A stretch of DNA of 51,610 nucleotides, taken from the IMG/VR virus record IMGVR_UViG_3300021142_001969, positions 1 to 51,610 of that record. One strand, written 5' to 3'. The DNA is from a virus. Taxonomy: Duplodnaviria; Caudoviricetes. Positions within the stretch are counted from its first letter, which is position 1, and every line of letters begins with the position of its first letter. A model generated the notes under the pieces. That model worked only from the letters and a program-made list of their open reading frames with translations, was not told where the DNA came from and made no database searches. This document shows positions 1 to 51,610 of this stretch, piece by piece. Made by a program: the position numbers and the translations under genes.

Positions 1-118
1 AACTAAGTGTTTTGACTGTATCACCGATATTAATGGTATCAATCCTTCCAAGCAAAAATAATCCTCGTAAGAGTATTAACGAGGATTCAATTAAAGAGCT
101 TGCTGATAGTATGCAAGT
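1..118. repeat. Terminal direct repeat, left copy (circular assembly overlap)
   Basis: 1-118 matches 51493-51610 except G18 vs A51510. Confidence 0.95.
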
Positions 119-1538
119 TAATGGATTGCTTCAACCTATAACCATTCGTCCTGATGCTGATGGATTCGAGATAGTAGCAGGAGAACGCAGATGGAGAGCA
201 GCTAAGTTGTTGAGATGGGAAACTATACCTGCAATTGTAAGGCACGTATCTGATGAGGATATGCTCGAGATTCAGGTATTAGAGAACTTACAGAGAGAGG
301 ATATGAGTCCATTGGATGAAGCATTAGCATTTCAAACCCTTCTGAAGAAAGAAAGCCTGGACTGGTTATCATCTAAGATTCACAAATCAAAGAAGTATGT
401 ACTGGATAGAATTAAGCTAAATGACTTATGTCTGGAGGCGAAGCTGTACCTTACTAAAGGCGTGTTGCCTTTAGGTCACGCAGTGATGCTATCAAAGATT
501 AAGGAAGAAGAACAGGAGAAAATACTTAAAGGCATAATCACAATTCCTTATAACGATAAAAGCGAAAAAGATATCAGTTTGAGTTACTGCTTTAAAACTT
601 TAAATGAACTGAAAAGCCTTATCAGTTCAACATTCTCTTCATTTTCAAACGCTCCTTTCAGTCTATCAAGTTCAGATTTAATAGATGGTGTTCCTTCTTG
701 CAACGAGTGCGATAAAAGAACCTGCAACCAGAATCTTTTATTTGGGGATATTACGAGTAAAGATGAGTGTACTGATGTATCCTGCTTCAAAAGCAAAATA
801 AAGGCTCATGTGGATGAAAAGATTCAGGAAGCTAAATACAAATATATTGGTGTGCAAAGTGGAGAATCTGATCCTTATGCAAGTTGTAATATTAAGGTTA
901 AAGGTCAGTCACTTCGATATGAAGAAAAACAGAAAGATGGTCTTATCCCGGTAGTTATTACTAAAGCTGATAACTGGAGACAAAAAGACCTTGGTAAAAC
1001 TGTTTGGGTTAAGATGCCTGAGAAAGAAGAAATTGAAAAGACTAAAGAAGAGAAATCTTCAAATAACAATCGGAACTGGAAGGAAGAACAAAAGGAGCTT
1101 TTCTATGCTGAAGTTGAATTGCTAAATAAAATATTACCATCAGTAGTTACTGGTATACCTAAAATTAATAGATCTGCTATACTTGATGACTTATTTGTTT
1201 CTCTTTTAAGTGAAATTGATTTATGTTATATAATGGTTTTTGCTCACTCTATGGGTATTGAAATATCTACAGAAGTTAATAATATTTATGACTATATAGA
1301 GAGTTTAACGTGGGGAGAAAAAGACGAATTGAAACCTGAGCTTATTAAAAGCATTTGGGGTAAATGTAACGCAGATAAGGATAGAGATTGTGTTCTTAAA
1401 GTTATGTCGAATTTATATTATATCGGTAAAACTATCGATCAAAGAGATTCTGAAGAAGAATATGAATTTGGAATATTGACATGGAAGGGTTACTCTGACT
1501 TAATTAATATTGACAAACTTATTAACCCTGAAGATTAG
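12..1538 (+). CDS. ParB/RepB/Spo0J-family protein; true start likely ATG 51459 across the circular junction
   Basis: NPRK, LADSM..NGLLQPI, IVAGERRWRAA, ENLQREDMSPLDEA ParB motifs; Cys cluster later; the frame continues upstream through the terminal repeat to MAKAKKTVEHK. Confidence 0.9.
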   Translation: MTVSPILMVSILPSKNNPRKSINEDSIKELADSMQVNGLLQPITIRPDADGFEIVAGERRWRAAKLLRWETIPAIVRHVSDEDMLEIQVLENLQREDMSPLDEALAFQTLLKKESLDWLSSKIHKSKKYVLDRIKLNDLCLEAKLYLTKGVLPLGHAVMLSKIKEEEQEKILKGIITIPYNDKSEKDISLSYCFKTLNELKSLISSTFSSFSNAPFSLSSSDLIDGVPSCNECDKRTCNQNLLFGDITSKDECTDVSCFKSKIKAHVDEKIQEAKYKYIGVQSGESDPYASCNIKVKGQSLRYEEKQKDGLIPVVITKADNWRQKDLGKTVWVKMPEKEEIEKTKEEKSSNNNRNWKEEQKELFYAEVELLNKILPSVVTGIPKINRSAILDDLFVSLLSEIDLCYIMVFAHSMGIEISTEVNNIYDYIESLTWGEKDELKPELIKSIWGKCNADKDRDCVLKVMSNLYYIGKTIDQRDSEEEYEFGILTWKGYSDLINIDKLINPED

Positions 1539-1539
1539 T

Positions 1540-3258
1540 ATGCTTGACATTCAACCAACACATAACGGCTTTGAGGTTTCCTTCCAGTACAAACCTTGGT
1601 TAGTGGCTGCTATTAAGCAGATATCTGGAGTAAGGTTTAACGGTGGCAAGAAGAACTGGTGGGTGCCTGAAACTTCTGGTCCTGCTCTACTGAATTGGGC
1701 TAAAGGCTTAAATGCTAACATAGCAACTACACAAAAAGTGGATATCGGAGAAATAGATCCTCTACCGGAATTGACTGTTGAAATTCCTATGAAGAGAACT
1801 ATGTTTCCATATCAGGCAAACGGTGTGGCTTATAATCTGATTCATGAGCGTGTAATTATTGGCGATGAACCTGGATTAGGTAAGACCGGGCAAAGTATCG
1901 CTACCATGCTAGGTGCCGGAGCTAAATGTATTCTGGTAATCTGCCCTGCTACACTAAAGGAAAACTGGAAGGTTGAGATTGAACAGAAGTGGACATGGGA
2001 TAAAGCAATGATCCTAAATGACAGAGTTAAATCTACATGGCCTCAATATTATAAGGTTGGGATTGTTAAGTGGTTCATCATTAATTATGAGAGTCTAAAA
2101 AAATTCTTTGTAACTAAAATTGATACTGTTTATGATAAAGATGGAAAGAAAATGCCGCTCCGCTTAAATCATATCCACTTTAATGACAATATCAGTCTGT
2201 TTGATGGTATCATCATTGATGAGATTCATAGGTGTAAGGATGGGAAAACACAAACCAGCAAGTTCTGTATGGGTGTTGCAAGAGGAAAGAAGTGGGTTCT
2301 TGGTCTTACTGGAACACCTGTTATGAATAAACCGAACGATCTTATTCCACAGCTTCACATTATCAATCATCTGCATTCACTTGGTGGATATAAGTATTTC
2401 AATGACCGGTATTGTGATGGGCCAAATGGTTCATCCAATCTGAAGGAGTTGAATTATTTCCTGAATAAGAATTGCTTTTACAGAAGATTGAAAAAAGAAG
2501 TACTGAAGGATTTGCCGGATAAAATAAGATCTGTTATTAAAGTGGATATTACCAACATGCCTGAGTACAAGAAGGCTGAAGACAATTTTATTGATTACTT
2601 ACGGGATAACCTGAAGAAGAGTGAAGGAGAAATAGATACAGCCCTAAGAGGACAAATAATGGTGCAGATTGGAATACTGAAGAAGATAGCAGCCAGAGGA
2701 AAGATTGAAGCGATAATTGAGGCAGTTGAAGAAGTGACGGATGCTGGAGAAAAGCTGGTATTGTTTGCGTGGCATAAGGAGATAGTGCATGAACTGAAGA
2801 AGTATTTTCCTAAAGCTGTATCTATTGTAGGAGATGATGATATGGAAACCCGTAACAGATCAGTATATGAGTTTCAGAAGTGTAAGAGTTGCGGAGTGAA
2901 GTTTGAGGATCATGACAATAGTCATGAATATGTAGGGAGTGATACTGGTCTGATTATATGTAACATTAAGAGTGGTGGTGTGGGAATTACCCTGACAGCA
3001 GCTTCCAGGGTGTACTTTATTGAGTTACCATGGAACAGTGCTCAGTCTGATCAGTGTGAAGACAGGTGTCACCGTATTAGTCAAAAGAATAATGTGCAGG
3101 CTGGTTTCTTCTTAGGTAGGAATACTATTGATGAATATATCTATGATATCATTGAGAAGAAGCGTGTAATTGCTAATGAGGTGACCGGGGATGAGAATAC
3201 AGTGGAGACTAGCGTAATTAACGAGTTTATCAACCAATTTACCAAGGATAAGTTTTAA
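1540..3258 (+). CDS. SNF2-family helicase with N-terminal HARP-like domain
   Basis: GDEPGLGKT, IIDEIH, LTGTP, QCEDRCHRISQ; ATG at 1540 follows the upstream stop. Confidence 0.9.
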   Translation: MLDIQPTHNGFEVSFQYKPWLVAAIKQISGVRFNGGKKNWWVPETSGPALLNWAKGLNANIATTQKVDIGEIDPLPELTVEIPMKRTMFPYQANGVAYNLIHERVIIGDEPGLGKTGQSIATMLGAGAKCILVICPATLKENWKVEIEQKWTWDKAMILNDRVKSTWPQYYKVGIVKWFIINYESLKKFFVTKIDTVYDKDGKKMPLRLNHIHFNDNISLFDGIIIDEIHRCKDGKTQTSKFCMGVARGKKWVLGLTGTPVMNKPNDLIPQLHIINHLHSLGGYKYFNDRYCDGPNGSSNLKELNYFLNKNCFYRRLKKEVLKDLPDKIRSVIKVDITNMPEYKKAEDNFIDYLRDNLKKSEGEIDTALRGQIMVQIGILKKIAARGKIEAIIEAVEEVTDAGEKLVLFAWHKEIVHELKKYFPKAVSIVGDDDMETRNRSVYEFQKCKSCGVKFEDHDNSHEYVGSDTGLIICNIKSGGVGITLTAASRVYFIELPWNSAQSDQCEDRCHRISQKNNVQAGFFLGRNTIDEYIYDIIEKKRVIANEVTGDENTVETSVINEFINQFTKDKF

Positions 3259-3270
3259 AAATTATCAGAG

Positions 3271-4107
3271 TTGAAGCTTAAAATTAATTATATAACCGAG
3301 ATCAACATGTTCTACGATTGGCTCGAAACAAATCAAGTTCCTAAATCCTCCATAGCACTATGGCACGCTTTAATGCACATAGGAAATAAGACAGGATGGG
3401 AAGAAGTATTTGCAGTAGCCGTATCAACTATTGAATCTAAAACAGGATTCAAACGGTCTGAATTGTTTGACGCTCGGAATATTTTAGCACAGAAAGGTAG
3501 AATCATTTGGTATCAAAGAGGCGGTAATCTATGTGCAGAATATTCTATAATTCCTTTTTGCGTCCATAATACGGACACAAGTGCGGACACAAGTGCGGAC
3601 GCAAACAGGAACACAAACACCTACACAAATCCGACACAAACACCTACTATTAATAAACTAAACAATACTAAACTAAACAATAAATCTTTTGTCGGCGATA
3701 AACCGCCAACAAAAAAAAAGAAAAAGGATGATTTTAGTAAAAGTTTGTTTTGGACAGAATTTGTTCAGGTGTGGAATTTGTTTTATGAAGGGAAAAATAA
3801 ATCAAAGTATTTGTATCAGCAGAAGGATTTTGGTTGCCTGAAGAAGATTTATGATTTTCTGAAAAAACGATCAGAGGAAAAGAAATGGGAGTTTACAAAA
3901 GAAAATCTAGTAAAGGCATTTAATATCCATTTGGATAACGCATACAAAAAAGACGAATGGTTGCGGAATAATTTCACTATTCCCAATATCCTTTCACAAT
4001 TTAATCAAATAGAAAATTCAAAACAACAGGAAAATGGCAGAAGTAAAATTAATACGGGATCTGCTCCCGATCCGGCAAGACCAGGAAGGGAATATACAAA
4101 GCTATAA
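3271..4107 (+). CDS. Phage replication initiator (DnaD/replisome-organizer-like)
   Basis: NYITEINMFYDWL wHTH-type N-terminus, internal iterons, upstream of a DnaC-like ATPase. Confidence 0.75.
   Translation: MKLKINYITEINMFYDWLETNQVPKSSIALWHALMHIGNKTGWEEVFAVAVSTIESKTGFKRSELFDARNILAQKGRIIWYQRGGNLCAEYSIIPFCVHNTDTSADTSADANRNTNTYTNPTQTPTINKLNNTKLNNKSFVGDKPPTKKKKKDDFSKSLFWTEFVQVWNLFYEGKNKSKYLYQQKDFGCLKKIYDFLKKRSEEKKWEFTKENLVKAFNIHLDNAYKKDEWLRNNFTIPNILSQFNQIENSKQQENGRSKINTGSAPDPARPGREYTKL
3557..3690. repeat. Putative replication origin: 12-bp-period iterons plus AT-rich tract
   Basis: CGGACACAAGTG-CGGACACAAGTG-CGGACGCAAA followed by degenerate ACACAAA units, one inverted copy (TTTGCGTCC), then TAAACTAAACAATA twice. 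Confidence 0.7.
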
Positions 4108-4942
4108 AATGATTCTTACTCCACATGAACAAGAATCAGCAATTGAGTATGCTGTTAATGTTGCAAAAAAAGCATTCATACAGCGAAAACTAAATGCCGG
4201 AATAACAGAAGCAAGAATTGCGCTAATACTTGCACAAAAAGATTTCTTAAAAGAGCTTGGAGGAGTTGATAAAATATTAGCTTCTGCTAACGAAAGAAAG
4301 CATTGGCAATTAGAACATGAGGAGAATAGGAAAAATAGATTGGAAAAAGATCAAATAGAAAAAGAAACGTTACTTAAAGTTTGGGATGCAAATAAATTCT
4401 ACAATCTTATCCGGTATTATTTCAGGGTTGAAGCAAATAAAGAGTTTATTACAGATGAAAATAATTTGCCATTAGTAAAAGCAGTTTGCTTCTTCATGTC
4501 TTGCGATAGTAGATTCGAAACAGAATTAGGATATAGTTTGAAAAAAGGTTTGTTATTGCTAGGACCGGCTGGAGTCGGTAAAACAGAAATAATAAAAGGA
4601 GTATGGGATAATCCTGTAAAATCTATTGCAATTTATTCTCTTTTAGCAATCACTGAGAACATAAGAACATTTGGCGAACATAAAATTGATTATTCTAATA
4701 CGATCGCTTTGGATGATGTCGGTAGTGAAGAGCCTACTGTAAAACATTATGGTACCGATATCAGCTGGTTTAAAGACTTCATAGAAAGTTATTACTTAAA
4801 ATTCAATAATTATTCAAAATTAATCATTACCACAAATTGTGATGGTGATGAAATAGAAAGATTATACGGTTTAAGAGTTCGTGATCGTATGAGAGAGATG
4901 TTCAATGTGATAGAAGTAAAAGGTGAATCTAGGAGGAAATAA
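4034..4942 (+). CDS. DnaC/IstB-like helicase-loader ATPase
   Basis: GPAGVGKT, LDDVGSE, IITTN, YGLRVRDRMREM. Confidence 0.85.
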   Translation: MAEVKLIRDLLPIRQDQEGNIQSYKMILTPHEQESAIEYAVNVAKKAFIQRKLNAGITEARIALILAQKDFLKELGGVDKILASANERKHWQLEHEENRKNRLEKDQIEKETLLKVWDANKFYNLIRYYFRVEANKEFITDENNLPLVKAVCFFMSCDSRFETELGYSLKKGLLLLGPAGVGKTEIIKGVWDNPVKSIAIYSLLAITENIRTFGEHKIDYSNTIALDDVGSEEPTVKHYGTDISWFKDFIESYYLKFNNYSKLIITTNCDGDEIERLYGLRVRDRMREMFNVIEVKGESRRK

Positions 4943-4944
4943 TT

Positions 4945-5172
4945 ATGCCACAATTAAAACTTTTCATCAATAACTATTTACAGCCGTACGCAAAGATGAA
5001 TATTGATTTTGACGACTGCGAAACACTAATCGAAAGAGAAGAGCATTGTAAGGATGTTGCCACATTGCTTTATTGGCAATATGCACCAAAAATACATAGC
5101 CTGAAACTTGATTGTACTGTTTATCTATACCATGAAAGTAAAATGAACGATAAAAATTTTATAACCAAATAA
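4945..5172 (+). CDS. Hypothetical protein
   Basis: Tightly packed ORF in operon. Confidence 0.6.
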   Translation: MPQLKLFINNYLQPYAKMNIDFDDCETLIEREEHCKDVATLLYWQYAPKIHSLKLDCTVYLYHESKMNDKNFITK

Positions 5173-5180
5173 ATAATAAA

Positions 5181-5528
5181 ATGAGTAACTCAAATATTAT
5201 AAATGGAATTATTGAACTTAAAAAAGCAAAGGACTTATTTGAGGATGTTGTAAGGCAATCAGGTGATGGTACTAAATTAATAAGCAATGTGATTAAAAGG
5301 ATTGAACAAACTAAAAATGTATTTACTACATCTTCTTTGTTCCCTGACGTTGTTATTGAAGGTATCAGAAAAGAATGGGCTGCAGATAGTTTTACTGTGG
5401 ATGCTATTACTGAAAAGATAGCATTACTATCACCAGAGCAGCGCGAAGCAATTGAAAATGTAATTGATAAAGTCCTGGAAGGAGAGAGTTTAGAAATTGA
5501 ATATCACGAAAATAAAGATAATGGCTAA
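5181..5528 (+). CDS. Hypothetical protein
   Basis: ORF with A-rich leader. Confidence 0.65.
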   Translation: MSNSNIINGIIELKKAKDLFEDVVRQSGDGTKLISNVIKRIEQTKNVFTTSSLFPDVVIEGIRKEWAADSFTVDAITEKIALLSPEQREAIENVIDKVLEGESLEIEYHENKDNG

Positions 5529-5916
5529 AGCAAGAAAAATAGGATCACTGGATTTATCAAAAGTGCTGCACCTGAATCCATCGCTGGCAATGCCGGCACC
5601 CGCAAAGAAGAAATCGAAGTATCGCAACCAGCGGACAGAAGTTGACGGTATAAAATTCGATAGTAAAAAGGAAGCAGAATATTACGGTATTCTAAAAATG
5701 CGAATGAAAGCCGGTGAAATATCAGATTTAAAGCTTCAGGTAGAATTTAAGTTGCTATCCTTCTCCTATATAGCTGACTTTGTTTACTTCGAAAATAAGT
5801 CAATAAAGCTGGAAGTGGTAGATGTTAAGTCTGATATGACCAGACGGCTACCCGTCTATCGGATGAAGAAGAAAGCAATGTTTAACGAGTTGGGAATTGA
5901 AATAAAGGAGGTATAA
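5521..5916 (+). CDS. DUF1064-family PD-(D/E)XK nuclease
   Basis: SKYRN..TEVDGIKFDSKKEA, YIADFVY, VVDVKS. Confidence 0.85.
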   Translation: MAKARKIGSLDLSKVLHLNPSLAMPAPAKKKSKYRNQRTEVDGIKFDSKKEAEYYGILKMRMKAGEISDLKLQVEFKLLSFSYIADFVYFENKSIKLEVVDVKSDMTRRLPVYRMKKKAMFNELGIEIKEV

Positions 5917-5917
5917 T

Positions 5918-6127
5918 ATGGCATTTGAATGTTTAGACAACTTCACCAACGAAATAGCAAATAAGTGTAGAAGACGAGAGAATCCTATTCTATTAAACGT
6001 TTTAGCAGATTATTATGCTTATGGATTGCAAAATGCAAAATTCAGAGCACAAAGAGAGCATTGTAAGAATGTAATAAAAGAATTAAGCCCGTCATTTTAT
6101 GATGGATATTTTAAAAATAAAAAGTAA
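5918..6127 (+). CDS. Hypothetical protein
   Basis: Starts 1 nt after the upstream stop. Confidence 0.55.
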   Translation: MAFECLDNFTNEIANKCRRRENPILLNVLADYYAYGLQNAKFRAQREHCKNVIKELSPSFYDGYFKNKK

Positions 6128-6131
6128 AAAA

Positions 6132-6410
6132 ATGGACTATCAAGGTAAAATTTATGGTAAAGTTGGATACATATATTTCCCTTTACAAATGACTTCAGAA
6201 GAAGTTGATGAGTTAGTAAAATTTAAAGAAACTGCTTTAAAGGAAATTGAGGAATTAAAAAATAAAGCTGAAAAATGGGATAAACTGAAAGCTAAAGTAG
6301 ATAAATTCTATTTGAATAAAAAAGGTGAATATGATGAGGAAAACCCCGAAGAAGAAGGCGACCTGATTACAATAGGAGAAATAGCTGCTACAGAAGTAGG
6401 TTGGCTTTAA
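6132..6410 (+). CDS. Hypothetical protein
   Basis: Likely ATG at 6132. Confidence 0.6.
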   Translation: MDYQGKIYGKVGYIYFPLQMTSEEVDELVKFKETALKEIEELKNKAEKWDKLKAKVDKFYLNKKGEYDEENPEEEGDLITIGEIAATEVGWL

Positions 6411-6438
6411 TTAATCATTTTAAAAAGTAAAAAAATAT

Positions 6439-7083
6439 ATGGAACACAAATTCACAGTAAATTCAGATGGTAGTATCTCCTATAATGGAGAGGTATTTGT
6501 AAAGGGCGAAATGAAGCCTACAATTGACAAAGAAGCCCTACTAAAAGAAGCAAGAGAAAGATATCCTATCGGGACTAAGTATAAAGATTTATTAGAAGGA
6601 GGTATAGAAGAAGTTAAAGGAGAGTTTAAATTTTATGTTTATAAAAATGTTGTTTATATAACAGATGGATATGGTGGTGAAGTTTATAAAGATGGAGTTT
6701 GGGCAGAGACCACTATCCCAACCTTAGAAGATATATATAATGAGGTTAAGCCTGAATGGTTTGTTGTAAATGTTGACATAGTAGATTCAGAATATGAAAA
6801 CTATGAAGTTGACAACGACCAATTACCTACTAAAGAAGATGCAGAACACCACCTTGCAGCTATGCAATTAACAGTATTAGCTAAATATTGGAATGGGAAG
6901 TTTAAGGATGAAGAAGCAGACTGTTATTTTTTCTTATTAAATAAAGATTCAAATAACATCATTGCAACATCAATAGTTTCTATAATTACTTATGGTCAAC
7001 CCTTGTTTACCTTATCGGCAGCAAAAACAATCCTTACCCACTATAAAGATGTGCTTAATAAATATTTTAGAATAAAAAATTAA
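6439..7083 (+). CDS. Hypothetical phage protein
   Basis: 214-aa ORF. Confidence 0.7.
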   Translation: MEHKFTVNSDGSISYNGEVFVKGEMKPTIDKEALLKEARERYPIGTKYKDLLEGGIEEVKGEFKFYVYKNVVYITDGYGGEVYKDGVWAETTIPTLEDIYNEVKPEWFVVNVDIVDSEYENYEVDNDQLPTKEDAEHHLAAMQLTVLAKYWNGKFKDEEADCYFFLLNKDSNNIIATSIVSIITYGQPLFTLSAAKTILTHYKDVLNKYFRIKN

Positions 7084-7090
7084 TACAATT

Positions 7091-7471
7091 ATGTATAAGA
7101 AAGTCTTATTAAAAGATGAATTACCCCCTATTGGTGTTTATATTACAACTATTGATTCTAATAATAATCATGTTGTATATAAAATGAATGAAGATAAATC
7201 ATTCACCATGAAAGGTACTTACGAGAATAATAATTCACCAATCATATATTGGTTGAAGGAAGGCGGATATTATCTATTTAGTTATCATTTAGGTTGCAGA
7301 ATAGATGAAGGTTGGGGTAACATGGCATTAGTGTTTGCTAGTAATCAAGACGAAGCAAAAGAGATATTAATTAAAGAAAAGACTATAAGTAAAGAAACTG
7401 CAAGTATTGGGCTTGCTTTTGGGTGGAATAAAGATATAGTGCCTGATAATATCTATTGTTTAAATTTATGA
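7091..7471 (+). CDS. Hypothetical protein
   Basis: 126-aa ORF. Confidence 0.65.
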   Translation: MYKKVLLKDELPPIGVYITTIDSNNNHVVYKMNEDKSFTMKGTYENNNSPIIYWLKEGGYYLFSYHLGCRIDEGWGNMALVFASNQDEAKEILIKEKTISKETASIGLAFGWNKDIVPDNIYCLNL

Positions 7472-7566
7472 AATATATTAAATCAATAAGATGGTATCTG
7501 AAATGCTACGGTCTTCTGAAAGAAAAGAAGACAGTAAGAAGGTTTTTCAGGAAGATAATTAAATAA
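7468..7566 (+). CDS. Small basic 32-aa ORF (not in ORF track)
   Basis: ATGA overlap with the upstream stop; MKYIKSIRWYLKCYGLLKEKKTVRRFFRKIIK. Confidence 0.4.
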   Translation: MKYIKSIRWYLKCYGLLKEKKTVRRFFRKIIK

Positions 7567-7626
7567 ATATTTTTGAATTATAAATTAAGTTATGCAAAAA
7601 GAATACACATACAAAAAAAATAAACC

Positions 7627-8022
7627 ATGAACAGAGAAGAGTTAGAGAATAGAATTTTCAAAGAGCTTTGTTTAGTCAGAGGTGGATTATGGGGAAGCGC
7701 AAGGGTAGCTGCCGACATAGCAGAAGCCTACGCTGCTGAAAAGGTTAAGGAAGCAGAAGAGAGTAGATGGGTGAGGGTTGATAGCGGTATTTTACCAACT
7801 GACCATAATGGAAGACTATGTATATTAGAAGATGGAGGCTATTGTATCGCATTTTATACTAAGGGTGGAGATTATGATAGTACTATTATAAATGAAGACC
7901 AAGAGCCACAAGAAACATTTTTAAATGAAGGATGGTATGAATTATGTGAGCAAGAAGACGACTCTTATGGAGATGCTGCATTTAAAAGAAACGTTGTTAA
8001 ATATCAAACAATACAACAATAA
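7627..8022 (+). CDS. Hypothetical protein (DUF551-like character)
   Basis: RWVRVDSGILP motif. Confidence 0.6.
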   Translation: MNREELENRIFKELCLVRGGLWGSARVAADIAEAYAAEKVKEAEESRWVRVDSGILPTDHNGRLCILEDGGYCIAFYTKGGDYDSTIINEDQEPQETFLNEGWYELCEQEDDSYGDAAFKRNVVKYQTIQQ

Positions 8023-8033
8023 AATAAACAACT

Positions 8034-8249
8034 ATGAGTAACGAATTATTTGAATCAGAACCACAAAGGAAAGGAGTCAATTTAGATACTTGCCGTCACT
8101 GTGAACATAGACAACGACATCAATGTGGAGGTTCTATTATCCAGTATTGCGGAGTAAGGAAAAGCAATCGGACTGAAAATGGGCTATTAAAAATTAAAGT
8201 TACTGATGATGCCTGTATAGCGTTTAAACTAATCAAACCAAAAATATGA
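8034..8249 (+). CDS. Small Cys-rich protein
   Basis: CRHC..C..C..C. Confidence 0.6.
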   Translation: MSNELFESEPQRKGVNLDTCRHCEHRQRHQCGGSIIQYCGVRKSNRTENGLLKIKVTDDACIAFKLIKPKI

Positions 8250-8689
8250 AAGTAATAAGCATTTTACAGCCATGGGCATCACTGGTAGTCCTCGGCCACA
8301 AGAAAATTGAAACCCGTTCCTGGAATACGAAGTATCGGGGTGAGCTGCTGATCCATGCGAGTGCAAGCGTAAAATCTTGGCAGGGATTATGGCATCAAGA
8401 ACCTTTTAAATCAGTATTGAATGATTATGATGTGCCTCCTTTTGGTGCAATTATCGGGAAAGTGAATCTGATTCATACAATTAAAACTGAATATTGTATT
8501 GCTGGTAGTGAATTTGGTAATCATGAAGATGCAGATCCAAAAATTTGGGAAATGACAGATCAGGAACTTGCATTCGGTGACTATTCCCCTAATCGCTATG
8601 CCTGGTTGTTCTCAAATTCTGTTTCATTAGATAAGCCAATTCCCGCAAAAGGACAGTTGGGAATTTGGAATTGGGAGGGGGAAAAATAA
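8246..8689 (+). CDS. ASCH-domain protein
   Basis: SILQPWASLVVLGHKKIETRSW, GELLIHA, PIPAKGQLGIW. Confidence 0.9.
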   Translation: MKVISILQPWASLVVLGHKKIETRSWNTKYRGELLIHASASVKSWQGLWHQEPFKSVLNDYDVPPFGAIIGKVNLIHTIKTEYCIAGSEFGNHEDADPKIWEMTDQELAFGDYSPNRYAWLFSNSVSLDKPIPAKGQLGIWNWEGEK

Positions 8690-8704
8690 AATAAAAAATA
8701 TTTT

Positions 8705-8743
8705 GTTCCAAATTTGGAACTTCGGAAAGAAGTTGTATATTTG
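8705..8743 (+). promoter_or_regulatory. Bacteroidota sigma-A promoter with overlapping 16-bp perfect palindrome
   Basis: TTTG(8713-16)-N19-TATATTTG(8736-43); GTTCCAAATTTGGAAC at 8705-8720. Confidence 0.8.
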
Positions 8744-8797
8744 CAGTATCAAATAACAAAACACAACCTCAAGTGTATAACATGGAGACCGAAAGTT

Positions 8798-9691
8798 ATG
8801 GAAAATATTTTAATTGAAACTTTAGCAGAAAAATTAGGTGGTAAACTTTGGATCAAAGAAGATAAGAAAAGAATCTATCTTGATTGCGGCTACAACACTA
8901 AGAAAATGAGTACTAAGACTTATGTGTATCAACGTGAAGACGGCACATTTGGAGTTAGTTGTTACATCGATTGTCCTTCTCAACCTTATGCCTGGATTCA
9001 ATCTCAGCAAGCAGAAGTAATTGAAGGTGTAGAAAGAAGAATCGAAGATGTATTAGCAGATACAGTCTATTTAATTACAGACGATTCGACTGGTAAGGTT
9101 ATTAATGATAATGGCAATCCATGTGAATTAAATGACCTATATGATAGTGCTTATTTTTTAAGTAAATCCGCTGCTGAAAAGTACATATCGAAGGAATTAG
9201 GTAAAGGATATTCTATTAAGGAAATGAATAGAGAAGAGTTCAATACAGAAGTTGACAGACTTAATGAAATTGAAAGAAATTTACCACTTAGCGTTAAGAT
9301 TGAAAGAGGAGATTCTATTTCATTTCACAAAGGAAATTTTGAAGAAGTAAAGCTTAAATTAGAAGCTGATGGTATAATGGATTTGCTTACTGTGAATCTT
9401 TATAATGACTGGTCTGGTTCATTTAAAAAGAAAGGTGAAAATGATAGGTTAGCTATTGACGTAATTAATGATAAAATCAGTAAGGATAAAATCATCAAAG
9501 AAGAGGCTCTTATTATAAAGAGTGCCGGCAAAACATCCGTTGACTTAAAAAATGGTAATAGAGTTTCTCATAAGGTGTTTGGAGAAGGTACTATTATTTC
9601 AGATGATAATAAAATCATTGAAATAAAGTTTGATTCTATAGATGAAGTAAAGAAATTGATTAAGGCTTACGCTAAACTTGAAAAACTTTAA
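8798..9691 (+). CDS. Protein with C-terminal PcrA/UvrD-type Tudor-like domain
   Basis: GNRVSHKVFGEGTI..IEIKF..KKLIKAYAKLEKL; ATG 8798 lies downstream of the promoter. Confidence 0.7.
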   Translation: MENILIETLAEKLGGKLWIKEDKKRIYLDCGYNTKKMSTKTYVYQREDGTFGVSCYIDCPSQPYAWIQSQQAEVIEGVERRIEDVLADTVYLITDDSTGKVINDNGNPCELNDLYDSAYFLSKSAAEKYISKELGKGYSIKEMNREEFNTEVDRLNEIERNLPLSVKIERGDSISFHKGNFEEVKLKLEADGIMDLLTVNLYNDWSGSFKKKGENDRLAIDVINDKISKDKIIKEEALIIKSAGKTSVDLKNGNRVSHKVFGEGTIISDDNKIIEIKFDSIDEVKKLIKAYAKLEKL

Positions 9692-9694
9692 GCA

Positions 9695-9991
9695 ATGCCA
9701 ATTAAATCACTTATGCTTCGATTTGATAAATTTCTTCATGCTACTGAAAAAGCCTACCTGATAAGAGTAGGCTCAACAGAGCATTGGATACCAAAGAAAC
9801 TTTGTCGTAATTTTATTACAAACAAAAAATTAGGAGGGAATGTATCAATTCCAGCTTTCTTATATGAAAGAATAACAGGTGAGAGTATTGAAGATGCGCC
9901 TATATCTGATGCCGACTTTATAGTAGAAAAACATATACCTGAGCGTAAAGAACCTATTAAAATCGAAGCCGATGCAACCCTTATTAAGTAA
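9695..9991 (+). CDS. Hypothetical protein
   Basis: TEKAYLI..WIPKK motif; overlaps the helicase start. Confidence 0.7.
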   Translation: MPIKSLMLRFDKFLHATEKAYLIRVGSTEHWIPKKLCRNFITNKKLGGNVSIPAFLYERITGESIEDAPISDADFIVEKHIPERKEPIKIEADATLIK

Positions 9992-11186
9992 TCAGTTGTC
10001 AAAAATTGACAAGTTTAAAAACTTGAAGGTAGGTGCTGATTTCGGAGAGCCTGGCACCGGTAAGACCAGAAGCACAATGGAATTGGTAAAGGCTACAGAA
10101 TCTACACTATGCGTTTGGATTGCTCCTTACAGAACCATTCACCCACCCGAAGGTATGAATGGCATTCAACAGGAGGTTGGAAAGTGGGGAGGTTTAGGTA
10201 TTGAAACGATATTTATTGCTCCTGAAACGATCAGTATGAGCGATAGGCAGTACCTACAGTTATTTAATAAAATTCGTACAGCATTGTGTACATTCATAGT
10301 GGTAGACGAAAGCCTGAAAATTAAGAATAGCGAAGCCAAAAGAACCAACAGGATTATTGATTTAGGAAAGATGGCAGAATACAAGTTCATCCTGAATGGG
10401 ACTGCTCTGAGTAAGTCATTACTGGATATTTGGGCACAAATGCAGTTTCTATCTCCTCTTATACTTAGGATGTCACAGGCTGAATATAAGAATACTATTT
10501 GTGAATATACTACGGTAAAGAAGAGAATCGGTTACAAATGGTATTCAAAGGAGTTTATAACAGGATACCATAATGTGGATTACCTTTTCTCTATCATCGA
10601 GCCTTATGTGTTTGATTGCAAACTGGATATTGAAGCGAAGAAGCAGTACTTTGATTATAGTTACATTCTGAGCGAAGAACATAAAGAAGAGTATCGGCGA
10701 TTGAAAGAGAAGTATTTGGATGATGAAACTTTGCAGTGGAAGAATAATAACATATTTTTGGAGTTAACGCAGAAAATGCAACATTTGTATTGCTGTACTG
10801 AGGATAAGTTCGCTGTTGTAGATGAGATTTTAAAGAATTGTGACAGGAAGAAAGTTCTCATATATCGGAAGTTTATCGAAAGCGATATTGAACTGAAGAA
10901 GCGTTACCCTGATATTCCTATAATGAGTATTCAGAGCCATAGTTATAGTTTGAACTTGCAGGAGTACGATACGATTATAGAATGGGATAAGACCTGGGAC
11001 TATGCCTTGGTTGACCAGCGGGAGCATAGAATTTACAGGACTGGTCAGGAGCATACCTGTAAGTTCTATAAGTTGACAGGTAGTGCAAATCTGGAAGGAT
11101 TAATGAATACTAACAATGAAACTAAAGGTAAATTATTACAATATTTTAAAGAAAAGGGTTATAAAGAAATAATGAAAAAGTTATGA
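9972..11186 (+). CDS. Compact SNF2-like helicase/ATPase
   Basis: GEPGTGKT, VVDES, LNGT, QREHRIYRTGQ. Confidence 0.85.
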   Translation: MQPLLSNQLSKIDKFKNLKVGADFGEPGTGKTRSTMELVKATESTLCVWIAPYRTIHPPEGMNGIQQEVGKWGGLGIETIFIAPETISMSDRQYLQLFNKIRTALCTFIVVDESLKIKNSEAKRTNRIIDLGKMAEYKFILNGTALSKSLLDIWAQMQFLSPLILRMSQAEYKNTICEYTTVKKRIGYKWYSKEFITGYHNVDYLFSIIEPYVFDCKLDIEAKKQYFDYSYILSEEHKEEYRRLKEKYLDDETLQWKNNNIFLELTQKMQHLYCCTEDKFAVVDEILKNCDRKKVLIYRKFIESDIELKKRYPDIPIMSIQSHSYSLNLQEYDTIIEWDKTWDYALVDQREHRIYRTGQEHTCKFYKLTGSANLEGLMNTNNETKGKLLQYFKEKGYKEIMKKL

Positions 11187-11734
11187 GTACAAAATTTAAA
11201 AGTCCGGTTTATAATGTCATTGCCGTACCAATTGACAAAATAGAAGCAAATGATTACAATCCTAATCATGTGGCTAAAAGAGAAATGGATTTGCTGTATC
11301 AGAGTATTAAATGTGATGGCTACACAATGCCTATTGTCTGCTTCTATGATAAGGACAGAGATAAGTATGTGATTGTTGACGGCTTCCATCGCTACACCAT
11401 TATGCTTAAATACAAGAATATTTATGAGCGTGAAAATGGTATGCTTCCTGTTTCTGTTATTGAGAAGGATATTAGCGATCGTATGGCATCTACTATTCGA
11501 CACAATCGTGCAAGAGGTAAACATGAGGTTGAGTTACAGGCATCTTTAGTAGGAATGCTAAAAGCCGGATGGGATGAAATTAAAATCATGAAAGAACTCG
11601 GCATGACACTTGAAGAAGTTCAAAGGCTTATTGGATTGAAAGGAATCGCTTCCGAAATTGCTGGTGTTCCTTATTCAATTGAACGACAAATTATTGAAGC
11701 TGGAGAAGATATTCCTGATGAAGATTTCAATTAA
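11183..11734 (+). CDS. IbrB/YbdM-like ParB/Srx-domain protein
   Basis: ANDYNPNHVA, DGYTMPIV, VDGFHRY, STIRHNRARGKH. Confidence 0.9.
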   Translation: MSTKFKSPVYNVIAVPIDKIEANDYNPNHVAKREMDLLYQSIKCDGYTMPIVCFYDKDRDKYVIVDGFHRYTIMLKYKNIYERENGMLPVSVIEKDISDRMASTIRHNRARGKHEVELQASLVGMLKAGWDEIKIMKELGMTLEEVQRLIGLKGIASEIAGVPYSIERQIIEAGEDIPDEDFN

Positions 11735-11740
11735 TTAACT

Positions 11741-12880
11741 ATGGCAAGAACAGTAGTAAGAGGTGTAATTGATGTTTTAGAGGCTGCAAAAAAACGAATC
11801 AATTTCATTTTTGATAATTACGATAATATTTCTCTGTCTTTTTCCGGAGGTAAGGACAGCACTGCTCTTTTCCATTTGATTAATACTGAAGCAATCAAAA
11901 GAGATAGAAAGTTCATGCTTTACTTTCAGGATCAGGAAGCAGAATATCAAGGAACTATCGATTTTGTTGAATGGGCAATGTCGCAGCCAAATGTTATTCC
12001 ATTATGGTATCAAGTCCCAATATTTATGACAAATGCCGCCAGTCAGCAACAATTATTCTTATGGGCATGGGGTGAAGGTGAAGAATGGGTAAGGGAAAAA
12101 CACCCGATTGCAATTCATAAGTTGGATAAAAAATATCCTAAGCGTTTCCATAAGTTCAATTTGTGGGTAGGTCAAAACCTTAAGCAGTTACAGGGTAAGA
12201 GTATTTCTATTATCGGATTGCGAGCCGAAGAAAGTCCGGATAGAAGATTTGTAATGTTTGGTGAAAACAGTGAATTATTTTGGATAAGGAGAAAAAACAT
12301 AGCAGACAAACCTCATAGAGCCTACCCTATTATTGACTGGTCTTATACTGATGTCTGGAAGTATTTAATTGAAAACAATCTCAAATACAATCGGGTTTAT
12401 GATAAAATGTATATGCTTGGTGGAAATTTGAGATATTTCCGAGTATCGAATTTGGTGCATGAAAAAGCTTTCCGGTGTCTTACCGACCTTCAGGAGCTTG
12501 AACCGGAAACATACGATAAATTAGAAAGGAGATTGAAAGGTGTGCATACTGCCGCTATTTATGGTAAAGAGGATTTAATGTATTCTATTAAGTCTTTGCC
12601 AGATAATTTTAATACTTGGAAAGAGTATAAGGACTTTCTTTTAAACTCAATTCATCCCGACTTAAAGCGAATATTTGAATATCAATGGAGTAGATTTGCA
12701 GATACTGACGATGTGGGAGCGAATAAATATATGGTGAAAAGGATATTACTTTGCGACTGGGAAGGGAGTATTACCTGGAATAGAGATTATGATTTTAACT
12801 ATACTAAAGACCAGATTCTACATAAGAATAAACTGAAAAGAGAGGATGAGATTATAAAAAAATGGACTCAATTATTATAA
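11741..12880 (+). CDS. IbrA/YbdN-like PAPS-reductase-fold (PP-loop) protein
   Basis: SFSGGKDS, DQEAEY, IGLRAEES, YPIIDW, RVS. Confidence 0.9.
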   Translation: MARTVVRGVIDVLEAAKKRINFIFDNYDNISLSFSGGKDSTALFHLINTEAIKRDRKFMLYFQDQEAEYQGTIDFVEWAMSQPNVIPLWYQVPIFMTNAASQQQLFLWAWGEGEEWVREKHPIAIHKLDKKYPKRFHKFNLWVGQNLKQLQGKSISIIGLRAEESPDRRFVMFGENSELFWIRRKNIADKPHRAYPIIDWSYTDVWKYLIENNLKYNRVYDKMYMLGGNLRYFRVSNLVHEKAFRCLTDLQELEPETYDKLERRLKGVHTAAIYGKEDLMYSIKSLPDNFNTWKEYKDFLLNSIHPDLKRIFEYQWSRFADTDDVGANKYMVKRILLCDWEGSITWNRDYDFNYTKDQILHKNKLKREDEIIKKWTQLL

Positions 12881-12889
12881 AATAAAAGT

Positions 12890-13219
12890 ATGGACAAATT
12901 TGTATTAGCAGAAAACCCAATGCGAGAAGGAGCAGATTTATTTATCTGCCATCTTTTAAACCCAATTGCAATATTTCAGGCACACGAAGGACATATTCAG
13001 TTTAAAGATAAGATATGCAATCACTTTGAATTCGTAAATAGTGATGGAGTATTAGAGCTTTGGACGCTTTCAACTCACCATTTCTTTACCACTAATTTTA
13101 TAGAAGAACCTGAAAAACAGATACCTAAAGTAATGGATAAAGCATGGAGATGGTATAGATCTTACTTAGAATGGGAGGATAAAAACATAGATTTAGACGA
13201 TTATGCAGCAGAAAATTAA
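12890..13219 (+). CDS. Hypothetical protein
   Basis: 109-aa ORF in cassette. Confidence 0.7.
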   Translation: MDKFVLAENPMREGADLFICHLLNPIAIFQAHEGHIQFKDKICNHFEFVNSDGVLELWTLSTHHFFTTNFIEEPEKQIPKVMDKAWRWYRSYLEWEDKNIDLDDYAAEN

Positions 13220-13391
13220 CGATGAACAACTACGGGAATGGTTTTCTGAACGCCCAGCGCTAAGATTAACAAAGTTAGAAGAAGAAGCTAATATGCCTGC
13301 AAGAACCCTACAAAGATTTATTGATGGTAGAAGTATGCCCGATAAACACTACACTTCACTAATATTAATACTCAAAAAATACGGTTTATAA
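13203..13391 (+). CDS. Small HTH DNA-binding protein
   Basis: LTKLEEEANMPARTLQRFIDG.R HTH pattern. Confidence 0.7.
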   Translation: MQQKINDEQLREWFSERPALRLTKLEEEANMPARTLQRFIDGRSMPDKHYTSLILILKKYGL

Positions 13392-13436
13392 ACATATAGA
13401 GTTTTTATAATATGTTCTTGTTTTTTTATTACACTT

Positions 13437-13465
13437 AACCCTTTGTTGTATTGCAGAGGGTTTTT
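13437..13465 (+). terminator. Intrinsic terminator closing the cassette
   Basis: AACCCTTTG..CAGAGGGTT hairpin plus T tract. Confidence 0.7.
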
Positions 13466-13512
13466 AGTTCAAACGGATTCAGTATTTATTTACGTATGTG
13501 CGTAGTAATACG

Positions 13513-13520
13513 TATATTTG
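13513..13520 (+). promoter_or_regulatory. -7 promoter element
   Basis: TATATTTG 24 nt before ATG 13545; upstream TACGTA/TGCGTA repeats. Confidence 0.5.
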
Positions 13521-13544
13521 AACACTAAGTTATTTTCGATTTAA

Positions 13545-13778
13545 ATGGATTTATCCAACTTCACTATATCAGAATTAGAAGGTACTTTCAACAAAGACAA
13601 GGTTGATTCTATTACTATAAACATTACCAAAGATGCATATAGTAAAACTGGTATGAGTTGTGCTGCTTCTATAAGATTTGCCAATGGCAATACGTCAGGC
13701 AGACATGCTATTGGTTCTTATGATAACCCAACAAAGTTGATAGAAGAATTGAAACAATTTATTTCCGCACTAAAGTAG
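13545..13778 (+). CDS. Hypothetical protein
   Basis: 77-aa ORF with own putative promoter. Confidence 0.6.
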   Translation: MDLSNFTISELEGTFNKDKVDSITINITKDAYSKTGMSCAASIRFANGNTSGRHAIGSYDNPTKLIEELKQFISALK

Positions 13779-13801
13779 TAGTTAATTTATTTTTTAGATT
13801 G

Positions 13802-13825
13802 AAATACATATTGTATGTATTTTTG
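13802..13825 (+). promoter_or_regulatory. Palindromic operator/promoter motif, copy 1
   Basis: AAATACATA-TTG-TATGTATTT overlapping TATTTTTG. Confidence 0.8.
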
Positions 13826-13846
13826 TTTAATAAATATATTATCTGA

Positions 13847-15307
13847 ATGTCAAAACAAATAGGAATAAGAATTATTAAGACCGAGCCAATTAATTGGCGT
13901 GAATTGCAATTTATTCAGCAGGATGATTTTAAAGAAATACCAGAAGAAGCACGTCATAAACTCAAAGCTTCATTAGTCGGGAATAACTTCATACAGCCTT
14001 TTTACGTGTGGCAGTCTGATGATGGCATTACTTATTGTCTAGATGGAAAGCATCGAACCATGTTTCTGGAAGAGCTGATAAATGAGGGTTATGATGTACC
14101 TTATGAGTTACCAGCAACATTTGTAAGTTGTACTGATAAAAAAGAAGCAGCTCGTTTAGTTCTGGTTTTTAGTTCTGCATATGCGAAAATAACACAGACA
14201 GGACTTAGATCATTTATTGAATTAAATGATCTAAATTGGTCTGAAATAAAGGGAGAGATTGATTTACCTGAGTTTAGTGTTGAGAGGTTTGAACAGAAGT
14301 TTGATTTCTTTGGTGTACAGGATTCATCAAATGACGAGGATCCTGAATTTGGAAAAGAAGATATTGAGATTGTAGTTAAGCCTGGAGATGTGTTTCAGTT
14401 AGGCAGTCATCGTTTATTCTGTGGAAGTTTTAAGGATGATGAAGGAGTGGAAGAGCTGATGGAGAACCAGAAGGCAAGAATTGTTTTTTGTGATCCACCT
14501 TATAATCTGCCAGCTAATTTCTTTACCAATAAGGATGAGAAGAAGCATAAGGACTTTGCGGAAGGTGCCGGTGAAATGACTGATCAGGAGTTTTCCGAGT
14601 TTCTTGCATTGATAATGACCAAATCAAAAGAGAACACAGTTCCTGGAGCAATCCACTATATATGCATGGATTTTCGCCATTGCTGGCACATGACAGATGC
14701 TGCCCGGGTTGTTTATGGTAATCCTGAACCAAAGCAAGTATGTGTCTGGAATAAGGACATGATGGCGAATGGTAGTTTCTACCGGGCCAAGCAAGAACTT
14801 GTATTCGTTTTCCAGAATGATAATGCAATGCATTTGTGGAATAATGATTTGTTAGATGAAGGTGGTTTTTATAAAAATGAGAATGAGTTAGTTTTTATCT
14901 TTAAGAACAGTGATGGAGCAAAGCACTTATCACACCTTGAATTAAAAAACAGGATTCGTTCTAATGTCTGGAATTATCCTTCTGCTATTTCTACTGCTAA
15001 TCCTGACCGTTACGAGCTTAAAAACCATCCTACACCTAAGCCAGTGGTAATGGTAGCTGATGCCATCCTGGATACAACGAATGAAGGAGATATTGTAATT
15101 GATTGGTTTTTGGGTTCTGGTACCACATTGATAGCTGCAGAAAAAACAAACCGTATTTGTCATGCAACTGAGATTGACCCCGGATATGTTCAACATATCA
15201 TTTGCCGGTATTACAGATATTGTGAGAAAACTGGAAGAGAGTTTAATTTTAAACATGTTAATGGTTCATTATCAATAAATCAAATTTTACAAACAGAAAC
15301 TGTATAG
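13847..15307 (+). CDS. ParB-like domain fused to N6/N4 DNA methyltransferase (beta class)
   Basis: N-terminal LDGKHR; DPPY, HPTPKP, DWFLGSGTT. Confidence 0.9.
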   Translation: MSKQIGIRIIKTEPINWRELQFIQQDDFKEIPEEARHKLKASLVGNNFIQPFYVWQSDDGITYCLDGKHRTMFLEELINEGYDVPYELPATFVSCTDKKEAARLVLVFSSAYAKITQTGLRSFIELNDLNWSEIKGEIDLPEFSVERFEQKFDFFGVQDSSNDEDPEFGKEDIEIVVKPGDVFQLGSHRLFCGSFKDDEGVEELMENQKARIVFCDPPYNLPANFFTNKDEKKHKDFAEGAGEMTDQEFSEFLALIMTKSKENTVPGAIHYICMDFRHCWHMTDAARVVYGNPEPKQVCVWNKDMMANGSFYRAKQELVFVFQNDNAMHLWNNDLLDEGGFYKNENELVFIFKNSDGAKHLSHLELKNRIRSNVWNYPSAISTANPDRYELKNHPTPKPVVMVADAILDTTNEGDIVIDWFLGSGTTLIAAEKTNRICHATEIDPGYVQHIICRYYRYCEKTGREFNFKHVNGSLSINQILQTETV

Positions 15308-15331
15308 TAATTTCGCTAAAAACATTAGCGA

Positions 15332-15565
15332 ATGAGTACGGAAGAAAAATTAAGAATTATGGTAGAGGTTAAACAAAGTATTATTGATTATCTACAGGAA
15401 GAAATAAAGATTAATGCTGATGCTCTTAAATCGTATGAAGAAAGGGATAACCCTATTCAGAATAGCGATACTGAGATTAAACGTATCAGAGAAATTGAAG
15501 CTGTTAAGTTACGGGATAGAATTCATGAACTTACCAGACATATTGCTGTAATTAAACGCATGTAA
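15332..15565 (+). CDS. Hypothetical coiled-coil protein
   Basis: TAATG coupling to terS. Confidence 0.6.
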   Translation: MSTEEKLRIMVEVKQSIIDYLQEEIKINADALKSYEERDNPIQNSDTEIKRIREIEAVKLRDRIHELTRHIAVIKRM

Positions 15566-16008
15566 TGCGAGAAAAAAAAGATATAGCGGATAAATTAAAA
15601 AAGGACACCAGAGTAAGATCTGTTATGGAATGGTATCTGCAGGGATACATGACAAAGGATATTATTACTCAGTGTTTCGCTAAATGGGAGATTGGCGAGA
15701 GGATGGCTTATAAGTATATTAAAGAATGTAAAGCCATTCTTGCTGCTGCCAGAAAAGGTGAGGTATCAGAAAGAATAGATTTCTATATGGCTGCTAAAAT
15801 GAAGCTATACAATGAGATGAAAGATAAGGTTACTCCAAAAGGTGCAGCAGTAGCAAATGATATTCTGGATAGCATGGCAACTTTGGAGGGAATAGTTACA
15901 AATAAAATTGATATTACAAGTGATAAAAAGCCGTTAGCCTCTCCACAAATAATAGTTAATCAATTTACTATTGACTCCACTCTTGATATAAAAGAAAATG
16001 AAGAATAA
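15565..16008 (+). CDS. Terminase small subunit (putative)
   Basis: HTH-like N-terminus, KIDITS C-terminal motif, directly upstream of terL. Confidence 0.7.
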   Translation: MREKKDIADKLKKDTRVRSVMEWYLQGYMTKDIITQCFAKWEIGERMAYKYIKECKAILAAARKGEVSERIDFYMAAKMKLYNEMKDKVTPKGAAVANDILDSMATLEGIVTNKIDITSDKKPLASPQIIVNQFTIDSTLDIKENEE

Positions 16009-17248
16009 TGAACTTACAGTTGGCCCACTTTATTCAAAAATAGCGGCATGTAAGTCAAAGTATGTCATTTTACAAGGCGGTAAATGGTCATCTAAAACAG
16101 TTAATACACTTATTCATCTTGGTATAATAGCCTGTCAATCTAAGTCAGTTATTACAGTTATTGGATCAACTGTACCAAACCTTAAAAAAGGAGCGCTACG
16201 AGATTTTAAAACTCATGTTGCACCTAAAGACGGTATAAAAGAATACATTAAAAGCTTCAACGAATCGGAACGTACTTACTACTTTAAAAATGGAAGCATC
16301 ATTGAGTTTACTTCTTATTCAACAGCTTTAGAAGCTACTTCCGGTAAAAGAGACTATGCCTTTTTCAATGAGGTAAATGGTATATGTTATGATATCTTTT
16401 ATAATGTAGCTATATCCACTGATAAGCAGATTTATATGGACTATAATCCTACTGCTAAATTCTTTGTACACACTAAGTTTTTCGATTCAAAACCTGGAGA
16501 TCAGTTTTATGGGAAATATACCAGATTTATAACTGATCATAGGCACAATCCTTTCTTATCTAAAGAAAAACACCAAGAGATTGAGAGCATAAGTGATCCT
16601 GAAAAGTTCAGAGTTTATGCGCGTGGACTTACTGGTAATGTAGAGGGATTAATATTCACCATGAAGAAGGTGGATAAAGTTCCGGAAGGATTGCCTTTTG
16701 GTTTCGGTATTGACTTTGGGTATAATAGTGATCAATCAGCAATCGTTAAGGTTTGGTATGATAAACGAGACAGGTATTATAAGGAGCTTTTATACATGAC
16801 AGAGAATGAAATTCTTGATTTAATAATCAAAAATAATCTCGATACAACTCCTGCAGGTTTTATGGCTAAGTTATTAAAGGATAATGGATGTACAACATCT
16901 ACTTTAATTTGGGGCGATCATGACAAAGCTTATTCAGTAGCCTTCAGGAGATTGGGTATACCTTTTAGAATGGCAAGAAAAGGACCGAATAGCCTTGCTG
17001 CAAGCATTAGTAAGGTTAAGGAGTGTAATAATTTTTATATTGATTCTCCAAATCTTGAATCAGAACTTTCAACGTATGAATGGGATAAAGCAATCGATGT
17101 CTTAACAGGTAACGAAATATCAACAAATCAGCCGGTAGATGGTAAACCAGACCATTTATTATCATCAATTCGCTACTTTGATTATAGTTACGGGATGAGA
17201 TTTGGCAACCATCCTGATGATGAGCAAAAACAGGAAAATGAAGTTTAA
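15998..17248 (+). CDS. terL: Terminase large subunit (PBSX/SPP1-like)
   Basis: QGGKWSSKT, FFNE, DYNP, GIDFG, DHLLSSIRY. Confidence 0.92.
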   Translation: MKNNELTVGPLYSKIAACKSKYVILQGGKWSSKTVNTLIHLGIIACQSKSVITVIGSTVPNLKKGALRDFKTHVAPKDGIKEYIKSFNESERTYYFKNGSIIEFTSYSTALEATSGKRDYAFFNEVNGICYDIFYNVAISTDKQIYMDYNPTAKFFVHTKFFDSKPGDQFYGKYTRFITDHRHNPFLSKEKHQEIESISDPEKFRVYARGLTGNVEGLIFTMKKVDKVPEGLPFGFGIDFGYNSDQSAIVKVWYDKRDRYYKELLYMTENEILDLIIKNNLDTTPAGFMAKLLKDNGCTTSTLIWGDHDKAYSVAFRRLGIPFRMARKGPNSLAASISKVKECNNFYIDSPNLESELSTYEWDKAIDVLTGNEISTNQPVDGKPDHLLSSIRYFDYSYGMRFGNHPDDEQKQENEV

Positions 17249-17278
17249 TTTTAATGTTAATAAAAATATTTTGTTATC

Positions 17279-17302
17279 AAATACATATTGTATGTATTTT
17301 TG
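17279..17302 (+). promoter_or_regulatory. Palindromic operator/promoter motif, copy 2
   Basis: AAATACATA-TTG-TATGTATTTTTG, identical to copy 1. Confidence 0.8.
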
Positions 17303-17369
17303 TATCCTACAATTTAATAAAATAAAATTACTACATTGAAAGCACTTCAAACACTTACTTTAAATTAAT

Positions 17370-17388
17370 AATACATACAGTATGTATT
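17370..17388. promoter_or_regulatory. Palindromic operator motif, copy 3
   Basis: AATACATA-CAG-TATGTATT. Confidence 0.75.
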
Positions 17389-17413
17389 TTATTGATAATT
17401 GAATATAAAAGAA

Positions 17414-18835
17414 ATGAACAAATACGCCATAGCTGGTAAAGAATTAATTAGGGGTAATATTGGTAATGCTTTTATGGCAATGGCAACTAAATCTCTGACA
17501 TCTGAATTAATTCAGCCATCAAGGTGGAGAAATGGTAATTTCTTTTTTGGTGTTAATGGTGCTGATAAAGCTTTCATCTGGGGTAACTTCAATAGTTCAT
17601 TAATAGCATATCAGCATTGTCCGGTAGTATCATCCATAATTAATAAACAAGCTCAATGTAGAATCAACGGAAAAAGGTCAATTGTTGATTTGGATAATAG
17701 GGAATCTGTCAATCCTAAAGCGATACAGCTACGTAAACTACTATCAAAGCCAAATATTTTACAGAACGGAAAAGAATTTATAGCCCAGGGAAATGTCTAT
17801 AAAAGAATTTATGGGTATTGTCCTGTACTTATTATAAAGCCTATCGGTTTTGAGAATGATTATAGTAAATGGAAGATGTGGAATATTCCACCTTGGATGC
17901 TTCAGATATTAGATTCTCAGGAGTTATTCTATGAAAGTGGAGCAAAACTATTTAAATCTATATGGCTTACTTACATGGGTCATTCTGTACAGATAAATCC
18001 AGACAATTTATTTTTCTTAAAGGAAAATCAGATTAGTACCGGTACTTACATGTACAATAGCAATCAGGCAAATGTTTCATTGTTCCTTCCTGATAGTAAA
18101 TTGTTTTCACTTGAAAAGCCAATCGATAATCTTATTGCATCACTGGAAAGCCGAGGATCACTAACAAGAAACAGAGGCCCGCAATGGATATTGACAAACG
18201 ATTCTACTGATAGCGCTGATAATGGCATTTTCCCAATAGATACAACTGTTAAGGATGATTTGCACAAAGATTTTATGCAATATGGCATCATGGGTGGCCA
18301 GCGTAAAGCAATTATTACAGATGCAAAATTAAAATTACAGACTGTAGGATTTGACGTTGCTCAATTGAAGTTACTCGAGGGTGAAATACAAGATGCTAAA
18401 CTTATCTGTGATGGTTTGAATTATCCTCCATATCTGTTAGGTTTAGTAGATGCTAAGTTCGATAATCAGCAAATAGCAGAACGTAATCTATATACTAATT
18501 CTATAATCCCGGATGCTGAAAGCGAAGATGAACAATGGAGTGATCTGTTTGGATTGACTGAATTAGGATTGAAGATAACTACAGACTATTCACATCTTCC
18601 AGCTTTACAGGAGAATTTAACTGAAAAAGGTAAAGCGCTGTTTTACGCTAATCAAGGTTCTCTTATTTCATTCTACAATAATGTAATTACACTTAATCAA
18701 TGGAGGGAGATTATCAATATTGACAGTGTTGCTGGAGATGATAAATATTACTATCAATTATTGGCAGATGGTAAAGTTTTTGGTGTGGTGCCTAATGCAC
18801 CATTACCCCATGATAACAATTCAAATTCTAATTAA
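17414..18835 (+). CDS. Portal protein (HK97-like)
   Basis: LLSKPN.LQ, ICDGLNYPPYLLG, ITLNQWRE; position after terL (alternative TTG start 17399). Confidence 0.88.
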   Translation: MNKYAIAGKELIRGNIGNAFMAMATKSLTSELIQPSRWRNGNFFFGVNGADKAFIWGNFNSSLIAYQHCPVVSSIINKQAQCRINGKRSIVDLDNRESVNPKAIQLRKLLSKPNILQNGKEFIAQGNVYKRIYGYCPVLIIKPIGFENDYSKWKMWNIPPWMLQILDSQELFYESGAKLFKSIWLTYMGHSVQINPDNLFFLKENQISTGTYMYNSNQANVSLFLPDSKLFSLEKPIDNLIASLESRGSLTRNRGPQWILTNDSTDSADNGIFPIDTTVKDDLHKDFMQYGIMGGQRKAIITDAKLKLQTVGFDVAQLKLLEGEIQDAKLICDGLNYPPYLLGLVDAKFDNQQIAERNLYTNSIIPDAESEDEQWSDLFGLTELGLKITTDYSHLPALQENLTEKGKALFYANQGSLISFYNNVITLNQWREIINIDSVAGDDKYYYQLLADGKVFGVVPNAPLPHDNNSNSN

Positions 18836-19134
18836 TGGGAAAGAAAGCAAAATTAAAAGCCTTAAAAAGTTTAGCTGCTAATCTTCCTGCAATAAATAGA
18901 AGCAGTCATGAAGAGCACCATCTAAAAGGTTCTGAAATATTATCATGGGGAACTGTTAGGGAGATTGATGGTAAACCTATTGATCCTGAAAAAACTTACT
19001 TATACAACTATCCTGTTTTAATGGTTCAGAATAATGCAAGGAGGATTAAACGAGCGTTTCTTAGTAATGGACCAGAGGGGATTAAATCGGTTTTACAAAA
19101 CACTTTAAATATTGTTGAATCAAATCAAAAATAA
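18835..19134 (+). CDS. Hypothetical protein
   Basis: TAATG-coupled to the portal. Confidence 0.65.
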   Translation: MGKKAKLKALKSLAANLPAINRSSHEEHHLKGSEILSWGTVREIDGKPIDPEKTYLYNYPVLMVQNNARRIKRAFLSNGPEGIKSVLQNTLNIVESNQK

Positions 19135-19247
19135 TGAGTACAGAAGCAACAAAGCAGGAAAAGCCAAAGGTCGATAAAGCAGTAGTAAATCAAGCTATTG
19201 CTGATAAAGATAAAGCTATCAGAGAAAAAACAATTATAAAAAAGTAG
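19134..19247 (+). CDS. 37-aa ORF (not in ORF track)
   Basis: TAATG-coupled, ends 3 nt before the protease ATG; MSTEATKQEKPKVDK.. Confidence 0.6.
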   Translation: MSTEATKQEKPKVDKAVVNQAIADKDKAIREKTIIKK

Positions 19248-19250
19248 ATT

Positions 19251-20207
19251 ATGAAGCCAGCAATAATTCCATCAAATCTTACAGGTAAATCTCTTTTTGA
19301 ATTTCTTGTAAAGAATGAAAGCCTGATAATTCATTCTAAGAAAAGTGAGATTAAAAGAAGTGATAATATTACTTTTTCTACTTTTTTTATTGATGAAAAA
19401 GGAGAATTAGTAAGTAAGGCAAATGTTGTTGAAACTCAGGTTAATCCTAATCAGATTAAAGCGGTTGTGGTTATTAATACGACTAACTGGTATGATAGTC
19501 ATGGAGATGTTCATATCCCTGGTATATGGAAGAAGTCTTTAAGTGATAATAAGAAAAATGGTTTTTATCTTCTGGATAATCATAATAGAGGGTTTGAAGA
19601 TGTTATTGCGGATGAATGCAAAGCAGAAGCAAAACCTATGGCGTGGAAAGATTTGGGTATTCCTGTTTCTGGTACTACTGAAGCTTTGACTTTTACAGCT
19701 ATCATAGATAAAGATCGTAATCCTAAAATGTTTGATCAATACTATAAAAAGTATGTAAAGCAACATAGTGTAGGAATGCGTTATATTAAAATGGTAACGT
19801 GTATAAATGATGATGATTATCCAGTACAAAAAGAAAACTGGGATAAATATTTTCCTATGGTAGCTAATCAGGCTGACTGTAAGGAAGATGGTTATTTCTG
19901 GGCTGTGTTAGAAGCTCAGATAATAGAAGGAAGTGCAGTATTATTTGGTAGTAACTGCATGACACCAACAATTAATGTTACAGACACTGATGACCAGCCG
20001 CTTGATAGCACTGGTAAACACCAGCCGTCATCTACAGATAATAAGTCAATGGTAATTTGCCCGAGCTGTACAACGCACTTTAATGCGACCAGCAACAGCA
20101 ATATCAATTGTCCTAATTGCGGACAGTATGTATCACCTCAGAGCAGTAGCATTGAGACTGACACATTTGATTTAATCGCAGCAATTGCAGGAACAACATT
20201 TATTTAA
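19251..20207 (+). CDS. Prohead protease with C-terminal zinc ribbon
   Basis: DSHGDVH, LDNH, QHSVGMRY, EGSAVLFGSN; CPSC..CPNC. Confidence 0.8.
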   Translation: MKPAIIPSNLTGKSLFEFLVKNESLIIHSKKSEIKRSDNITFSTFFIDEKGELVSKANVVETQVNPNQIKAVVVINTTNWYDSHGDVHIPGIWKKSLSDNKKNGFYLLDNHNRGFEDVIADECKAEAKPMAWKDLGIPVSGTTEALTFTAIIDKDRNPKMFDQYYKKYVKQHSVGMRYIKMVTCINDDDYPVQKENWDKYFPMVANQADCKEDGYFWAVLEAQIIEGSAVLFGSNCMTPTINVTDTDDQPLDSTGKHQPSSTDNKSMVICPSCTTHFNATSNSNINCPNCGQYVSPQSSSIETDTFDLIAAIAGTTFI

Positions 20208-20226
20208 AAATTTAAATCAGTCGAAA

Positions 20227-21546
20227 ATGACACAAGCAGAATTAGATGCGCTGACCGCCAAAGTAGGTGCGGATGCCAGTGCAGCCATTAAACGTGAGTT
20301 AGATGCTTACGATGTTAAGATGAAAGCGTTTGCTACCGAAGTTGCTAAGCAAAACGGTGGTATAACTAAAGAGCAGTTTGAAGAGTACAAAACTGCTGCT
20401 TCTACAGCTGTAGAAGCAGTAAAAGAAATTGCAGAAAAACAAGGTACAACCCTTGCAGAAATTGCAGTGAAATTAGGAAAGAATGAAGTAGGTACAAAAT
20501 CAATTACCCAAGTACTTTCTGAAGATTCAGAAGAACTAAGAAAAGTATTCAATCAGGGCCAGGGAGTAAAAACCTATATGGTGACAATTGACAAGCATGG
20601 TAACCCTGTTATGAAAGCTATTGATTTAAGTGCAACTAAAACTACAGGTTATGAGGCAAGTGTTGCTGGTATACCTTCTGGTGCAGTTGCATCTATTACT
20701 CAGGCATTAGATTCTGCAACATTATTACGTGTTGGAGCTGGTGCATTGATTAATAATCAATATCGTAACAGTGCATGGATTTTTGATTTATGTAACACTA
20801 TTAATGCAAGCTTTAACAGCCAAATGCCATTTGTTATGTGGTTTGATGAACAGCCACTAATAGGAGGATCATCAACTACAGCTGAAGGTGTAAGTAAACC
20901 ATTGAGTCAGTACAGTTATCAATTGAATTCAGCAACTTATAAAAAAGAAGCTACATTGGTAGGATTTACTAATGAATTCCAAATGGACTTTGCTCAACTG
21001 GAAAGCGACATTATGAATAAGGCTCGTATTGATGTTATCAATCGTGTTAATCAGGCTATTCTTCCTGATATCATTAGCAATGCAACCCCGTATAGTAGTG
21101 GGGTAACATTCCAAGGAGGAACTCCGGTACCTTCACCTAATGACTTTGATGCAATTGCAGCAATGGCAGCACAGGTTGATAATGCAACATTTGGCGCTCG
21201 TGCTAATAGTGCTATCATGAGTACCAATAAGAAGTACAGGATGGGTATTCAGAAAAATACTCAGGGTTCATATTTGAATCCTCCTGATGTATTAAAAGGT
21301 ATTGATTTCGTAGGTAACCCTTCAATGGCAGCAGATAATTTACTGGTAGGCGACTTAAAACAATATAACATCATACTTAGAGGTGGCTTAATTGTTAGAG
21401 TTGGATATAATGGTACTGACTTTGCACAAAATGCCTATTCTGTAGTGCTTGAGCAGTTCTACTTCAATTATATTTCTACTGTTCGTAAAGTAGCTATTGT
21501 AAAAGGTCCTGATTTCGCAACCGTTAAAACAGCTATCAGCGCTTAA
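20227..21546 (+). CDS. Major capsid protein (HK97 fold with N-terminal delta/scaffold domain)
   Basis: Coiled-coil N-terminus, AEGVSKP, LLVGDL; follows the protease. Confidence 0.88.
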   Translation: MTQAELDALTAKVGADASAAIKRELDAYDVKMKAFATEVAKQNGGITKEQFEEYKTAASTAVEAVKEIAEKQGTTLAEIAVKLGKNEVGTKSITQVLSEDSEELRKVFNQGQGVKTYMVTIDKHGNPVMKAIDLSATKTTGYEASVAGIPSGAVASITQALDSATLLRVGAGALINNQYRNSAWIFDLCNTINASFNSQMPFVMWFDEQPLIGGSSTTAEGVSKPLSQYSYQLNSATYKKEATLVGFTNEFQMDFAQLESDIMNKARIDVINRVNQAILPDIISNATPYSSGVTFQGGTPVPSPNDFDAIAAMAAQVDNATFGARANSAIMSTNKKYRMGIQKNTQGSYLNPPDVLKGIDFVGNPSMAADNLLVGDLKQYNIILRGGLIVRVGYNGTDFAQNAYSVVLEQFYFNYISTVRKVAIVKGPDFATVKTAISA

Positions 21547-21581
21547 TCTTAAATTTTATCATTAACTAATAAAACATTTCT

Positions 21582-21983
21582 ATGGCTAAGGCAAAATCTT
21601 CTACAACAGACACTCCTGAAGAGGAAGTAGTTGTTGCTTCACAAGAAGTAGTAACCGATAATTCTACAACAGACACTCCTGAAGAGGAAGTAGTTGTAGA
21701 AGATTCTGCTAAGGCTTCAGATGATGGAGTTACTAAAATTATGACCATTGGTGAAAATCCTGAAGGACATAACATGGAAACTCATACAGTTAGAGTTAGT
21801 ACTTCTGCAGTAAGTTTAGGTAAAGCATATTCTGCAAATTCTAAATTAGTGAAAGTTCTTATCAACTATCCAGAAGGTTGGACAAAAGATAAGTTTTTCA
21901 AAAATGGAGAAATAAGAGAAATGGCACCTGAAACAGCTAATACATTTATCGAAATAGGAATTGCAACATTAACTAAGGAATAA
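21582..21983 (+). CDS. Acidic head-associated protein with tandem repeat
   Basis: STTDTPEEEVVV twice. Confidence 0.65.
   Translation: MAKAKSSTTDTPEEEVVVASQEVVTDNSTTDTPEEEVVVEDSAKASDDGVTKIMTIGENPEGHNMETHTVRVSTSAVSLGKAYSANSKLVKVLINYPEGWTKDKFFKNGEIREMAPETANTFIEIGIATLTKE
21599..21697 (+). repeat. 36-bp perfect direct repeat, 63-bp period
   Basis: TTCTACAACAGACACTCCTGAAGAGGAAGTAGTTGT at 21599-21634 and 21662-21697. Confidence 0.9.
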
Positions 21984-21984
21984 T

Positions 21985-22560
21985 ATGTCATTAATCAATA
22001 CTTCATTTTTTGTTGGTAATCTTCAAATACCTAATGCAACAGAATCATCTGTTGCCAGTGTAATTGTATTTTATATCAACAAATTTGAACCTGAATTTTT
22101 GCAGAATCTATTAGGCTATCCATTGTATAAAGAATTTATAGCCAACCCTTCAGCAGATAGATTTAAGAACATTATTAATGGATGTGAGTTTACTGACTTT
22201 CAGGGATATACTGCAAAATGGAAAGGATTGATAGAAGTATTAGTTCCAGATCCTACACCACCCTCAACAACTCCAATAGGACAAAAGCAAAGTATCATTG
22301 CTAATTATGTTTATTTCCGTTATAGGCAAAGAAACGAAACGCAATTTACTGGAATTGGTGAGGTGAAAATGAAAGCTTCAGAAGGTTCTGAAAGTGTCAG
22401 TCCAAGAAAGAAAATGGCTTTCATCTGGAATGAGATTCATTACAATGTAAAAGTATTAATGCAATTCTTTGAAATGAACCAGGCTACTTATCCGGAATGG
22501 ACTACAAATGATGAAATGAAAGCATTAAGGTTTTTCGGTTTTGCAAATCCAATATTCTAA
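21985..22560 (+). CDS. Putative head-tail adaptor
   Basis: Position and size; LQNLLGYPLY, IANYVYF. Confidence 0.6.
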   Translation: MSLINTSFFVGNLQIPNATESSVASVIVFYINKFEPEFLQNLLGYPLYKEFIANPSADRFKNIINGCEFTDFQGYTAKWKGLIEVLVPDPTPPSTTPIGQKQSIIANYVYFRYRQRNETQFTGIGEVKMKASEGSESVSPRKKMAFIWNEIHYNVKVLMQFFEMNQATYPEWTTNDEMKALRFFGFANPIF

Positions 22561-22600
22561 AATGAGAAAATTATTAATTCACAAAACAACAATTTATAAA

Positions 22601-23035
22601 ATGAAAAAGATCCTTTTTATTATGCTTTTTGCCGTTGGCTTATTAACGGCTCCTAAAATTGATGCTCAGGTTGCATTAGTTTCTCCTACGTATGGTAATA
22701 CTATTGATACTGTAACAAACACAGGAACTAAGGTTCTATGGAAAAAAGTTACAGGGTATAAGGAAACGATTACCATTACTGCCAATATTACAAGTATATC
22801 TGGCACTTTAGGTGGAACTCTTATTCCTATAGTTAGTAATGATGGAGTTAACTTCTACAATGGTACAGCCGCAACTGTTTCAGATTCTGCATATACTGTT
22901 ACAAATACAGCATCACAGGGAAAGGCTTTTACGTGTAAGCGAGGATTCCAATATTATGGAGTACAATGGACGGGAACCGGTACCATGTCTGGATCGTTCA
23001 CCGGAGTTTTATTAGCAAGAAAGCCTACAGATTAA
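22601..23035 (+). CDS. Signal-peptide beta-rich protein in neck region
   Basis: MKKILFIMLFAVGLLTAPKIDA|QV. Confidence 0.75.
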   Translation: MKKILFIMLFAVGLLTAPKIDAQVALVSPTYGNTIDTVTNTGTKVLWKKVTGYKETITITANITSISGTLGGTLIPIVSNDGVNFYNGTAATVSDSAYTVTNTASQGKAFTCKRGFQYYGVQWTGTGTMSGSFTGVLLARKPTD

Positions 23036-23045
23036 TCATTAATCA

Positions 23046-23576
23046 ATGAATGAGCCACTTTATATAGTTGATGAAATTGCAGAAGTAATTGCCAGGGTAG
23101 ATGCTATTATCTATCCTGGAATTGCTCCATATACCAATGGCAACCATATCAACTTTCAATATGGCAGATCCATTCAGATTAATAAGCTCTTACAGCTAAA
23201 TAAAAATTCAATCCCGGCAAGATCAAACTATCCGTTAATTGCTCTTTTTCAAGACTTACCAGAAGATGCTGGAAAGAAATGGGGTTATACTTATATAACT
23301 ATACCAAGAATCACTATTGCTACAATTACTGATAAAGATGGAACTCCTGCAGATAAATATAATTCGACATTTAAACCGATATTATATCCTATATATACAG
23401 AATTCATTAATCAGTTAAGTAGGCAACCTTCTATTATTGGTTTTTCTCCTAACAAATCTTCATATATGAAATATGATAGACCAGGAACAAGACCGGAAAT
23501 AGAAGGATTCAATGATTACATAGACGCAATTACGATAGAGAATCTTCAGCTAACCTTTTATAAACCAACCAATTAA
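23046..23576 (+). CDS. Putative tail terminator/completion protein
   Basis: YPLIALF motif; precedes the major tail protein. Confidence 0.55.
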   Translation: MNEPLYIVDEIAEVIARVDAIIYPGIAPYTNGNHINFQYGRSIQINKLLQLNKNSIPARSNYPLIALFQDLPEDAGKKWGYTYITIPRITIATITDKDGTPADKYNSTFKPILYPIYTEFINQLSRQPSIIGFSPNKSSYMKYDRPGTRPEIEGFNDYIDAITIENLQLTFYKPTN

Positions 23577-23602
23577 TTAAATAACAATTTAAACTCAAAA
23601 CA

Positions 23603-24526
23603 ATGAGCGTAAAATTATTAAGTGCGTATGATTTGATTGATTTAACTCAGAATACTGGAGTTGATAAATCAGTCAGCATGGGACCTACTGCTATGATGAT
23701 AGCAGTACCCAAGACTTTTACTCTGGACATCACCGGCGATGTTCAGGCGCAATTACTGACAGCTATTCATGCTGCCAGAGGAAGCCGTGTATTTCCAATG
23801 TTTGGTTATGCATCTCCTGTTGAAGATATCGCTAATGGAAAAGATAGCGATACTATTGAGACAATGGGAAGTGGTGCTAAGCATTTTGTTAAGTATGGTT
23901 TCTTAAACCAGACTCTTACCGCAACTGTAGGAAGTCTTCCGTATGCTAAAAGACTTCGTTCTTTCCTTGAAAGTGGATTATCTGTAATTATGATTGATAA
24001 TGCTGGAAATGTGTTATTAAGAAAAAATGACGATGGCACTTACGGAGGGTTAAGAGTGCAGTTTCAGTATGCGCCTACTCCAGACTTTGCAGATTTCAAA
24101 GGGGTATTTAAATTCTCCTTCCAGGTTAATCTTGACCCTAATGAATTAGTAAAGTATGGTATAATTCTACAAGCTGGTTCCGCATTACTTGATCTGAACG
24201 GATTGAAAAATGTTCAGGTTACAGATGCTACCGGTTCAACTACTACTAAGTTGAAAGTAGGGGTTTCTACAGTTGATAGCAATATTGATTTAGTAGCATT
24301 GTTGTCAACTCCTTTAGCTACTGTTTCAAACTTTGTTGTAACCAATAATACTGGAGTTGTGCAGACTATTTCTGCAGCAGCAATTACAGGTGGTCATATT
24401 GAACTGACAGGAACATTTACTTCTGGTTCTACTTACAATGTGGCATTAGCTGCTCCATCAGTTCTTTATACTAATAGCATAATTGGTTACGAAGGAACTG
24501 TTACAGCTGCTATAGCTATCCCATAA
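23603..24526 (+). CDS. Major tail (tube) protein with C-terminal Ig-like extension
   Basis: Position, size, Thr/Ala-rich beta C-terminus. Confidence 0.7.
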   Translation: MSVKLLSAYDLIDLTQNTGVDKSVSMGPTAMMIAVPKTFTLDITGDVQAQLLTAIHAARGSRVFPMFGYASPVEDIANGKDSDTIETMGSGAKHFVKYGFLNQTLTATVGSLPYAKRLRSFLESGLSVIMIDNAGNVLLRKNDDGTYGGLRVQFQYAPTPDFADFKGVFKFSFQVNLDPNELVKYGIILQAGSALLDLNGLKNVQVTDATGSTTTKLKVGVSTVDSNIDLVALLSTPLATVSNFVVTNNTGVVQTISAAAITGGHIELTGTFTSGSTYNVALAAPSVLYTNSIIGYEGTVTAAIAIP

Positions 24527-24549
24527 TATTCACTCTTAAATAGTAAAAA

Positions 24550-24813
24550 ATGTATAAGAGAATATTTGGAGTAGATGTTTTGGTAGATGCTTTCAAAGGG
24601 TTCAAAAGTCTTGCATCTCTAAAGAAAGAGGCAGGGCAAATTTTTGAACATCTGAAGGATGATGCTGATAAGGCATATGCTGAATTATGGGCTGAAATAT
24701 CGCCTGACAAAGCAGATTCTAAAGAAACTCCTGCAAATCCTGCGGCTGATCAGGAGCCAGCACCTTCAGTTACTCCGGTAGAAAGTGTAACAGAAACAGC
24801 TACAACAGCTTAG
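24550..24813 (+). CDS. Hypothetical protein
   Basis: 87 aa with low-complexity tail. Confidence 0.6.
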   Translation: MYKRIFGVDVLVDAFKGFKSLASLKKEAGQIFEHLKDDADKAYAELWAEISPDKADSKETPANPAADQEPAPSVTPVESVTETATTA

Positions 24814-24837
24814 TGTAATATTTTTTAATAGTTAAGT

Positions 24838-24873
24838 AAAAAGGCGGTGCTATTTGTCGCCGCCTTTTCTTTT
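24838..24873 (+). terminator. Intrinsic (possibly bidirectional) terminator
   Basis: AAAAGGCGGTG..CGCCGCCTTTTCTTTT. Confidence 0.8.
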
Positions 24874-24878
24874 AAGAC

Positions 24879-25349
24879 ATGGCACTCGATCAGCTACAAC
24901 AATTTATAAGTGATTTGGATGCTTTCGATTTCGAAGCGTCTATGTCAGGAGTAATACTTGATAATAAGGATATTATTAGCGACATGGTTGCAGCTCAATT
25001 AGGTTCTACAAGCCTTGATGGAAATAATAACCCCGTTCTTTTAGATGGAAGTGGTTATGCTGATTCAACAATCAGATACAAACAAGAGCATGGCCAGGGA
25101 TTGGGAGCTATTACTGATCGGGTAACATTATATCAGACCGGAGAGTTGTATAAAATGATTGATACAGAAGTTGTAGTGGATGAAGTACAGACTATGAGTG
25201 ATGTTCCTTATTATGATGAATTGATGCAACGGACCGGTGAAGATGTAATGAAGTTGAACGAGACTAACAGAATTGATTTTGCAACCGAAATATTAATGCC
25301 TGCATTTAGTCAGGAGTTTCTTGAAAAAACAGGCTTACAAATTACTTAG
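24879..25349 (+). CDS. Putative tail/neck morphogenesis protein
   Basis: YA.ST..YK, VTLYQTGELY motif. Confidence 0.55.
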   Translation: MALDQLQQFISDLDAFDFEASMSGVILDNKDIISDMVAAQLGSTSLDGNNNPVLLDGSGYADSTIRYKQEHGQGLGAITDRVTLYQTGELYKMIDTEVVVDEVQTMSDVPYYDELMQRTGEDVMKLNETNRIDFATEILMPAFSQEFLEKTGLQIT

Positions 25350-25351
25350 TT

Positions 25352-25981
25352 ATGATTATAGATAATGCCTCATCCTGTACAATTGGTAAGTTTATGAAAT
25401 GTTGGTTTGATAATGATTTATCTGTACTTGTTATAGATGGTGATTTTACTGACGAAGAAAAAAGAAAAGCATTTGAACTAATCCATATTGAATACATTGA
25501 TCTGGCAGGACTATATAAGAATAAGGAGTTTGAAATGCTTGGATATATGAATCATCTGGAAGCTAAGTTCAATGTAATAAGCATGTCAATTGAATTACAA
25601 AGAAAATTTTTAGTCGAATTTGATATCCCTTTTTTAGCTGGTTTTAGAACTTTTAAGGATCATGGGCATTCATTATATTGGGATATATCAAACCCTGATA
25701 AAATATCCTTTCTTGGGATGTTAAATAGAATTGAAGCAAGAAACAAAAATACTAAGGTACAACTGCTTGAGAAGAAAAACGAATTACTGCTACTTCAGAA
25801 AAACAAAGTTGAAAATAAGCATACGACCATACAAAGCAGACAGGAATTCATCAGGACATTAAATGCACTTGGGAAGTATGGGTTTCAGATAAATAAAAAT
25901 GAGACTACAGTTGAGGAGCTGGCATTAATGATTAATGACTGGCAAAAAGAGATAAGCCAACATAATAAATTAAAGAAATAA
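25352..25981 (+). CDS. Putative tail assembly chaperone
   Basis: TAATG-coupled immediately before the tape measure. Confidence 0.5.
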   Translation: MIIDNASSCTIGKFMKCWFDNDLSVLVIDGDFTDEEKRKAFELIHIEYIDLAGLYKNKEFEMLGYMNHLEAKFNVISMSIELQRKFLVEFDIPFLAGFRTFKDHGHSLYWDISNPDKISFLGMLNRIEARNKNTKVQLLEKKNELLLLQKNKVENKHTTIQSRQEFIRTLNALGKYGFQINKNETTVEELALMINDWQKEISQHNKLKK

Positions 25982-28900
25982 TGGCAGGTGTTACAAATAT
26001 TATTGAATTAGGATTTAATGTTCAGGATTTAACCGAGCAAAAACAACAGGTATTAACTGTTCTGCTCGATATGTTTGAACAAATAAAGCAATATGATGGC
26101 ACCCGCATTAATCCAATTAATCTTGGAGGGGTTGCTGAACTTAGAGGAGCTATTCAGCAACAAACTATTATTCTGGAAGAGATAAGAGGTGGATTTGATA
26201 AGTATAATAAAATATTATCAGACAATATTGCACAACAAGCAAGAGTTGCACAAGCAATTAATGACAATGTTTCATCAAATAATAAAAACAAAACCTCTAT
26301 TGATGAAATTACTAAATATACAGAAAAGCTGACTAAGGCGCAATCTGATGAAGCAAAAGCAGTGGCAGAACTTAAAGTACAAATTGCTGCTCAGAATGCT
26401 GAAAATAAAAATACTGCTATAATCAATACTGCTGCTGCAGATTCTTTAGTTCAGCTGCAAGCAAAATTAAAAGCAGCGCAGGCTTCATACGATGGTATGG
26501 ATGCAGCCATTAGAGATAATACAGAAGCAGGAGTAAAAGCTAAAGCTAAAGTTGTTGAACTTACTGCTGCAGTTTCTGCACTTGAACAATCTACTGGAAG
26601 ACATCAGAGAAGCGTAGGTAATTATACAGGAGCATTGAAGCCTTTAGAAGCATTGATGGCTCAATTGAAAGCAAAGATTGATGCTGTAACAAGTTCTGGT
26701 GTGGCTAATGATGAAGTCTTGGCAAAATTGAATCATTCCTATACAGCTGTGGCGAGTATTGTTTCTACTACCAGTGCTGGCTTTACTTCTGTTACTCAAG
26801 AAATAAGACAAAGTGAAAAAGCTTTACAGACATTAAATGCTGCCGGATTAGGAGGAACAGAGGAATTTAAAAAGCTTCAGCAAGAGGTTGCTAATGCCAA
26901 GAGAGAATTTAACGAATTTGCCAAGGGTCAAAAGATAATGGAAAGCCAGGCACCGGTATTGACAGCTCTTACTTCTGCAGCTAAAGGCTTATCTGGAGCT
27001 TATGCAGTTGGAGCAGGTGCATCTGCTTTATTTGCTGATGGAAATGAGAAAGTAGAAAAAGAGTTAGCTAAACTAATGGCCATAATGACTTTTATTCAGG
27101 GATTGAATGAGGTTCATGCACTATTACAGGAAAAAAATACTATCCTTACTGTTATACAGACAGCTGCTACAGCTACTCTAACTAAGGCTAAACAGATGCT
27201 TGGATTGGCTAACATTGAGCAGGCAGAAACGGCAGAAGTAGCGGCAGGAGCAATGGAGATGGAAACAGTGGCCACGGAAGCTGCTACAGGTGCAACATTT
27301 GGTTTAGCAGATGCTATTGTGATGACAGGCATAGGAGCTATAATTATTGCTCTTGTTTGGGGAGTATCCAAATTGGTAGGTGTTGTTGGTAATTGGGTGA
27401 ATGCTGATGAAAAAGCCATTGAAAAGAATAAAGAACTTGCTTCCATCTCTAAGGAATTGAATGAAATATTAAAAGCTCAATCTGAAATAGTATCAGAAGA
27501 TGCGCAGAAGATTATAAATATGTATGAAAATCAATTGAATAAAGCAAAGGCAATTGGTTCAAATCAGATTCAACAGTTTGCAATTGAGAAAAAATTAAAT
27601 GACGCTAAATTATTTCAGGCTGATCAGGTTATTGATAAACTTGGAATAACACACGACAAGGTATTTGACTTAAGTGCTACATATATTGAACAACAAGGTT
27701 GGCTTGAACGATTATTAGAATCTGAAGCAAAGTATATTAAGAATGGAGAAAAGGTTCCTGAAAAATTAAAAAAACAAATCGAAGCTCAAAAGGAAATGAG
27801 CTCTTCCACTAAAACTTTATGGGAGGAAGGGAAAAAGGCTTTGGAAGATAAAGATAAAGCTGAAAAAGCAATTGAAGTACAAAAACTTACTGAGGATAAA
27901 TACAATGCAGATGAGTTTCGTAAGTTGACTTTAGAAACTGCCAAAATAGAAGCTAATTCAGTAATTGAGAAGAATACTTTAATCCTAAATAATGAGCGTT
28001 CTACTTTAGCGCAAAGAGTTTCTGCCTTGAAGAGTAATGCTGCTGAAAATAAGGCTATAGCTAAGGCTGAATATGATGCAATTAAAAGTGATCCTACTCA
28101 ATCAGATGATAGTAAAAAAATTGCTCTTTTAAAATATCAGGCTGATAGAAAGAAGATTACTAATGAAGCAAGGGCAAATGAATTAAAGGTAATTGAGACT
28201 TATAATCAGCGCGAACTTGCTGCTCATTTATCTATCAATGATGCATTAATTTCCATACAAAAGAAAATGTATGACACCATTGCATCTGATAATAAGAACT
28301 CTTTAGAGCTTAGAATATCCGCTTTGCAATCATCTGTAAATGATGAAAAGCAAATATTGCAGAATGAGCTTGAATTTAAGATTCAACAGGCTAAGGTCCA
28401 GGGCAAGACCGATACTGAAATAATGGCAATCAGAACCGAAAATGCTGCTAAACTACAGGAGTTAACGGAGGCAACAGGAAAGAAGGTGTATGATATCACA
28501 ATCAGTTGGGGAGAAAAGACTGCTAAAGATCTTGCAGAGCAGAAAACCAATGCAGCTGCTACAAAGACTACTCAAAACTATGATGCTGAGCTTTCAAAAT
28601 TAAATGAAGGATTAGCAAAACAAAAAATTTCATATTCTAAATATTTGATCGAAAGGAAAAAACTAGATGATAAATATTTGACCGATAAAGACAGTGCTGA
28701 TATTGCAGATGATCAGGCTGAACTGGATAGATTAAAGAAGCATGGAGAAGAGATTGCAGCCCAGAAAAAACAAGCTGAAGCAGAATTGGGTAATGCTCAG
28801 GGAAATGATGATCCAGAAGCTGTTATTAAAGCTCAACAATCTTTATCAGCTTTACTTCAACTTGAAAAAACAAATAATAAATTAATTGCTGATGAAGATA

Positions 28901-29778
28901 AGAAAGCCGCTGATGATAAGAAAAAGCTGGAAGAGGATACTGCAAAGAAGATCCTTGAAATCAGGAAAGTATTAAAACAAAAAGAGGACCAGTTAGCAAA
29001 AGAATCTTATGCACTTGCTACTGAAATGGTTGATGCAAAATTTGAGAATGAAAAGAATGCTATTCAGAATCAAATCAACCTTTCAAATGCTATGTATGAT
29101 AATGAATTGAAAAACATTGCTAATTCTACCTTATCAAACAGGCAAAAAGCAGAACAAACTATTGTTCTTAATTCTCAAAAGGCACAAGCTGAGAAGCAAT
29201 TACAGAAGGAGCAGAAAGATGCAGATATTGCCAAGGCTAAATTTGATAGAGATGCTGCTATAGCAGAAGTTACTTGGCAAACAGCAAGAGCAATTATGAA
29301 AGATACTGCTGGTGTACCATGGCCATTAAGTCTGGAAGTTGGGTTAGCAGATGCCGCATTAGGAGCTGTTCAGGTTGCAGCTATCCTTGCTAAGCAAATT
29401 CCAAAGTATGCTGAAGGTACGGATAGTCACCCTGGTGGATATGCCTTAGTGGGCGAGGGTAAATATGCAGAGTGGGTGCAGACTCCATCAGGAGGATTCA
29501 TGATAGATAAACCAACGTTACTTGATCTTCCTGCTACCACATCCGTAACTCCTCTAACCAATAATACGATTAATGAGATTGTTCTTAATAATATGGTTAA
29601 GAGCAATGAGGTTAACGAGAATAAGACACAAACAGTAAACCCCTGGGAAGTAGCACGTTGGCAAACAGCGCAATTAAAAGCTGCATTTAATAAATCGCAA
29701 ACGGTTAGGGTTCGTAATACAGTGATAATTGATGGCAGAGAACAGGAATGGATTAACAAGAAAATATTAGGAAGATGA
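25981..29778 (+). CDS. Tail tape measure protein
   Basis: 1265 aa, Ala/Lys/Gln coiled-coil, RSVGNY, hydrophobic segments, YAEGT..HPGG.A.VGE. Confidence 0.92.
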   Translation: MAGVTNIIELGFNVQDLTEQKQQVLTVLLDMFEQIKQYDGTRINPINLGGVAELRGAIQQQTIILEEIRGGFDKYNKILSDNIAQQARVAQAINDNVSSNNKNKTSIDEITKYTEKLTKAQSDEAKAVAELKVQIAAQNAENKNTAIINTAAADSLVQLQAKLKAAQASYDGMDAAIRDNTEAGVKAKAKVVELTAAVSALEQSTGRHQRSVGNYTGALKPLEALMAQLKAKIDAVTSSGVANDEVLAKLNHSYTAVASIVSTTSAGFTSVTQEIRQSEKALQTLNAAGLGGTEEFKKLQQEVANAKREFNEFAKGQKIMESQAPVLTALTSAAKGLSGAYAVGAGASALFADGNEKVEKELAKLMAIMTFIQGLNEVHALLQEKNTILTVIQTAATATLTKAKQMLGLANIEQAETAEVAAGAMEMETVATEAATGATFGLADAIVMTGIGAIIIALVWGVSKLVGVVGNWVNADEKAIEKNKELASISKELNEILKAQSEIVSEDAQKIINMYENQLNKAKAIGSNQIQQFAIEKKLNDAKLFQADQVIDKLGITHDKVFDLSATYIEQQGWLERLLESEAKYIKNGEKVPEKLKKQIEAQKEMSSSTKTLWEEGKKALEDKDKAEKAIEVQKLTEDKYNADEFRKLTLETAKIEANSVIEKNTLILNNERSTLAQRVSALKSNAAENKAIAKAEYDAIKSDPTQSDDSKKIALLKYQADRKKITNEARANELKVIETYNQRELAAHLSINDALISIQKKMYDTIASDNKNSLELRISALQSSVNDEKQILQNELEFKIQQAKVQGKTDTEIMAIRTENAAKLQELTEATGKKVYDITISWGEKTAKDLAEQKTNAAATKTTQNYDAELSKLNEGLAKQKISYSKYLIERKKLDDKYLTDKDSADIADDQAELDRLKKHGEEIAAQKKQAEAELGNAQGNDDPEAVIKAQQSLSALLQLEKTNNKLIADEDKKAADDKKKLEEDTAKKILEIRKVLKQKEDQLAKESYALATEMVDAKFENEKNAIQNQINLSNAMYDNELKNIANSTLSNRQKAEQTIVLNSQKAQAEKQLQKEQKDADIAKAKFDRDAAIAEVTWQTARAIMKDTAGVPWPLSLEVGLADAALGAVQVAAILAKQIPKYAEGTDSHPGGYALVGEGKYAEWVQTPSGGFMIDKPTLLDLPATTSVTPLTNNTINEIVLNNMVKSNEVNENKTQTVNPWEVARWQTAQLKAAFNKSQTVRVRNTVIIDGREQEWINKKILGR

Positions 29779-32700
29779 GTGGAATAGTATCAAAGAAGAA
29801 ATTAATGTTCCTTTTACTGGATAGCCAGAACCGTTCCTATTACTGGAATGGCACTAATGCTGTTACTTCTGCTCAACCGGTATGGCTTCAACAGAACCCG
29901 GATAACTGGAAAAACATTTCATTAAAGTTTGCGACTAATCAAAAATACTTTTCTACATTAAGAACTTTCAGTGATCCTATTGAGTTGGTTGATGATGGAG
30001 CAAATATTATATTGGATAGATTTCATAATGGTGCCGGTACTGAAGAAATAATGTATCTGGCCATGTTAATTAGCAGACCAGATTTAGGATTGAATTATTA
30101 TAAGCTGGAATATAAATCAAGGATAGATTTTAGCAAGATTAAACAGAATCCACGAACTGGGGTATCGATTAATCTGTTACAGGATGATGTATTTGCTTTG
30201 ATTCAGGCGAACGAGAATGCAGTTTACTCTATTGATTGTAATGCTAGTAATCCTTCTGCTATTCAGGTTCTGTTTGATGGAGTTTCTTTGCAGGATAAGG
30301 CTAATTACGAAATAATATCCTTTACTAATCAATTCGGGAATGGAAGCGACTATACAGTATTGCCAATAAGCTATTTATCGAATGATGGGGATAATGTAAA
30401 TGCTATTCTTTCATCTCAAGAGTTACAAGTATTATCCACGTTAGCTGGGTCTACAAACTATTTATTGAACTACTCTAATTCAGATATAATCGTAACCATA
30501 AAAGGGCAGATTAAATTCAAATGCAATAGCGGCGGGGCTTATCATATTTATCCAACTTATCTAAGTAGTGGAATGCCAAGTAGTGGCCGATTGCCATTTA
30601 TATTTATGAGTAATCCAATTACAGGGCTTATTGCAGGTCAGGTAGAAGATTTCCCAATAAACATTTCATTTAATTTGCCACGAGGTGAAGGGTTATTTAT
30701 AATGGCTGACGGAGGATATCCTAATGGGGCAAATGTTACCCATTATGCTTCTTCTTTATATATTTCATTTCAAACAAAACAGATTCCAACAATCTCTTAT
30801 GCTCTCCGTCCATTGGATTATTTGCAGCAATTAGTAAGTAAAATAACCGACAATCAATTTACTGTTAACAGCAAGTTCTTTTCTGCCAATAATAAAAAAG
30901 TTATTCTTTCTGGCTCTTCAATACGTGGTTACTCAGATGCCAAAATACAATGTTCATTCTCTGATTTTTTTACCTCATACAATGTACCTTATAATCTTTC
31001 GCTGACTGTCAGAGATGGAGTTCTTTGGATAGAACCAAAGGAGGATTTATATAATAATAATCAGGAGCTTTTGGAATTAGGAGAAGTTTCAGCAATTGAT
31101 ATTGAAGTTGCAACAGAATATATTTACAATTCCGTTCAGATAGGATATGTAAAGCAGATTTACAACCAAAGAAATGGTCGTTATGAAACCAATTGCTTAC
31201 ACAACTATAAAACTCCAATCAATAATGTAATCAATAATTTAAGCCTCATTTCTAAATATCGTACTGATTCATTTGGAATTGAATTTATCAGGTCGTTAAA
31301 TGGTCAGGACACTAAAGATGATAAAGGAGATAAAGAAATATTTGCTGTAATGATTACCGATGCAATCGGCACTACAACGGGAGAAACTCCAACGGCTATA
31401 GTATTTAATGTAGACACATTCTTTGTTGATGCTCCTATAATTACTGTTCCTACTATCGGAGCAACTGTTTATAATACCAATCCTACTATTTTTGGAACAG
31501 CACAGCCATTTCACACAATCAATGTTTATGTTGATGGATTTGTTGACGGCACCACCGTTGCAGATGCAAATGGTTACTGGTCGTATAATATCGTTAAGGT
31601 ATTACAGACTAAGACTTTGTTTTTAAATGGACAGCATACCGTTGAAGCTTCTCAAACAGATGTTACAGGTAACACTGGCCCATTGAGTGCGCAGGTAGTT
31701 TTTGTAGTAGATATTTCTCAGTCGAATATTCTTATAATTACAGCACCATCCAATAATAGTTCGCTATATAATAACCTGCCACTTTTAAAAGGATATGGCA
31801 TTTCTGGAGATACTGTTACTTTGAAGGATAATGGAACAACTATTACAACAGTAATTCCTGACAATTCTGGTTATTGGCAATATCAGATAATCACTCCATT
31901 ATCAAATGCAGTTCATACCATTACGGCAATATCTACTTTAAATGGTGCAATTGCTACTATTAATATTACTGTCAATACTGCTGTTTCATCTCCATTGATA
32001 ACTTCAATTGTACAGAATCAAACAATTTACAGTAATACTCCAACAATTAAAGGGGTGGCTGTACCTGGTGCTACAGTAAATATTTATGTTGATGGAGGTA
32101 TAATTACCCCACCATCTGTTGTTCCTACCCCAGATGCAACAGTAACAGCAGATAGCAATGGTGATTGGAGTTGGACCTACAACCTTCAATATAATTTAGA
32201 TAACAGAACGGTCATACCTAATCCGGGAGTAGTAATTCCTTTGCCTGATGGAGGGCATGTATTTTCAACCACTCCGGATAATGCAGAAGTTCAACTTCAA
32301 ATCAGTGGTTATAAACTGATGCGTGGTACTACCGGAGATGGTTCTGTATGTGATTTTGATACTATAATTCTGGATGACAGCTTTGTACCTACAGGAGTAG
32401 ATCCTTCTACATTGCCAGATAGTTTAGGACGCTTTTTGCATACTGAAACCTTGTTTAATATTCTGGATACTTCTCCATTAAGATGTTTGAGAAAATGGGA
32501 TAATTTTATAAACGGAGGTCTTTACAGACAGAATGGCCAGCTAATTACATTCAATGGAGCGGAAATGAACAGTAATCTCTCTACTTCAAAAAATGGAGTT
32601 GTGTTAAATGAGAATGCTAATGTGAATGTTAATGATATGGCAGCTCCTTTCTTTTATCCTTTATGGTTGAATTTTACTACTAAAGTGCCTGACACTTTCA

Positions 32701-33830
32701 ATGATATCATGACTGGTATTAATAACGTAGGTTATTTATCGCTCGAATTTAAAGGGATCCAATTATACGCTTTGCCAATTGGTACAATGCAAATGAGGCC
32801 GGCAACAGATGAAGCGCAACAATGGAAGCTGTTATGTTCTGCCAAGACAACACTTTCAAATTTATTAATACTGAACAATTCAGGACAAACATTTCAAATT
32901 GGAAAGAATATGATATACATATCTGATTTAAATCCATTGCATTTTGTGCAGTACGATTTTACCCCACCAGCACAATACAATAGTGCTAACTTATATCAGG
33001 ACTGGTTTAAGAATAGGTTTTTAAATTGGGTGGGAAATCCTGATTATTTACAGAAGTGGCAAAATACTGATAAGATCAATTTGCAGGTGATCACTAATGA
33101 AACAAGTACATTGACATTGCAGATGTATAACTGTGTAACCCAGAAACTAATCAATACTTATACCTTTTCTGCAGTTTCTTCTCCGGTACAGACCCCAATG
33201 ATATTGCAACAACTATCAATAGATTTATCTGGTGTTGCAGATGGCCAATATGTTTTTGTTCTTTATTCAGGCATTACACCTATTGCGATAGCTGAAAAAA
33301 TAAATTTAGCGGCATCATGGCCAACAACGTATCTGATAGAGTATGGCAAGAGTAAAAATAAAGTTGATTACTTTTTTTCAACTGGTATTAAACCTATGAT
33401 AAGAGTTGAAGCTTTCTGGATGCCTTATGAACCATACAGTGAGGTTAATAATTACGAGGATGAGATGGGAGACTTTGAAATATTGAGAGGAGTGCCATTG
33501 AAAAAGAGGACACTTACTTTGGGTGGTAGTCCGGATTATATTCCTGACTGGATGGTAATTAAGCTGAATCAGATATTATTACTTGATCAATGCTTTATCG
33601 AAAATGAACAGGTTGCCAGGACCAATGATAGTAAGTTGGAGAAAAGCGAAGATGTACCTGGTTATCCAATGAACTATTATAAGATAGAGCTGGTATTAGC
33701 AAATAATGAGACAGGTAATACATTCCTTACACCTGCAGATAATAATAAGAGAACAACATTATTCACATTGGATGCAACTGCTTTTGGACAATCTGACGGA
33801 ACAGTTGATGTACAAATAACCAACAATTAA
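29775..33830 (+). CDS. Tail tip/hub protein with inserted bacterial Ig-like repeats
   Basis: Follows the TMP; three P.IT..P.I.G...TV.....G....AD.NG.W repeats. Confidence 0.8.
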   Translation: MSGIVSKKKLMFLLLDSQNRSYYWNGTNAVTSAQPVWLQQNPDNWKNISLKFATNQKYFSTLRTFSDPIELVDDGANIILDRFHNGAGTEEIMYLAMLISRPDLGLNYYKLEYKSRIDFSKIKQNPRTGVSINLLQDDVFALIQANENAVYSIDCNASNPSAIQVLFDGVSLQDKANYEIISFTNQFGNGSDYTVLPISYLSNDGDNVNAILSSQELQVLSTLAGSTNYLLNYSNSDIIVTIKGQIKFKCNSGGAYHIYPTYLSSGMPSSGRLPFIFMSNPITGLIAGQVEDFPINISFNLPRGEGLFIMADGGYPNGANVTHYASSLYISFQTKQIPTISYALRPLDYLQQLVSKITDNQFTVNSKFFSANNKKVILSGSSIRGYSDAKIQCSFSDFFTSYNVPYNLSLTVRDGVLWIEPKEDLYNNNQELLELGEVSAIDIEVATEYIYNSVQIGYVKQIYNQRNGRYETNCLHNYKTPINNVINNLSLISKYRTDSFGIEFIRSLNGQDTKDDKGDKEIFAVMITDAIGTTTGETPTAIVFNVDTFFVDAPIITVPTIGATVYNTNPTIFGTAQPFHTINVYVDGFVDGTTVADANGYWSYNIVKVLQTKTLFLNGQHTVEASQTDVTGNTGPLSAQVVFVVDISQSNILIITAPSNNSSLYNNLPLLKGYGISGDTVTLKDNGTTITTVIPDNSGYWQYQIITPLSNAVHTITAISTLNGAIATINITVNTAVSSPLITSIVQNQTIYSNTPTIKGVAVPGATVNIYVDGGIITPPSVVPTPDATVTADSNGDWSWTYNLQYNLDNRTVIPNPGVVIPLPDGGHVFSTTPDNAEVQLQISGYKLMRGTTGDGSVCDFDTIILDDSFVPTGVDPSTLPDSLGRFLHTETLFNILDTSPLRCLRKWDNFINGGLYRQNGQLITFNGAEMNSNLSTSKNGVVLNENANVNVNDMAAPFFYPLWLNFTTKVPDTFNDIMTGINNVGYLSLEFKGIQLYALPIGTMQMRPATDEAQQWKLLCSAKTTLSNLLILNNSGQTFQIGKNMIYISDLNPLHFVQYDFTPPAQYNSANLYQDWFKNRFLNWVGNPDYLQKWQNTDKINLQVITNETSTLTLQMYNCVTQKLINTYTFSAVSSPVQTPMILQQLSIDLSGVADGQYVFVLYSGITPIAIAEKINLAASWPTTYLIEYGKSKNKVDYFFSTGIKPMIRVEAFWMPYEPYSEVNNYEDEMGDFEILRGVPLKKRTLTLGGSPDYIPDWMVIKLNQILLLDQCFIENEQVARTNDSKLEKSEDVPGYPMNYYKIELVLANNETGNTFLTPADNNKRTTLFTLDATAFGQSDGTVDVQITNN

Positions 33831-33832
33831 TT

Positions 33833-35263
33833 ATGAGCACAGTTAACTTAAATATTTATACCAGTGCATGGGCAACCATTACAAATAATATAGTTTGTAA
33901 TGTTTACGCTCAAAGTGACCCTTCTGCAATAGTGGCAACTTTAACCGATACTACTACTGGTCATCCTGCTCGCACATGGAGCTTCCCTGGATTAGCAAGA
34001 GCAAACTATAGATTTGAATTTTTAGAGGTAACAACAAGTGGCATTACAGTTCAGAGCCTTGGTAGCATGGATGTTGTTCCAAGTTCTGAAAATGGGTATA
34101 CCTTCAGGTCGCCTGCATTAATTCAATGTGGAGTTACTACCGGAGTTAGCAGTGGAACTAATTCACTAACATTGGATGGTACCGGTGGTGCTCCAGATAT
34201 AAGAGGATGGGCAATAAATATTGAGCGTATATCTATGGGTACAATAAAGCCTGGTACTGATTATTCATATAACCAGACAACAGGATTAATTACATTACTT
34301 AATTCAGGTGATATATTCCAACCAAATGAATGGTTTAATATTTCCTTTCAGCCTCAGACTAATGTTGTTGCCGATTCTGTTCCATCATTAAACGTGTTTA
34401 ATTCGGCAGCAATAGTTAATGGGAATTATTCGATCCTTACTACTGATTTTGGCACAAAGCTTATCATAAAGCCTACTACAAGTAATGGTTATCTTGAATT
34501 GCAATTGCCTGATATTGCTACGGTGGTGGCAAACAAGGTATTATTTATTGAAATGGATGGTGGTAATTGTGCTAAGTTCATAACCCATAGCGGAAATGTT
34601 ATTAACTGGTTGCAGGGAGGAAGGACGAATTTATTTATATGTCCTAATGAGAAGTTATCAATTTACAAGTTTATTGATACTTCTACAGGTAGTCCTGTAA
34701 GTAGTTGGAGGATTCATGATGCTTATGGCAACTTTATGAATGTTGGTCAGATGACCAGTGATGATCAGATACAAGCGAATGTTTATAATAAAATTGCTCT
34801 TGTAGGTACTCAATGTGATGTATATCAACAAGCCAGACTTTATAACGATTTTGTTCTTGCTCTTCCTTCAGGTCAGGTTTGCAATTATGATGATTGGGGA
34901 ACCGGTAATAATAAATATAAATACTCATTAGCTAATAGTTCAATTTCTTCCAATGCCAATAAGTTTATGGTACCAGACAGAAGAAATTTGTTTGAGCGCA
35001 TGACAAATGGAACAAGAGTAGCAGGGGATTTTCAAGCTGATACCGTAGGAACGCATGACCATATTATGCATGGCAAAGGTTCTATTGGTGGTTCTGGTTC
35101 AAGGAATTTTTTAAGTAAAGGTAATAATGCATACTCAGGAGGTGGAGGAGATAATTTTGGTGGTTCTAATACTCCTGATACAACTTTACGAACTGGTGAT
35201 AATGCCAGTGGTCAGGAAACAGCGCCCAAAAATTATGCTGTTAATAAATATGTTTTAATCTAA
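33833..35263 (+). CDS. Tail fibre with collar-like C-terminus
   Basis: FMVPDRRNLFER, GDFQAD..HDH, ETAPKNYAV. Confidence 0.8.
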   Translation: MSTVNLNIYTSAWATITNNIVCNVYAQSDPSAIVATLTDTTTGHPARTWSFPGLARANYRFEFLEVTTSGITVQSLGSMDVVPSSENGYTFRSPALIQCGVTTGVSSGTNSLTLDGTGGAPDIRGWAINIERISMGTIKPGTDYSYNQTTGLITLLNSGDIFQPNEWFNISFQPQTNVVADSVPSLNVFNSAAIVNGNYSILTTDFGTKLIIKPTTSNGYLELQLPDIATVVANKVLFIEMDGGNCAKFITHSGNVINWLQGGRTNLFICPNEKLSIYKFIDTSTGSPVSSWRIHDAYGNFMNVGQMTSDDQIQANVYNKIALVGTQCDVYQQARLYNDFVLALPSGQVCNYDDWGTGNNKYKYSLANSSISSNANKFMVPDRRNLFERMTNGTRVAGDFQADTVGTHDHIMHGKGSIGGSGSRNFLSKGNNAYSGGGGDNFGGSNTPDTTLRTGDNASGQETAPKNYAVNKYVLI

Positions 35264-35306
35264 AATAATTGACAATGTTAAGAAGTGTGCAAAAAATATG
35301 TTCGTT

Positions 35307-35330
35307 AAATACATACTATATGTATTTTTG
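35307..35330 (+). promoter_or_regulatory. Palindromic operator/promoter motif, copy 4
   Basis: AAATACATA-CTA-TATGTATTTTTG, 4 nt before ATG 35335. Confidence 0.8.
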
Positions 35331-35334
35331 TAAC

Positions 35335-37068
35335 ATGAAGCAAAAGATATTTCTTTTATTATTCGGGTTGTTTCTGATAGTTAGTGGCACTAACGCACAA
35401 TGGTTAAGACCAAACTGGAACTATGGAACTATACAAAATAGAATTAATCTTGATAGTACAATATTACTTCCAACTGGTTGTGGAGTACCTTCTGGTGCTA
35501 CTTCATTAAAATCAGTAGACCTTCATAAATCAGCTTTTTATTATGATAGTTGTGGCCATAATGCTTACTTCTATGATCCTTCTACACATTCGTGGGGAAC
35601 TGCTGGAGGTTCATCAACAGCGACCGGCTGGAACTCAATGCTTCAACAGAATCAACCACAGACTTCATACGGAGCTATTCATCTGGCAAACAATGGATTG
35701 GAGTTTGATAGTGCTACATCTTTTCAAATAGGTACTTGGAATTATCTTTATGGGCTTTTCAATTTAGACCAGATGGGTTTTGTTTCTATTGGCGATAGAA
35801 ATGAAGATGTAAACGGAACTTATATTGAGGTAAATGATAATTACGCATTTATAAGAACCAGAAGTGTCGATAATTACGGTGGAGATTGGTCAGGAGTAAA
35901 TTTAGATTTTGATAGCAAAAGATTTGACATAGGCGACTGGAATAATATCAACAATGGTACATTTATTAGAGTAGACGATGATAATAAATGTATATATATA
36001 ACTGCAAACGACTACGATAATACCGGAGGGATGTTGGGGATAAACCTATCTGAAGATAAAAACGGTAGCCTACATAGCAGAAGTGCGTATTTAGGAGACT
36101 TTAATCAAAATCAAAACGGAAACTATATATGGGTCAATGACGAGGATTCTAAAATATATACAAGTAGTGGAGATACCTATGGCAATAACTTGGTTGGACT
36201 TAGTTTGGACTTTGACAATAAGAAATTTCAACTTGGAGATTTTCAAAATAGAAATAATGGTGCACTGTTTACTATAGATGATGATAATGAAAAGGCGTAC
36301 ACAGATTTTGAAGGACACGGTGGCATAGGACTTAATGTTGATTATAATAATAGAATCTATCAATTAGGAGATTATAATGACAATAATAATTCAAATACCA
36401 TTACCATAGATGATGATAATTCAAGAGCATACATTTCGGGAAATAATTATTTAAATGGATTATTTGCTGCAAATTTTGGAGGAGCAGATGATGGCGCAAA
36501 TACAAATGGTAGTGTTTCAATAGGTGATTGGGATGGAGATAATAACAATACTTATTTAAAAGTAGATGATAACAATAGCGTTATATATACCTTAAATGGA
36601 GGAGGAGAAGAAGGATTTTTTTTAGATTTTAACACAGGAAATTTTTCGTTAGGAGATTATGCCAACAGATTTAATAACAATGTTTTGACCCTTGAAAATG
36701 ACGGAGGTAATGCAATATGGTTAAATAATGGCTCAGGGACTGGTTTGCACATGACTTTCAATGGTTCTTTTCAGTACGACTTAGGTGATTGGAATAGTAA
36801 TAATTTTATTAGGGTAAGTTGTGCAGACCAACAGACTCAATTTTATAACGGGCAAAGTATTGCAGCGTTTGACGGTGATAGTAATATTTATTTTCACTCT
36901 GGAGATAATGGAATACAGACATCAGATATTTATTATGGAGCAGGAACATTGTCACCAGAATGGAAACTGGGTGATTATACGAGTGATTCTGGAGCATTTG
37001 CAGAAGGATATATCAATGTAAGCATAGGAGGGCAGGAGTATTATATACTTGCTGCACATCCTTATTAA
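35335..37068 (+). CDS. Signal-peptide protein with ~8 (I/L)GD-N-rich beta repeats (fibre/adhesin-like)
   Basis: MKQKIFLLLFGLFLIVSGTNA|QW; repeats such as IGDWNNINNGTFIRVDDDN. Confidence 0.75.
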   Translation: MKQKIFLLLFGLFLIVSGTNAQWLRPNWNYGTIQNRINLDSTILLPTGCGVPSGATSLKSVDLHKSAFYYDSCGHNAYFYDPSTHSWGTAGGSSTATGWNSMLQQNQPQTSYGAIHLANNGLEFDSATSFQIGTWNYLYGLFNLDQMGFVSIGDRNEDVNGTYIEVNDNYAFIRTRSVDNYGGDWSGVNLDFDSKRFDIGDWNNINNGTFIRVDDDNKCIYITANDYDNTGGMLGINLSEDKNGSLHSRSAYLGDFNQNQNGNYIWVNDEDSKIYTSSGDTYGNNLVGLSLDFDNKKFQLGDFQNRNNGALFTIDDDNEKAYTDFEGHGGIGLNVDYNNRIYQLGDYNDNNNSNTITIDDDNSRAYISGNNYLNGLFAANFGGADDGANTNGSVSIGDWDGDNNNTYLKVDDNNSVIYTLNGGGEEGFFLDFNTGNFSLGDYANRFNNNVLTLENDGGNAIWLNNGSGTGLHMTFNGSFQYDLGDWNSNNFIRVSCADQQTQFYNGQSIAAFDGDSNIYFHSGDNGIQTSDIYYGAGTLSPEWKLGDYTSDSGAFAEGYINVSIGGQEYYILAAHPY

Positions 37069-37092
37069 TTAGTCATTTTTAAAACAACAAAT

Positions 37093-37437
37093 ATGAAACG
37101 TTTATTTCTGTCAGTTGCGATTTTACTCGCTTTAGGTGCTACTGCTCAACAGGCACCTCGTCAGGGTGGTAATAATGCCACTAAGTTTACAATTGATAGT
37201 ATCTCTATCACGGGTGTCGAGTTCAACACCTTAGTAATTAACACCCCTACCTTCAATGGTAATGTTGCGAGTGTGAACTACTCGTTGATGTATGTGGGAA
37301 CAGTAAGACAGCAATCTTACGCTCAATTGTCTTACAAAGATGTAGTGACAATTCCAGATACTGCATCTGTAAAATATGCGGTAAATACTATTGCTGTTAT
37401 ACTTGCTAATAAAAGAGGACTTACTATTATACATTAA
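37093..37437 (+). CDS. Small signal-peptide protein
   Basis: MKRLFLSVAILLALGATA|QQ. Confidence 0.75.
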   Translation: MKRLFLSVAILLALGATAQQAPRQGGNNATKFTIDSISITGVEFNTLVINTPTFNGNVASVNYSLMYVGTVRQQSYAQLSYKDVVTIPDTASVKYAVNTIAVILANKRGLTIIH

Positions 37438-37456
37438 TCTTTTTAACCCTTACATT

Positions 37457-37675
37457 ATGAGCCCAACACAATGGCAGGCAATTATAGCAGCGTTTGTGGC
37501 TGCTTTTACTCTATTAATTTTTATCATAAACTTATTTAGTCGGATAAGAACTTTAGAAGTTGAAGTTTCTCAATTAAGAGAAAATGAGAAGAATACTAAC
37601 AGCAAGTTCGATGAAATAATGGTTCTGCTAAGAGAGGTGCTTGTAAAGCTGGAGGGTAAACAAAATAGGATATAA
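37457..37675 (+). CDS. Holin/antiholin-like membrane protein (1 TM plus coiled coil)
   Basis: N-terminal TM then heptad pattern. Confidence 0.55.
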   Translation: MSPTQWQAIIAAFVAAFTLLIFIINLFSRIRTLEVEVSQLRENEKNTNSKFDEIMVLLREVLVKLEGKQNRI

Positions 37676-37698
37676 TATTCATCATAAAATAAAGTAAA

Positions 37699-37941
37699 AT
37701 GAAAGAGTTTTTAAGTAATCTGGTAAAAATCAAGATTACCGACCTATTGGCAATATTGATTACACTGGGGTCATTTGGTTTTCTGTATGCTCTTCTATTC
37801 ATTAAAGTGCCTGACAGTAACAAAGACATTACCAATATTACTATCGGGTTTGTTCTTGGCTCTTTCGTTGCAGGTGTTGCTGGGTTTTATTTCGGTGCAA
37901 GTAAGAAAGATACACCAATTCAAGACCTACCAAAACCATAG
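37699..37941 (+). CDS. Holin-like protein (2 TM)
   Basis: Two hydrophobic helices, P..NKDI, FYFGAS. Confidence 0.65.
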   Translation: MKEFLSNLVKIKITDLLAILITLGSFGFLYALLFIKVPDSNKDITNITIGFVLGSFVAGVAGFYFGASKKDTPIQDLPKP

Positions 37942-37945
37942 TAGT

Positions 37946-38584
37946 ATGAAACATAAAATAATAGTCATAGGGGTATTTATGGCATGGATATTTGTTGTTA
38001 TTTGTGCTTTGTCAAGTTGCAATGTTTCCAAACACATCAATAAGACTAGCACAGATAGCACAAGTGTTGTTAAGAAAGATTCTGCAAATAGTTCAATAGC
38101 TAACCTAAGTAAGTCAGATGGCAGCACTACCAGTGATAGTAGTAGTCTTGATATTGAGCTTTACAATCCTTTGCAAAATGATACTCCTAATGTTCAGACA
38201 GGAGATATTGAACAACCAAAACTAAATCCTGCTAAAGGGAGTTCTGTTCATATTACACCTAAAAAAGATGGAGGATTTGATATTGAATCAAACACTCCGA
38301 TTAAATCAATTAAAACTAAATCGAGCAAAACTACCGAGCAGCATAAGACAACCGATTCATCTAATGTCAAGGTTAATACTATTCATACTTCAGATAGTAG
38401 TCATTTAGTGAAAGATGTTAAGACTGTTGATAAGGTGAGTAAATCGGCTATTAGCTTCTTTGACTGGATAGCTATTGTCATTGGTGGTATTGTAGTGGTT
38501 TATATCGCTGCTGCAATTTATTTGAAAGCTAATCCATTAGCCTGGATATTGGGATTTGTAAGAAAGAAAACAGGGGAGGTATAA
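37946..38584 (+). CDS. Putative unimolecular spanin
   Basis: Lipobox LSSC after a hydrophobic signal, Ser/Thr/Lys-rich middle, C-terminal TM. Confidence 0.65.
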   Translation: MKHKIIVIGVFMAWIFVVICALSSCNVSKHINKTSTDSTSVVKKDSANSSIANLSKSDGSTTSDSSSLDIELYNPLQNDTPNVQTGDIEQPKLNPAKGSSVHITPKKDGGFDIESNTPIKSIKTKSSKTTEQHKTTDSSNVKVNTIHTSDSSHLVKDVKTVDKVSKSAISFFDWIAIVIGGIVVVYIAAAIYLKANPLAWILGFVRKKTGEV

Positions 38585-38585
38585 T

Positions 38586-38786
38586 ATGCTATCAATAATA
38601 CTACATGTCTATTTCGTAGTGAATATCTTCTTAACTGGAGTAGCGTTCGATAAATATGATTTTACCAAAGAAGGATTTTCATTTAAAGGATTGTCTCAGT
38701 ATATAGCACTGCTATTCTTTGGCACCCTGATAGGTATTTACATAACAGCAATATTGCCATTAACGGACGATAAAGAATCAAATTAA
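38586..38786 (+). CDS. Small 2-TM membrane protein
   Basis: Two hydrophobic stretches. Confidence 0.6.
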   Translation: MLSIILHVYFVVNIFLTGVAFDKYDFTKEGFSFKGLSQYIALLFFGTLIGIYITAILPLTDDKESN

Positions 38787-38791
38787 ACAAA

Positions 38792-39457
38792 ATGAAAAAA
38801 TTACTACTTATCATTTTCCTGATGTCGGGAATATGTTCTTTCGCGCAACATACAATCGAAGTTAAGCACCAGTATTACACCTTAGAATTTGACACAGTTC
38901 TAAAGTCTCCATTAGTAAGTTGGTATATCCAGACTACAGCACATGCAACTTCTACAAATAAAATTGACCGTAAGACTGTTGCTGCTTTCCATCAGGATCC
39001 GTTAATAAATTCAAAGTATCAGGTAGCCAATAATAAGGAATACCTTAGAAACGGCAAGTTCGATAAAGGACACCTATCTCCATATAGTGCCTTTTACTTT
39101 GATTTAACCGCAGCTAAAGAAAGTATGTTCTATACCAATACTGCACCTCAGTACAGCTTCTTTAACGAGCATCCACATGAAAGGTTGGAACAGTACGTTT
39201 TAAAGACATTAGCCCCGGAGCATGATAGTATTTATGTTTATACCGGTTGTTTGTACGGTAATAATAAAATGAAGAATTGCCCAATTCCTGATTACTACTG
39301 GAAGGTAATAGTATATGATAATGGAAGTAAAGTAGAGCAATGGTTAGAGCCTAATGAAATTACCGATAACTCTGATTATACAAGATACTCAGTAAGTATG
39401 GAAATTTTAAAGAAAAAAATATTTGAGTATTACCCCAAACTAAAACTACCGTTTTGA
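38792..39457 (+). CDS. Secreted DNA/RNA non-specific endonuclease (NucA/EndA beta-beta-alpha-Me family)
   Basis: Signal peptide ending SFA|Q; FDKGHL, SMFYTNTAPQ..FN, IPDYYWKVI. Confidence 0.9.
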   Translation: MKKLLLIIFLMSGICSFAQHTIEVKHQYYTLEFDTVLKSPLVSWYIQTTAHATSTNKIDRKTVAAFHQDPLINSKYQVANNKEYLRNGKFDKGHLSPYSAFYFDLTAAKESMFYTNTAPQYSFFNEHPHERLEQYVLKTLAPEHDSIYVYTGCLYGNNKMKNCPIPDYYWKVIVYDNGSKVEQWLEPNEITDNSDYTRYSVSMEILKKKIFEYYPKLKLPF

Positions 39458-39657
39458 AAATAGAAATACTTTGCGATATAGATAGCAATTTCCCAAATAA
39501 AAGTAAAGGGCATAAAGTGAATTATGCTAAGAAAGGGGAAAAGCTTTTAGCCATCGAAAGAACGGACGGGCAAAGTATTTTAGTCAGACACCCAAAAAAC
39601 AATTTTATTCTATTTAAAACCGAAGAAAATAAAAAGTATAAAATCATACAGCTATGA
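39454..39657 (+). CDS. Small SH3-like hypothetical protein
   Basis: TTG start overlapping the upstream stop; YAKKGEKL. Confidence 0.5.
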   Translation: MKIEILCDIDSNFPNKSKGHKVNYAKKGEKLLAIERTDGQSILVRHPKNNFILFKTEENKKYKIIQL

Positions 39658-39833
39658 CAACAGAATTTAAAAACTACATCAAAGAATTAGAGATTAATAA
39701 ATTCGATTGTAGTTTGGACATTAAGTCTTATTGGCAGCAAATTTAATGGCTGAAGGAAAAGAAGGCAAACGCAATAGGGCAATTAAAAATAGTAAATAGA
39801 CAATTGGAAATAGCAAAAATAAGAAAGAATTAA
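39654..39833 (+). pseudogene. 60-codon frame interrupted by in-frame TAA at 39744-46
   Basis: ATGA-coupled start; the frame continues to TAA 39833, 2 nt before the endolysin ATG. Confidence 0.55.
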
Positions 39834-39835
39834 TT

Positions 39836-40438
39836 ATGGATTTACCATTATCACAACATCAAGCCGTTATGGCAGCAAATTGGATGGAACTTAATTTTGG
39901 AGACAAGATTAAAGCTGCTACATCTAACAGTAAATTCACTCCTGATATTATTATTGCTATCGCTTTGCAAGAATCCGCTATTGATTGGATTGGATGGATT
40001 AAGAAGTACACGCCAGCGCAGATATTAGCACTTTGTATTTCCGACCCGACAGGAGACCAGCCCGATACAGTTAGAAATGTTTTCCCGAAAGATTTGGCAC
40101 ACTTCAAATTAGTGTATCCTGATTTAGCAGATATGTTAGTGGCAGAAGGAAATAAATACAGAGCTGCTAAGGGGTGGAGTCCGAGACAATGGCTTTGCAA
40201 AGCTTACGGAATATTTCAGTATGATATTCAGGCCATAACTACAGATAAAGATTTCTTCGCGAATAAAAGATGGTATGATTTCGATTACTGTCTTAATAGG
40301 CTTATGCAAGAGCTTCACACCAAAATAGAAATGACAGGCGATGTGTGGGGAGCGATAAAGCATTACAACGGCTCAGGGGCTGCCGCTGATGCTTATATGC
40401 TGAATGTAAAACAGTTTCACGACTGGATAACAACATAG
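39836..40438 (+). CDS. Endolysin, lysozyme/SLT-like fold
   Basis: IALQES, YGIFQYD, HYNG. Confidence 0.8.
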   Translation: MDLPLSQHQAVMAANWMELNFGDKIKAATSNSKFTPDIIIAIALQESAIDWIGWIKKYTPAQILALCISDPTGDQPDTVRNVFPKDLAHFKLVYPDLADMLVAEGNKYRAAKGWSPRQWLCKAYGIFQYDIQAITTDKDFFANKRWYDFDYCLNRLMQELHTKIEMTGDVWGAIKHYNGSGAAADAYMLNVKQFHDWITT

Positions 40439-40466
40439 GGTACTTTTACTATACTATACACAATAC

Positions 40467-40495
40467 GGGGCTGCTATTCTTAGCGGCCTTTTTTT
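40467..40495 (+). terminator. Late-operon terminator
   Basis: GGGGCTGCTA-TTCT-TAGCGGCCTT plus T tract. Confidence 0.85.
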
Positions 40496-40497
40496 AT

Positions 40498-41679
40498 CTA
40501 AAACTTATTCCCTACAGCTCTTAATCTCTGATGTATTCTTTCTTTTTCACCAACTGCATAGTGAGCCATGGTTACAACCGTTGTAGTATGTCCAGCCATG
40601 CTAGCTGCTGCCTGTAAATCTAATATTGCTGCAGTCTCATCCAGATTCAAATGTTTAAGGCTGTAGAAGTCTGCTGTAATGCCTAATGGCTTTTTAACTA
40701 ACCGGTACCATCTTTTAGTTATTTGAATTGGGGTAATAGGTAGTGCTCCTGGTTTTAAATCGTAACTAAATATATAATCTCCATCTTTTGAATTTTGGAC
40801 AGAATTAGTCCAAAAGGGTAAAGCCACATCTTTTATAACCTTCATTACTTCTTTCCTGCTCCTACCCTTCTTAACAACTATTTTAAACCGTTGGTTCTTT
40901 AAATCAACATCTTCTTTTTTAATAAGTAGTAGTTCGCTAATTCTTGCGCCTGAATGGAAGAAGATTTGTAAGAAGTTCCAAAATGTAGGATATTTACTTT
41001 CCACATGATCGGTAACCATCTTTCGTTCTTTCTCGGTTAGAGTAGTCCTTATTTTCTTCAGCACTTCTTTTTTAGCTATCCCAATAATCGGATTAAACTC
41101 CATCGCCTCCAGTTCTACCAGCTCTTTAAAAATGATAGACATATACTTCCGGTAATTATTGAAAGTATTATTACTCCAATTGTTCTTACCTCCTAAGTAG
41201 TCAAAGATGGCGCGAATATGTTTGCGCTTGATTTCTCCTATTTGGACCATATCATAGCGAAGTTTTTTAGCTCCAGTTTCGAAGTGCCGGAACATTCCGA
41301 CAATCCCCTGCCTGGTCTTAGGTTCTAAAGTCAGCTTATCGAGAGCTTTGGCCATCGCTTCCAAAAGATAAATCCGGGGGTTAATTTCTTCCTCGCTTGC
41401 AATTATTCCAGTTATAGGGTTATAGCCAGATAAGAGTAAGGAAAGCTCATTATCGATTAATATTTGGGTATCGCTCCTTCTATCTTCCCTGGTCTTGGAG
41501 CTGTTCATCCCTTTAATGATCTTCAGCTTAGGCGCAATCTTACCATTTTTTAAAATTGTTGGGTCGTAGAACCGGTATTGAATATACCAGTCTTTGCTTG
41601 TGGTAGCTCTTAATGTTTTCCAATTTGTCGGGTTAACCTTCAATTCCGAGCAATAACATCCATTAGGTAGTTGTATCAT
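40498..41679 (-). CDS. int: Tyrosine integrase
   Basis: SGARISELL, YSLKH, MAGH, HY; adjacent to a tRNA-derived att core. Confidence 0.93.
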   Translation of the reverse strand: MIQLPNGCYCSELKVNPTNWKTLRATTSKDWYIQYRFYDPTILKNGKIAPKLKIIKGMNSSKTREDRRSDTQILIDNELSLLLSGYNPITGIIASEEEINPRIYLLEAMAKALDKLTLEPKTRQGIVGMFRHFETGAKKLRYDMVQIGEIKRKHIRAIFDYLGGKNNWSNNTFNNYRKYMSIIFKELVELEAMEFNPIIGIAKKEVLKKIRTTLTEKERKMVTDHVESKYPTFWNFLQIFFHSGARISELLLIKKEDVDLKNQRFKIVVKKGRSRKEVMKVIKDVALPFWTNSVQNSKDGDYIFSYDLKPGALPITPIQITKRWYRLVKKPLGITADFYSLKHLNLDETAAILDLQAAASMAGHTTTVVTMAHYAVGEKERIHQRLRAVGNKF

Positions 41680-41690
41680 ACATTCAATAT

Positions 41691-41712
41691 TTTGTTAACG
41701 ATTGTGTTAACT
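41691..41712. promoter_or_regulatory. Integrase arm-type site pair (left)
   Basis: TGTTAACGATTGTGTTAAC, near-identical to the right-hand pair. Confidence 0.65.
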
Positions 41713-41745
41713 GTTGATAAAATCTACCGTAAAATTGAGAGGGGT

Positions 41746-41780
41746 AAAAACGCCTGAAAGTCAATGCCAACAGGCGTTTT
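41746..41780 (-). terminator. Terminator between attP and int
   Basis: AAAACGCCTG/CAGGCGTTTT inverted repeat with T tract on the minus strand. Confidence 0.7.
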
Positions 41781-41786
41781 CGTAAT

Positions 41787-41830
41787 GTGAACCGGATTGG
41801 ATTCGAACCAATGACCTATAGCTTAGAAGG
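41787..41830 (-). other. attP core = 3' half of tRNA-Arg(TCT)
   Basis: Minus strand CCTTCTAAGCTATAGGTCATTGGTTCGAATCCAATCCGGTTCAC: anticodon loop, T-arm, acceptor 3' strand; no 5' half. Confidence 0.88.
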
Positions 41831-41869
41831 GAGCTTTTAGCCCTTGTTTCTCAATATTTACGATAGAGA

Positions 41870-42187
41870 TTATCTCTGTTTTGTCGATTTTGTTGTTTTC
41901 GTGTTAACGATTTTGTTAACCGGCTTATCCCTGAATATATTCTTTTCTAAACCCATAATCCAGTTAGCGTTAACGTTATATATTTTACAGATTGCTTCTA
42001 TATGCGCAATCTTAAATCTTTGTTTGCCGGTTGTTACCTGATGAATATGTTGTTGATGTAATGTACAGTGACCATGTTCAGTTACATACTCGCAGAACTG
42101 CTTTTTCGTTTCAATTTTACCAGATGCCAATAGTTTGTCTATAAGCTCGAGCATTCTTTGATCTGATATGGCTAATTGTAAGGTCAT
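41870..42187 (-). CDS. XRE-like HTH protein
   Basis: HIEAICKIYNVNANWIMG. Confidence 0.75.
   Translation of the reverse strand: MTLQLAISDQRMLELIDKLLASGKIETKKQFCEYVTEHGHCTLHQQHIHQVTTGKQRFKIAHIEAICKIYNVNANWIMGLEKNIFRDKPVNKIVNTKTTKSTKQR
41901..41921. promoter_or_regulatory. Integrase arm-type site pair (right)
   Basis: TGTTAACGATTTTGTTAAC. Confidence 0.65.
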
Positions 42188-42705
42188 TAGAAATTATTAT
42201 CTATAGCTTTTAGCATTGCAGCTTTGAACCTTGAAATTATATCCTTGCAACTTTCATCAATTCTTTGGATAAACTTACTATTACTTCTAGGGTGTTTAAT
42301 AATATTTTCTGCCGGCATATCAATTTTTCCGTGAGCAGAACTAGCTGGTATTGATACATAAATATTGTATAATTGTATTCTGTATTTATTATCCTTTACG
42401 GTTATGTTTATTACATAGTATATATCTTGCTCTAATGGACCAGTCATAAAATTGCCAACAGATTTTTGCGTGTATCCCTTACCCATAATAATACCACCAT
42501 CTTTATCATCAATCTGTAATACATCTTTTCCGCTATTAAAAGTATTTACAAACCAGGCTTTTGCTTTCATAAAAGCTTCAGCTTTATTTAAAGGTGTGCT
42601 GTCTATGGATTCATAGAATACTTTCCCTTCTTTCAGTGGAAGTTCTGTTTGTCCAAATCCATTAACCGAAATTGCGATTAATGCAACTAATAATATGTGT
42701 TTCAT
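42187..42705 (-). CDS. Exported DUF4468-like (TBP-like fold) protein
   Basis: Signal peptide ending GFG|Q; KAWFVNTFNSGKDVLQIDDKDGGIIMGKG, VKDNKYR. Confidence 0.8.
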   Translation of the reverse strand: MKHILLVALIAISVNGFGQTELPLKEGKVFYESIDSTPLNKAEAFMKAKAWFVNTFNSGKDVLQIDDKDGGIIMGKGYTQKSVGNFMTGPLEQDIYYVINITVKDNKYRIQLYNIYVSIPASSAHGKIDMPAENIIKHPRSNSKFIQRIDESCKDIISRFKAAMLKAIDNNF

Positions 42706-42715
42706 AATTTTTGTA

Positions 42716-42919
42716 TTAAATTTCTGAATCTACTGGCTTATCCTGCGTGAAATAAATAATGGCAATTGCAAAAGGCCACCCAAAGAGTACAGATAATAGA
42801 AGCACAAATGAAAAGCTTATATTCTTTTTTGTTTTCTCTATTCTATCAGCTAAAATTATTCCTGTAATCAGGTTATGTGATAGAATTGCAATGAAAATAG
42901 GACTTGATAAAAATTCCAT
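42716..42919 (-). CDS. Small 2-TM membrane protein
   Basis: Two hydrophobic helices; co-oriented with the repressor. Confidence 0.6.
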   Translation of the reverse strand: MEFLSSPIFIAILSHNLITGIILADRIEKTKKNISFSFVLLLSVLFGWPFAIAIIYFTQDKPVDSEI

Positions 42920-42942
42920 ATTTATTGATTTAGTTTTTAAAA

Positions 42943-43599
42943 TTAAGTTCTCTTGTTTAACCAGCCATGAATTAGCCAGATATTCTTTATCTTATCCTTT
43001 GGTAATTCAAAATCATCATATAGCTCATTCTCCGACTTTAATAAGAAGTGTGTTTGCTCCTTCTTGCTTCTTCTGATATATTTCAGATATCGTCTATTAT
43101 CAATACACACTATACCATAAATCTGACCATATTCCAAGTGACTCATCCAGTCCTCAATCTTAGTGGCAAATACTATACTTCCACTTTTTATAGTTGGCTC
43201 CATGCTGTCGCCATAAGCTCGGAACGAAATAGTTCCTCTAAATTCGGGTATGTCCATTGTATAGGCTGATTGGATCATTTGGGTATCATCGTAAAACTCA
43301 ATAGCATTACCAGCAGAAAAGTCAGCATCTATAAATTGTATCTCATTTTTATTACTACCGCTTAATTTTTTACTATGTAACTTCTCGTGGAAAGTTTGAG
43401 TATTTACATTTGTTTCAATATTCAAATCTTCATTAAACATTTGTTTCCATTTCAAGTAAAACTCAGTTTTTGGGTTTCTATCCCCTCTTTCATATAGCCC
43501 ATATAACTGGCTTGAAATGCCTAATTTTATTGACATTTCAGACTTTGATAACCCTAATAAAGCCCTTTTATTTGCTATATTCACACTTACTATACTCAT
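42943..43599 (-). CDS. cI: CI-like repressor (XRE HTH plus S24 autopeptidase)
   Basis: N-terminal HTH, SAG cleavage site, GDSMEP, LKY. Confidence 0.92.
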   Translation of the reverse strand: MSIVSVNIANKRALLGLSKSEMSIKLGISSQLYGLYERGDRNPKTEFYLKWKQMFNEDLNIETNVNTQTFHEKLHSKKLSGSNKNEIQFIDADFSAGNAIEFYDDTQMIQSAYTMDIPEFRGTISFRAYGDSMEPTIKSGSIVFATKIEDWMSHLEYGQIYGIVCIDNRRYLKYIRRSKKEQTHFLLKSENELYDDFELPKDKIKNIWLIHGWLNKRT

Positions 43600-43639
43600 T
43601 ATAAAAACATATCAAGTTATCCACATTTTAAAAATAAAT

Positions 43640-43674
43640 GAAACATTTGTTTTGCTGTACGAAACATTTGTTTA
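43640..43674. promoter_or_regulatory. Tandem putative repressor operators
   Basis: GAAACATTTGTTT at 43640 and 43661 (quasi-palindrome GAAACA-TT-TGTTTC). Confidence 0.7.
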
Positions 43675-43680
43675 TATTTG
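43651..43680 (+). promoter_or_regulatory. Early lytic promoter
   Basis: TTTG-N18-TATATTTG. Confidence 0.7.
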
Positions 43681-43690
43681 CAATGTGTTA

Positions 43691-43721
43691 CAAAGTTACA
43701 ACAAAATATGAGAATAGCAAA
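43691..43721 (-). promoter_or_regulatory. Repressor promoter
   Basis: Minus strand TTTG-N19-TAACTTTG. Confidence 0.7.
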
Positions 43722-43923
43722 TAACAGACAATTAGTTTTAAAAGAGTACTCCGATAAGTTGTTAGCTATCAGGGATTATGTTGAAGGTAAAGACATTATT
43801 CAGGCAGCGGCTAAGGTCGGGGTTGATAAAGTGACAGTTTACAGATACATAAAAGGAGAAGGTAAGAAGCATTTAATAGCTAAGAAGATTTATAATGCTT
43901 TAAGCCCACTAGCTAAAAACTAA
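43708..43923 (+). CDS. Cro-like HTH protein
   Basis: IIQAAAKVGVDKVTVYRYIKG; divergent from cI. Confidence 0.8.
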   Translation: MRIANNRQLVLKEYSDKLLAIRDYVEGKDIIQAAAKVGVDKVTVYRYIKGEGKKHLIAKKIYNALSPLAKN

Positions 43924-43926
43924 GCC

Positions 43927-44118
43927 ATGTCAAACGAGCAAGTCATAAAAGAATTAGACAGGATAATAAGAGTATCTAAGTCTGTAATTGATTCAGCCGT
44001 AAGGTTGAGAGGGCAACTGGAGGAGTTATCTCCTCCAGCTCCTACGGGGGCAGTAGTTCACAGGAGAACAGTTTTAAACCACATCCAAAGAAAGAATAAT
44101 AAAATAGTAAAAGCATAG
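43927..44118 (+). CDS. Hypothetical early protein
   Basis: Packed ORF. Confidence 0.6.
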   Translation: MSNEQVIKELDRIIRVSKSVIDSAVRLRGQLEELSPPAPTGAVVHRRTVLNHIQRKNNKIVKA

Positions 44119-44120
44119 CC

Positions 44121-44372
44121 ATGACACCGAAAACATTAACGATTACAGTAGATATACCGGCAAAGCATAGGGTTAACATTCACAAGCCTGCTGAGGTGGA
44201 AATAGAAGGGATTAGCTACCTAGCAGATAATCAGGTACCAACATTCATAATGACTAAGGCATCCTGGAAGCCGTCACATCTTCATAATGTGTTCAGCATC
44301 CCCTTAGCCTTTAAGTATATCGAAGAGACTTGCAACGCAAAGCATAAAGAATTTTTAAACACCCAAAAATAG
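44121..44372 (+). CDS. Hypothetical early protein
   Basis: Packed ORF. Confidence 0.6.
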   Translation: MTPKTLTITVDIPAKHRVNIHKPAEVEIEGISYLADNQVPTFIMTKASWKPSHLHNVFSIPLAFKYIEETCNAKHKEFLNTQK

Positions 44373-44376
44373 AAAC

Positions 44377-44661
44377 ATGAACGTTTACAAATTTAACCTC
44401 GTAAAAATCAACTCCTTAACAGGATTGCTCAATGAGATTATTGATAAGAATAACGCTGGTGCCAAACCCGTGACAGTATCTAACATTATTGGCTTTGTGT
44501 CTTGCATGGCTACTTTATACGATGCAGATTATAGCATCAAATTAAACGAGGATGAAAACAGTGTACATCTTGCTATTTACGAGAATAAAAACATAATAGC
44601 AGCTATTGCACACGATAAAGAGCCTGAATTACAATTACGTAAATCAATTAAAATCTATTAG
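44377..44661 (+). CDS. Hypothetical early protein
   Basis: Packed ORF. Confidence 0.6.
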   Translation: MNVYKFNLVKINSLTGLLNEIIDKNNAGAKPVTVSNIIGFVSCMATLYDADYSIKLNEDENSVHLAIYENKNIIAAIAHDKEPELQLRKSIKIY

Positions 44662-44663
44662 TT

Positions 44664-44933
44664 ATGATGATTTTACACTTTGGAGTAATCAATCTACCAA
44701 CAGATGCTGAGATGCTTGCATTTCAAATAGCAAAGTATAGAGAAATAGCATTAACTACTACTGATGAAGATCGTAAGAGATATGCTTTAAAGACACTAAG
44801 AGAAATTGATCATACTAACAAAAGTGGATTGTGTAAGCCATTTTCACAATCAGCAAAGAAGTTTTTTTTAGGGTTTCATGGAATAATGGGTAAAAATACC
44901 CCATCCGTTTCTACGGGTTTGGGGTTTAATTAG
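44664..44933 (+). CDS. Hypothetical early protein
   Basis: Packed ORF; 3' end overlaps hairpin 44898-44925. Confidence 0.6.
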   Translation: MMILHFGVINLPTDAEMLAFQIAKYREIALTTTDEDRKRYALKTLREIDHTNKSGLCKPFSQSAKKFFLGFHGIMGKNTPSVSTGLGFN

Positions 44934-44965
44934 GATTTATTTAATCATCATATAAAACAAAAAAA

Positions 44966-45205
44966 ATGAAAGTAAAAATGTTCAGAGATTCAGCAGCTAT
45001 CGAAAACAATGGTGCAAGTGCATCTGTTCCACAGGAAACAGCAAATCCTACTCCGGTAGAAGAACCAAAACAAGAGTCAGGTTTTGAAAAACTTGAAGAC
45101 AAGTTGGAGGAGATTGGAGAAGAAATTAAAGAGGAAGTGAAAGAAGTGATTGAGGAAGTGAAGGAATTCATTGAAGGTGATGACGCACCTGAGACAGAAG
45201 AGTAA
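44966..45205 (+). CDS. Highly acidic small protein
   Basis: EEIGEEIKEEVKEVIEEVKEFIE. Confidence 0.7.
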   Translation: MKVKMFRDSAAIENNGASASVPQETANPTPVEEPKQESGFEKLEDKLEEIGEEIKEEVKEVIEEVKEFIEGDDAPETEE

Positions 45206-45286
45206 TTCTTACTAAGAGTTTTTCATATGGCAAGCAATCGTTAACCGCCCTGAGGTTTTTACCTGTAAGGGCTTAATTTAAAAATA

Positions 45287-45296
45287 GTTCATTGAA
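45287..45296 (+). promoter_or_regulatory. boxA-like antitermination element
   Basis: GTTCATTGAA after hairpin 45247-45272, at the start of the RNA cluster; resembles rrn boxA. Confidence 0.5.
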
Positions 45297-45324
45297 GATA
45301 TATTCATCCGTCATTATGTTGAAT

Positions 45325-45426
45325 TGTGGTAGTAAGCGGATAGGACCACAGCCAAGCCCCTACGGCTTATCACGGGAAAACAATTTCCAGAAAGGGGCGA
45401 AATCGTGACAGCCTGGAAAGACAGGC
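45325..45426 (+). ncRNA. Structured RNA element upstream of tRNA
   Basis: TGTGGT/ACCACA, GCCCCT/AGGGGC, TCACG/CGTGA, GGAAA/TTTCC, GCCTG-GAAAGA-CAGGC. Confidence 0.5.
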
Positions 45427-45431
45427 AATAT

Positions 45432-45505
45432 AGCAGGGTGGAGCAGTTGGTTAGCTCAGTAGTCTCATAATCTACAAGTCGCTGGTTCGAGTCCAGCCCC
45501 TGCAA
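45432..45505 (+). tRNA. tRNA-Met(CAT), initiator-like body; CCA not encoded
   Basis: AGCAGGG/CCCTGCA, D-arm GAGC/GCTC, loop CTCATAA, T-arm GCTGG-TTCGAGT-CCAGC. Confidence 0.92.
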
Positions 45506-45671
45506 CACAACCGGGTAACCGGATAGTAAGCAAAGAGAGATAACTCTATAAAACTGACAAGAACGGAAAGACGTACGACCCTATGGAGGTACATATCCAT
45601 AGTCCCTACGGTTGAGCCGTAAGCATAGATGCAGGGCGCTCTGGTATTGGCTTTAATACTTAGTTCTTATC

Positions 45672-45742
45672 CCTTCCGTAGTTCACGGCAGTAACTGAAA
45701 AGATATTTCAAAGTAGGTTGACAAGAAACGATAAGCGGAAGG
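45672..45742 (+). ncRNA. tRNA-like element
   Basis: 7-bp CCTTCCG/CGGAAGG, TA, D-like GTTCACGGCAGTAAC, TGAAA/TTTCA arm; no TTC T-loop. Confidence 0.5.
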
Positions 45743-45757
45743 TTTTTTAAAACATTT

Positions 45758-45850
45758 AAGCAGGTTGCGCTAACTCGTAAGAATAGCGGTGAATAGACGG
45801 GCAGTTATTTAGCGACAACTGAATCGGATAAAACTTCGAACAACCTGCTT
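45758..45850 (+). ncRNA. Four-way-junction structured RNA
   Basis: 10-bp AAGCAGGTTG/CAACCTGCTT closing CGCTA/TAGCG, CAGTT/AACTG, TCGGA/TTCGA. Confidence 0.55.
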
Positions 45851-45865
45851 TTTAAAATAAAAGTA

Positions 45866-46144
45866 ATGATTGATAAAATTGAAATAACACTCTCTGAAAG
45901 CGGATTTATAAACGTAAATATTGGTGACGTTCATTTTATGCACTCAAATGATACTGGTGAAGTGCTATTAAATATAGCTGCTGCCATTAAGAAGTTAGCG
46001 TATTTCCCAAAAGGAAAGCATGAAAGCACAATGCCTATAACATACGAGGAATTTAAGAATAGATATAAAAAAACAAAAGTGGTTGCTCCTACCCGTAAGG
46101 ATGGAGGCATAAGTACAGAGAGTTCTAAAGAGCTTTCTAATTAA
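45866..46144 (+). CDS. Hypothetical protein
   Basis: 92-aa ORF. Confidence 0.55.
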   Translation: MIDKIEITLSESGFINVNIGDVHFMHSNDTGEVLLNIAAAIKKLAYFPKGKHESTMPITYEEFKNRYKKTKVVAPTRKDGGISTESSKELSN

Positions 46145-46177
46145 ACGACGGACAGCCACTTTTTTAAAATAGACTAT

Positions 46178-46384
46178 ATGAATTTAACGACTAAACAAAA
46201 GCAATTTATCAGACTTAACTCAAACAGACCAGCGTCAATGATAGCTAAGGATTTGGGAATAGATGATAAGAAGATTGTAGAAGACTATCAGAAAGAAAGT
46301 AGAAAGAGAAATGTGTTTGATATTATGTGCCCAATCACCGGACACAAACTGATTCATAACAAGAAAGTAAAAGAATTGAATTGA
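46178..46384 (+). CDS. Small HTH protein
   Basis: LTTKQKQFI..ASMIAKDLGI. Confidence 0.65.
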   Translation: MNLTTKQKQFIRLNSNRPASMIAKDLGIDDKKIVEDYQKESRKRNVFDIMCPITGHKLIHNKKVKELN

Positions 46385-46385
46385 T

Positions 46386-46565
46386 ATGAAACGTGCTACA
46401 CATTTTATTGAGACTTACAGAAATAGCGAAGGTGAAGTGAAGACTTCAAGGCCTTTCCCTATTGACACAATTAAATGGCACCAGTTAGGAAATAAAGTAA
46501 GAGGTTGGAAAACAATATTAATCGCAAAATTCAGGATAGATGATCGAAGAGATATCAAACGATAA
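46386..46565 (+). CDS. 59-aa ORF (not in ORF track)
   Basis: MKRATHFIETYRNSEGEVK..; starts 1 nt after the upstream stop. Confidence 0.55.
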   Translation: MKRATHFIETYRNSEGEVKTSRPFPIDTIKWHQLGNKVRGWKTILIAKFRIDDRRDIKR

Positions 46566-46659
46566 AGCAATGAGAATCGGATTAGCCATATTCGGGTTTG
46601 GGGTTCTGATTCTTGTATTAGTTAACGCATTAATACCATATAAGTTATGTGCAGTTTAA
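46540..46659 (+). CDS. 39-aa single-TM peptide
   Basis: MIEEISNDKAMRIGLAIFGFGVLILVLVNALIPYKLCAV. Confidence 0.45.
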   Translation: MIEEISNDKAMRIGLAIFGFGVLILVLVNALIPYKLCAV

Positions 46660-46769
46660 AAGACCAACTAATCGGTGAATGTATAATTATCGCATTCATG
46701 GCAATAGTAGTAGGATACTATCTGTTCTGGGCTTTGAAAGAAGAGTTAAAAAACAAACATCATGAGTAG
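46647..46769 (+). CDS. 40-aa single-TM peptide
   Basis: MCSLKDQLIGECIIIAFMAIVVGYYLFWALKEELKNKHHE. Confidence 0.45.
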   Translation: MCSLKDQLIGECIIIAFMAIVVGYYLFWALKEELKNKHHE

Positions 46770-46923
46770 TTACGAAGCTTTTCAAATGGAGAAATACGGC
46801 AACGTTCTGAATGCTAAAGGTGTAATATCAGAAATGTTTGAAAATAGGCTTGAAGAACAGGATCAGTTAACAGAATGGTTTAACCAGCAGGCAGAACTTA
46901 AATTGATAGAAAAAGAGAAATAA
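46762..46923 (+). CDS. 53-aa ORF
   Basis: MSSYEAFQMEKYGNVL.. Confidence 0.55.
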   Translation: MSSYEAFQMEKYGNVLNAKGVISEMFENRLEEQDQLTEWFNQQAELKLIEKEK

Positions 46924-46948
46924 AAAAGCCGCTGCTACGAACAGCGGC
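46922..46948 (-). terminator. Minus-strand intrinsic terminator
   Basis: A6-GCCGCTG-CTACGAA-CAGCGGC. Confidence 0.7.
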
Positions 46949-46979
46949 ATAGATAACCATAATTAAATAGTAAATCAAA

Positions 46980-47936
46980 ATGAGTACAAATGTAGGAAAA
47001 GTTGGCTTAGTTCAAAAATTAGAACAATCAAGCCCAGTGCAGATAGTAAATCTGCCAGAAGTTGCTAATAGGTTTAAAGACCTATATGCCATCATGAATG
47101 GCGGCAACAATAAGACAGCCGAATTAAAATATGAGGCAGAAAAGTTTCACTTCGCTAAGCTGATTCAGGATAATAAACCATTACAGGAGTGCACCAAGCT
47201 TTCTCTGTATGGATGCTTCCTGGACATGGCGGTAAATGGCTTATCATTTGATACAGCGATGAAGCACGCTTATGTAGTTGCTATGGGCGCAAATGTTGGT
47301 ACTAAAGATAATCCTAAGTGGGAAAAGAGAGCTACACTGATGGTGTCTGGTTACGGTGAGCTTCATATCCGTACAGCTCAGGGTCAGATAAAATATGCTG
47401 ACAATCCAATTATCGTGTATGAAGGTGATATGTTTAAGCATGGCACCAAGGATGGTAAAGTATTTCTGGAGCACGTTGCTGAATTCCCACGCAAGACAGA
47501 CAATATTATTGCCTGCTATATCAGACTGGAGCGTCCGGATGGAACGGTTGATTACAAGGTATTATCTATTGAGGAAATTATGAAGTTGAAGAAGTTCAGC
47601 AAGGATCCTAATAGTAAAGCCTGGACAGATGGATTGCCGGGAATGGTTCAGGCAAAGACGATTAAGCACGCTTTTCGTTCATATCCTAAAGTGAAACTTG
47701 GACAGTTCTCACAACTACAATCTGAAACTATTGATGTAGTGCCTGAAAGAGTAATTGATTATGGTATTGAAGAAGCTGAATTGCCATCAGCTACTGGAAC
47801 ATTCACACCGGTAATGGTAGTTGAACCGGTAAAGCCGCAGCAAGTTAATCAGCCACCAGTTAATGATGATGAATTTGCACAACCACAACAGCAGGCTTCA
47901 GCTAATTCAGTTACTCATTCAGATGATGATTTTTAA
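46980..47936 (+). CDS. recT: RecT-family ssDNA annealing protein
   Basis: LQECTKLSLYGC, GLSFD, YVV, VYEGD.F, W..G.PGMVQAKTIKHA; acidic DDDF tail. Confidence 0.88.
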   Translation: MSTNVGKVGLVQKLEQSSPVQIVNLPEVANRFKDLYAIMNGGNNKTAELKYEAEKFHFAKLIQDNKPLQECTKLSLYGCFLDMAVNGLSFDTAMKHAYVVAMGANVGTKDNPKWEKRATLMVSGYGELHIRTAQGQIKYADNPIIVYEGDMFKHGTKDGKVFLEHVAEFPRKTDNIIACYIRLERPDGTVDYKVLSIEEIMKLKKFSKDPNSKAWTDGLPGMVQAKTIKHAFRSYPKVKLGQFSQLQSETIDVVPERVIDYGIEEAELPSATGTFTPVMVVEPVKPQQVNQPPVNDDEFAQPQQQASANSVTHSDDDF

Positions 47937-47960
47937 TTTTTAACCACTCAAATAATTATA

Positions 47961-49361
47961 ATGGAAACTTTACAAAACAATCAGGTAGCGATAATCAATA
48001 ACTCAATAGAGATATTCCGTTCTGCTCCTGAAATTCTAAAGGCTAATCAGGACCGTACAAGCAAAGCATTAGTAGTAGGTAACAGCGTACTGGAGCAGTT
48101 CCAGAATGCCTGGGATATTGAGGATGAAAGCGAAAGAATGGCAGCACTTGCCATTGCAGATGAAAGAGCCAATAAATATCTGGTTAACTGTGGTACAGCT
48201 CTGAAGGAGGAAAAAGAAACGAGAGCGGCCATTACACAAATGATGGATGAGTTTAAAAAGATGTTTACCAATGCAGAGAATGATATTGACAAATCAAAGT
48301 CTAATACTATTCCTGCCAAGATTCAAACGAACCGTGATACTTATGTTGCTGAAGCTGCTAAAATAGCAGACCGTAAACGCAAGGAAGCAGAAAGAGAAGC
48401 AGAAAAGAAAAGAGAGGTGATAAGTTTAAAAGCTGCTGTTGAAACTAGATTTTCTGCATATCTGAACGATCATATCCTGAAAGCTAAACAATGGCTACAA
48501 GAAAAGGTGAACGCATTACAGTTGGAAGGCTTCGCTGATGCAGCAGCAGAGATAAGATTATGGGAACCAACCTATACAGAAAAGCATTTTAATTCCTTTA
48601 ATCCAAGTTTGTATTCTACACTTCAAACAAAGGAAGAACTGGATGCAATTGCTAATGAGGTTTTATCAACTAAGTTTTTAACTGCTAAGGATTCTTATGT
48701 TACTCAGATGATAGAATATAAAAAAGAGCTTGTTGATAAGATTCCTTCTAAGCATCAGGAACTTAAGGAAGCAAAACGTCTGGCAGATGAAAAAGAACGT
48801 CAGAGGATTGAGCGGGAAAAAGCTGAAGCTAAACGTAAGGAAGAACTGGAAAGAGCAAATGCTGAAGAAAGAGAAGCCTTAGCAAAAAAACAAGCTGCAG
48901 AACGCGAGGAAGAAGCTAAAAAGCAGGCTGAATTGAAACTGCAACAGGAAGCGGCTGAAAAAGAAAAGAAGGAAAGAGAGGAAGCTGAAGCTGCATTGTT
49001 ACTTAATCAAACAGAACAGGCAAATAAAGAAGCGGAGCAAGCTATTGAATTGAGCCGTCAGGGTGAGGAAACAATGGTACTATTTGAAAAGGAGGCAACA
49101 CTTGCTGAAGCAGTAAGCACATCTGAATCAAGACAGGGATATGAGATTGTTATCCTTCATCCGGTTGCATGTACTCAAATATTCGCTTTATGGTTTGAGA
49201 ATGAAGGAAAGAATCTGCCAGTTGATAAGATTCTCAATACTAAAATTGATCAGATGAAGACTTGGGCCGAAAAGTTTGCTTTGAAAACAGGTACCAAGAT
49301 TGAGAGCAAGTTACTTCAGTATCAGGATTCATTTAAAGCTGTAAACAGAAAAGCTAAGTAA
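47961..49361 (+). CDS. Long coiled-coil protein in recombination module
   Basis: E/K/A/R-rich heptads. Confidence 0.75.
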   Translation: METLQNNQVAIINNSIEIFRSAPEILKANQDRTSKALVVGNSVLEQFQNAWDIEDESERMAALAIADERANKYLVNCGTALKEEKETRAAITQMMDEFKKMFTNAENDIDKSKSNTIPAKIQTNRDTYVAEAAKIADRKRKEAEREAEKKREVISLKAAVETRFSAYLNDHILKAKQWLQEKVNALQLEGFADAAAEIRLWEPTYTEKHFNSFNPSLYSTLQTKEELDAIANEVLSTKFLTAKDSYVTQMIEYKKELVDKIPSKHQELKEAKRLADEKERQRIEREKAEAKRKEELERANAEEREALAKKQAAEREEEAKKQAELKLQQEAAEKEKKEREEAEAALLLNQTEQANKEAEQAIELSRQGEETMVLFEKEATLAEAVSTSESRQGYEIVILHPVACTQIFALWFENEGKNLPVDKILNTKIDQMKTWAEKFALKTGTKIESKLLQYQDSFKAVNRKAK

Positions 49362-49363
49362 TC

Positions 49364-50020
49364 ATGGAACTGAACTACTACGCAAGACCAGAAGTGTCCA
49401 ACTCAGAGTTGGGATGGTTGGAGAAATATTTCCTGCCTCAGTCATTCGTGATTGATCTGGAAGCTGCGTATCGTTTTGGTTCATTACTAGATGCTATGAT
49501 TACAGAGCCGGCTTTGGTAGATTACTACAAGTTCACCTGTTCTGGCATCCAGTATTCAAAGGAAGAGTTTCAGAAGGCAGAAGCTATGAAGAAAGTATTT
49601 TTTGCTGACAACTTCTGCAAGTCATTAGCTGCTCAATGTGATATGCAGAAAGTTTCTATCAAGAAGGACTGGCCAATCACTTATGAAGGTTTTCAGTTTG
49701 CTATGGATGTACGTTGCAAGTGGGATTTCTTCGCCCCTAAGATTGATTTATCAGGTGACTTAAAAACAACAGCCTGCACTACTCAGAAGCAATTTGAGGA
49801 AAGTATTCTGCATTACAATTATGATAGGCAGGCAGCCTGGTATATGGATATTGAAAATAAATCAAACTTCATCTTCATAGGTATCAGCAAGGTAAATTTC
49901 AAGATATTCAAAGTGCCATTAAAAAGAGGCAGTGAATTGTATAAAAGTGGAAAGGCTAAGTATCAGGAATTAGCTTTCAGATACTGGTATTTATTCGGTG
50001 ATTTAAAACTTGCTGCATAA
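49364..50020 (+). CDS. PD-(D/E)XK exonuclease (RecE/ExoVIII, DUF3799-like)
   Basis: VSNSEL, FGSLLD, RCKWD, DLKTT, YDRQAAWY. Confidence 0.85.
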   Translation: MELNYYARPEVSNSELGWLEKYFLPQSFVIDLEAAYRFGSLLDAMITEPALVDYYKFTCSGIQYSKEEFQKAEAMKKVFFADNFCKSLAAQCDMQKVSIKKDWPITYEGFQFAMDVRCKWDFFAPKIDLSGDLKTTACTTQKQFEESILHYNYDRQAAWYMDIENKSNFIFIGISKVNFKIFKVPLKRGSELYKSGKAKYQELAFRYWYLFGDLKLAA

Positions 50021-50484
50021 TGAGAGAGCTGATAATTTACATGTGCAATAATAGTATTCTTAATATGGATGAGTTTAAACAGCTTTTCTATGGATTGAAG
50101 AATGGTAAATACCATATCACTATTAAGGATGCTAGAAAGAGATCCATTCCACAGAACAGATATTACAGAGGTGTGGTGGTGCCCATTGTCAGAGCAGGAT
50201 TATACGAAGCTGGTTATGATGAAGTAAAAACCAATGAAGATGCACATGAAGTTCTAAAGGGATTATTCCATAAAAAAGATATTGTAAACAAACAGACAGG
50301 TGATGTGATTACAACGGTTCTAAGTACAACAGAGTTCTCAATACCTGAGTTTGATAACTATATTGAAAGGATTTGCAAATGGGCTGCAGAGTTTTTAGGA
50401 GTGGTGATTCCTGCACCTAATCAGGTTTATGTTGAATATATTGATTGGGTAAAAACAATACTGGAGCATGAAATTGAAAAGTGA
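50020..50484 (+). CDS. NinB/Orf-like recombination protein
   Basis: RSIPQNRYY.G, STT..S..EF..YIE.I. Confidence 0.75.
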   Translation: MRELIIYMCNNSILNMDEFKQLFYGLKNGKYHITIKDARKRSIPQNRYYRGVVVPIVRAGLYEAGYDEVKTNEDAHEVLKGLFHKKDIVNKQTGDVITTVLSTTEFSIPEFDNYIERICKWAAEFLGVVIPAPNQVYVEYIDWVKTILEHEIEK

Positions 50485-50746
50485 TGTTAAGAGTGCATTC
50501 AGTAACAAGCTGTATGGAAAGAAAGGTGACGAGGTTACTGTACTCAGCGATAGAGGTAATGTTATGATAGTTGAAGGCTCTGAAAAGAATCGATTTACAG
50601 TTTTGAAATCACAGCTTACAGACATGCCAGTTGAATTAAAAGAAGAAATAATAACTGTACCTGATGCTACAGTTCAACATAAAATTAATCGGGAACCGGT
50701 ATCAAGAAAAAAGGCGGTGCCCATAAATCAAAAAACACTGTTTTAA
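50468..50746 (+). CDS. Small SH3-like hypothetical protein
   Basis: YGKKGDEVTV. Confidence 0.6.
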   Translation: MKLKSDVKSAFSNKLYGKKGDEVTVLSDRGNVMIVEGSEKNRFTVLKSQLTDMPVELKEEIITVPDATVQHKINREPVSRKKAVPINQKTLF

Positions 50747-50747
50747 A

Positions 50748-51248
50748 ATGAATGTAAAAATTAAAAAGGCAAAAATCAAAGATGATCTGTTCCTTGATGT
50801 GGAGTACACAGAAAATTTAGAAGGGCATACAAAGAAGGACACTAAGCTTTCTTGCACTGTTCCGGTTCATGAAGATTTAAAGGCTTCATTTGACAAGCTG
50901 CACAGACATCTGGCCATACTTTGTGATGAAGTAACCGAGCCTAAGAAAAAAGAGTTTGCAACTTCTTTCTTTCCCGACTTCTCTGCCAGAGGCTTCTCTA
51001 TCGGTGGTAATGATGAGAACGAAGGAGTAACTATTTCAGGTTGGAAAGAAGGAAAGTTTGGTTCCGTTAATCTGAATTCTCCTTTTAAAAAGTATGAGGA
51101 TGCTGATTATCCTTTTATCAGTCAGTTAGGTGAAGATATTGCTGCTGCTATCTATGAGGTTGAACAATATCTGTTTGTCGGCAAGAGAGCACCGGAGAAA
51201 CAGTTATCACTTGAATTCAATAATGGAGCTAATGATGATGGTATTTAA
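50748..51248 (+). CDS. Hypothetical phage protein
   Basis: 166-aa ORF, QLSLEF C-terminal motif. Confidence 0.7.
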   Translation: MNVKIKKAKIKDDLFLDVEYTENLEGHTKKDTKLSCTVPVHEDLKASFDKLHRHLAILCDEVTEPKKKEFATSFFPDFSARGFSIGGNDENEGVTISGWKEGKFGSVNLNSPFKKYEDADYPFISQLGEDIAAAIYEVEQYLFVGKRAPEKQLSLEFNNGANDDGI

Positions 51249-51259
51249 AATAATAACTG

Positions 51260-51490
51260 ATGCAACTATCTCCACAAAAAGTACACCGTAAGATATTAGG
51301 ATTCCTGGATCAGAATGGTTATGTAATTCATATCAATCGGGTGGAAGCTAAACGGTTTGAATTGCAGGAAAACTTCCAGATCATCCGGAAGTACAAGAAA
51401 AGAGATAGTTGCAATAAGTACATCAAAAAATTATACAATAAAATTAAATCTGAACAAGATGGCAAAAGCAAAGAAAACAGTAGAACATAA
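51260..51490 (+). CDS. Hypothetical basic protein
   Basis: 76-aa ORF. Confidence 0.55.
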   Translation: MQLSPQKVHRKILGFLDQNGYVIHINRVEAKRFELQENFQIIRKYKKRDSCNKYIKKLYNKIKSEQDGKSKENSRT

Positions 51491-51610
51491 GGAACTAAGT
51501 GTTTTGACTATATCACCGATATTAATGGTATCAATCCTTCCAAGCAAAAATAATCCTCGTAAGAGTATTAACGAGGATTCAATTAAAGAGCTTGCTGATA
51601 GTATGCAAGT
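51459..51610 (+). CDS. 5' part of the ParB-family gene (continues at base 119 after circularisation)
   Basis: ATG GCA AAA GCA.. in frame with ORF 12..1538. Confidence 0.85.
   Translation, partial: MAKAKKTVEHKELSVLTISPILMVSILPSKNNPRKSINEDSIKELADSMQ
51493..51610. repeat. Terminal direct repeat, right copy
   Basis: Matches 1-118 with one mismatch. Confidence 0.95.

Follow-up and report, generated by a model that had tools for sequence, protein, structure and literature searches.

Within the window, by which we mean the whole 51,610-nt stretch of viral DNA analysed, positions 8705 to 13465 read directly as a palindrome-bearing promoter, seven tightly packed plus-strand genes and a terminator. 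The following features were assigned:

8705..8720, no strand: perfect 16-bp palindrome GTTCCAAATTTGGAAC, a candidate operator that overlaps the -33 element
8713..8743, + strand: site resembling a Bacteroidetes-type promoter, TTTG-N19-TATATTTG; ~86 nt ahead of the g1 ATG
8798..9691, + strand: g1, 297 aa; conserved N-domain of ~90 aa, variable middle, C-terminal PcrA/UvrD-like Tudor
9695..9991, + strand: g2, 98 aa; small beta-barrel protein, C-terminal tail conserved (..E-K/H-H-x-P..)
9972..11186, + strand: SNF2s, 404 aa; minimal SNF2-family ATPase, from domain, PHROG and PDB matches
11183..11734, + strand: IbrB-like ParB/Srx-domain protein, 183 aa; phrog_2159, 4.5e-84
11741..12880, + strand: IbrA-like PP-loop enzyme, 379 aa; PAPS-reductase/CysD/FMN-adenylyltransferase fold plus helical DUF3440
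12890..13219, + strand: g6, 109 aa, phrog_18499 family (5.4e-6)
13203..13391, + strand: g7, 62 aa; candidate small regulator whose resemblance to an HTH is by eye only
13437..13462, + strand: intrinsic-terminator-like hairpin, 10 pairs followed by TTTTT; fold z-score -2.98

The g1 gene ends at 9691 and g2 starts at 9695; overlaps of 20, 4 and 17 nt join g2 to SNF2s, SNF2s to IbrB and g6 to g7, respectively, and gaps of 6 and 9 nt separate IbrB from IbrA and IbrA from g6. A TTG start for g1 at 8714 was rejected because it lies inside the promoter and the N-termini of homologues align to the ATG at 8798. A fold as good as that of the terminator hairpin was obtained in 1 of 200 shuffles. The palindrome, the packing and the hairpin with its T-run, together with the absence of the unit from backbone relatives, confirm the self-contained seven-gene cassette described in the original prediction.

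The consensus promoter proposed at the same time did not hold: the sigma-70-type match is ordinary (9/12), 41 such sites were found where 45 are expected, and a Bacteroidetes-type pattern fits. The site at 8713-8743 was assigned from what we take to be the Bacteroidetes-type consensus; the pattern TTTG-N19-TAnnTTTG occurs 9 times in the window vs 2.7 expected, and, of 21 distinct loci that begin with g1, 9 have it no more than 100 nt before that gene. The palindrome has a single exact copy in the window, the sole other match needing 3 mismatches, and the equivalent promoter of four related modules (L039, L058, L060 and L033) holds different palindromes. Perfect palindromes of at least 12 bp were present in 9/57 upstream regions, compared to 6.8% of random 270-nt windows.

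The encoded proteins

SNF2s matches SNF2-rel_dom (31.4 bits, cut-off 24.9), phrog_62 (3.5e-50) and PDB entry 1z63 (7e-12). Every ATPase motif is retained across 45 aligned sequences, with Walker A (G28, K31), motif II (D112-E113-S114), K118-N119, N142-G143 and R353/R356 invariant. For g2, an alignment of 36 sequences was compiled and a structure model obtained (pLDDT 87.4), the structural matches of which were weak SH3/Sm-like ones alone (Z up to 3.7).

The g1 protein matches its family HMM at 8.6e-48, and W18, R25, Y27, G31, TKKM, C59, Q62 and W66 are invariant in the aligned N-domain. Its Tudor domain, claimed earlier, is partly upheld: g1 itself scores below threshold (21.1 vs 23.9 bits), but a family member (L014) passes with 25.2 bits, and a Tudor-like C-terminus is kept in 7 of 18 aligned members. 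In the portions of PMC5397179 and PMC8318588 consulted, the PcrA/UvrD-type Tudor is described as binding RNA polymerase, so a transcription-linked reading, overlooked in the original prediction, stays alive.

IbrB carries the aligned motifs N-x-YNPN and D66-G67-x-H69-R70, and its C-terminal segment is HTH-like by eye. It scores 22.5 bits against Pfam ParB_N, under the cut-off of 26.3; a further match is to phrog_498 (3.3e-11), in the N-terminal ParB portion of these ParB-methyltransferase fusions. IbrA exceeds the cut-offs for both PAPS_reduct (65.4 bits) and DUF3440 (38.6 bits) and matches phrog_2302 over its full length (1e-121). Its PP-loop, S35-G-G-K-D39, is intact; SGGKD, R19, E164, R168, Y220 and R234 are invariant among 119 diverse relatives, across which no conserved cysteine was found. 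The closest folds to the IbrA model (pLDDT 91.6) are the FAD synthase PAPS domain (Z 15.9), APS reductase (15.8) and CysD (14.5); the DUF3440 half gave no structural match in whole-model searches. A natural ParB_N-IbrA fusion exists (P0130).

The g6 product, described earlier as unknown, belongs to phrog_18499, a family without known function (hhalign probability 96.3%, E 1.5e-9; the phage 23T homologue matches it at 3.4e-68). The terminal HTH claimed for g7 rests on the pattern L-x3-A-x5-T-L-x-R-F-x-x-G-x3-P, which is HTH-like by eye only; family searches with g7 returned no match, and comparison with the XRE regulators that follow IbrA in other loci gave an hhalign probability of 3%.

Linkage, neighbours and accessory status

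When IbrA was used as bait, 46 IMG/VR loci were recovered, in which SNF2s (42/46), g2 (37/46) and g1-family genes (20/46) lie directly upstream of IbrB-IbrA. Of 15 loci found in bacterial genomes, 11 extend far enough upstream, and 10 of these have SNF2s. The reciprocal search, with SNF2s as bait, yielded 23 loci, all with IbrA downstream (22 full ORFs and one, in L068, partial at a contig end) and 17 with g2. Seventeen of the 23 carry another IbrA subtype, of 27-42% identity, in the order IbrA-IbrB, which indicates that the linkage survives a swap of both enzyme subtype and gene order. The cassette genes thus recur together elsewhere, as the original prediction implied, and g1, g2, SNF2s, IbrB, IbrA and the phrog_18499 protein form a conserved module and no chance grouping. 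The loci of these searches are not independent lineages, several being near-identical contigs, and the pattern-based scans catch close bait relatives only. IbrAB pairs without any SNF2 are known from S. thermophilus, Chlorobiaceae, Rhizobium and mycobacterial phages; what IbrAB does thus cannot depend on the translocase as an integral part, which counts against the DNA-marking reading set out below. The IbrA/IbrB pair is widespread but still unexplained, and our literature search found no paper with a biochemical test of it.

DNA-directed partners recur, as had been supposed: a ParB-type domain with an HTH-like segment by eye, the SNF2 translocase and, in relatives, small DNA methyltransferases within the operon itself. 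The latter are beta-class-like genes lying between IbrB and IbrA in L051, L055, L058 and L060-L064. In a profile scan of L051, L055 and L058, the L058 insert matched PF01555 (31.7 bits, cut-off 26.7), the L055 insert fell below threshold and the L051 insert had no methylase match; the unscored inserts, and those of L060-L064, which lay outside the scan, are called methyltransferase-like by eye from DPPW/DPPC and FxGxG motifs. Most of the inserts, whether methyltransferase-, GNAT- or glycosyltransferase-like, score under family thresholds, a point against the DNA-marking reading. A DNA methyltransferase also adjoins IbrA-IbrB in Rhizobium phage L338C, and in the window a ParB-N6/N4 methyltransferase was detected by domain scan two genes downstream.

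The window phage is a temperate, Flavobacterium-type phage, with an integrase (36.3 bits) and an S24-HTH repressor. Its backbone encodes, apart from SNF2s, a full-length SNF2 of 582 aa (SNF2L, 1510-3258) and a ParB with ParB_N and HTH_ParB; this second SNF2 and ParB pair had been overlooked previously. SNF2L, ASCH, ParB-MTase, o77b, o147 and TerL are common to the backbone relatives, from which the module is absent: five phage records with this backbone on the flanks, two of them at least 93% complete, contain neither IbrA nor IbrB, while the same search, as a positive control, recovers IbrA from the record of the window itself. At the cassette site, L095, L102 and L103 have HicA (53 bits) and a HicB-like gene, and in L097 the stretch ahead of ParB-MTase holds a Panacea antitoxin (75.6 bits). 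Taken together, the missing IbrAB and the toxin-antitoxin genes at this site in some relatives indicate that the cassette is accessory cargo; it is autonomous and moron-like. Phage FCL-2 carries the SNF2s-IbrB-IbrA block, and its authors, in the portion of PMC4541368 available to us, found no integrase or repressor genes and did not detect lysogeny; the module should hence be useful in lytic growth.

Possible functions of the module

The gene content, conserved linkage, accessory status, intact catalytic motifs and lack of conserved cysteines are established. The reading that we tentatively place first, at somewhat short of an even chance, is that the module carries out an ATP-driven, sulfur-independent covalent marking of DNA, for phage counter-defence or as an epigenetic mark. 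The modification or defence role predicted originally is in part supported, by co-occurrence, by the accessory nature of the unit, by the improbability of a sulfur role and by the recurrent DNA-directed partners; modification of a nucleic acid and delivery of IbrAB by the SNF2 are predicted steps, and the terminal HTH is a tentative assignment.

In the leading, though unlikely, alternative, the module would serve transcription, as a co-activator or by lifting silencing: IbrB would sit on DNA, the g1 Tudor would recruit RNA polymerase, SNF2s, as a RapA-like enzyme or remodeller, would clear or recycle polymerase or nucleoid proteins, and IbrA would modify a protein or RNA component, resulting in raised phage or prophage gene expression. 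It is consistent with the RNA-polymerase-binding type of Tudor in the g1 family, with weak matches of the backbone SNF2 to RapA (5.5e-6) and of SNF2s to the pilus-expression-regulating Snf2 family (far under cut-off), and with the frequent position of IbrAB, in the window as elsewhere, just upstream of terminase and late genes. However, backbone relatives keep the ParB-MTase, terminase and portal arrangement without the module, which is thus dispensable for late transcription of this phage type; moreover, it is hard to see why co-activation should require an invariant PP-loop catalytic centre, and both the Tudor-like C-terminus and g1 itself are present in a minority of cases (7/18 and 20/46). 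The only genetic phenotype of IbrAB recorded, in the part of PMC4541368 citing Sandt and Hill and in annotation strings, is that it activates eib genes carried by prophages in E. coli. This observation points to transcription rather than modification, and counts against DNA marking.

ParB/Srx domains include small-molecule kinases, and IbrB has a weak match to SerK (7.8e-4). It is conceivable, but rather improbable, that the target of IbrA and IbrB is a small molecule or a nucleotide, so that they would, for instance, build or degrade an immune signal or supply an activated donor, or that they AMPylate a host protein, with the SNF2 and DNA-binding parts serving only to regulate or localise them. 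The folds nearest to IbrA, those of adenylyltransferases and reductases of small molecules (FAD synthase, CysD, APS/PAPS reductases), a QueC-like PP-loop structural neighbour that modifies a protein (9nto, Z 8.3) and the IbrA-like gene of Microbacterium phage Hendrix, which stands beside glucosyltransferase, methyltransferase and N-acyltransferase genes, agree with such a role; the linkage to a dsDNA translocase in 42/46 and 23/23 loci, the constant ParB-type DNA-binding partner and the DNA methyltransferases inside or beside the operon do not. We consider it improbable that the cassette is a prophage defence or superinfection exclusion system directed at incoming foreign DNA rather than protecting its own: the toxin-antitoxin modules in the corresponding stretch of relatives, the temperate nature of the phage, the many loci in bacterial genomes or proviruses and the cassette's own promoter and terminator would all fit, whereas lysogeny is reported as undetected in the consulted part of the FCL-2 description (PMC4541368), none of the seven genes was recognised as a nuclease or another kind of effector partner, and no PADLOC model matched beyond generic SNF2 and PAPS-reductase domains. 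The PHROG labels 'DNA helicase' and 'ParB-like partition protein', and the position at the end of the replication region, would suit ordinary replication or partition genes with IbrA as an unrelated passenger; this is very improbable, as the backbone owns a ParB and an SNF2 that are kept in cassette-free relatives, and SNF2s travels with IbrAB in every SNF2s-bait locus. Least credible is that IbrA is a CysH-like auxiliary metabolic gene of sulfate assimilation or a DndC/SspD-type phosphorothioation enzyme. Its PAPS_reduct domain and fold, the PHROG category 'auxiliary metabolic gene' and weak matches to BrxP and DndC would suggest so, but it lacks a conserved cysteine and scores far under the curated cut-offs (CysH 33.7 vs 154, CysD 30.5 vs 195, DndC 26.2 vs 290.4), which makes a sulfur-assimilation role unlikely, in line with the original prediction; furthermore, no cysteine desulfurase or DndDE-like genes were seen among the scanned window ORFs.

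Were the module to mark DNA, IbrB, through its ParB/Srx NTP-binding domain and probable HTH, would bind DNA and pair with IbrA, while the minimal SNF2 ATPase, translocating on dsDNA and possibly with g2 as its accessory subunit, would allow the enzyme pair to act along the genome. The g1 Tudor may tether this machine, possibly to RNA polymerase, and the promoter palindrome could be the operator of a cassette-encoded regulator. The PP-loop of IbrA would move AMP from ATP to an oxygen of the target, leaving either an adenylyl mark or a position activated for substitution. It is the coupling of IbrA/IbrB to a small DNA-translocating motor that suggests DNA marking or counter-defence without sulfur chemistry, an idea now open to test. 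AMP is transferred onto sulfate or phosphate by CysD and FMN adenylyltransferase, structural neighbours of IbrA, and onto base carbonyls by TilS and GMP synthase.

A conserved module of IbrB, IbrA and a minimal SNF2 protein

The cassette at window positions 8705-13465 is a conserved, mobile and accessory IbrAB-SNF2 module. Its genes encode, in order, g1 (an N-domain and a Tudor-like region), g2 (98 aa), the minimal 404-aa SNF2 protein SNF2s, the ParB-like IbrB, the PP-loop enzyme IbrA, g6 and g7 (62 aa). With IbrA as bait, 46 IMG/VR loci and 15 bacterial-genome loci were fetched, and their ORFs were labelled by the window proteins and by HMMs built from ORF clusters.

Cassette gene families in the 46 IbrA-seeded viral loci (counts are of loci, not of independent lineages, several being near-identical contigs)
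46/46: IbrB followed by IbrA
42/46: SNF2s directly upstream (exceptions L021, L037, L047 and L048)
37/46: g2
20/46: g1 family
19/46: XRE-type HTH gene at most 2.5 kb downstream (at least 700 nt of downstream sequence available in 39)
5/46: phrog_18499-like gene

SNF2s was also present in 10 of the 11 bacterial-genome loci with sufficient upstream sequence. The strongest result is the reciprocal test: when SNF2s served as bait, in a scan which, like that with IbrA, rests on peptide patterns and recovers only fairly close relatives, 23 loci were found, and IbrA lay downstream in all 23. Co-occurrence of the genes elsewhere had been named as a check by the original prediction, and it is borne out in both directions (SNF2s upstream in 42/46, IbrA in 23/23). 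In 17 of the 23 SNF2s-seeded loci IbrA is of a differing subtype (27-42% identity) and the order is IbrA-IbrB; because these reversed loci keep IbrA, the linkage of SNF2s survives both the subtype swap and the swap in gene order. The window g1 was a singleton in the first clustering, yet it matches the g1 family HMM at 8.6e-48 via a 90-residue N-domain, and therefore all window cassette genes but g7 have counterparts elsewhere. Phage 23T displays the order g2, extra ORF, SNF2s, IbrB, IbrA, XRE regulator, phrog_18499. Three viral contigs of 73-78 kb (L086-L088) carry SNF2s, a gap of 1-1.5 kb, IbrA and IbrB; a second IbrA paralogue comes next in L087 and L088, and the L086 locus ends too early to show one.

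The cassette and its site in the phage genome

As claimed from the sequence at the outset, the seven genes are tightly packed on the + strand, with neighbours overlapping or at most 9 nt apart; the 16-bp perfect palindrome at 8705-8720 was confirmed as the only exact copy in the window, and the terminator is a 10-pair hairpin with a T-run at 13437-13462 (fold z-score -2.98). The "consensus promoter" did not hold in its sigma-70 form, because sigma-70 sites are not enriched in the window (41 against 45 expected). The cassette promoter site matches TTTG-N19-TAnnTTTG, the Bacteroidetes-type promoter consensus, which occurs 9 times in the window against 2.7 expected. Of 21 distinct loci that begin with g1, 9 have this pattern at most 100 nt before the g1 homologue. 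In several of these 9 the promoter encloses a palindrome of another sequence, and the cassette palindrome would fit the role of a candidate operator. The start of g1 was set at ATG 8798, not at the mechanically called TTG 8714, because homologues align from that codon.

The record, a 51.6-kb IMG/VR virus, is estimated to be 97% complete, and its DNA is similar to that of Flavobacterium columnare phages, with ~74% identity to FCL-2-type Ficleduovirus at window 10480-12887. The phage is temperate and also encodes RecT, portal and terminase; its early/replication region, which wraps round to span both record ends, includes a DnaC-like loader and a DUF1064 resolvase. On the 3' side of the cassette lie a 77-aa ORF, a ParB-N6/N4 methyltransferase and then the packaging genes.

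Features of the window outside the cassette
3-1538: backbone ParB (ParB_N and HTH_ParB), 511 aa, open at the window start
1510-3258: backbone SNF2L, full-length SNF2 protein, 582 aa
8246-8689: ASCH protein, directly before the cassette
13847-15307: ParB-N6/N4 methyltransferase
13802-13825, 17279-17302 and 35307-35330, + strand, and 17366-17389, - strand: 24-nt element and near-copies
38792-39457: Endonuclease_NS (DNA/RNA non-specific endonuclease, 115 bits), after the tail and lysis region
40498-41679, - strand: integrase (36.3 bits)
42943-43599, - strand: HTH-S24 repressor
43651-43680, + strand, and 43691-43721, - strand: Bacteroidetes-type promoter motifs, back-to-back in the lysogeny module

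The lysogeny module (40498-43721, minus strand) consists of the integrase, a DUF4468 protein and the HTH-S24 repressor. The 24-nt element, AAATACATATTGTATGTATTTTTG, is present in two exact copies and two with 2-3 mismatches, where none is expected; copies precede the genes for the ParB-methyltransferase and the portal, and a late promoter or a regulator site is a possible role. Two ParB-SNF2 neighbour pairs are found in the phage, and that at 3-3258 is assigned to the backbone because SNF2L persists in cassette-less relatives.

The ASCH and ParB-methyltransferase proteins that flank the cassette served as baits for backbone relatives, whose common backbone comprises SNF2L, ASCH, the ParB-methyltransferase, the ORFs o77b and o147, and TerL. 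None of g1, g2, SNF2s, IbrB and IbrA was detected in the loci fetched in this manner, nor was IbrA or IbrB present in any of five whole backbone-relative records, two of which are at least 93% complete; as a positive control, the same search recovers IbrA in the window's own record. Between ASCH and the ParB-methyltransferase, L095, L102 and L103 have 1.4 kb that contain a HicA toxin gene (53 bits) and a HicB-like gene, and another relative carries a Panacea-domain antitoxin.

Cargo of cassette-less relatives
L102:8157-8741 and L095:6969-7553: HicA/HicB-like cargo
L097:6863-7824: Panacea-domain antitoxin (75.6 bits) and a partner of no recognised family, upstream of the ParB-methyltransferase

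Such toxin-antitoxin cargo in relatives without the cassette indicates that the cassette site is a hotspot for accessory genes. The moron-like status put forward at the outset is supported by this comparison (0/5 backbone relatives with IbrA or IbrB); the cassette has its own promoter-like site and terminator and is absent from syntenic relatives, and the sigma-70 consensus falls away. Two further roles were considered and rejected. SNF2s is not a replication helicase, because the backbone of the relatives retains its own SNF2 and ParB, nor does late-gene activation in phages of this type depend on the module, since backbone relatives exist without it.

Chemistry of IbrA and properties of its partners

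IbrA matches PF01507 (PAPS_reduct; 65.4 bits, cut-off 22.5), PF11922 (DUF3440; 38.6 bits, cut-off 25) and, over residues 1-378, phrog_2302 (1e-121). Its predicted structure has a pLDDT of 91.6, and the nearest fold neighbours of the N-domain in a VIA search are the FAD-synthase PAPS domain (Z 15.9), APS reductase (15.8), CysD (14.5) and CysH (14.1), followed by TilS, GMP synthase and tRNA thiolases; Foldseek matched 6vpu (2.1e-7). All structural matches of the whole model fall in the N-domain (about residues 4-253) and none in the DUF3440 half.

The 120 matches listed in a homologue search with IbrA were all at least 81% identical, and a diversity set of 119 relatives from a 50%-identity representative library was used instead. 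Invariant in these 119 are the PP-loop S35-G-G-K-D39, R19, E164, R168, Y220 and R234. No cysteine occurs among their invariant or 90%-conserved columns, as anticipated by the original prediction, which had seen no Fe-S or cysteine motif. A C-terminal catalytic cysteine is a feature of CysH. The scores of IbrA lie far below the cut-offs for CysH (NF002537, 33.7 vs 154; TIGR00434, 32.2 vs 165.1), CysD (NF003587, 30.5 vs 195) and DndC (TIGR03183, 26.2 bits vs 290.4); partial matches in PADLOC were to BrxP (4.5e-9), DndC (7e-8) and SspD (1.4e-3). The label that IbrA receives from phage annotation pipelines, a sulfur "auxiliary metabolic gene", is disfavoured because cysteines are absent family-wide; the early doubt about a role in sulfur metabolism is thus upheld, both by this absence and by the distance from the CysH and CysD cut-offs. 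To our knowledge, every sulfur-transferring member of the PP-loop superfamily needs cysteines or Fe-S clusters, and the cysteine-free members known to us transfer AMP onto oxygen. From this pattern and the lack of a conserved cysteine we infer that IbrA would act by adenylyl transfer. Among the library relatives, one (P0130) has a ParB_N domain fused at its N-terminus, and another (P0229) carries an intein between its PAPS_reduct and DUF3440 parts.

The IbrB gene, separated from that of IbrA by 6 nt, encodes a member of phrog_2159 (4.5e-84) that has an invariant N-x-YNPN box besides the ParB/Srx motif D-G-x-H-R and whose C-terminal part appears HTH-like by eye only. In the ParB-methyltransferase fusions of phrog_498 it matches the ParB part at the N-terminus (3.3e-11), and a sequence search of the PDB with IbrB returned no match. 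SNF2s passes PF00176 (31.4 bits, cut-off 24.9), with Helicase_C below threshold at 17 bits, and PDB 1z63 is matched in both lobes. The protein amounts to the SNF2 core alone, ~400 aa, in which every ATPase motif is invariant across 45 sequences, the invariant residues being G28, K31, D112-E113, K118-N119, N142-G143, R353 and R356. A three-chain complex prediction for IbrA, IbrB and SNF2s, made with alignments and with SNF2s as the scored partner, gave 0.02 against a mark of 0.32, a result which speaks neither for binding nor against it.

g2 is a small beta-barrel protein with a conserved C-terminal tail, whose gene overlaps the start of SNF2s. Foldseek against the PDB found nothing for it at E up to 0.001; a wide VIA search gave no more than weak matches to small barrels of SH3/Sm/Hfq-like type (Z at most 3.7), and in the ESM Atlas it matched unnamed viral clusters only, with no usable match for g1. 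A programmed g2-SNF2 frameshift fusion was considered because of the conserved tail and the gene overlap, and was set aside, as the overlaps of 4-32 nt resemble ordinary coupled start and stop codons. In g1 the N-domain is conserved, and a PcrA/UvrD-type Tudor is found in 7 of 18 aligned members; as to the Tudor assignment originally made for the window protein, the window g1 falls short of the gathering score of PF21196 (21.1 bits vs 23.9), and its homologue L014 exceeds it (25.2 bits). NCBIfam UvrD and PcrA C-terminal models matched g1 at 4.5e-6 to 1.7e-4. g6 belongs to phrog_18499. The HTH once assigned to g7 found no backing: the protein has no Pfam, PHROG or NCBIfam match, and its comparison by hhalign with the XRE regulators that other loci carry gave a probability of 3% (E 0.014), leaving an XRE-type HTH unsupported.

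Within the same loci, identity is 77-94% for IbrB and 74-86% for IbrA, as against 42-55% for SNF2s and 37-51% for g2. IbrB is 60% identical to its counterpart in S. thermophilus phage CHPC1230 (L004:6305-6790), and the IbrA pair only 31%. Judged from sequence, the IbrA/IbrB pair may act on a universal substrate, and SNF2s and g2 may have lineage-specific partners. The identity of IbrB across phyla is unusually strong for a phage protein.

Proposed function and known systems

Hints as to the substrate come from genes lying between IbrB and IbrA in other loci, most of whose family matches are below threshold. In L051, L055, L058 and L060-L064 this position is taken by a small gene whose product has the methyltransferase motifs DPPW/DPPC and FxGxG. 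Of the inserts in a family scan (L051, L055 and L058), that of L058 passes PF01555 (31.7 bits), that of L055 is below threshold and that of L051 gave no methylase match; the inserts of L051 and of L060-L064 were called methyltransferase-like from motifs by eye. A GNAT-like gene is found there in L046, L047 and L049 (weak matches), and a glycosyltransferase-like gene in L037 and L063 (weak).

Genes embedded in or near the module
L055:7366-7998 and L058:7465-8019: methyltransferase-like inserts
L046:7633-8019: GNAT-like insert
L037:7417-8004: glucosyltransferase-like insert
L077:6206-7581: 249-aa protein, then a methyltransferase-like gene

In Rhizobium phage L338C a DNA methyltransferase adjoins IbrA-IbrB, and in Microbacterium phage Hendrix an IbrA-like gene is preceded by genes for a glucosyltransferase, a methyltransferase and an N-acyltransferase; the terminase comes immediately after the pair in Riemerella phage PJN03 and mycobacteriophage Pipefish. 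Taken jointly, the neighbour genes favour DNA as the target. L077 and L080 carry a 249-aa protein of no recognised family between SNF2s and IbrA.

Our tentative preference, which we rate at somewhat under an even chance, is that the cassette is an ATP-driven, sulfur-independent DNA-marking system for counter-defence. The main rival, which we consider unlikely, is a transcription-linked co-activator machine. IbrA/IbrB are named for raising the expression of prophage-borne genes (PMC4541368, which cites earlier work for this, and annotation strings), and the PcrA/UvrD-type Tudor is described as binding RNA polymerase in PMC5397179 and PMC8318588; the DNA-marking reading draws on the neighbour genes that favour DNA as the target. 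The DNA-marking reading can be given a detailed form, in which the IbrA/IbrB family would be the catalytic core of a hitherto unrecognised, sulfur-free class of DNA modification, driven by SNF2, tethered by the Tudor to RNA polymerase and marking during transcription; in so specific a form it is improbable. The PP-loop of IbrA would adenylylate DNA, or would activate it by adenylation and then substitute, under control of the ParB/Srx NTPase; the minimal SNF2 translocase would make the IbrA/IbrB core of the Bacteroidota phages processive; and the Tudor protein would tether the machine to transcribing RNA polymerase, so that the phage genome would be marked while transcribed. The mark would blunt host restriction and alter gene expression, and, if this is true, marking would account for the long-known phenotype of a "prophage gene activator".

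The Bacteroidota module supplies defined partners (the translocase, the Tudor protein and embedded methyltransferases), and there are natural plus/minus phage pairs as well as the cultivable FCL-2, in which lysogeny was not detected; the IbrA/IbrB question can therefore be tested directly. DNA modification by the module, if it occurs, would represent new chemistry in phage counter-defence, with relevance to aquaculture phage therapy, for which these Flavobacterium phages are candidates.

The cassette is a new version of an already known gene pair. Pairs of the IbrA/IbrB type are common (1655 clusters at 50% identity and E up to 0.001 in the representative library), and an IbrA-like gene is present in 223 phage records. 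The same core of a PAPS_reduct-DUF3440 enzyme and a ParB-like protein is found in E. coli IbrA/IbrB (ECOR-9 prophage element) and in YbdN/YbdM, the ybdNM copy of K-12; DUF3440 was also present in the E. coli control genome, and the annotations of Flavobacterium phages 23T and FCV-1 include the pair. In its treatment of ybdNM, PMC9068703 lists YbdN as "PAPS reductase/DUF3440" and YbdM as a "ParB-like nuclease domain" protein, and reports repression by YbdO/CitR with no function assigned. In the literature found, IbrA/IbrB and ybdN/ybdM are mentioned at the level of annotation, with no biochemical function. The Bacteroidota phage module differs from the E. coli pair in that g1, g2 and the minimal SNF2 are added, in many cases together with phrog_18499 and an XRE regulator; in the S. 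thermophilus, Chlorobiaceae, Rhizobium and mycobacterial phage examples, the annotation shows no SNF2 next to the pair.

SNF2s shares its ATPase core with DISARM DrmD, Zorya ZorD and RapA, but has ~400 aa and no nuclease or extra domains; it is far below the equivalog cut-offs of DrmD (32.5 vs 950) and ZorD (27.8 vs 1500), and no other component of DISARM, Zorya or Dpd was matched in the cassette. ParB-methyltransferase fusions (phrog_498; window 13847-15307) share with the cassette the logic of a ParB domain joined to a DNA-modifying catalytic unit, since IbrB matches phrog_498 and the P0130 fusion exists; in the cassette, unlike phrog_498, an ATP pyrophosphatase takes the place of the SAM methyltransferase as this unit, in most cases as a polypeptide of its own.

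DndB/DndC (with DndADE) and SspD/BrxP likewise combine a ParB-superfamily protein with a PP-loop enzyme of the PAPS-reductase fold. According to PMC12839542, in such a pair this enzyme acts on DNA; the paper also refers to cysteine motifs in DndC and BrxP. IbrA differs from DndC and BrxP in having no conserved cysteines or Fe-S ligands and in ending in DUF3440, not in their extensions; no cysteine desulfurase, DndD/E or SspB/C was found among the seven cassette genes and 30-odd other scanned window ORFs. The same paper, the only one found to bring together PAPS reductase, ParB, SNF2 and phage, deals with BREX and with Dnd, Ssp and Dpd, not with a module of the cassette type.

The combination of a ParB-like protein with SNF2 is shared with the Dpd 7-deazaguanine system (DpdA/DpdB/DpdC and the SNF2-like DpdE), in which, in the account of PMC12839542, a ParB-like ATPase powers the DNA-modifying enzyme alongside SNF2-type helicases. 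SNF2s weakly matches DpdE models (best 2e-12). Unlike Dpd, the cassette has no transglycosylase or preQ0 genes; its partner is a PP-loop enzyme, and it is phage-borne and would represent a modification-only unit.

What the first reader, a model, noticed from the sequence alone, without database searches (positions are those of the whole stretch)
45206..45865. ~650-nt non-coding island of consecutive tRNA-sized structured RNAs in the early operon
Seen: a gene-free, relatively GC-richer stretch with a boxA-like site, a pseudoknot-capable element (45325-45408), the tRNA, CCGG-GTAA-CCGG, CTATGGA/TCCATAG, a CCCT..AGGG three-way junction (45604-36), a tRNA-like element (45672-742) and a four-way junction (45758-850); the last two end in T tracts. 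Inference: a processed polycistronic RNA array, such as decoys for tRNA-targeting toxins or an RNA-based antiterminator like HK022 put. I recognise no named Rfam family here.
Basis: partly seen in the sequence, partly recalled or inferred. Interest (0 to 1): 0.75.

Follow-up and report, generated by a model that had tools for sequence, protein, structure and literature searches.

The report
Phage tRNA flanked by conserved hairpins
A gene-free stretch of a freshwater phage holds one tRNA gene bracketed by short RNA hairpin signals that recur, almost letter for letter, in hundreds of unrelated phages and are in no RNA catalogue searched here, so their job is an open question.

Summary
The 660-nt gap (45206-45865) is real, non-coding and GC-richer than its flanks. 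It holds one tRNA-Met(CAU). It is not a row of tRNA-sized RNAs: nothing else scores as tRNA-like.

Three short modules are conserved elsewhere, and Rfam 15 reported no family at any of them.
- **Motif 1 (45217-45279):** a 25-nt handle plus terminator hairpin. Its 17-mer occurs in 139 of 201 Chitinophagaceae genomes.
- **Motif 3 (45405-45427):** UGACA-GCCUG-GAAAGA-CAGGC-A, ending 5 nt before the tRNA. One stem pair covaries: U:A 99, C:G 63, U:G 3, C:A 0.
- **Motif 2 (45555-45602):** a variant of the same theme (UGACA-aga-ACG-GAAAGA-CGU plus a second hairpin). Its exact 22-mer is in 11 other viral contigs.

In other phages these modules often sit 3-8 nt before tRNAs, end in U tracts, or form multi-copy arrays in early leaders.

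The remaining elements (45325-45404, 45604-45671, 45672-45748, 45758-45855) have no detected homologues, so covariation cannot be tested. Only 45755-45856 folds unusually well (z -3.1).

Function is inferred, not shown. My best guess is co-transcribed, RNase P-punctuated hairpin RNAs that present a binding site for a conserved factor.

The parts
44966..45205 (+). Upstream small acidic ORF (79 aa), the last gene before the island. Motif 1 acts as its 3' end module.
   Evidence: ORF list. No PHROG hit. Only sub-threshold Pfam hits.
45217..45246 (+). Motif 1 handle: TTTTCATATGGCAAGCAATCGTTAA, a Chitinophagaceae-specific conserved single-stranded box.
   Evidence: 96% matches in host-type genomes. 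The 17-mer is in 139 of 201 family genomes, against 6 hits for the reversed control. The 15-mer is in 13 of 301 phylum genomes, 12 of them handles already seen in the family sample. A handle HMM built without the window row hits 45219-45244 at E 8.6e-10, and it is the only significant hit in the window.
45247..45279 (+). Motif 1 hairpin GCCCT...AGGGC (45247-45272), followed by a weak T-rich tail TTAATTT.
   Evidence: Present in the MFE and centroid folds. In 43 other members the hairpin stem covaries, e.g. one pair is CG 20, UA 18, GC 2. The window's loop differs from the family's usual UUCY tetraloop.
45325..45404 (+). Two predicted hairpins (GTGGT..ACCAC; GCCCCT..AGGGGC with an inner GGAAA/TTTCC) in the tRNA 5' leader. 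No homologues found.
   Evidence: Fold of 45320-45431 gives z -2.5. A DNA search of 301 family genomes gave only scattered short hits. No Rfam hit.
45405..45427 (+). Motif 3: gTGACA-GCCTG-GAAAGA-CAGGC-A, a phage-wide hairpin ending 5 nt before the tRNA.
   Evidence: Distinct contexts: T:A 99, C:G 63, T:G 3, C:A 0. Of 37 extra copies with other stems, 28 keep all 4 outer pairs. Flanks: -1 T in 84/97, +1 A in 74/97; loci GC 31-65%. No Rfam hit.
45432..45506 (+). tRNA-Met (anticodon CAT), with an A1.A72 mismatch and no encoded CCA.
   Evidence: ARAGORN. Rfam RF00005 at 57.5 bits.
45511..45522 (+). Small hairpin CCGG-GTAA-CCGG, 4 nt after the tRNA.
   Evidence: Sequence and folds. No comparative evidence.
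45555..45602 (+). Motif 2: TGACA-aga-ACG-GAAAGA-CGT-ACGACC, then hairpin CTATGGA-GGTACATA-TCCATAG (45581-45602).
   Evidence: The exact 22-mer is in 11 other IMG/VR contigs. A 31/34 match lies in one of 301 family genomes. In the metagenome scan 9 of 19 hits carry the full motif. The second hairpin has different stems and a conserved GGYAYAWA loop. It directly precedes a tRNA in L093, L101/L113 and L122, and lies about 80 nt before a tmRNA in L092.
45604..45671 (+). Predicted Y-shaped hairpin CCCT..AGGG (45604-45636) and a weak hairpin (45643-45660). No support beyond folding.
   Evidence: Fold z -0.76 and -0.69. No homologues.
45672..45748 (+). A long-range 7-bp stem (45672-45678/45736-45742) closing a 57-nt multiloop, then TTTTTT. 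It holds a second TGACAAGAA box at 45719-45727.
   Evidence: Stem pair probability 0.77. Fold z -0.88. The 9-mer occurs twice in the window, both times in the island, but 22 of 100 shuffles also give 2 or more matches. The 19-mer around it has 0 IMG/VR hits.
45758..45855 (+). A perfect 10-bp long-range stem AAGCAGGTTG/CAACCTGCTT closing three hairpins, then TTTTT. Likely the terminator at the end of the cassette.
   Evidence: Inverted repeat I1. Pair probability 0.92. Fold z -3.09, with 1 of 200 shuffles as good. No homologues found.

Best explanation
The island is a non-coding RNA cassette inserted in the early rightward operon of a temperate phage of Chitinophagaceae.

**Layout**
- Motif 1: a host-family-specific 'handle + terminator hairpin' that ends the upstream small gene.
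- A structured leader, whose last hairpin is a member of a phage-wide family (UGAC, variable 4-bp stem, invariant G-GAAAGA-C cap).
- A tRNA-Met(CAU) gene, starting 5 nt after that hairpin.
- Motif 2: a second, variant member of the same family with its own extra hairpin, 49 nt after the tRNA.
- Two long-range stems followed by U tracts, which probably terminate the cassette.

**Shown**
- The modules exist.
- They are conserved far outside this phage.
- Their stems covary while the UGAC box and the GGAAAGAC cap stay fixed.
- They are mostly co-oriented with neighbouring genes.
- In other phages they abut tRNAs, carry U tracts, or form multi-copy arrays in early leaders.

**Inferred mechanism**
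- The cassette is transcribed with the early operon. RNase P cutting at the tRNA 5' end and 3' processing release the flanking hairpins as small RNAs or transcript ends.
- The invariant nucleotides, displayed on a variable stem, are a binding site for a highly conserved partner such as RNA polymerase with Nus factors, RNase P, or another universal RNA-binding protein.
- Binding would punctuate or stabilise early transcripts, or modify transcription through the terminators that follow (a boxB-like role).

**My split**
- About 0.9 that at least three modules are genuine selected RNA-level elements.
- About 0.35 for processing or 3'-end punctuation as their role.
- About 0.2 for antitermination.
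For: **Gap and tRNA:**

**Host assignment:** RecT relatives lie in Ferruginibacter/Chitinophagaceae MAGs. A cI-like repressor and an integrase lie upstream.

**Motif 1**
- Present in 139 of 201 family genomes, against 13 of 301 across the phylum.
- Stem covariation in the 44-sequence alignment.
- Of 20 IMG/VR hits, 17 carry the full motif; several of these sit directly before or after tRNAs.

**Motif 3**
- U:A 99, C:G 63, U:G 3, C:A 0.
- 28 of 37 non-seed copies keep 4/4 outer pairs, where about 2% is expected by chance. The reversed control gave 0 matches.
- A tRNA or tmRNA starts within 10 nt downstream in 8 of 100 contexts; a T run follows in 20 of 100.
- Same-strand ORFs dominate in 91 of 165 contexts, opposite-strand ORFs in 21.
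- Rare in cells: 0 of 251 phylum genomes, and 4 intergenic hits in 5426 E. coli genomes.
- Multi-copy arrays in Ralstonia phage QkW1 and in an E. coli lambdoid prophage leader.

**Motif 2:**

**Folding:** all three hairpins appear in the MFE and centroid folds of the island.
Against: - There is no expression or end-mapping data. Only two DNA metagenome runs hold the stretch.
- The whole-island fold energy is unremarkable.
- The simple terminator scan found no + strand terminator in the island.
- No partner protein family is enriched next to motif 3: the most frequent family matched 3 of 93 downstream ORFs. The 107-aa ORF after the E. coli array is acidic, not N-like.
- tRNA adjacency holds for a minority of motif 3 copies (8 of 100 within 10 nt).
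- 16 of 165 motif 3 contexts lie inside same-strand ORFs of 100 aa or more.
- Seed copies were collected with exact patterns, which inflates the apparent invariance of the box and loop.
- The closest relatives, L002 and L003, lack the island altogether. It is therefore dispensable for this phage type.
Confidence: 0.55

Rival explanations
1. nut/put-like processive antitermination. The UGACA-stem-GAAAGA-stem hairpins would be boxB-like RNA sites that load a factor onto RNA polymerase, or bind it directly. Early transcription could then read through the terminators in and after the island (motif 1 hairpin, 45672-45748, 45758-45855) into the recombination genes.
For: - The island lies in the early operon about 1.7 kb downstream of the divergent cI-like repressor region, and upstream of RecT and exonuclease genes.
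- T-tract structures follow the hairpins.
- In an E. coli lambdoid prophage, at least 4 such hairpins fill the leader after the cI-like gene and a promoter-like site, the place where lambda has nutL (lambda layout recalled).
- A 5-bp GC-rich stem with a purine-rich loop resembles boxB (recalled).
- The forward strand is mostly the coding strand.
Against: - No boxA was identified.
- No N-like protein was found.
- Known boxB loops differ between related phages, whereas this cap is the same in phages of 31-65% GC.
- 20 of 100 copies are themselves followed by T runs, i.e. they look like terminators.
- Copies occur just before tRNAs and in short gene-to-gene spacers, for example in phage Pan5.
Confidence: 0.2
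2. Sponge or decoy RNAs. The hairpins, alone or in arrays, would titrate a host RNA-binding protein or a defence nuclease. Motif 1 would mimic a host Chitinophagaceae sRNA/3'UTR signal to hijack its partner. This includes the reader's idea of decoys for tRNA-targeting toxins.
For: - Arrays with conserved loops on variable stems resemble the layout of protein-sequestering sRNAs (recalled: CsrB/RsmZ).
- Host stand-alone sRNA-like loci carry 2-3 degenerate copies of motif 1.
- The phage copies a host-family-specific motif.
- Motif 3 is nearly absent from cellular genomes.
Against: - None of the elements is tRNA-like, so decoys for anticodon nucleases are unlikely.
- The window has single copies, not an array.
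- No candidate partner is known.
- CsrA and Hfq are not universal across the host range implied (recalled).
Confidence: 0.12
3. DNA-level or mobility explanation. The conserved 20-25-mers would be boundary or recombination sequences (or single-strand DNA hairpins) that move small cassettes such as tRNA genes between phages. Their conservation would then reflect spread rather than RNA function.
For: - The island is an indel relative to the closest relatives L002 and L003.
- Motifs 1 and 3 flank tRNA genes in several unrelated phages.
- The same exact 20-22-mers occur in otherwise unrelated contexts, with no shared upstream block.
- Mobile promoter/stem-loop cassettes are known in T4-type phages (recalled).
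Against: - The stems change by compensatory pairs while the box and cap stay fixed. That is not expected from recent spread.
- U:G 3 against C:A 0, and the strand bias towards the coding strand, favour an RNA read from the + strand.
- T runs follow on the same strand.
- No inverted second copy or transposase association was seen.
Confidence: 0.08
4. An ordinary intergenic region: a tRNA gene with generic terminator or stabiliser hairpins and some decayed sequence. The rest would be chance folding.
For: - The whole-region fold z-score is modest.
- Most sub-elements have z above -1.
- No homologues were found for 45325-45404, 45604-45671, 45672-45748 or 45758-45855.
- Relatives with a tRNA-Met in the same place (L004, L005, L008) have unrelated flanks.
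Against: Three modules are conserved at 20-25 nt in hundreds of other genomes with covarying stems. That rules out chance for about a quarter of the island.
Confidence: 0.05

Closest known systems
Lambda nut sites (boxA + boxB hairpin) and HK022 put RNAs (recalled from the literature, not retrieved here)
   Same: - A short conserved single-stranded box followed by a 5-bp GC-rich hairpin with a purine-rich loop.
- Located in early operons of temperate phages, upstream of terminators.
- In an E. coli lambdoid prophage, the copies lie where nutL would lie.
   Different: - The loop is a fixed hexaloop GAAAGA closed by G-C, the same in phages of 31-65% GC. Known boxB loops are phage-specific.
- No boxA and no N-like gene were found.
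- Many copies abut tRNAs or carry their own T run.
- Arrays of 3-4 or more copies occur.
GOLLD and ROOL large RNAs (Rfam RF01998, RF03087)
   Same: They are phage or prophage borne, often next to tRNA genes and possibly co-transcribed with them. This comes from passages of PMC5737381 seen.
   Different: - No Rfam match to either family in the window at E<=10, or in 31 related phage loci at gathering score.
- The conserved units here are 23-50 nt hairpin modules, not a 500-800 nt ornate fold.
Small stable RNAs and spacer-derived sRNAs of tRNA operons (T4 tRNA-cluster species 1 and 2; E. coli 3'ETS-leuZ; P1/P4 C4 and CI RNAs cut out by RNase P). All recalled.
   Same: Non-tRNA RNAs are co-transcribed with tRNAs, or shaped like RNase P substrates, and are released by the tRNA-processing enzymes. 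Here a hairpin ends 3-8 nt before the tRNA 5' end in the window and in 8 of 100 other contexts.
   Different: The known examples are lineage-specific in sequence. This motif is shared across phages of many hosts. No processing data exist for it.
Proteo-phage-1 RNA motif (Rfam RF03044)
   Same: A phage-borne candidate RNA of unknown function. One instance lies about 85 nt upstream of a motif 3 copy on the same strand in L183.
   Different: It matched in only 1 of the 18 motif 3 loci scanned and not in the window. It does not cover the GAAAGA hairpin.

Membership tests
tRNA (RF00005) | Cloverleaf scoring above the Rfam gathering score, with an anticodon call by ARAGORN | tested here: met
   45432-45506 scores 57.5 bits against a cutoff of 29. 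ARAGORN calls tRNA-Met(cat).
   ARAGORN with thresholds lowered to 80% finds 1 gene in the 660 nt. The Rfam E<=10 scan lists no second tRNA-clan hit on the + strand.
Motif 1 family (unnamed; Chitinophagaceae handle + terminator hairpin) | Conserved handle TTTTCATATGGCAAGCAATCGTTAG | tested here: met
   An HMM from 43 other members hits 45219-45244 at E 8.6e-10. The 17-mer is exact.
Motif 1 family (unnamed) | GC-rich hairpin with a UUCY tetraloop directly after the handle, then a T run | tested here: inconclusive
   A hairpin is present at 45247-45272, but it has a different, larger loop and only TTAATTT after it.
Motif 3 family (unnamed; UGAC-stem-GGAAAGAC-stem) | UGAC box, 1 nt, 4 covarying pairs, a G-C closing pair and a GAAAGA loop, with A after the stem | tested here: met
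   45406-45427 is identical to the commonest variant, found 106 times in the fetched loci. Flank preferences match: T at -1, A at +1.
Motif 3 family, variant form (motif 2) | The same box and cap on a different stem | tested here: met
   45555-45574 reads TGACA-aga-ACG-GAAAGA-CGT. The stem is only 3 bp and does not vary among members, so its pairing cannot be tested. Homology with motif 3 is inferred from the shared box and cap.
Lambda-type nut site | boxA consensus upstream of the hairpin | not tested
No boxA model was run.
Lambda-type nut site | A cognate N-like arginine-rich antiterminator gene nearby | tested here: not met
   No Pfam family for the small early ORFs of the window. The ORF after the E. 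coli array is acidic. Short N-like proteins could escape these tests.
Lambda-type nut / HK022 put | Read-through of downstream terminators that depends on the RNA element | not testable with these tools
   Needs reporter or in vitro transcription assays.
GOLLD / ROOL | Match to the Rfam covariance model | tested here: not met
   No hit at E<=10 in 45000-46100, nor at gathering score in the whole window.
Intrinsic terminator | Short GC-rich hairpin (loop 3-8) directly followed by a T run | tested here: not met
   The consensus scan found no + strand site in 42500-47500. The T tracts at 45743-45748 and 45851-45855 follow long-range stems that enclose multiloops.

The most novel reading that the evidence does not exclude
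The UGAC-stem-GGAAAGAC-stem hairpin would be a previously undescribed, cross-phylum phage RNA signal read by a universally conserved host machine: RNA polymerase with Nus factors, or RNase P. Phages would place it before tRNAs, before long hairpins and in early leaders. There it would direct factor-independent antitermination or targeted RNase P cleavage. On this reading, the island in this window is a small 'RNA operon' built from that signal, a host-mimicking Chitinophagaceae sRNA module, and a tRNA.
Probability: 0.25. Interest if true: 0.85.

Novelty: new variant of a known kind. Interest (0 to 1): 0.72.

Why it matters
- A 22-nt RNA hairpin kept nearly letter for letter in phages of Bacteroidota, Proteobacteria and Cyanobacteria and in crAss-like phages, yet almost absent from cellular genomes, points to an interaction with something every bacterium shares. 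Very few such phage-borne cis or trans RNA signals are known.
- It is short, easy to synthesise, and testable in laboratory E. coli.
- Motif 1 gives a separate lead. It is a family-specific 3'UTR/sRNA signal in Chitinophagaceae, a group with almost no described RNA biology, and phages have copied it. It also works as a host-range marker for uncultured phages.
- For the scan, the lesson is that the value of this island lay in three short conserved boxes rather than in the larger predicted folds.

Tried and rejected
**Expression**
- One search for sequencing runs listed two DNA freshwater-metagenome runs and no RNA holder.
- Their contigs are identical to the window, so they give neither variation nor expression data.

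**Earlier findings and relatives**
- The earlier-findings tool was not open.

**Homologues of the island by neighbouring proteins**
- ORF 45866-46144 gave one relative, L002, which has no gap.
- ORF 44966-45205 gave none.
- RecT gave 4 viral and 14 genomic loci. Only the tRNA is shared, and only in L004, L005 and L008.

**Direct DNA searches**
- BLAST of the island against INPHARED phages found only the tRNA.
- DNA searches of 301 Chitinophagaceae genomes with 45507-45865 and with 45262-45431 gave only the motif 2 hit and one exact 23-mer of motif 3. The rest were scattered, chance-level hits.
- The 19-mer of the TGACAAGAA region in 45672-45748 had 0 IMG/VR hits.
- The apparent L059 match to the start of 45758-45850 lies in a coding region.

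**Readings considered and dropped**
- The mini-ORF reading of motif 1 (ATG GCA AGC AAT CGT TAA): ATG is ATA in many copies.
- Further degenerate motif 1 copies in the island: the HMM finds none.
- A protein partner next to motif 3: no family is enriched among 93 downstream ORFs.

**Literature**
- Searches by sequence string and by keywords found nothing describing these motifs.
Rfam 15 was scanned instead, on my recollection that those motifs were deposited there.

**Not done**
- No covariance model was built. Motif counts rest on exact or degenerate patterns, regular expressions and one HMM.
Full report
**Setting**

The window is a 51.6-kb IMG/VR virus record, estimated 97% complete. It has structural genes, then an integrase (40498-41679, -) and a cI-like repressor (42943-43599, -). 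A rightward run of small ORFs follows, leading to RecT, an exonuclease and a NinB-like gene. Relatives of its RecT lie in Ferruginibacter and other Chitinophagaceae MAGs, so the host is most likely a member of that family. The finding lies in the early rightward operon, between a 79-aa acidic ORF (44966-45205) and a 92-aa ORF (45866-46144).

**The observation**

- The gap has no + strand ORF of 30 aa or more, apart from a 38-aa TTG frame.
- It is GC-richer than its flanks: 0.42-0.485 against 0.31-0.36.
- ARAGORN and Rfam agree on one tRNA-Met(CAT) at 45432-45506.
- A permissive Rfam scan of 45000-46100 (E<=10) lists nothing else credible.
- ARAGORN at a lowered threshold still finds only one tRNA-like fold.

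Thermodynamics alone is unimpressive, though:

| Region | Fold z-score |
|---|---|
| Whole 660 nt, + strand | -1.5 |
| Whole 660 nt, - strand | -2.4 |
| 45320-45431 | -2.5 |
| 45507-45580 | -2.0 |
| 45755-45856 | -3.1 |
| Other four segments | -0.4 to -0.9 |

It is a real non-coding island with a tRNA and many hairpins, but not a series of tRNA-sized or tRNA-like units.

**Relatives by synteny**

- The closest phages found through neighbouring proteins lack the island. In L002 the homologue of the downstream ORF abuts the preceding gene. L003 (RecT 88% identical) has no tRNA.
- Three more distant relatives (L004, L005, L008) carry a tRNA-Met(CAT) 400-450 nt upstream of RecT, but with unrelated flanks.
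- BLAST against GenBank phages found only the tRNA.

The island is thus an indel, and whole-island homologues were not available.

**Motif 1 (45217-45279)**

A DNA search of three host-type genomes gave 96% matches to 45217-45246. The 17-mer ATGGCAAGCAATCGTTA, allowing one mismatch, occurs as follows:

| Sample | Genomes with a match |
|---|---|
| Chitinophagaceae family (17-mer, up to 1 mismatch) | 139 of 201, at 1-10 copies each |
| Reversed-pattern control, same genomes | 6 hits in all |
| Bacteroidota phylum (exact 15-mer) | 13 of 301 |

Twelve of those 13 are handles already met in the family sample. The motif is therefore essentially family-specific.

The consensus is aagaTTTTCAT ATGGCAAGCAATCGTTA GAGGcc, followed by a hairpin with a UUCY tetraloop and a T run. 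In a 44-sequence alignment the inner stem pairs covary. One pair, for example, is CG 20, UA 18, GC 2.

In host loci the motif has two main settings:
- It follows small (54-76 aa) lipoprotein-like genes with low-complexity T/D/A/K repeats, in 17 of the 37 host motif copies examined. In three more it follows larger genes.
- It closes stand-alone sRNA-like units that carry two or three degenerate internal copies behind a promoter-like TAnnTTTG box.

Twenty such host loci gave no Rfam hit at gathering score.

An HMM of the handle, built without the window row, hits the window only at 45219-45244 (E 8.6e-10). The window's hairpin (45247-45272) has a different loop and only a weak T-rich tail.

In IMG/VR the exact 17-mer occurs in 20 stretches. 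Three look like chance in-ORF hits. The other 17 carry the full motif:
- Some lie at gene ends.
- Five sit directly in front of a tRNA: L072 (Val), L074 (Phe, with a copy on each side), and L078, L088 and L090 (Met).
- One, L083, sits just behind a tRNA.

**Motif 2 (45555-45602)**

The only significant hit when 45507-45865 was searched in 301 family genomes was a 31/34 match to 45550-45583 (E 2.3e-6).

- The exact 22-mer GACAAGAACGGAAAGACGTACG occurs in 11 other IMG/VR contigs.
- A 19-mer scan of metagenome contigs gave 19 hits. Ten are coding-frame chance matches and nine carry the whole motif, four of them giving new variants.

In every real copy the box is followed by (A/G)CC and a hairpin. 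The stem of that hairpin differs between copies: TATGGA/TCCATA in the window, and CAGAC/GTCTG, CAGGC/GCCTG, CAGTG/CACTG and GCATAC/GTATGC elsewhere. Its 8-nt loop is conserved as GGYAYAWA.

A tRNA starts a few nucleotides after this hairpin in L093, L101/L113 and L122. A tmRNA follows about 80 nt later in L092, and a tmRNA lies about 445 nt upstream in L126.

**Motif 3 (45405-45427)**

This is the last hairpin of the tRNA leader, GCCTG-GAAAGA-CAGGC preceded by TGACA. It ends 5 nt before the tRNA.

A pattern with Y and R at one stem pair again hit the limit at 117.

*Covariation.* Counting distinct contexts in all fetched loci gives T:A 99, C:G 63, T:G 3, C:A 0. This is a clean compensatory change with no mismatches.

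*An unbiased check.* I looked only at additional copies in those loci, matched by TGAC-N5-GGAAAGAC and excluding the copies the loci were fetched by. There were 37.
- 28 form all four outer pairs, 8 form three, and 1 forms two. About 2% would be expected to form all four by chance.
- The stems are as different as GCTCG/CGAGC, ACTTG/CAAGT, TGCGG/CCGCA and CCTAG/CTAGG.
- The reversed control pattern had no match.

*Flanks and host range.*
- Position -1 is T in 84 of 97 contexts and +1 is A in 74 of 97. The loci range from 31 to 65% GC.
- No upstream block is shared by all.
- Named phages with the element include Ralstonia phages (GP4, QkW1, YL1-4 and others), crAss-like cr55_1, Pseudanabaena phage Pan5, Pseudomonas phage KLEP17-4, Acinetobacter phage Alexa and Erwinia phage phiEt88. 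In nearly all of these named phages no feature is annotated under the match.

*Rarity in cells.*

| Sample | Result |
|---|---|
| Bacteroidota genomes | 0 of 251 |
| Chitinophagaceae genomes | one exact 23-mer in 301 |
| E. coli genomes | 4 intergenic hits in 5426 |

*What follows the hairpin,* in 100 unique contexts:
- a tRNA or tmRNA starting within 10 nt in 8;
- a T run in 20;
- in many others, a long hairpin beginning ACC or ACA.

*Orientation.* Same-strand ORFs dominate the surroundings in 91 of 165 contexts, against 21 for the opposite strand.

*Arrays.*
- Ralstonia phage QkW1 has three variant copies in one 620-nt gap.
- An E. coli lambdoid prophage has at least four, plus three AGGAAAGACCAA boxes. 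They lie in the 930-nt leader that follows the cI-like gene and a promoter-like site.

*Catalogues and partners.*
- Rfam found nothing under the motif in 18 loci at gathering score, or in the E. coli leader at E<=5.
- PHROG scans of the 93 nearest downstream ORFs show no recurrent partner, only assorted DNA-metabolism genes.

**Motif 2 belongs to the same theme**

Motif 2 begins TGACA-aga-ACG-GAAAGA-CGT. That is the UGACA box and the GGAAAGAC cap on a 3-bp stem. The tRNA in the window is therefore bracketed by two members of one hairpin family.

A third TGACAAGAA box lies at 45719-45727, inside the T-tract structure 45672-45748. It has no GAAAGA hairpin, its 19-mer has no IMG/VR match, and the 9-mer count is not significant on its own.

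**What remains unsupported**

These elements have no detected homologues, so covariation cannot be assessed:
- the two leader hairpins 45325-45404;
- the GNRA hairpin 45511-45522;
- the Y-shaped 45604-45636;
- the two long-range stems with T tracts, 45672-45748 and 45758-45855.

The 10-bp perfect stem of 45758-45850 (pair probability 0.92, fold z -3.1) followed by TTTTT is the best candidate for a functional structure. I read it, and more weakly 45672-45748, as terminators closing the cassette. The simple terminator scan does not call them, because their stems enclose multiloops.

**Mechanism**

*Shown:* conservation, stem covariation, strand bias, position relative to tRNAs and T runs, and arrays in early leaders.

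*Inferred:*
- The cassette is transcribed with the early operon.
- RNase P cutting at the tRNA 5' end and 3' processing release the flanking hairpins.
- A fixed UGAC box and G-GAAAGA-C cap on a freely varying stem is the signature of a binding site. Because it is the same in phages of very different hosts, the partner should be something nearly universal.

I rank the possible roles as follows:

| Role | Probability |
|---|---|
| Punctuation or protection of early transcripts and small RNAs | about 0.35 |
| boxB-like modification of RNA polymerase ahead of the terminators | about 0.2 |
| Sponge or decoy | about 0.12 |
| DNA-level cassette boundary | about 0.08 |
| Nothing special | about 0.05 |

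Motif 1 is best read as the phage borrowing a host-family 3'-end/sRNA signal.

No expression data could be had. Only two DNA metagenome runs hold the sequence, and their contigs are identical to the window.

**Comparison and novelty**

The nearest known things are lambda nut/boxB and HK022 put (recalled), GOLLD/ROOL (passages of PMC5737381), and small RNAs released from tRNA transcripts (recalled). The elements fail or cannot be tested on the defining features of each; see the membership table.

I found no paper with the motif 3 sequence string. Keyword searches found no description of any of the three motifs.

I rate the finding a new variant of a known kind: phage cis- or trans-acting hairpin signals linked to tRNA genes. 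There is a fair chance that the GAAAGA hairpin is a new class in its own right.

Noticed in passing
Host loci L022-L058 (e.g. L030, L031, L034, L039, L049, L051, L054, L056, L058): Chitinophagaceae genomes carry stand-alone sRNA-like units of about 190 nt. Each has a TAnnTTTG promoter-like box, then 2-3 degenerate internal copies of the motif 1 handle, then a final perfect copy with a terminator. Other copies of motif 1 follow small lipoprotein-like genes, often with an upstream GCTTGC that could pair with GGCAAGC.
   Followed up: partly
window 45432-45506: The tRNA-Met(CAT) has an A1.A72 mismatch at the top of the acceptor stem and a U.U at the base of the anticodon stem. It lacks three G-C pairs in the anticodon stem and encodes no CCA. 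Whether it is an initiator, an elongator or an Ile2 (lysidine) tRNA was not resolved.
   Followed up: no
L004 4621-4694, L005 4508-4580, L008 5479-5552: A tRNA-Met(CAT) 400-450 nt upstream of RecT recurs in 3 of the 18 RecT-related loci, with unrelated flanking hairpins and terminators. The position of the tRNA in the early operon is therefore recurrent even where the island is not.
   Followed up: partly
L329 2480-3240 (E. coli strain 44 prophage, NZ_CM132959.1): The 930-nt leader after the cI-like gene holds at least 4 CTGAC-stem-GAAAGA-stem hairpins, 3 AGGAAAGACCAA boxes and hairpins with (C/A)UGACC(U/A) loops. There is also a sub-threshold RprA-like match at 2851-2951 (48.3 bits against a cutoff of 70).
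   Followed up: partly
L247 1770-2130 (Ralstonia phage QkW1); L127, L145, L146, L152, L158 and others: In many proteobacterial-type loci, motif 3 is followed by a long hairpin (ACCACA...TGTGGT or ACACAACAGG...CCGTTGTGG). After that comes GAAT plus a hairpin GCGCR-GGCTGA-YGCGC. This suggests a larger multi-domain RNA of which motif 3 is the 5' domain.
   Followed up: no
L127, L159, L162, L173 (about 10 nt upstream of motif 3): A hairpin CACGGC-AAGCAA-GCCGTG precedes motif 3. It shares the 9-mer GGCAAGCAA with the motif 1 handle of Chitinophagaceae. This could be chance or a distant link between the two motifs.
   Followed up: no
L092 133-458, L126 1705-2084, L096 11629-11704: Phage contigs that carry motif 2 also encode tmRNA (two contigs), and one encodes a CTA-anticodon (amber suppressor type) tRNA.
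   Followed up: no
window 45332-45343 and 45515-45526: There is a direct repeat, GTAAGCGGATAG and GTAACCGGATAG, one copy in the leader hairpin and one in the hairpin just after the tRNA. A second pair is GTAAGCAAAGA and GTAAGCATAGA at 45526 and 45619.
   Followed up: no
L099 reverse strand 868-1352: Another phage has a comparable gene-free island of about 485 nt. It holds motif 2, a 75-nt tRNA-shaped stretch that ARAGORN does not call, and a second diverged copy (TGACAAACGGAAAGACGTAAGAC).
   Followed up: partly
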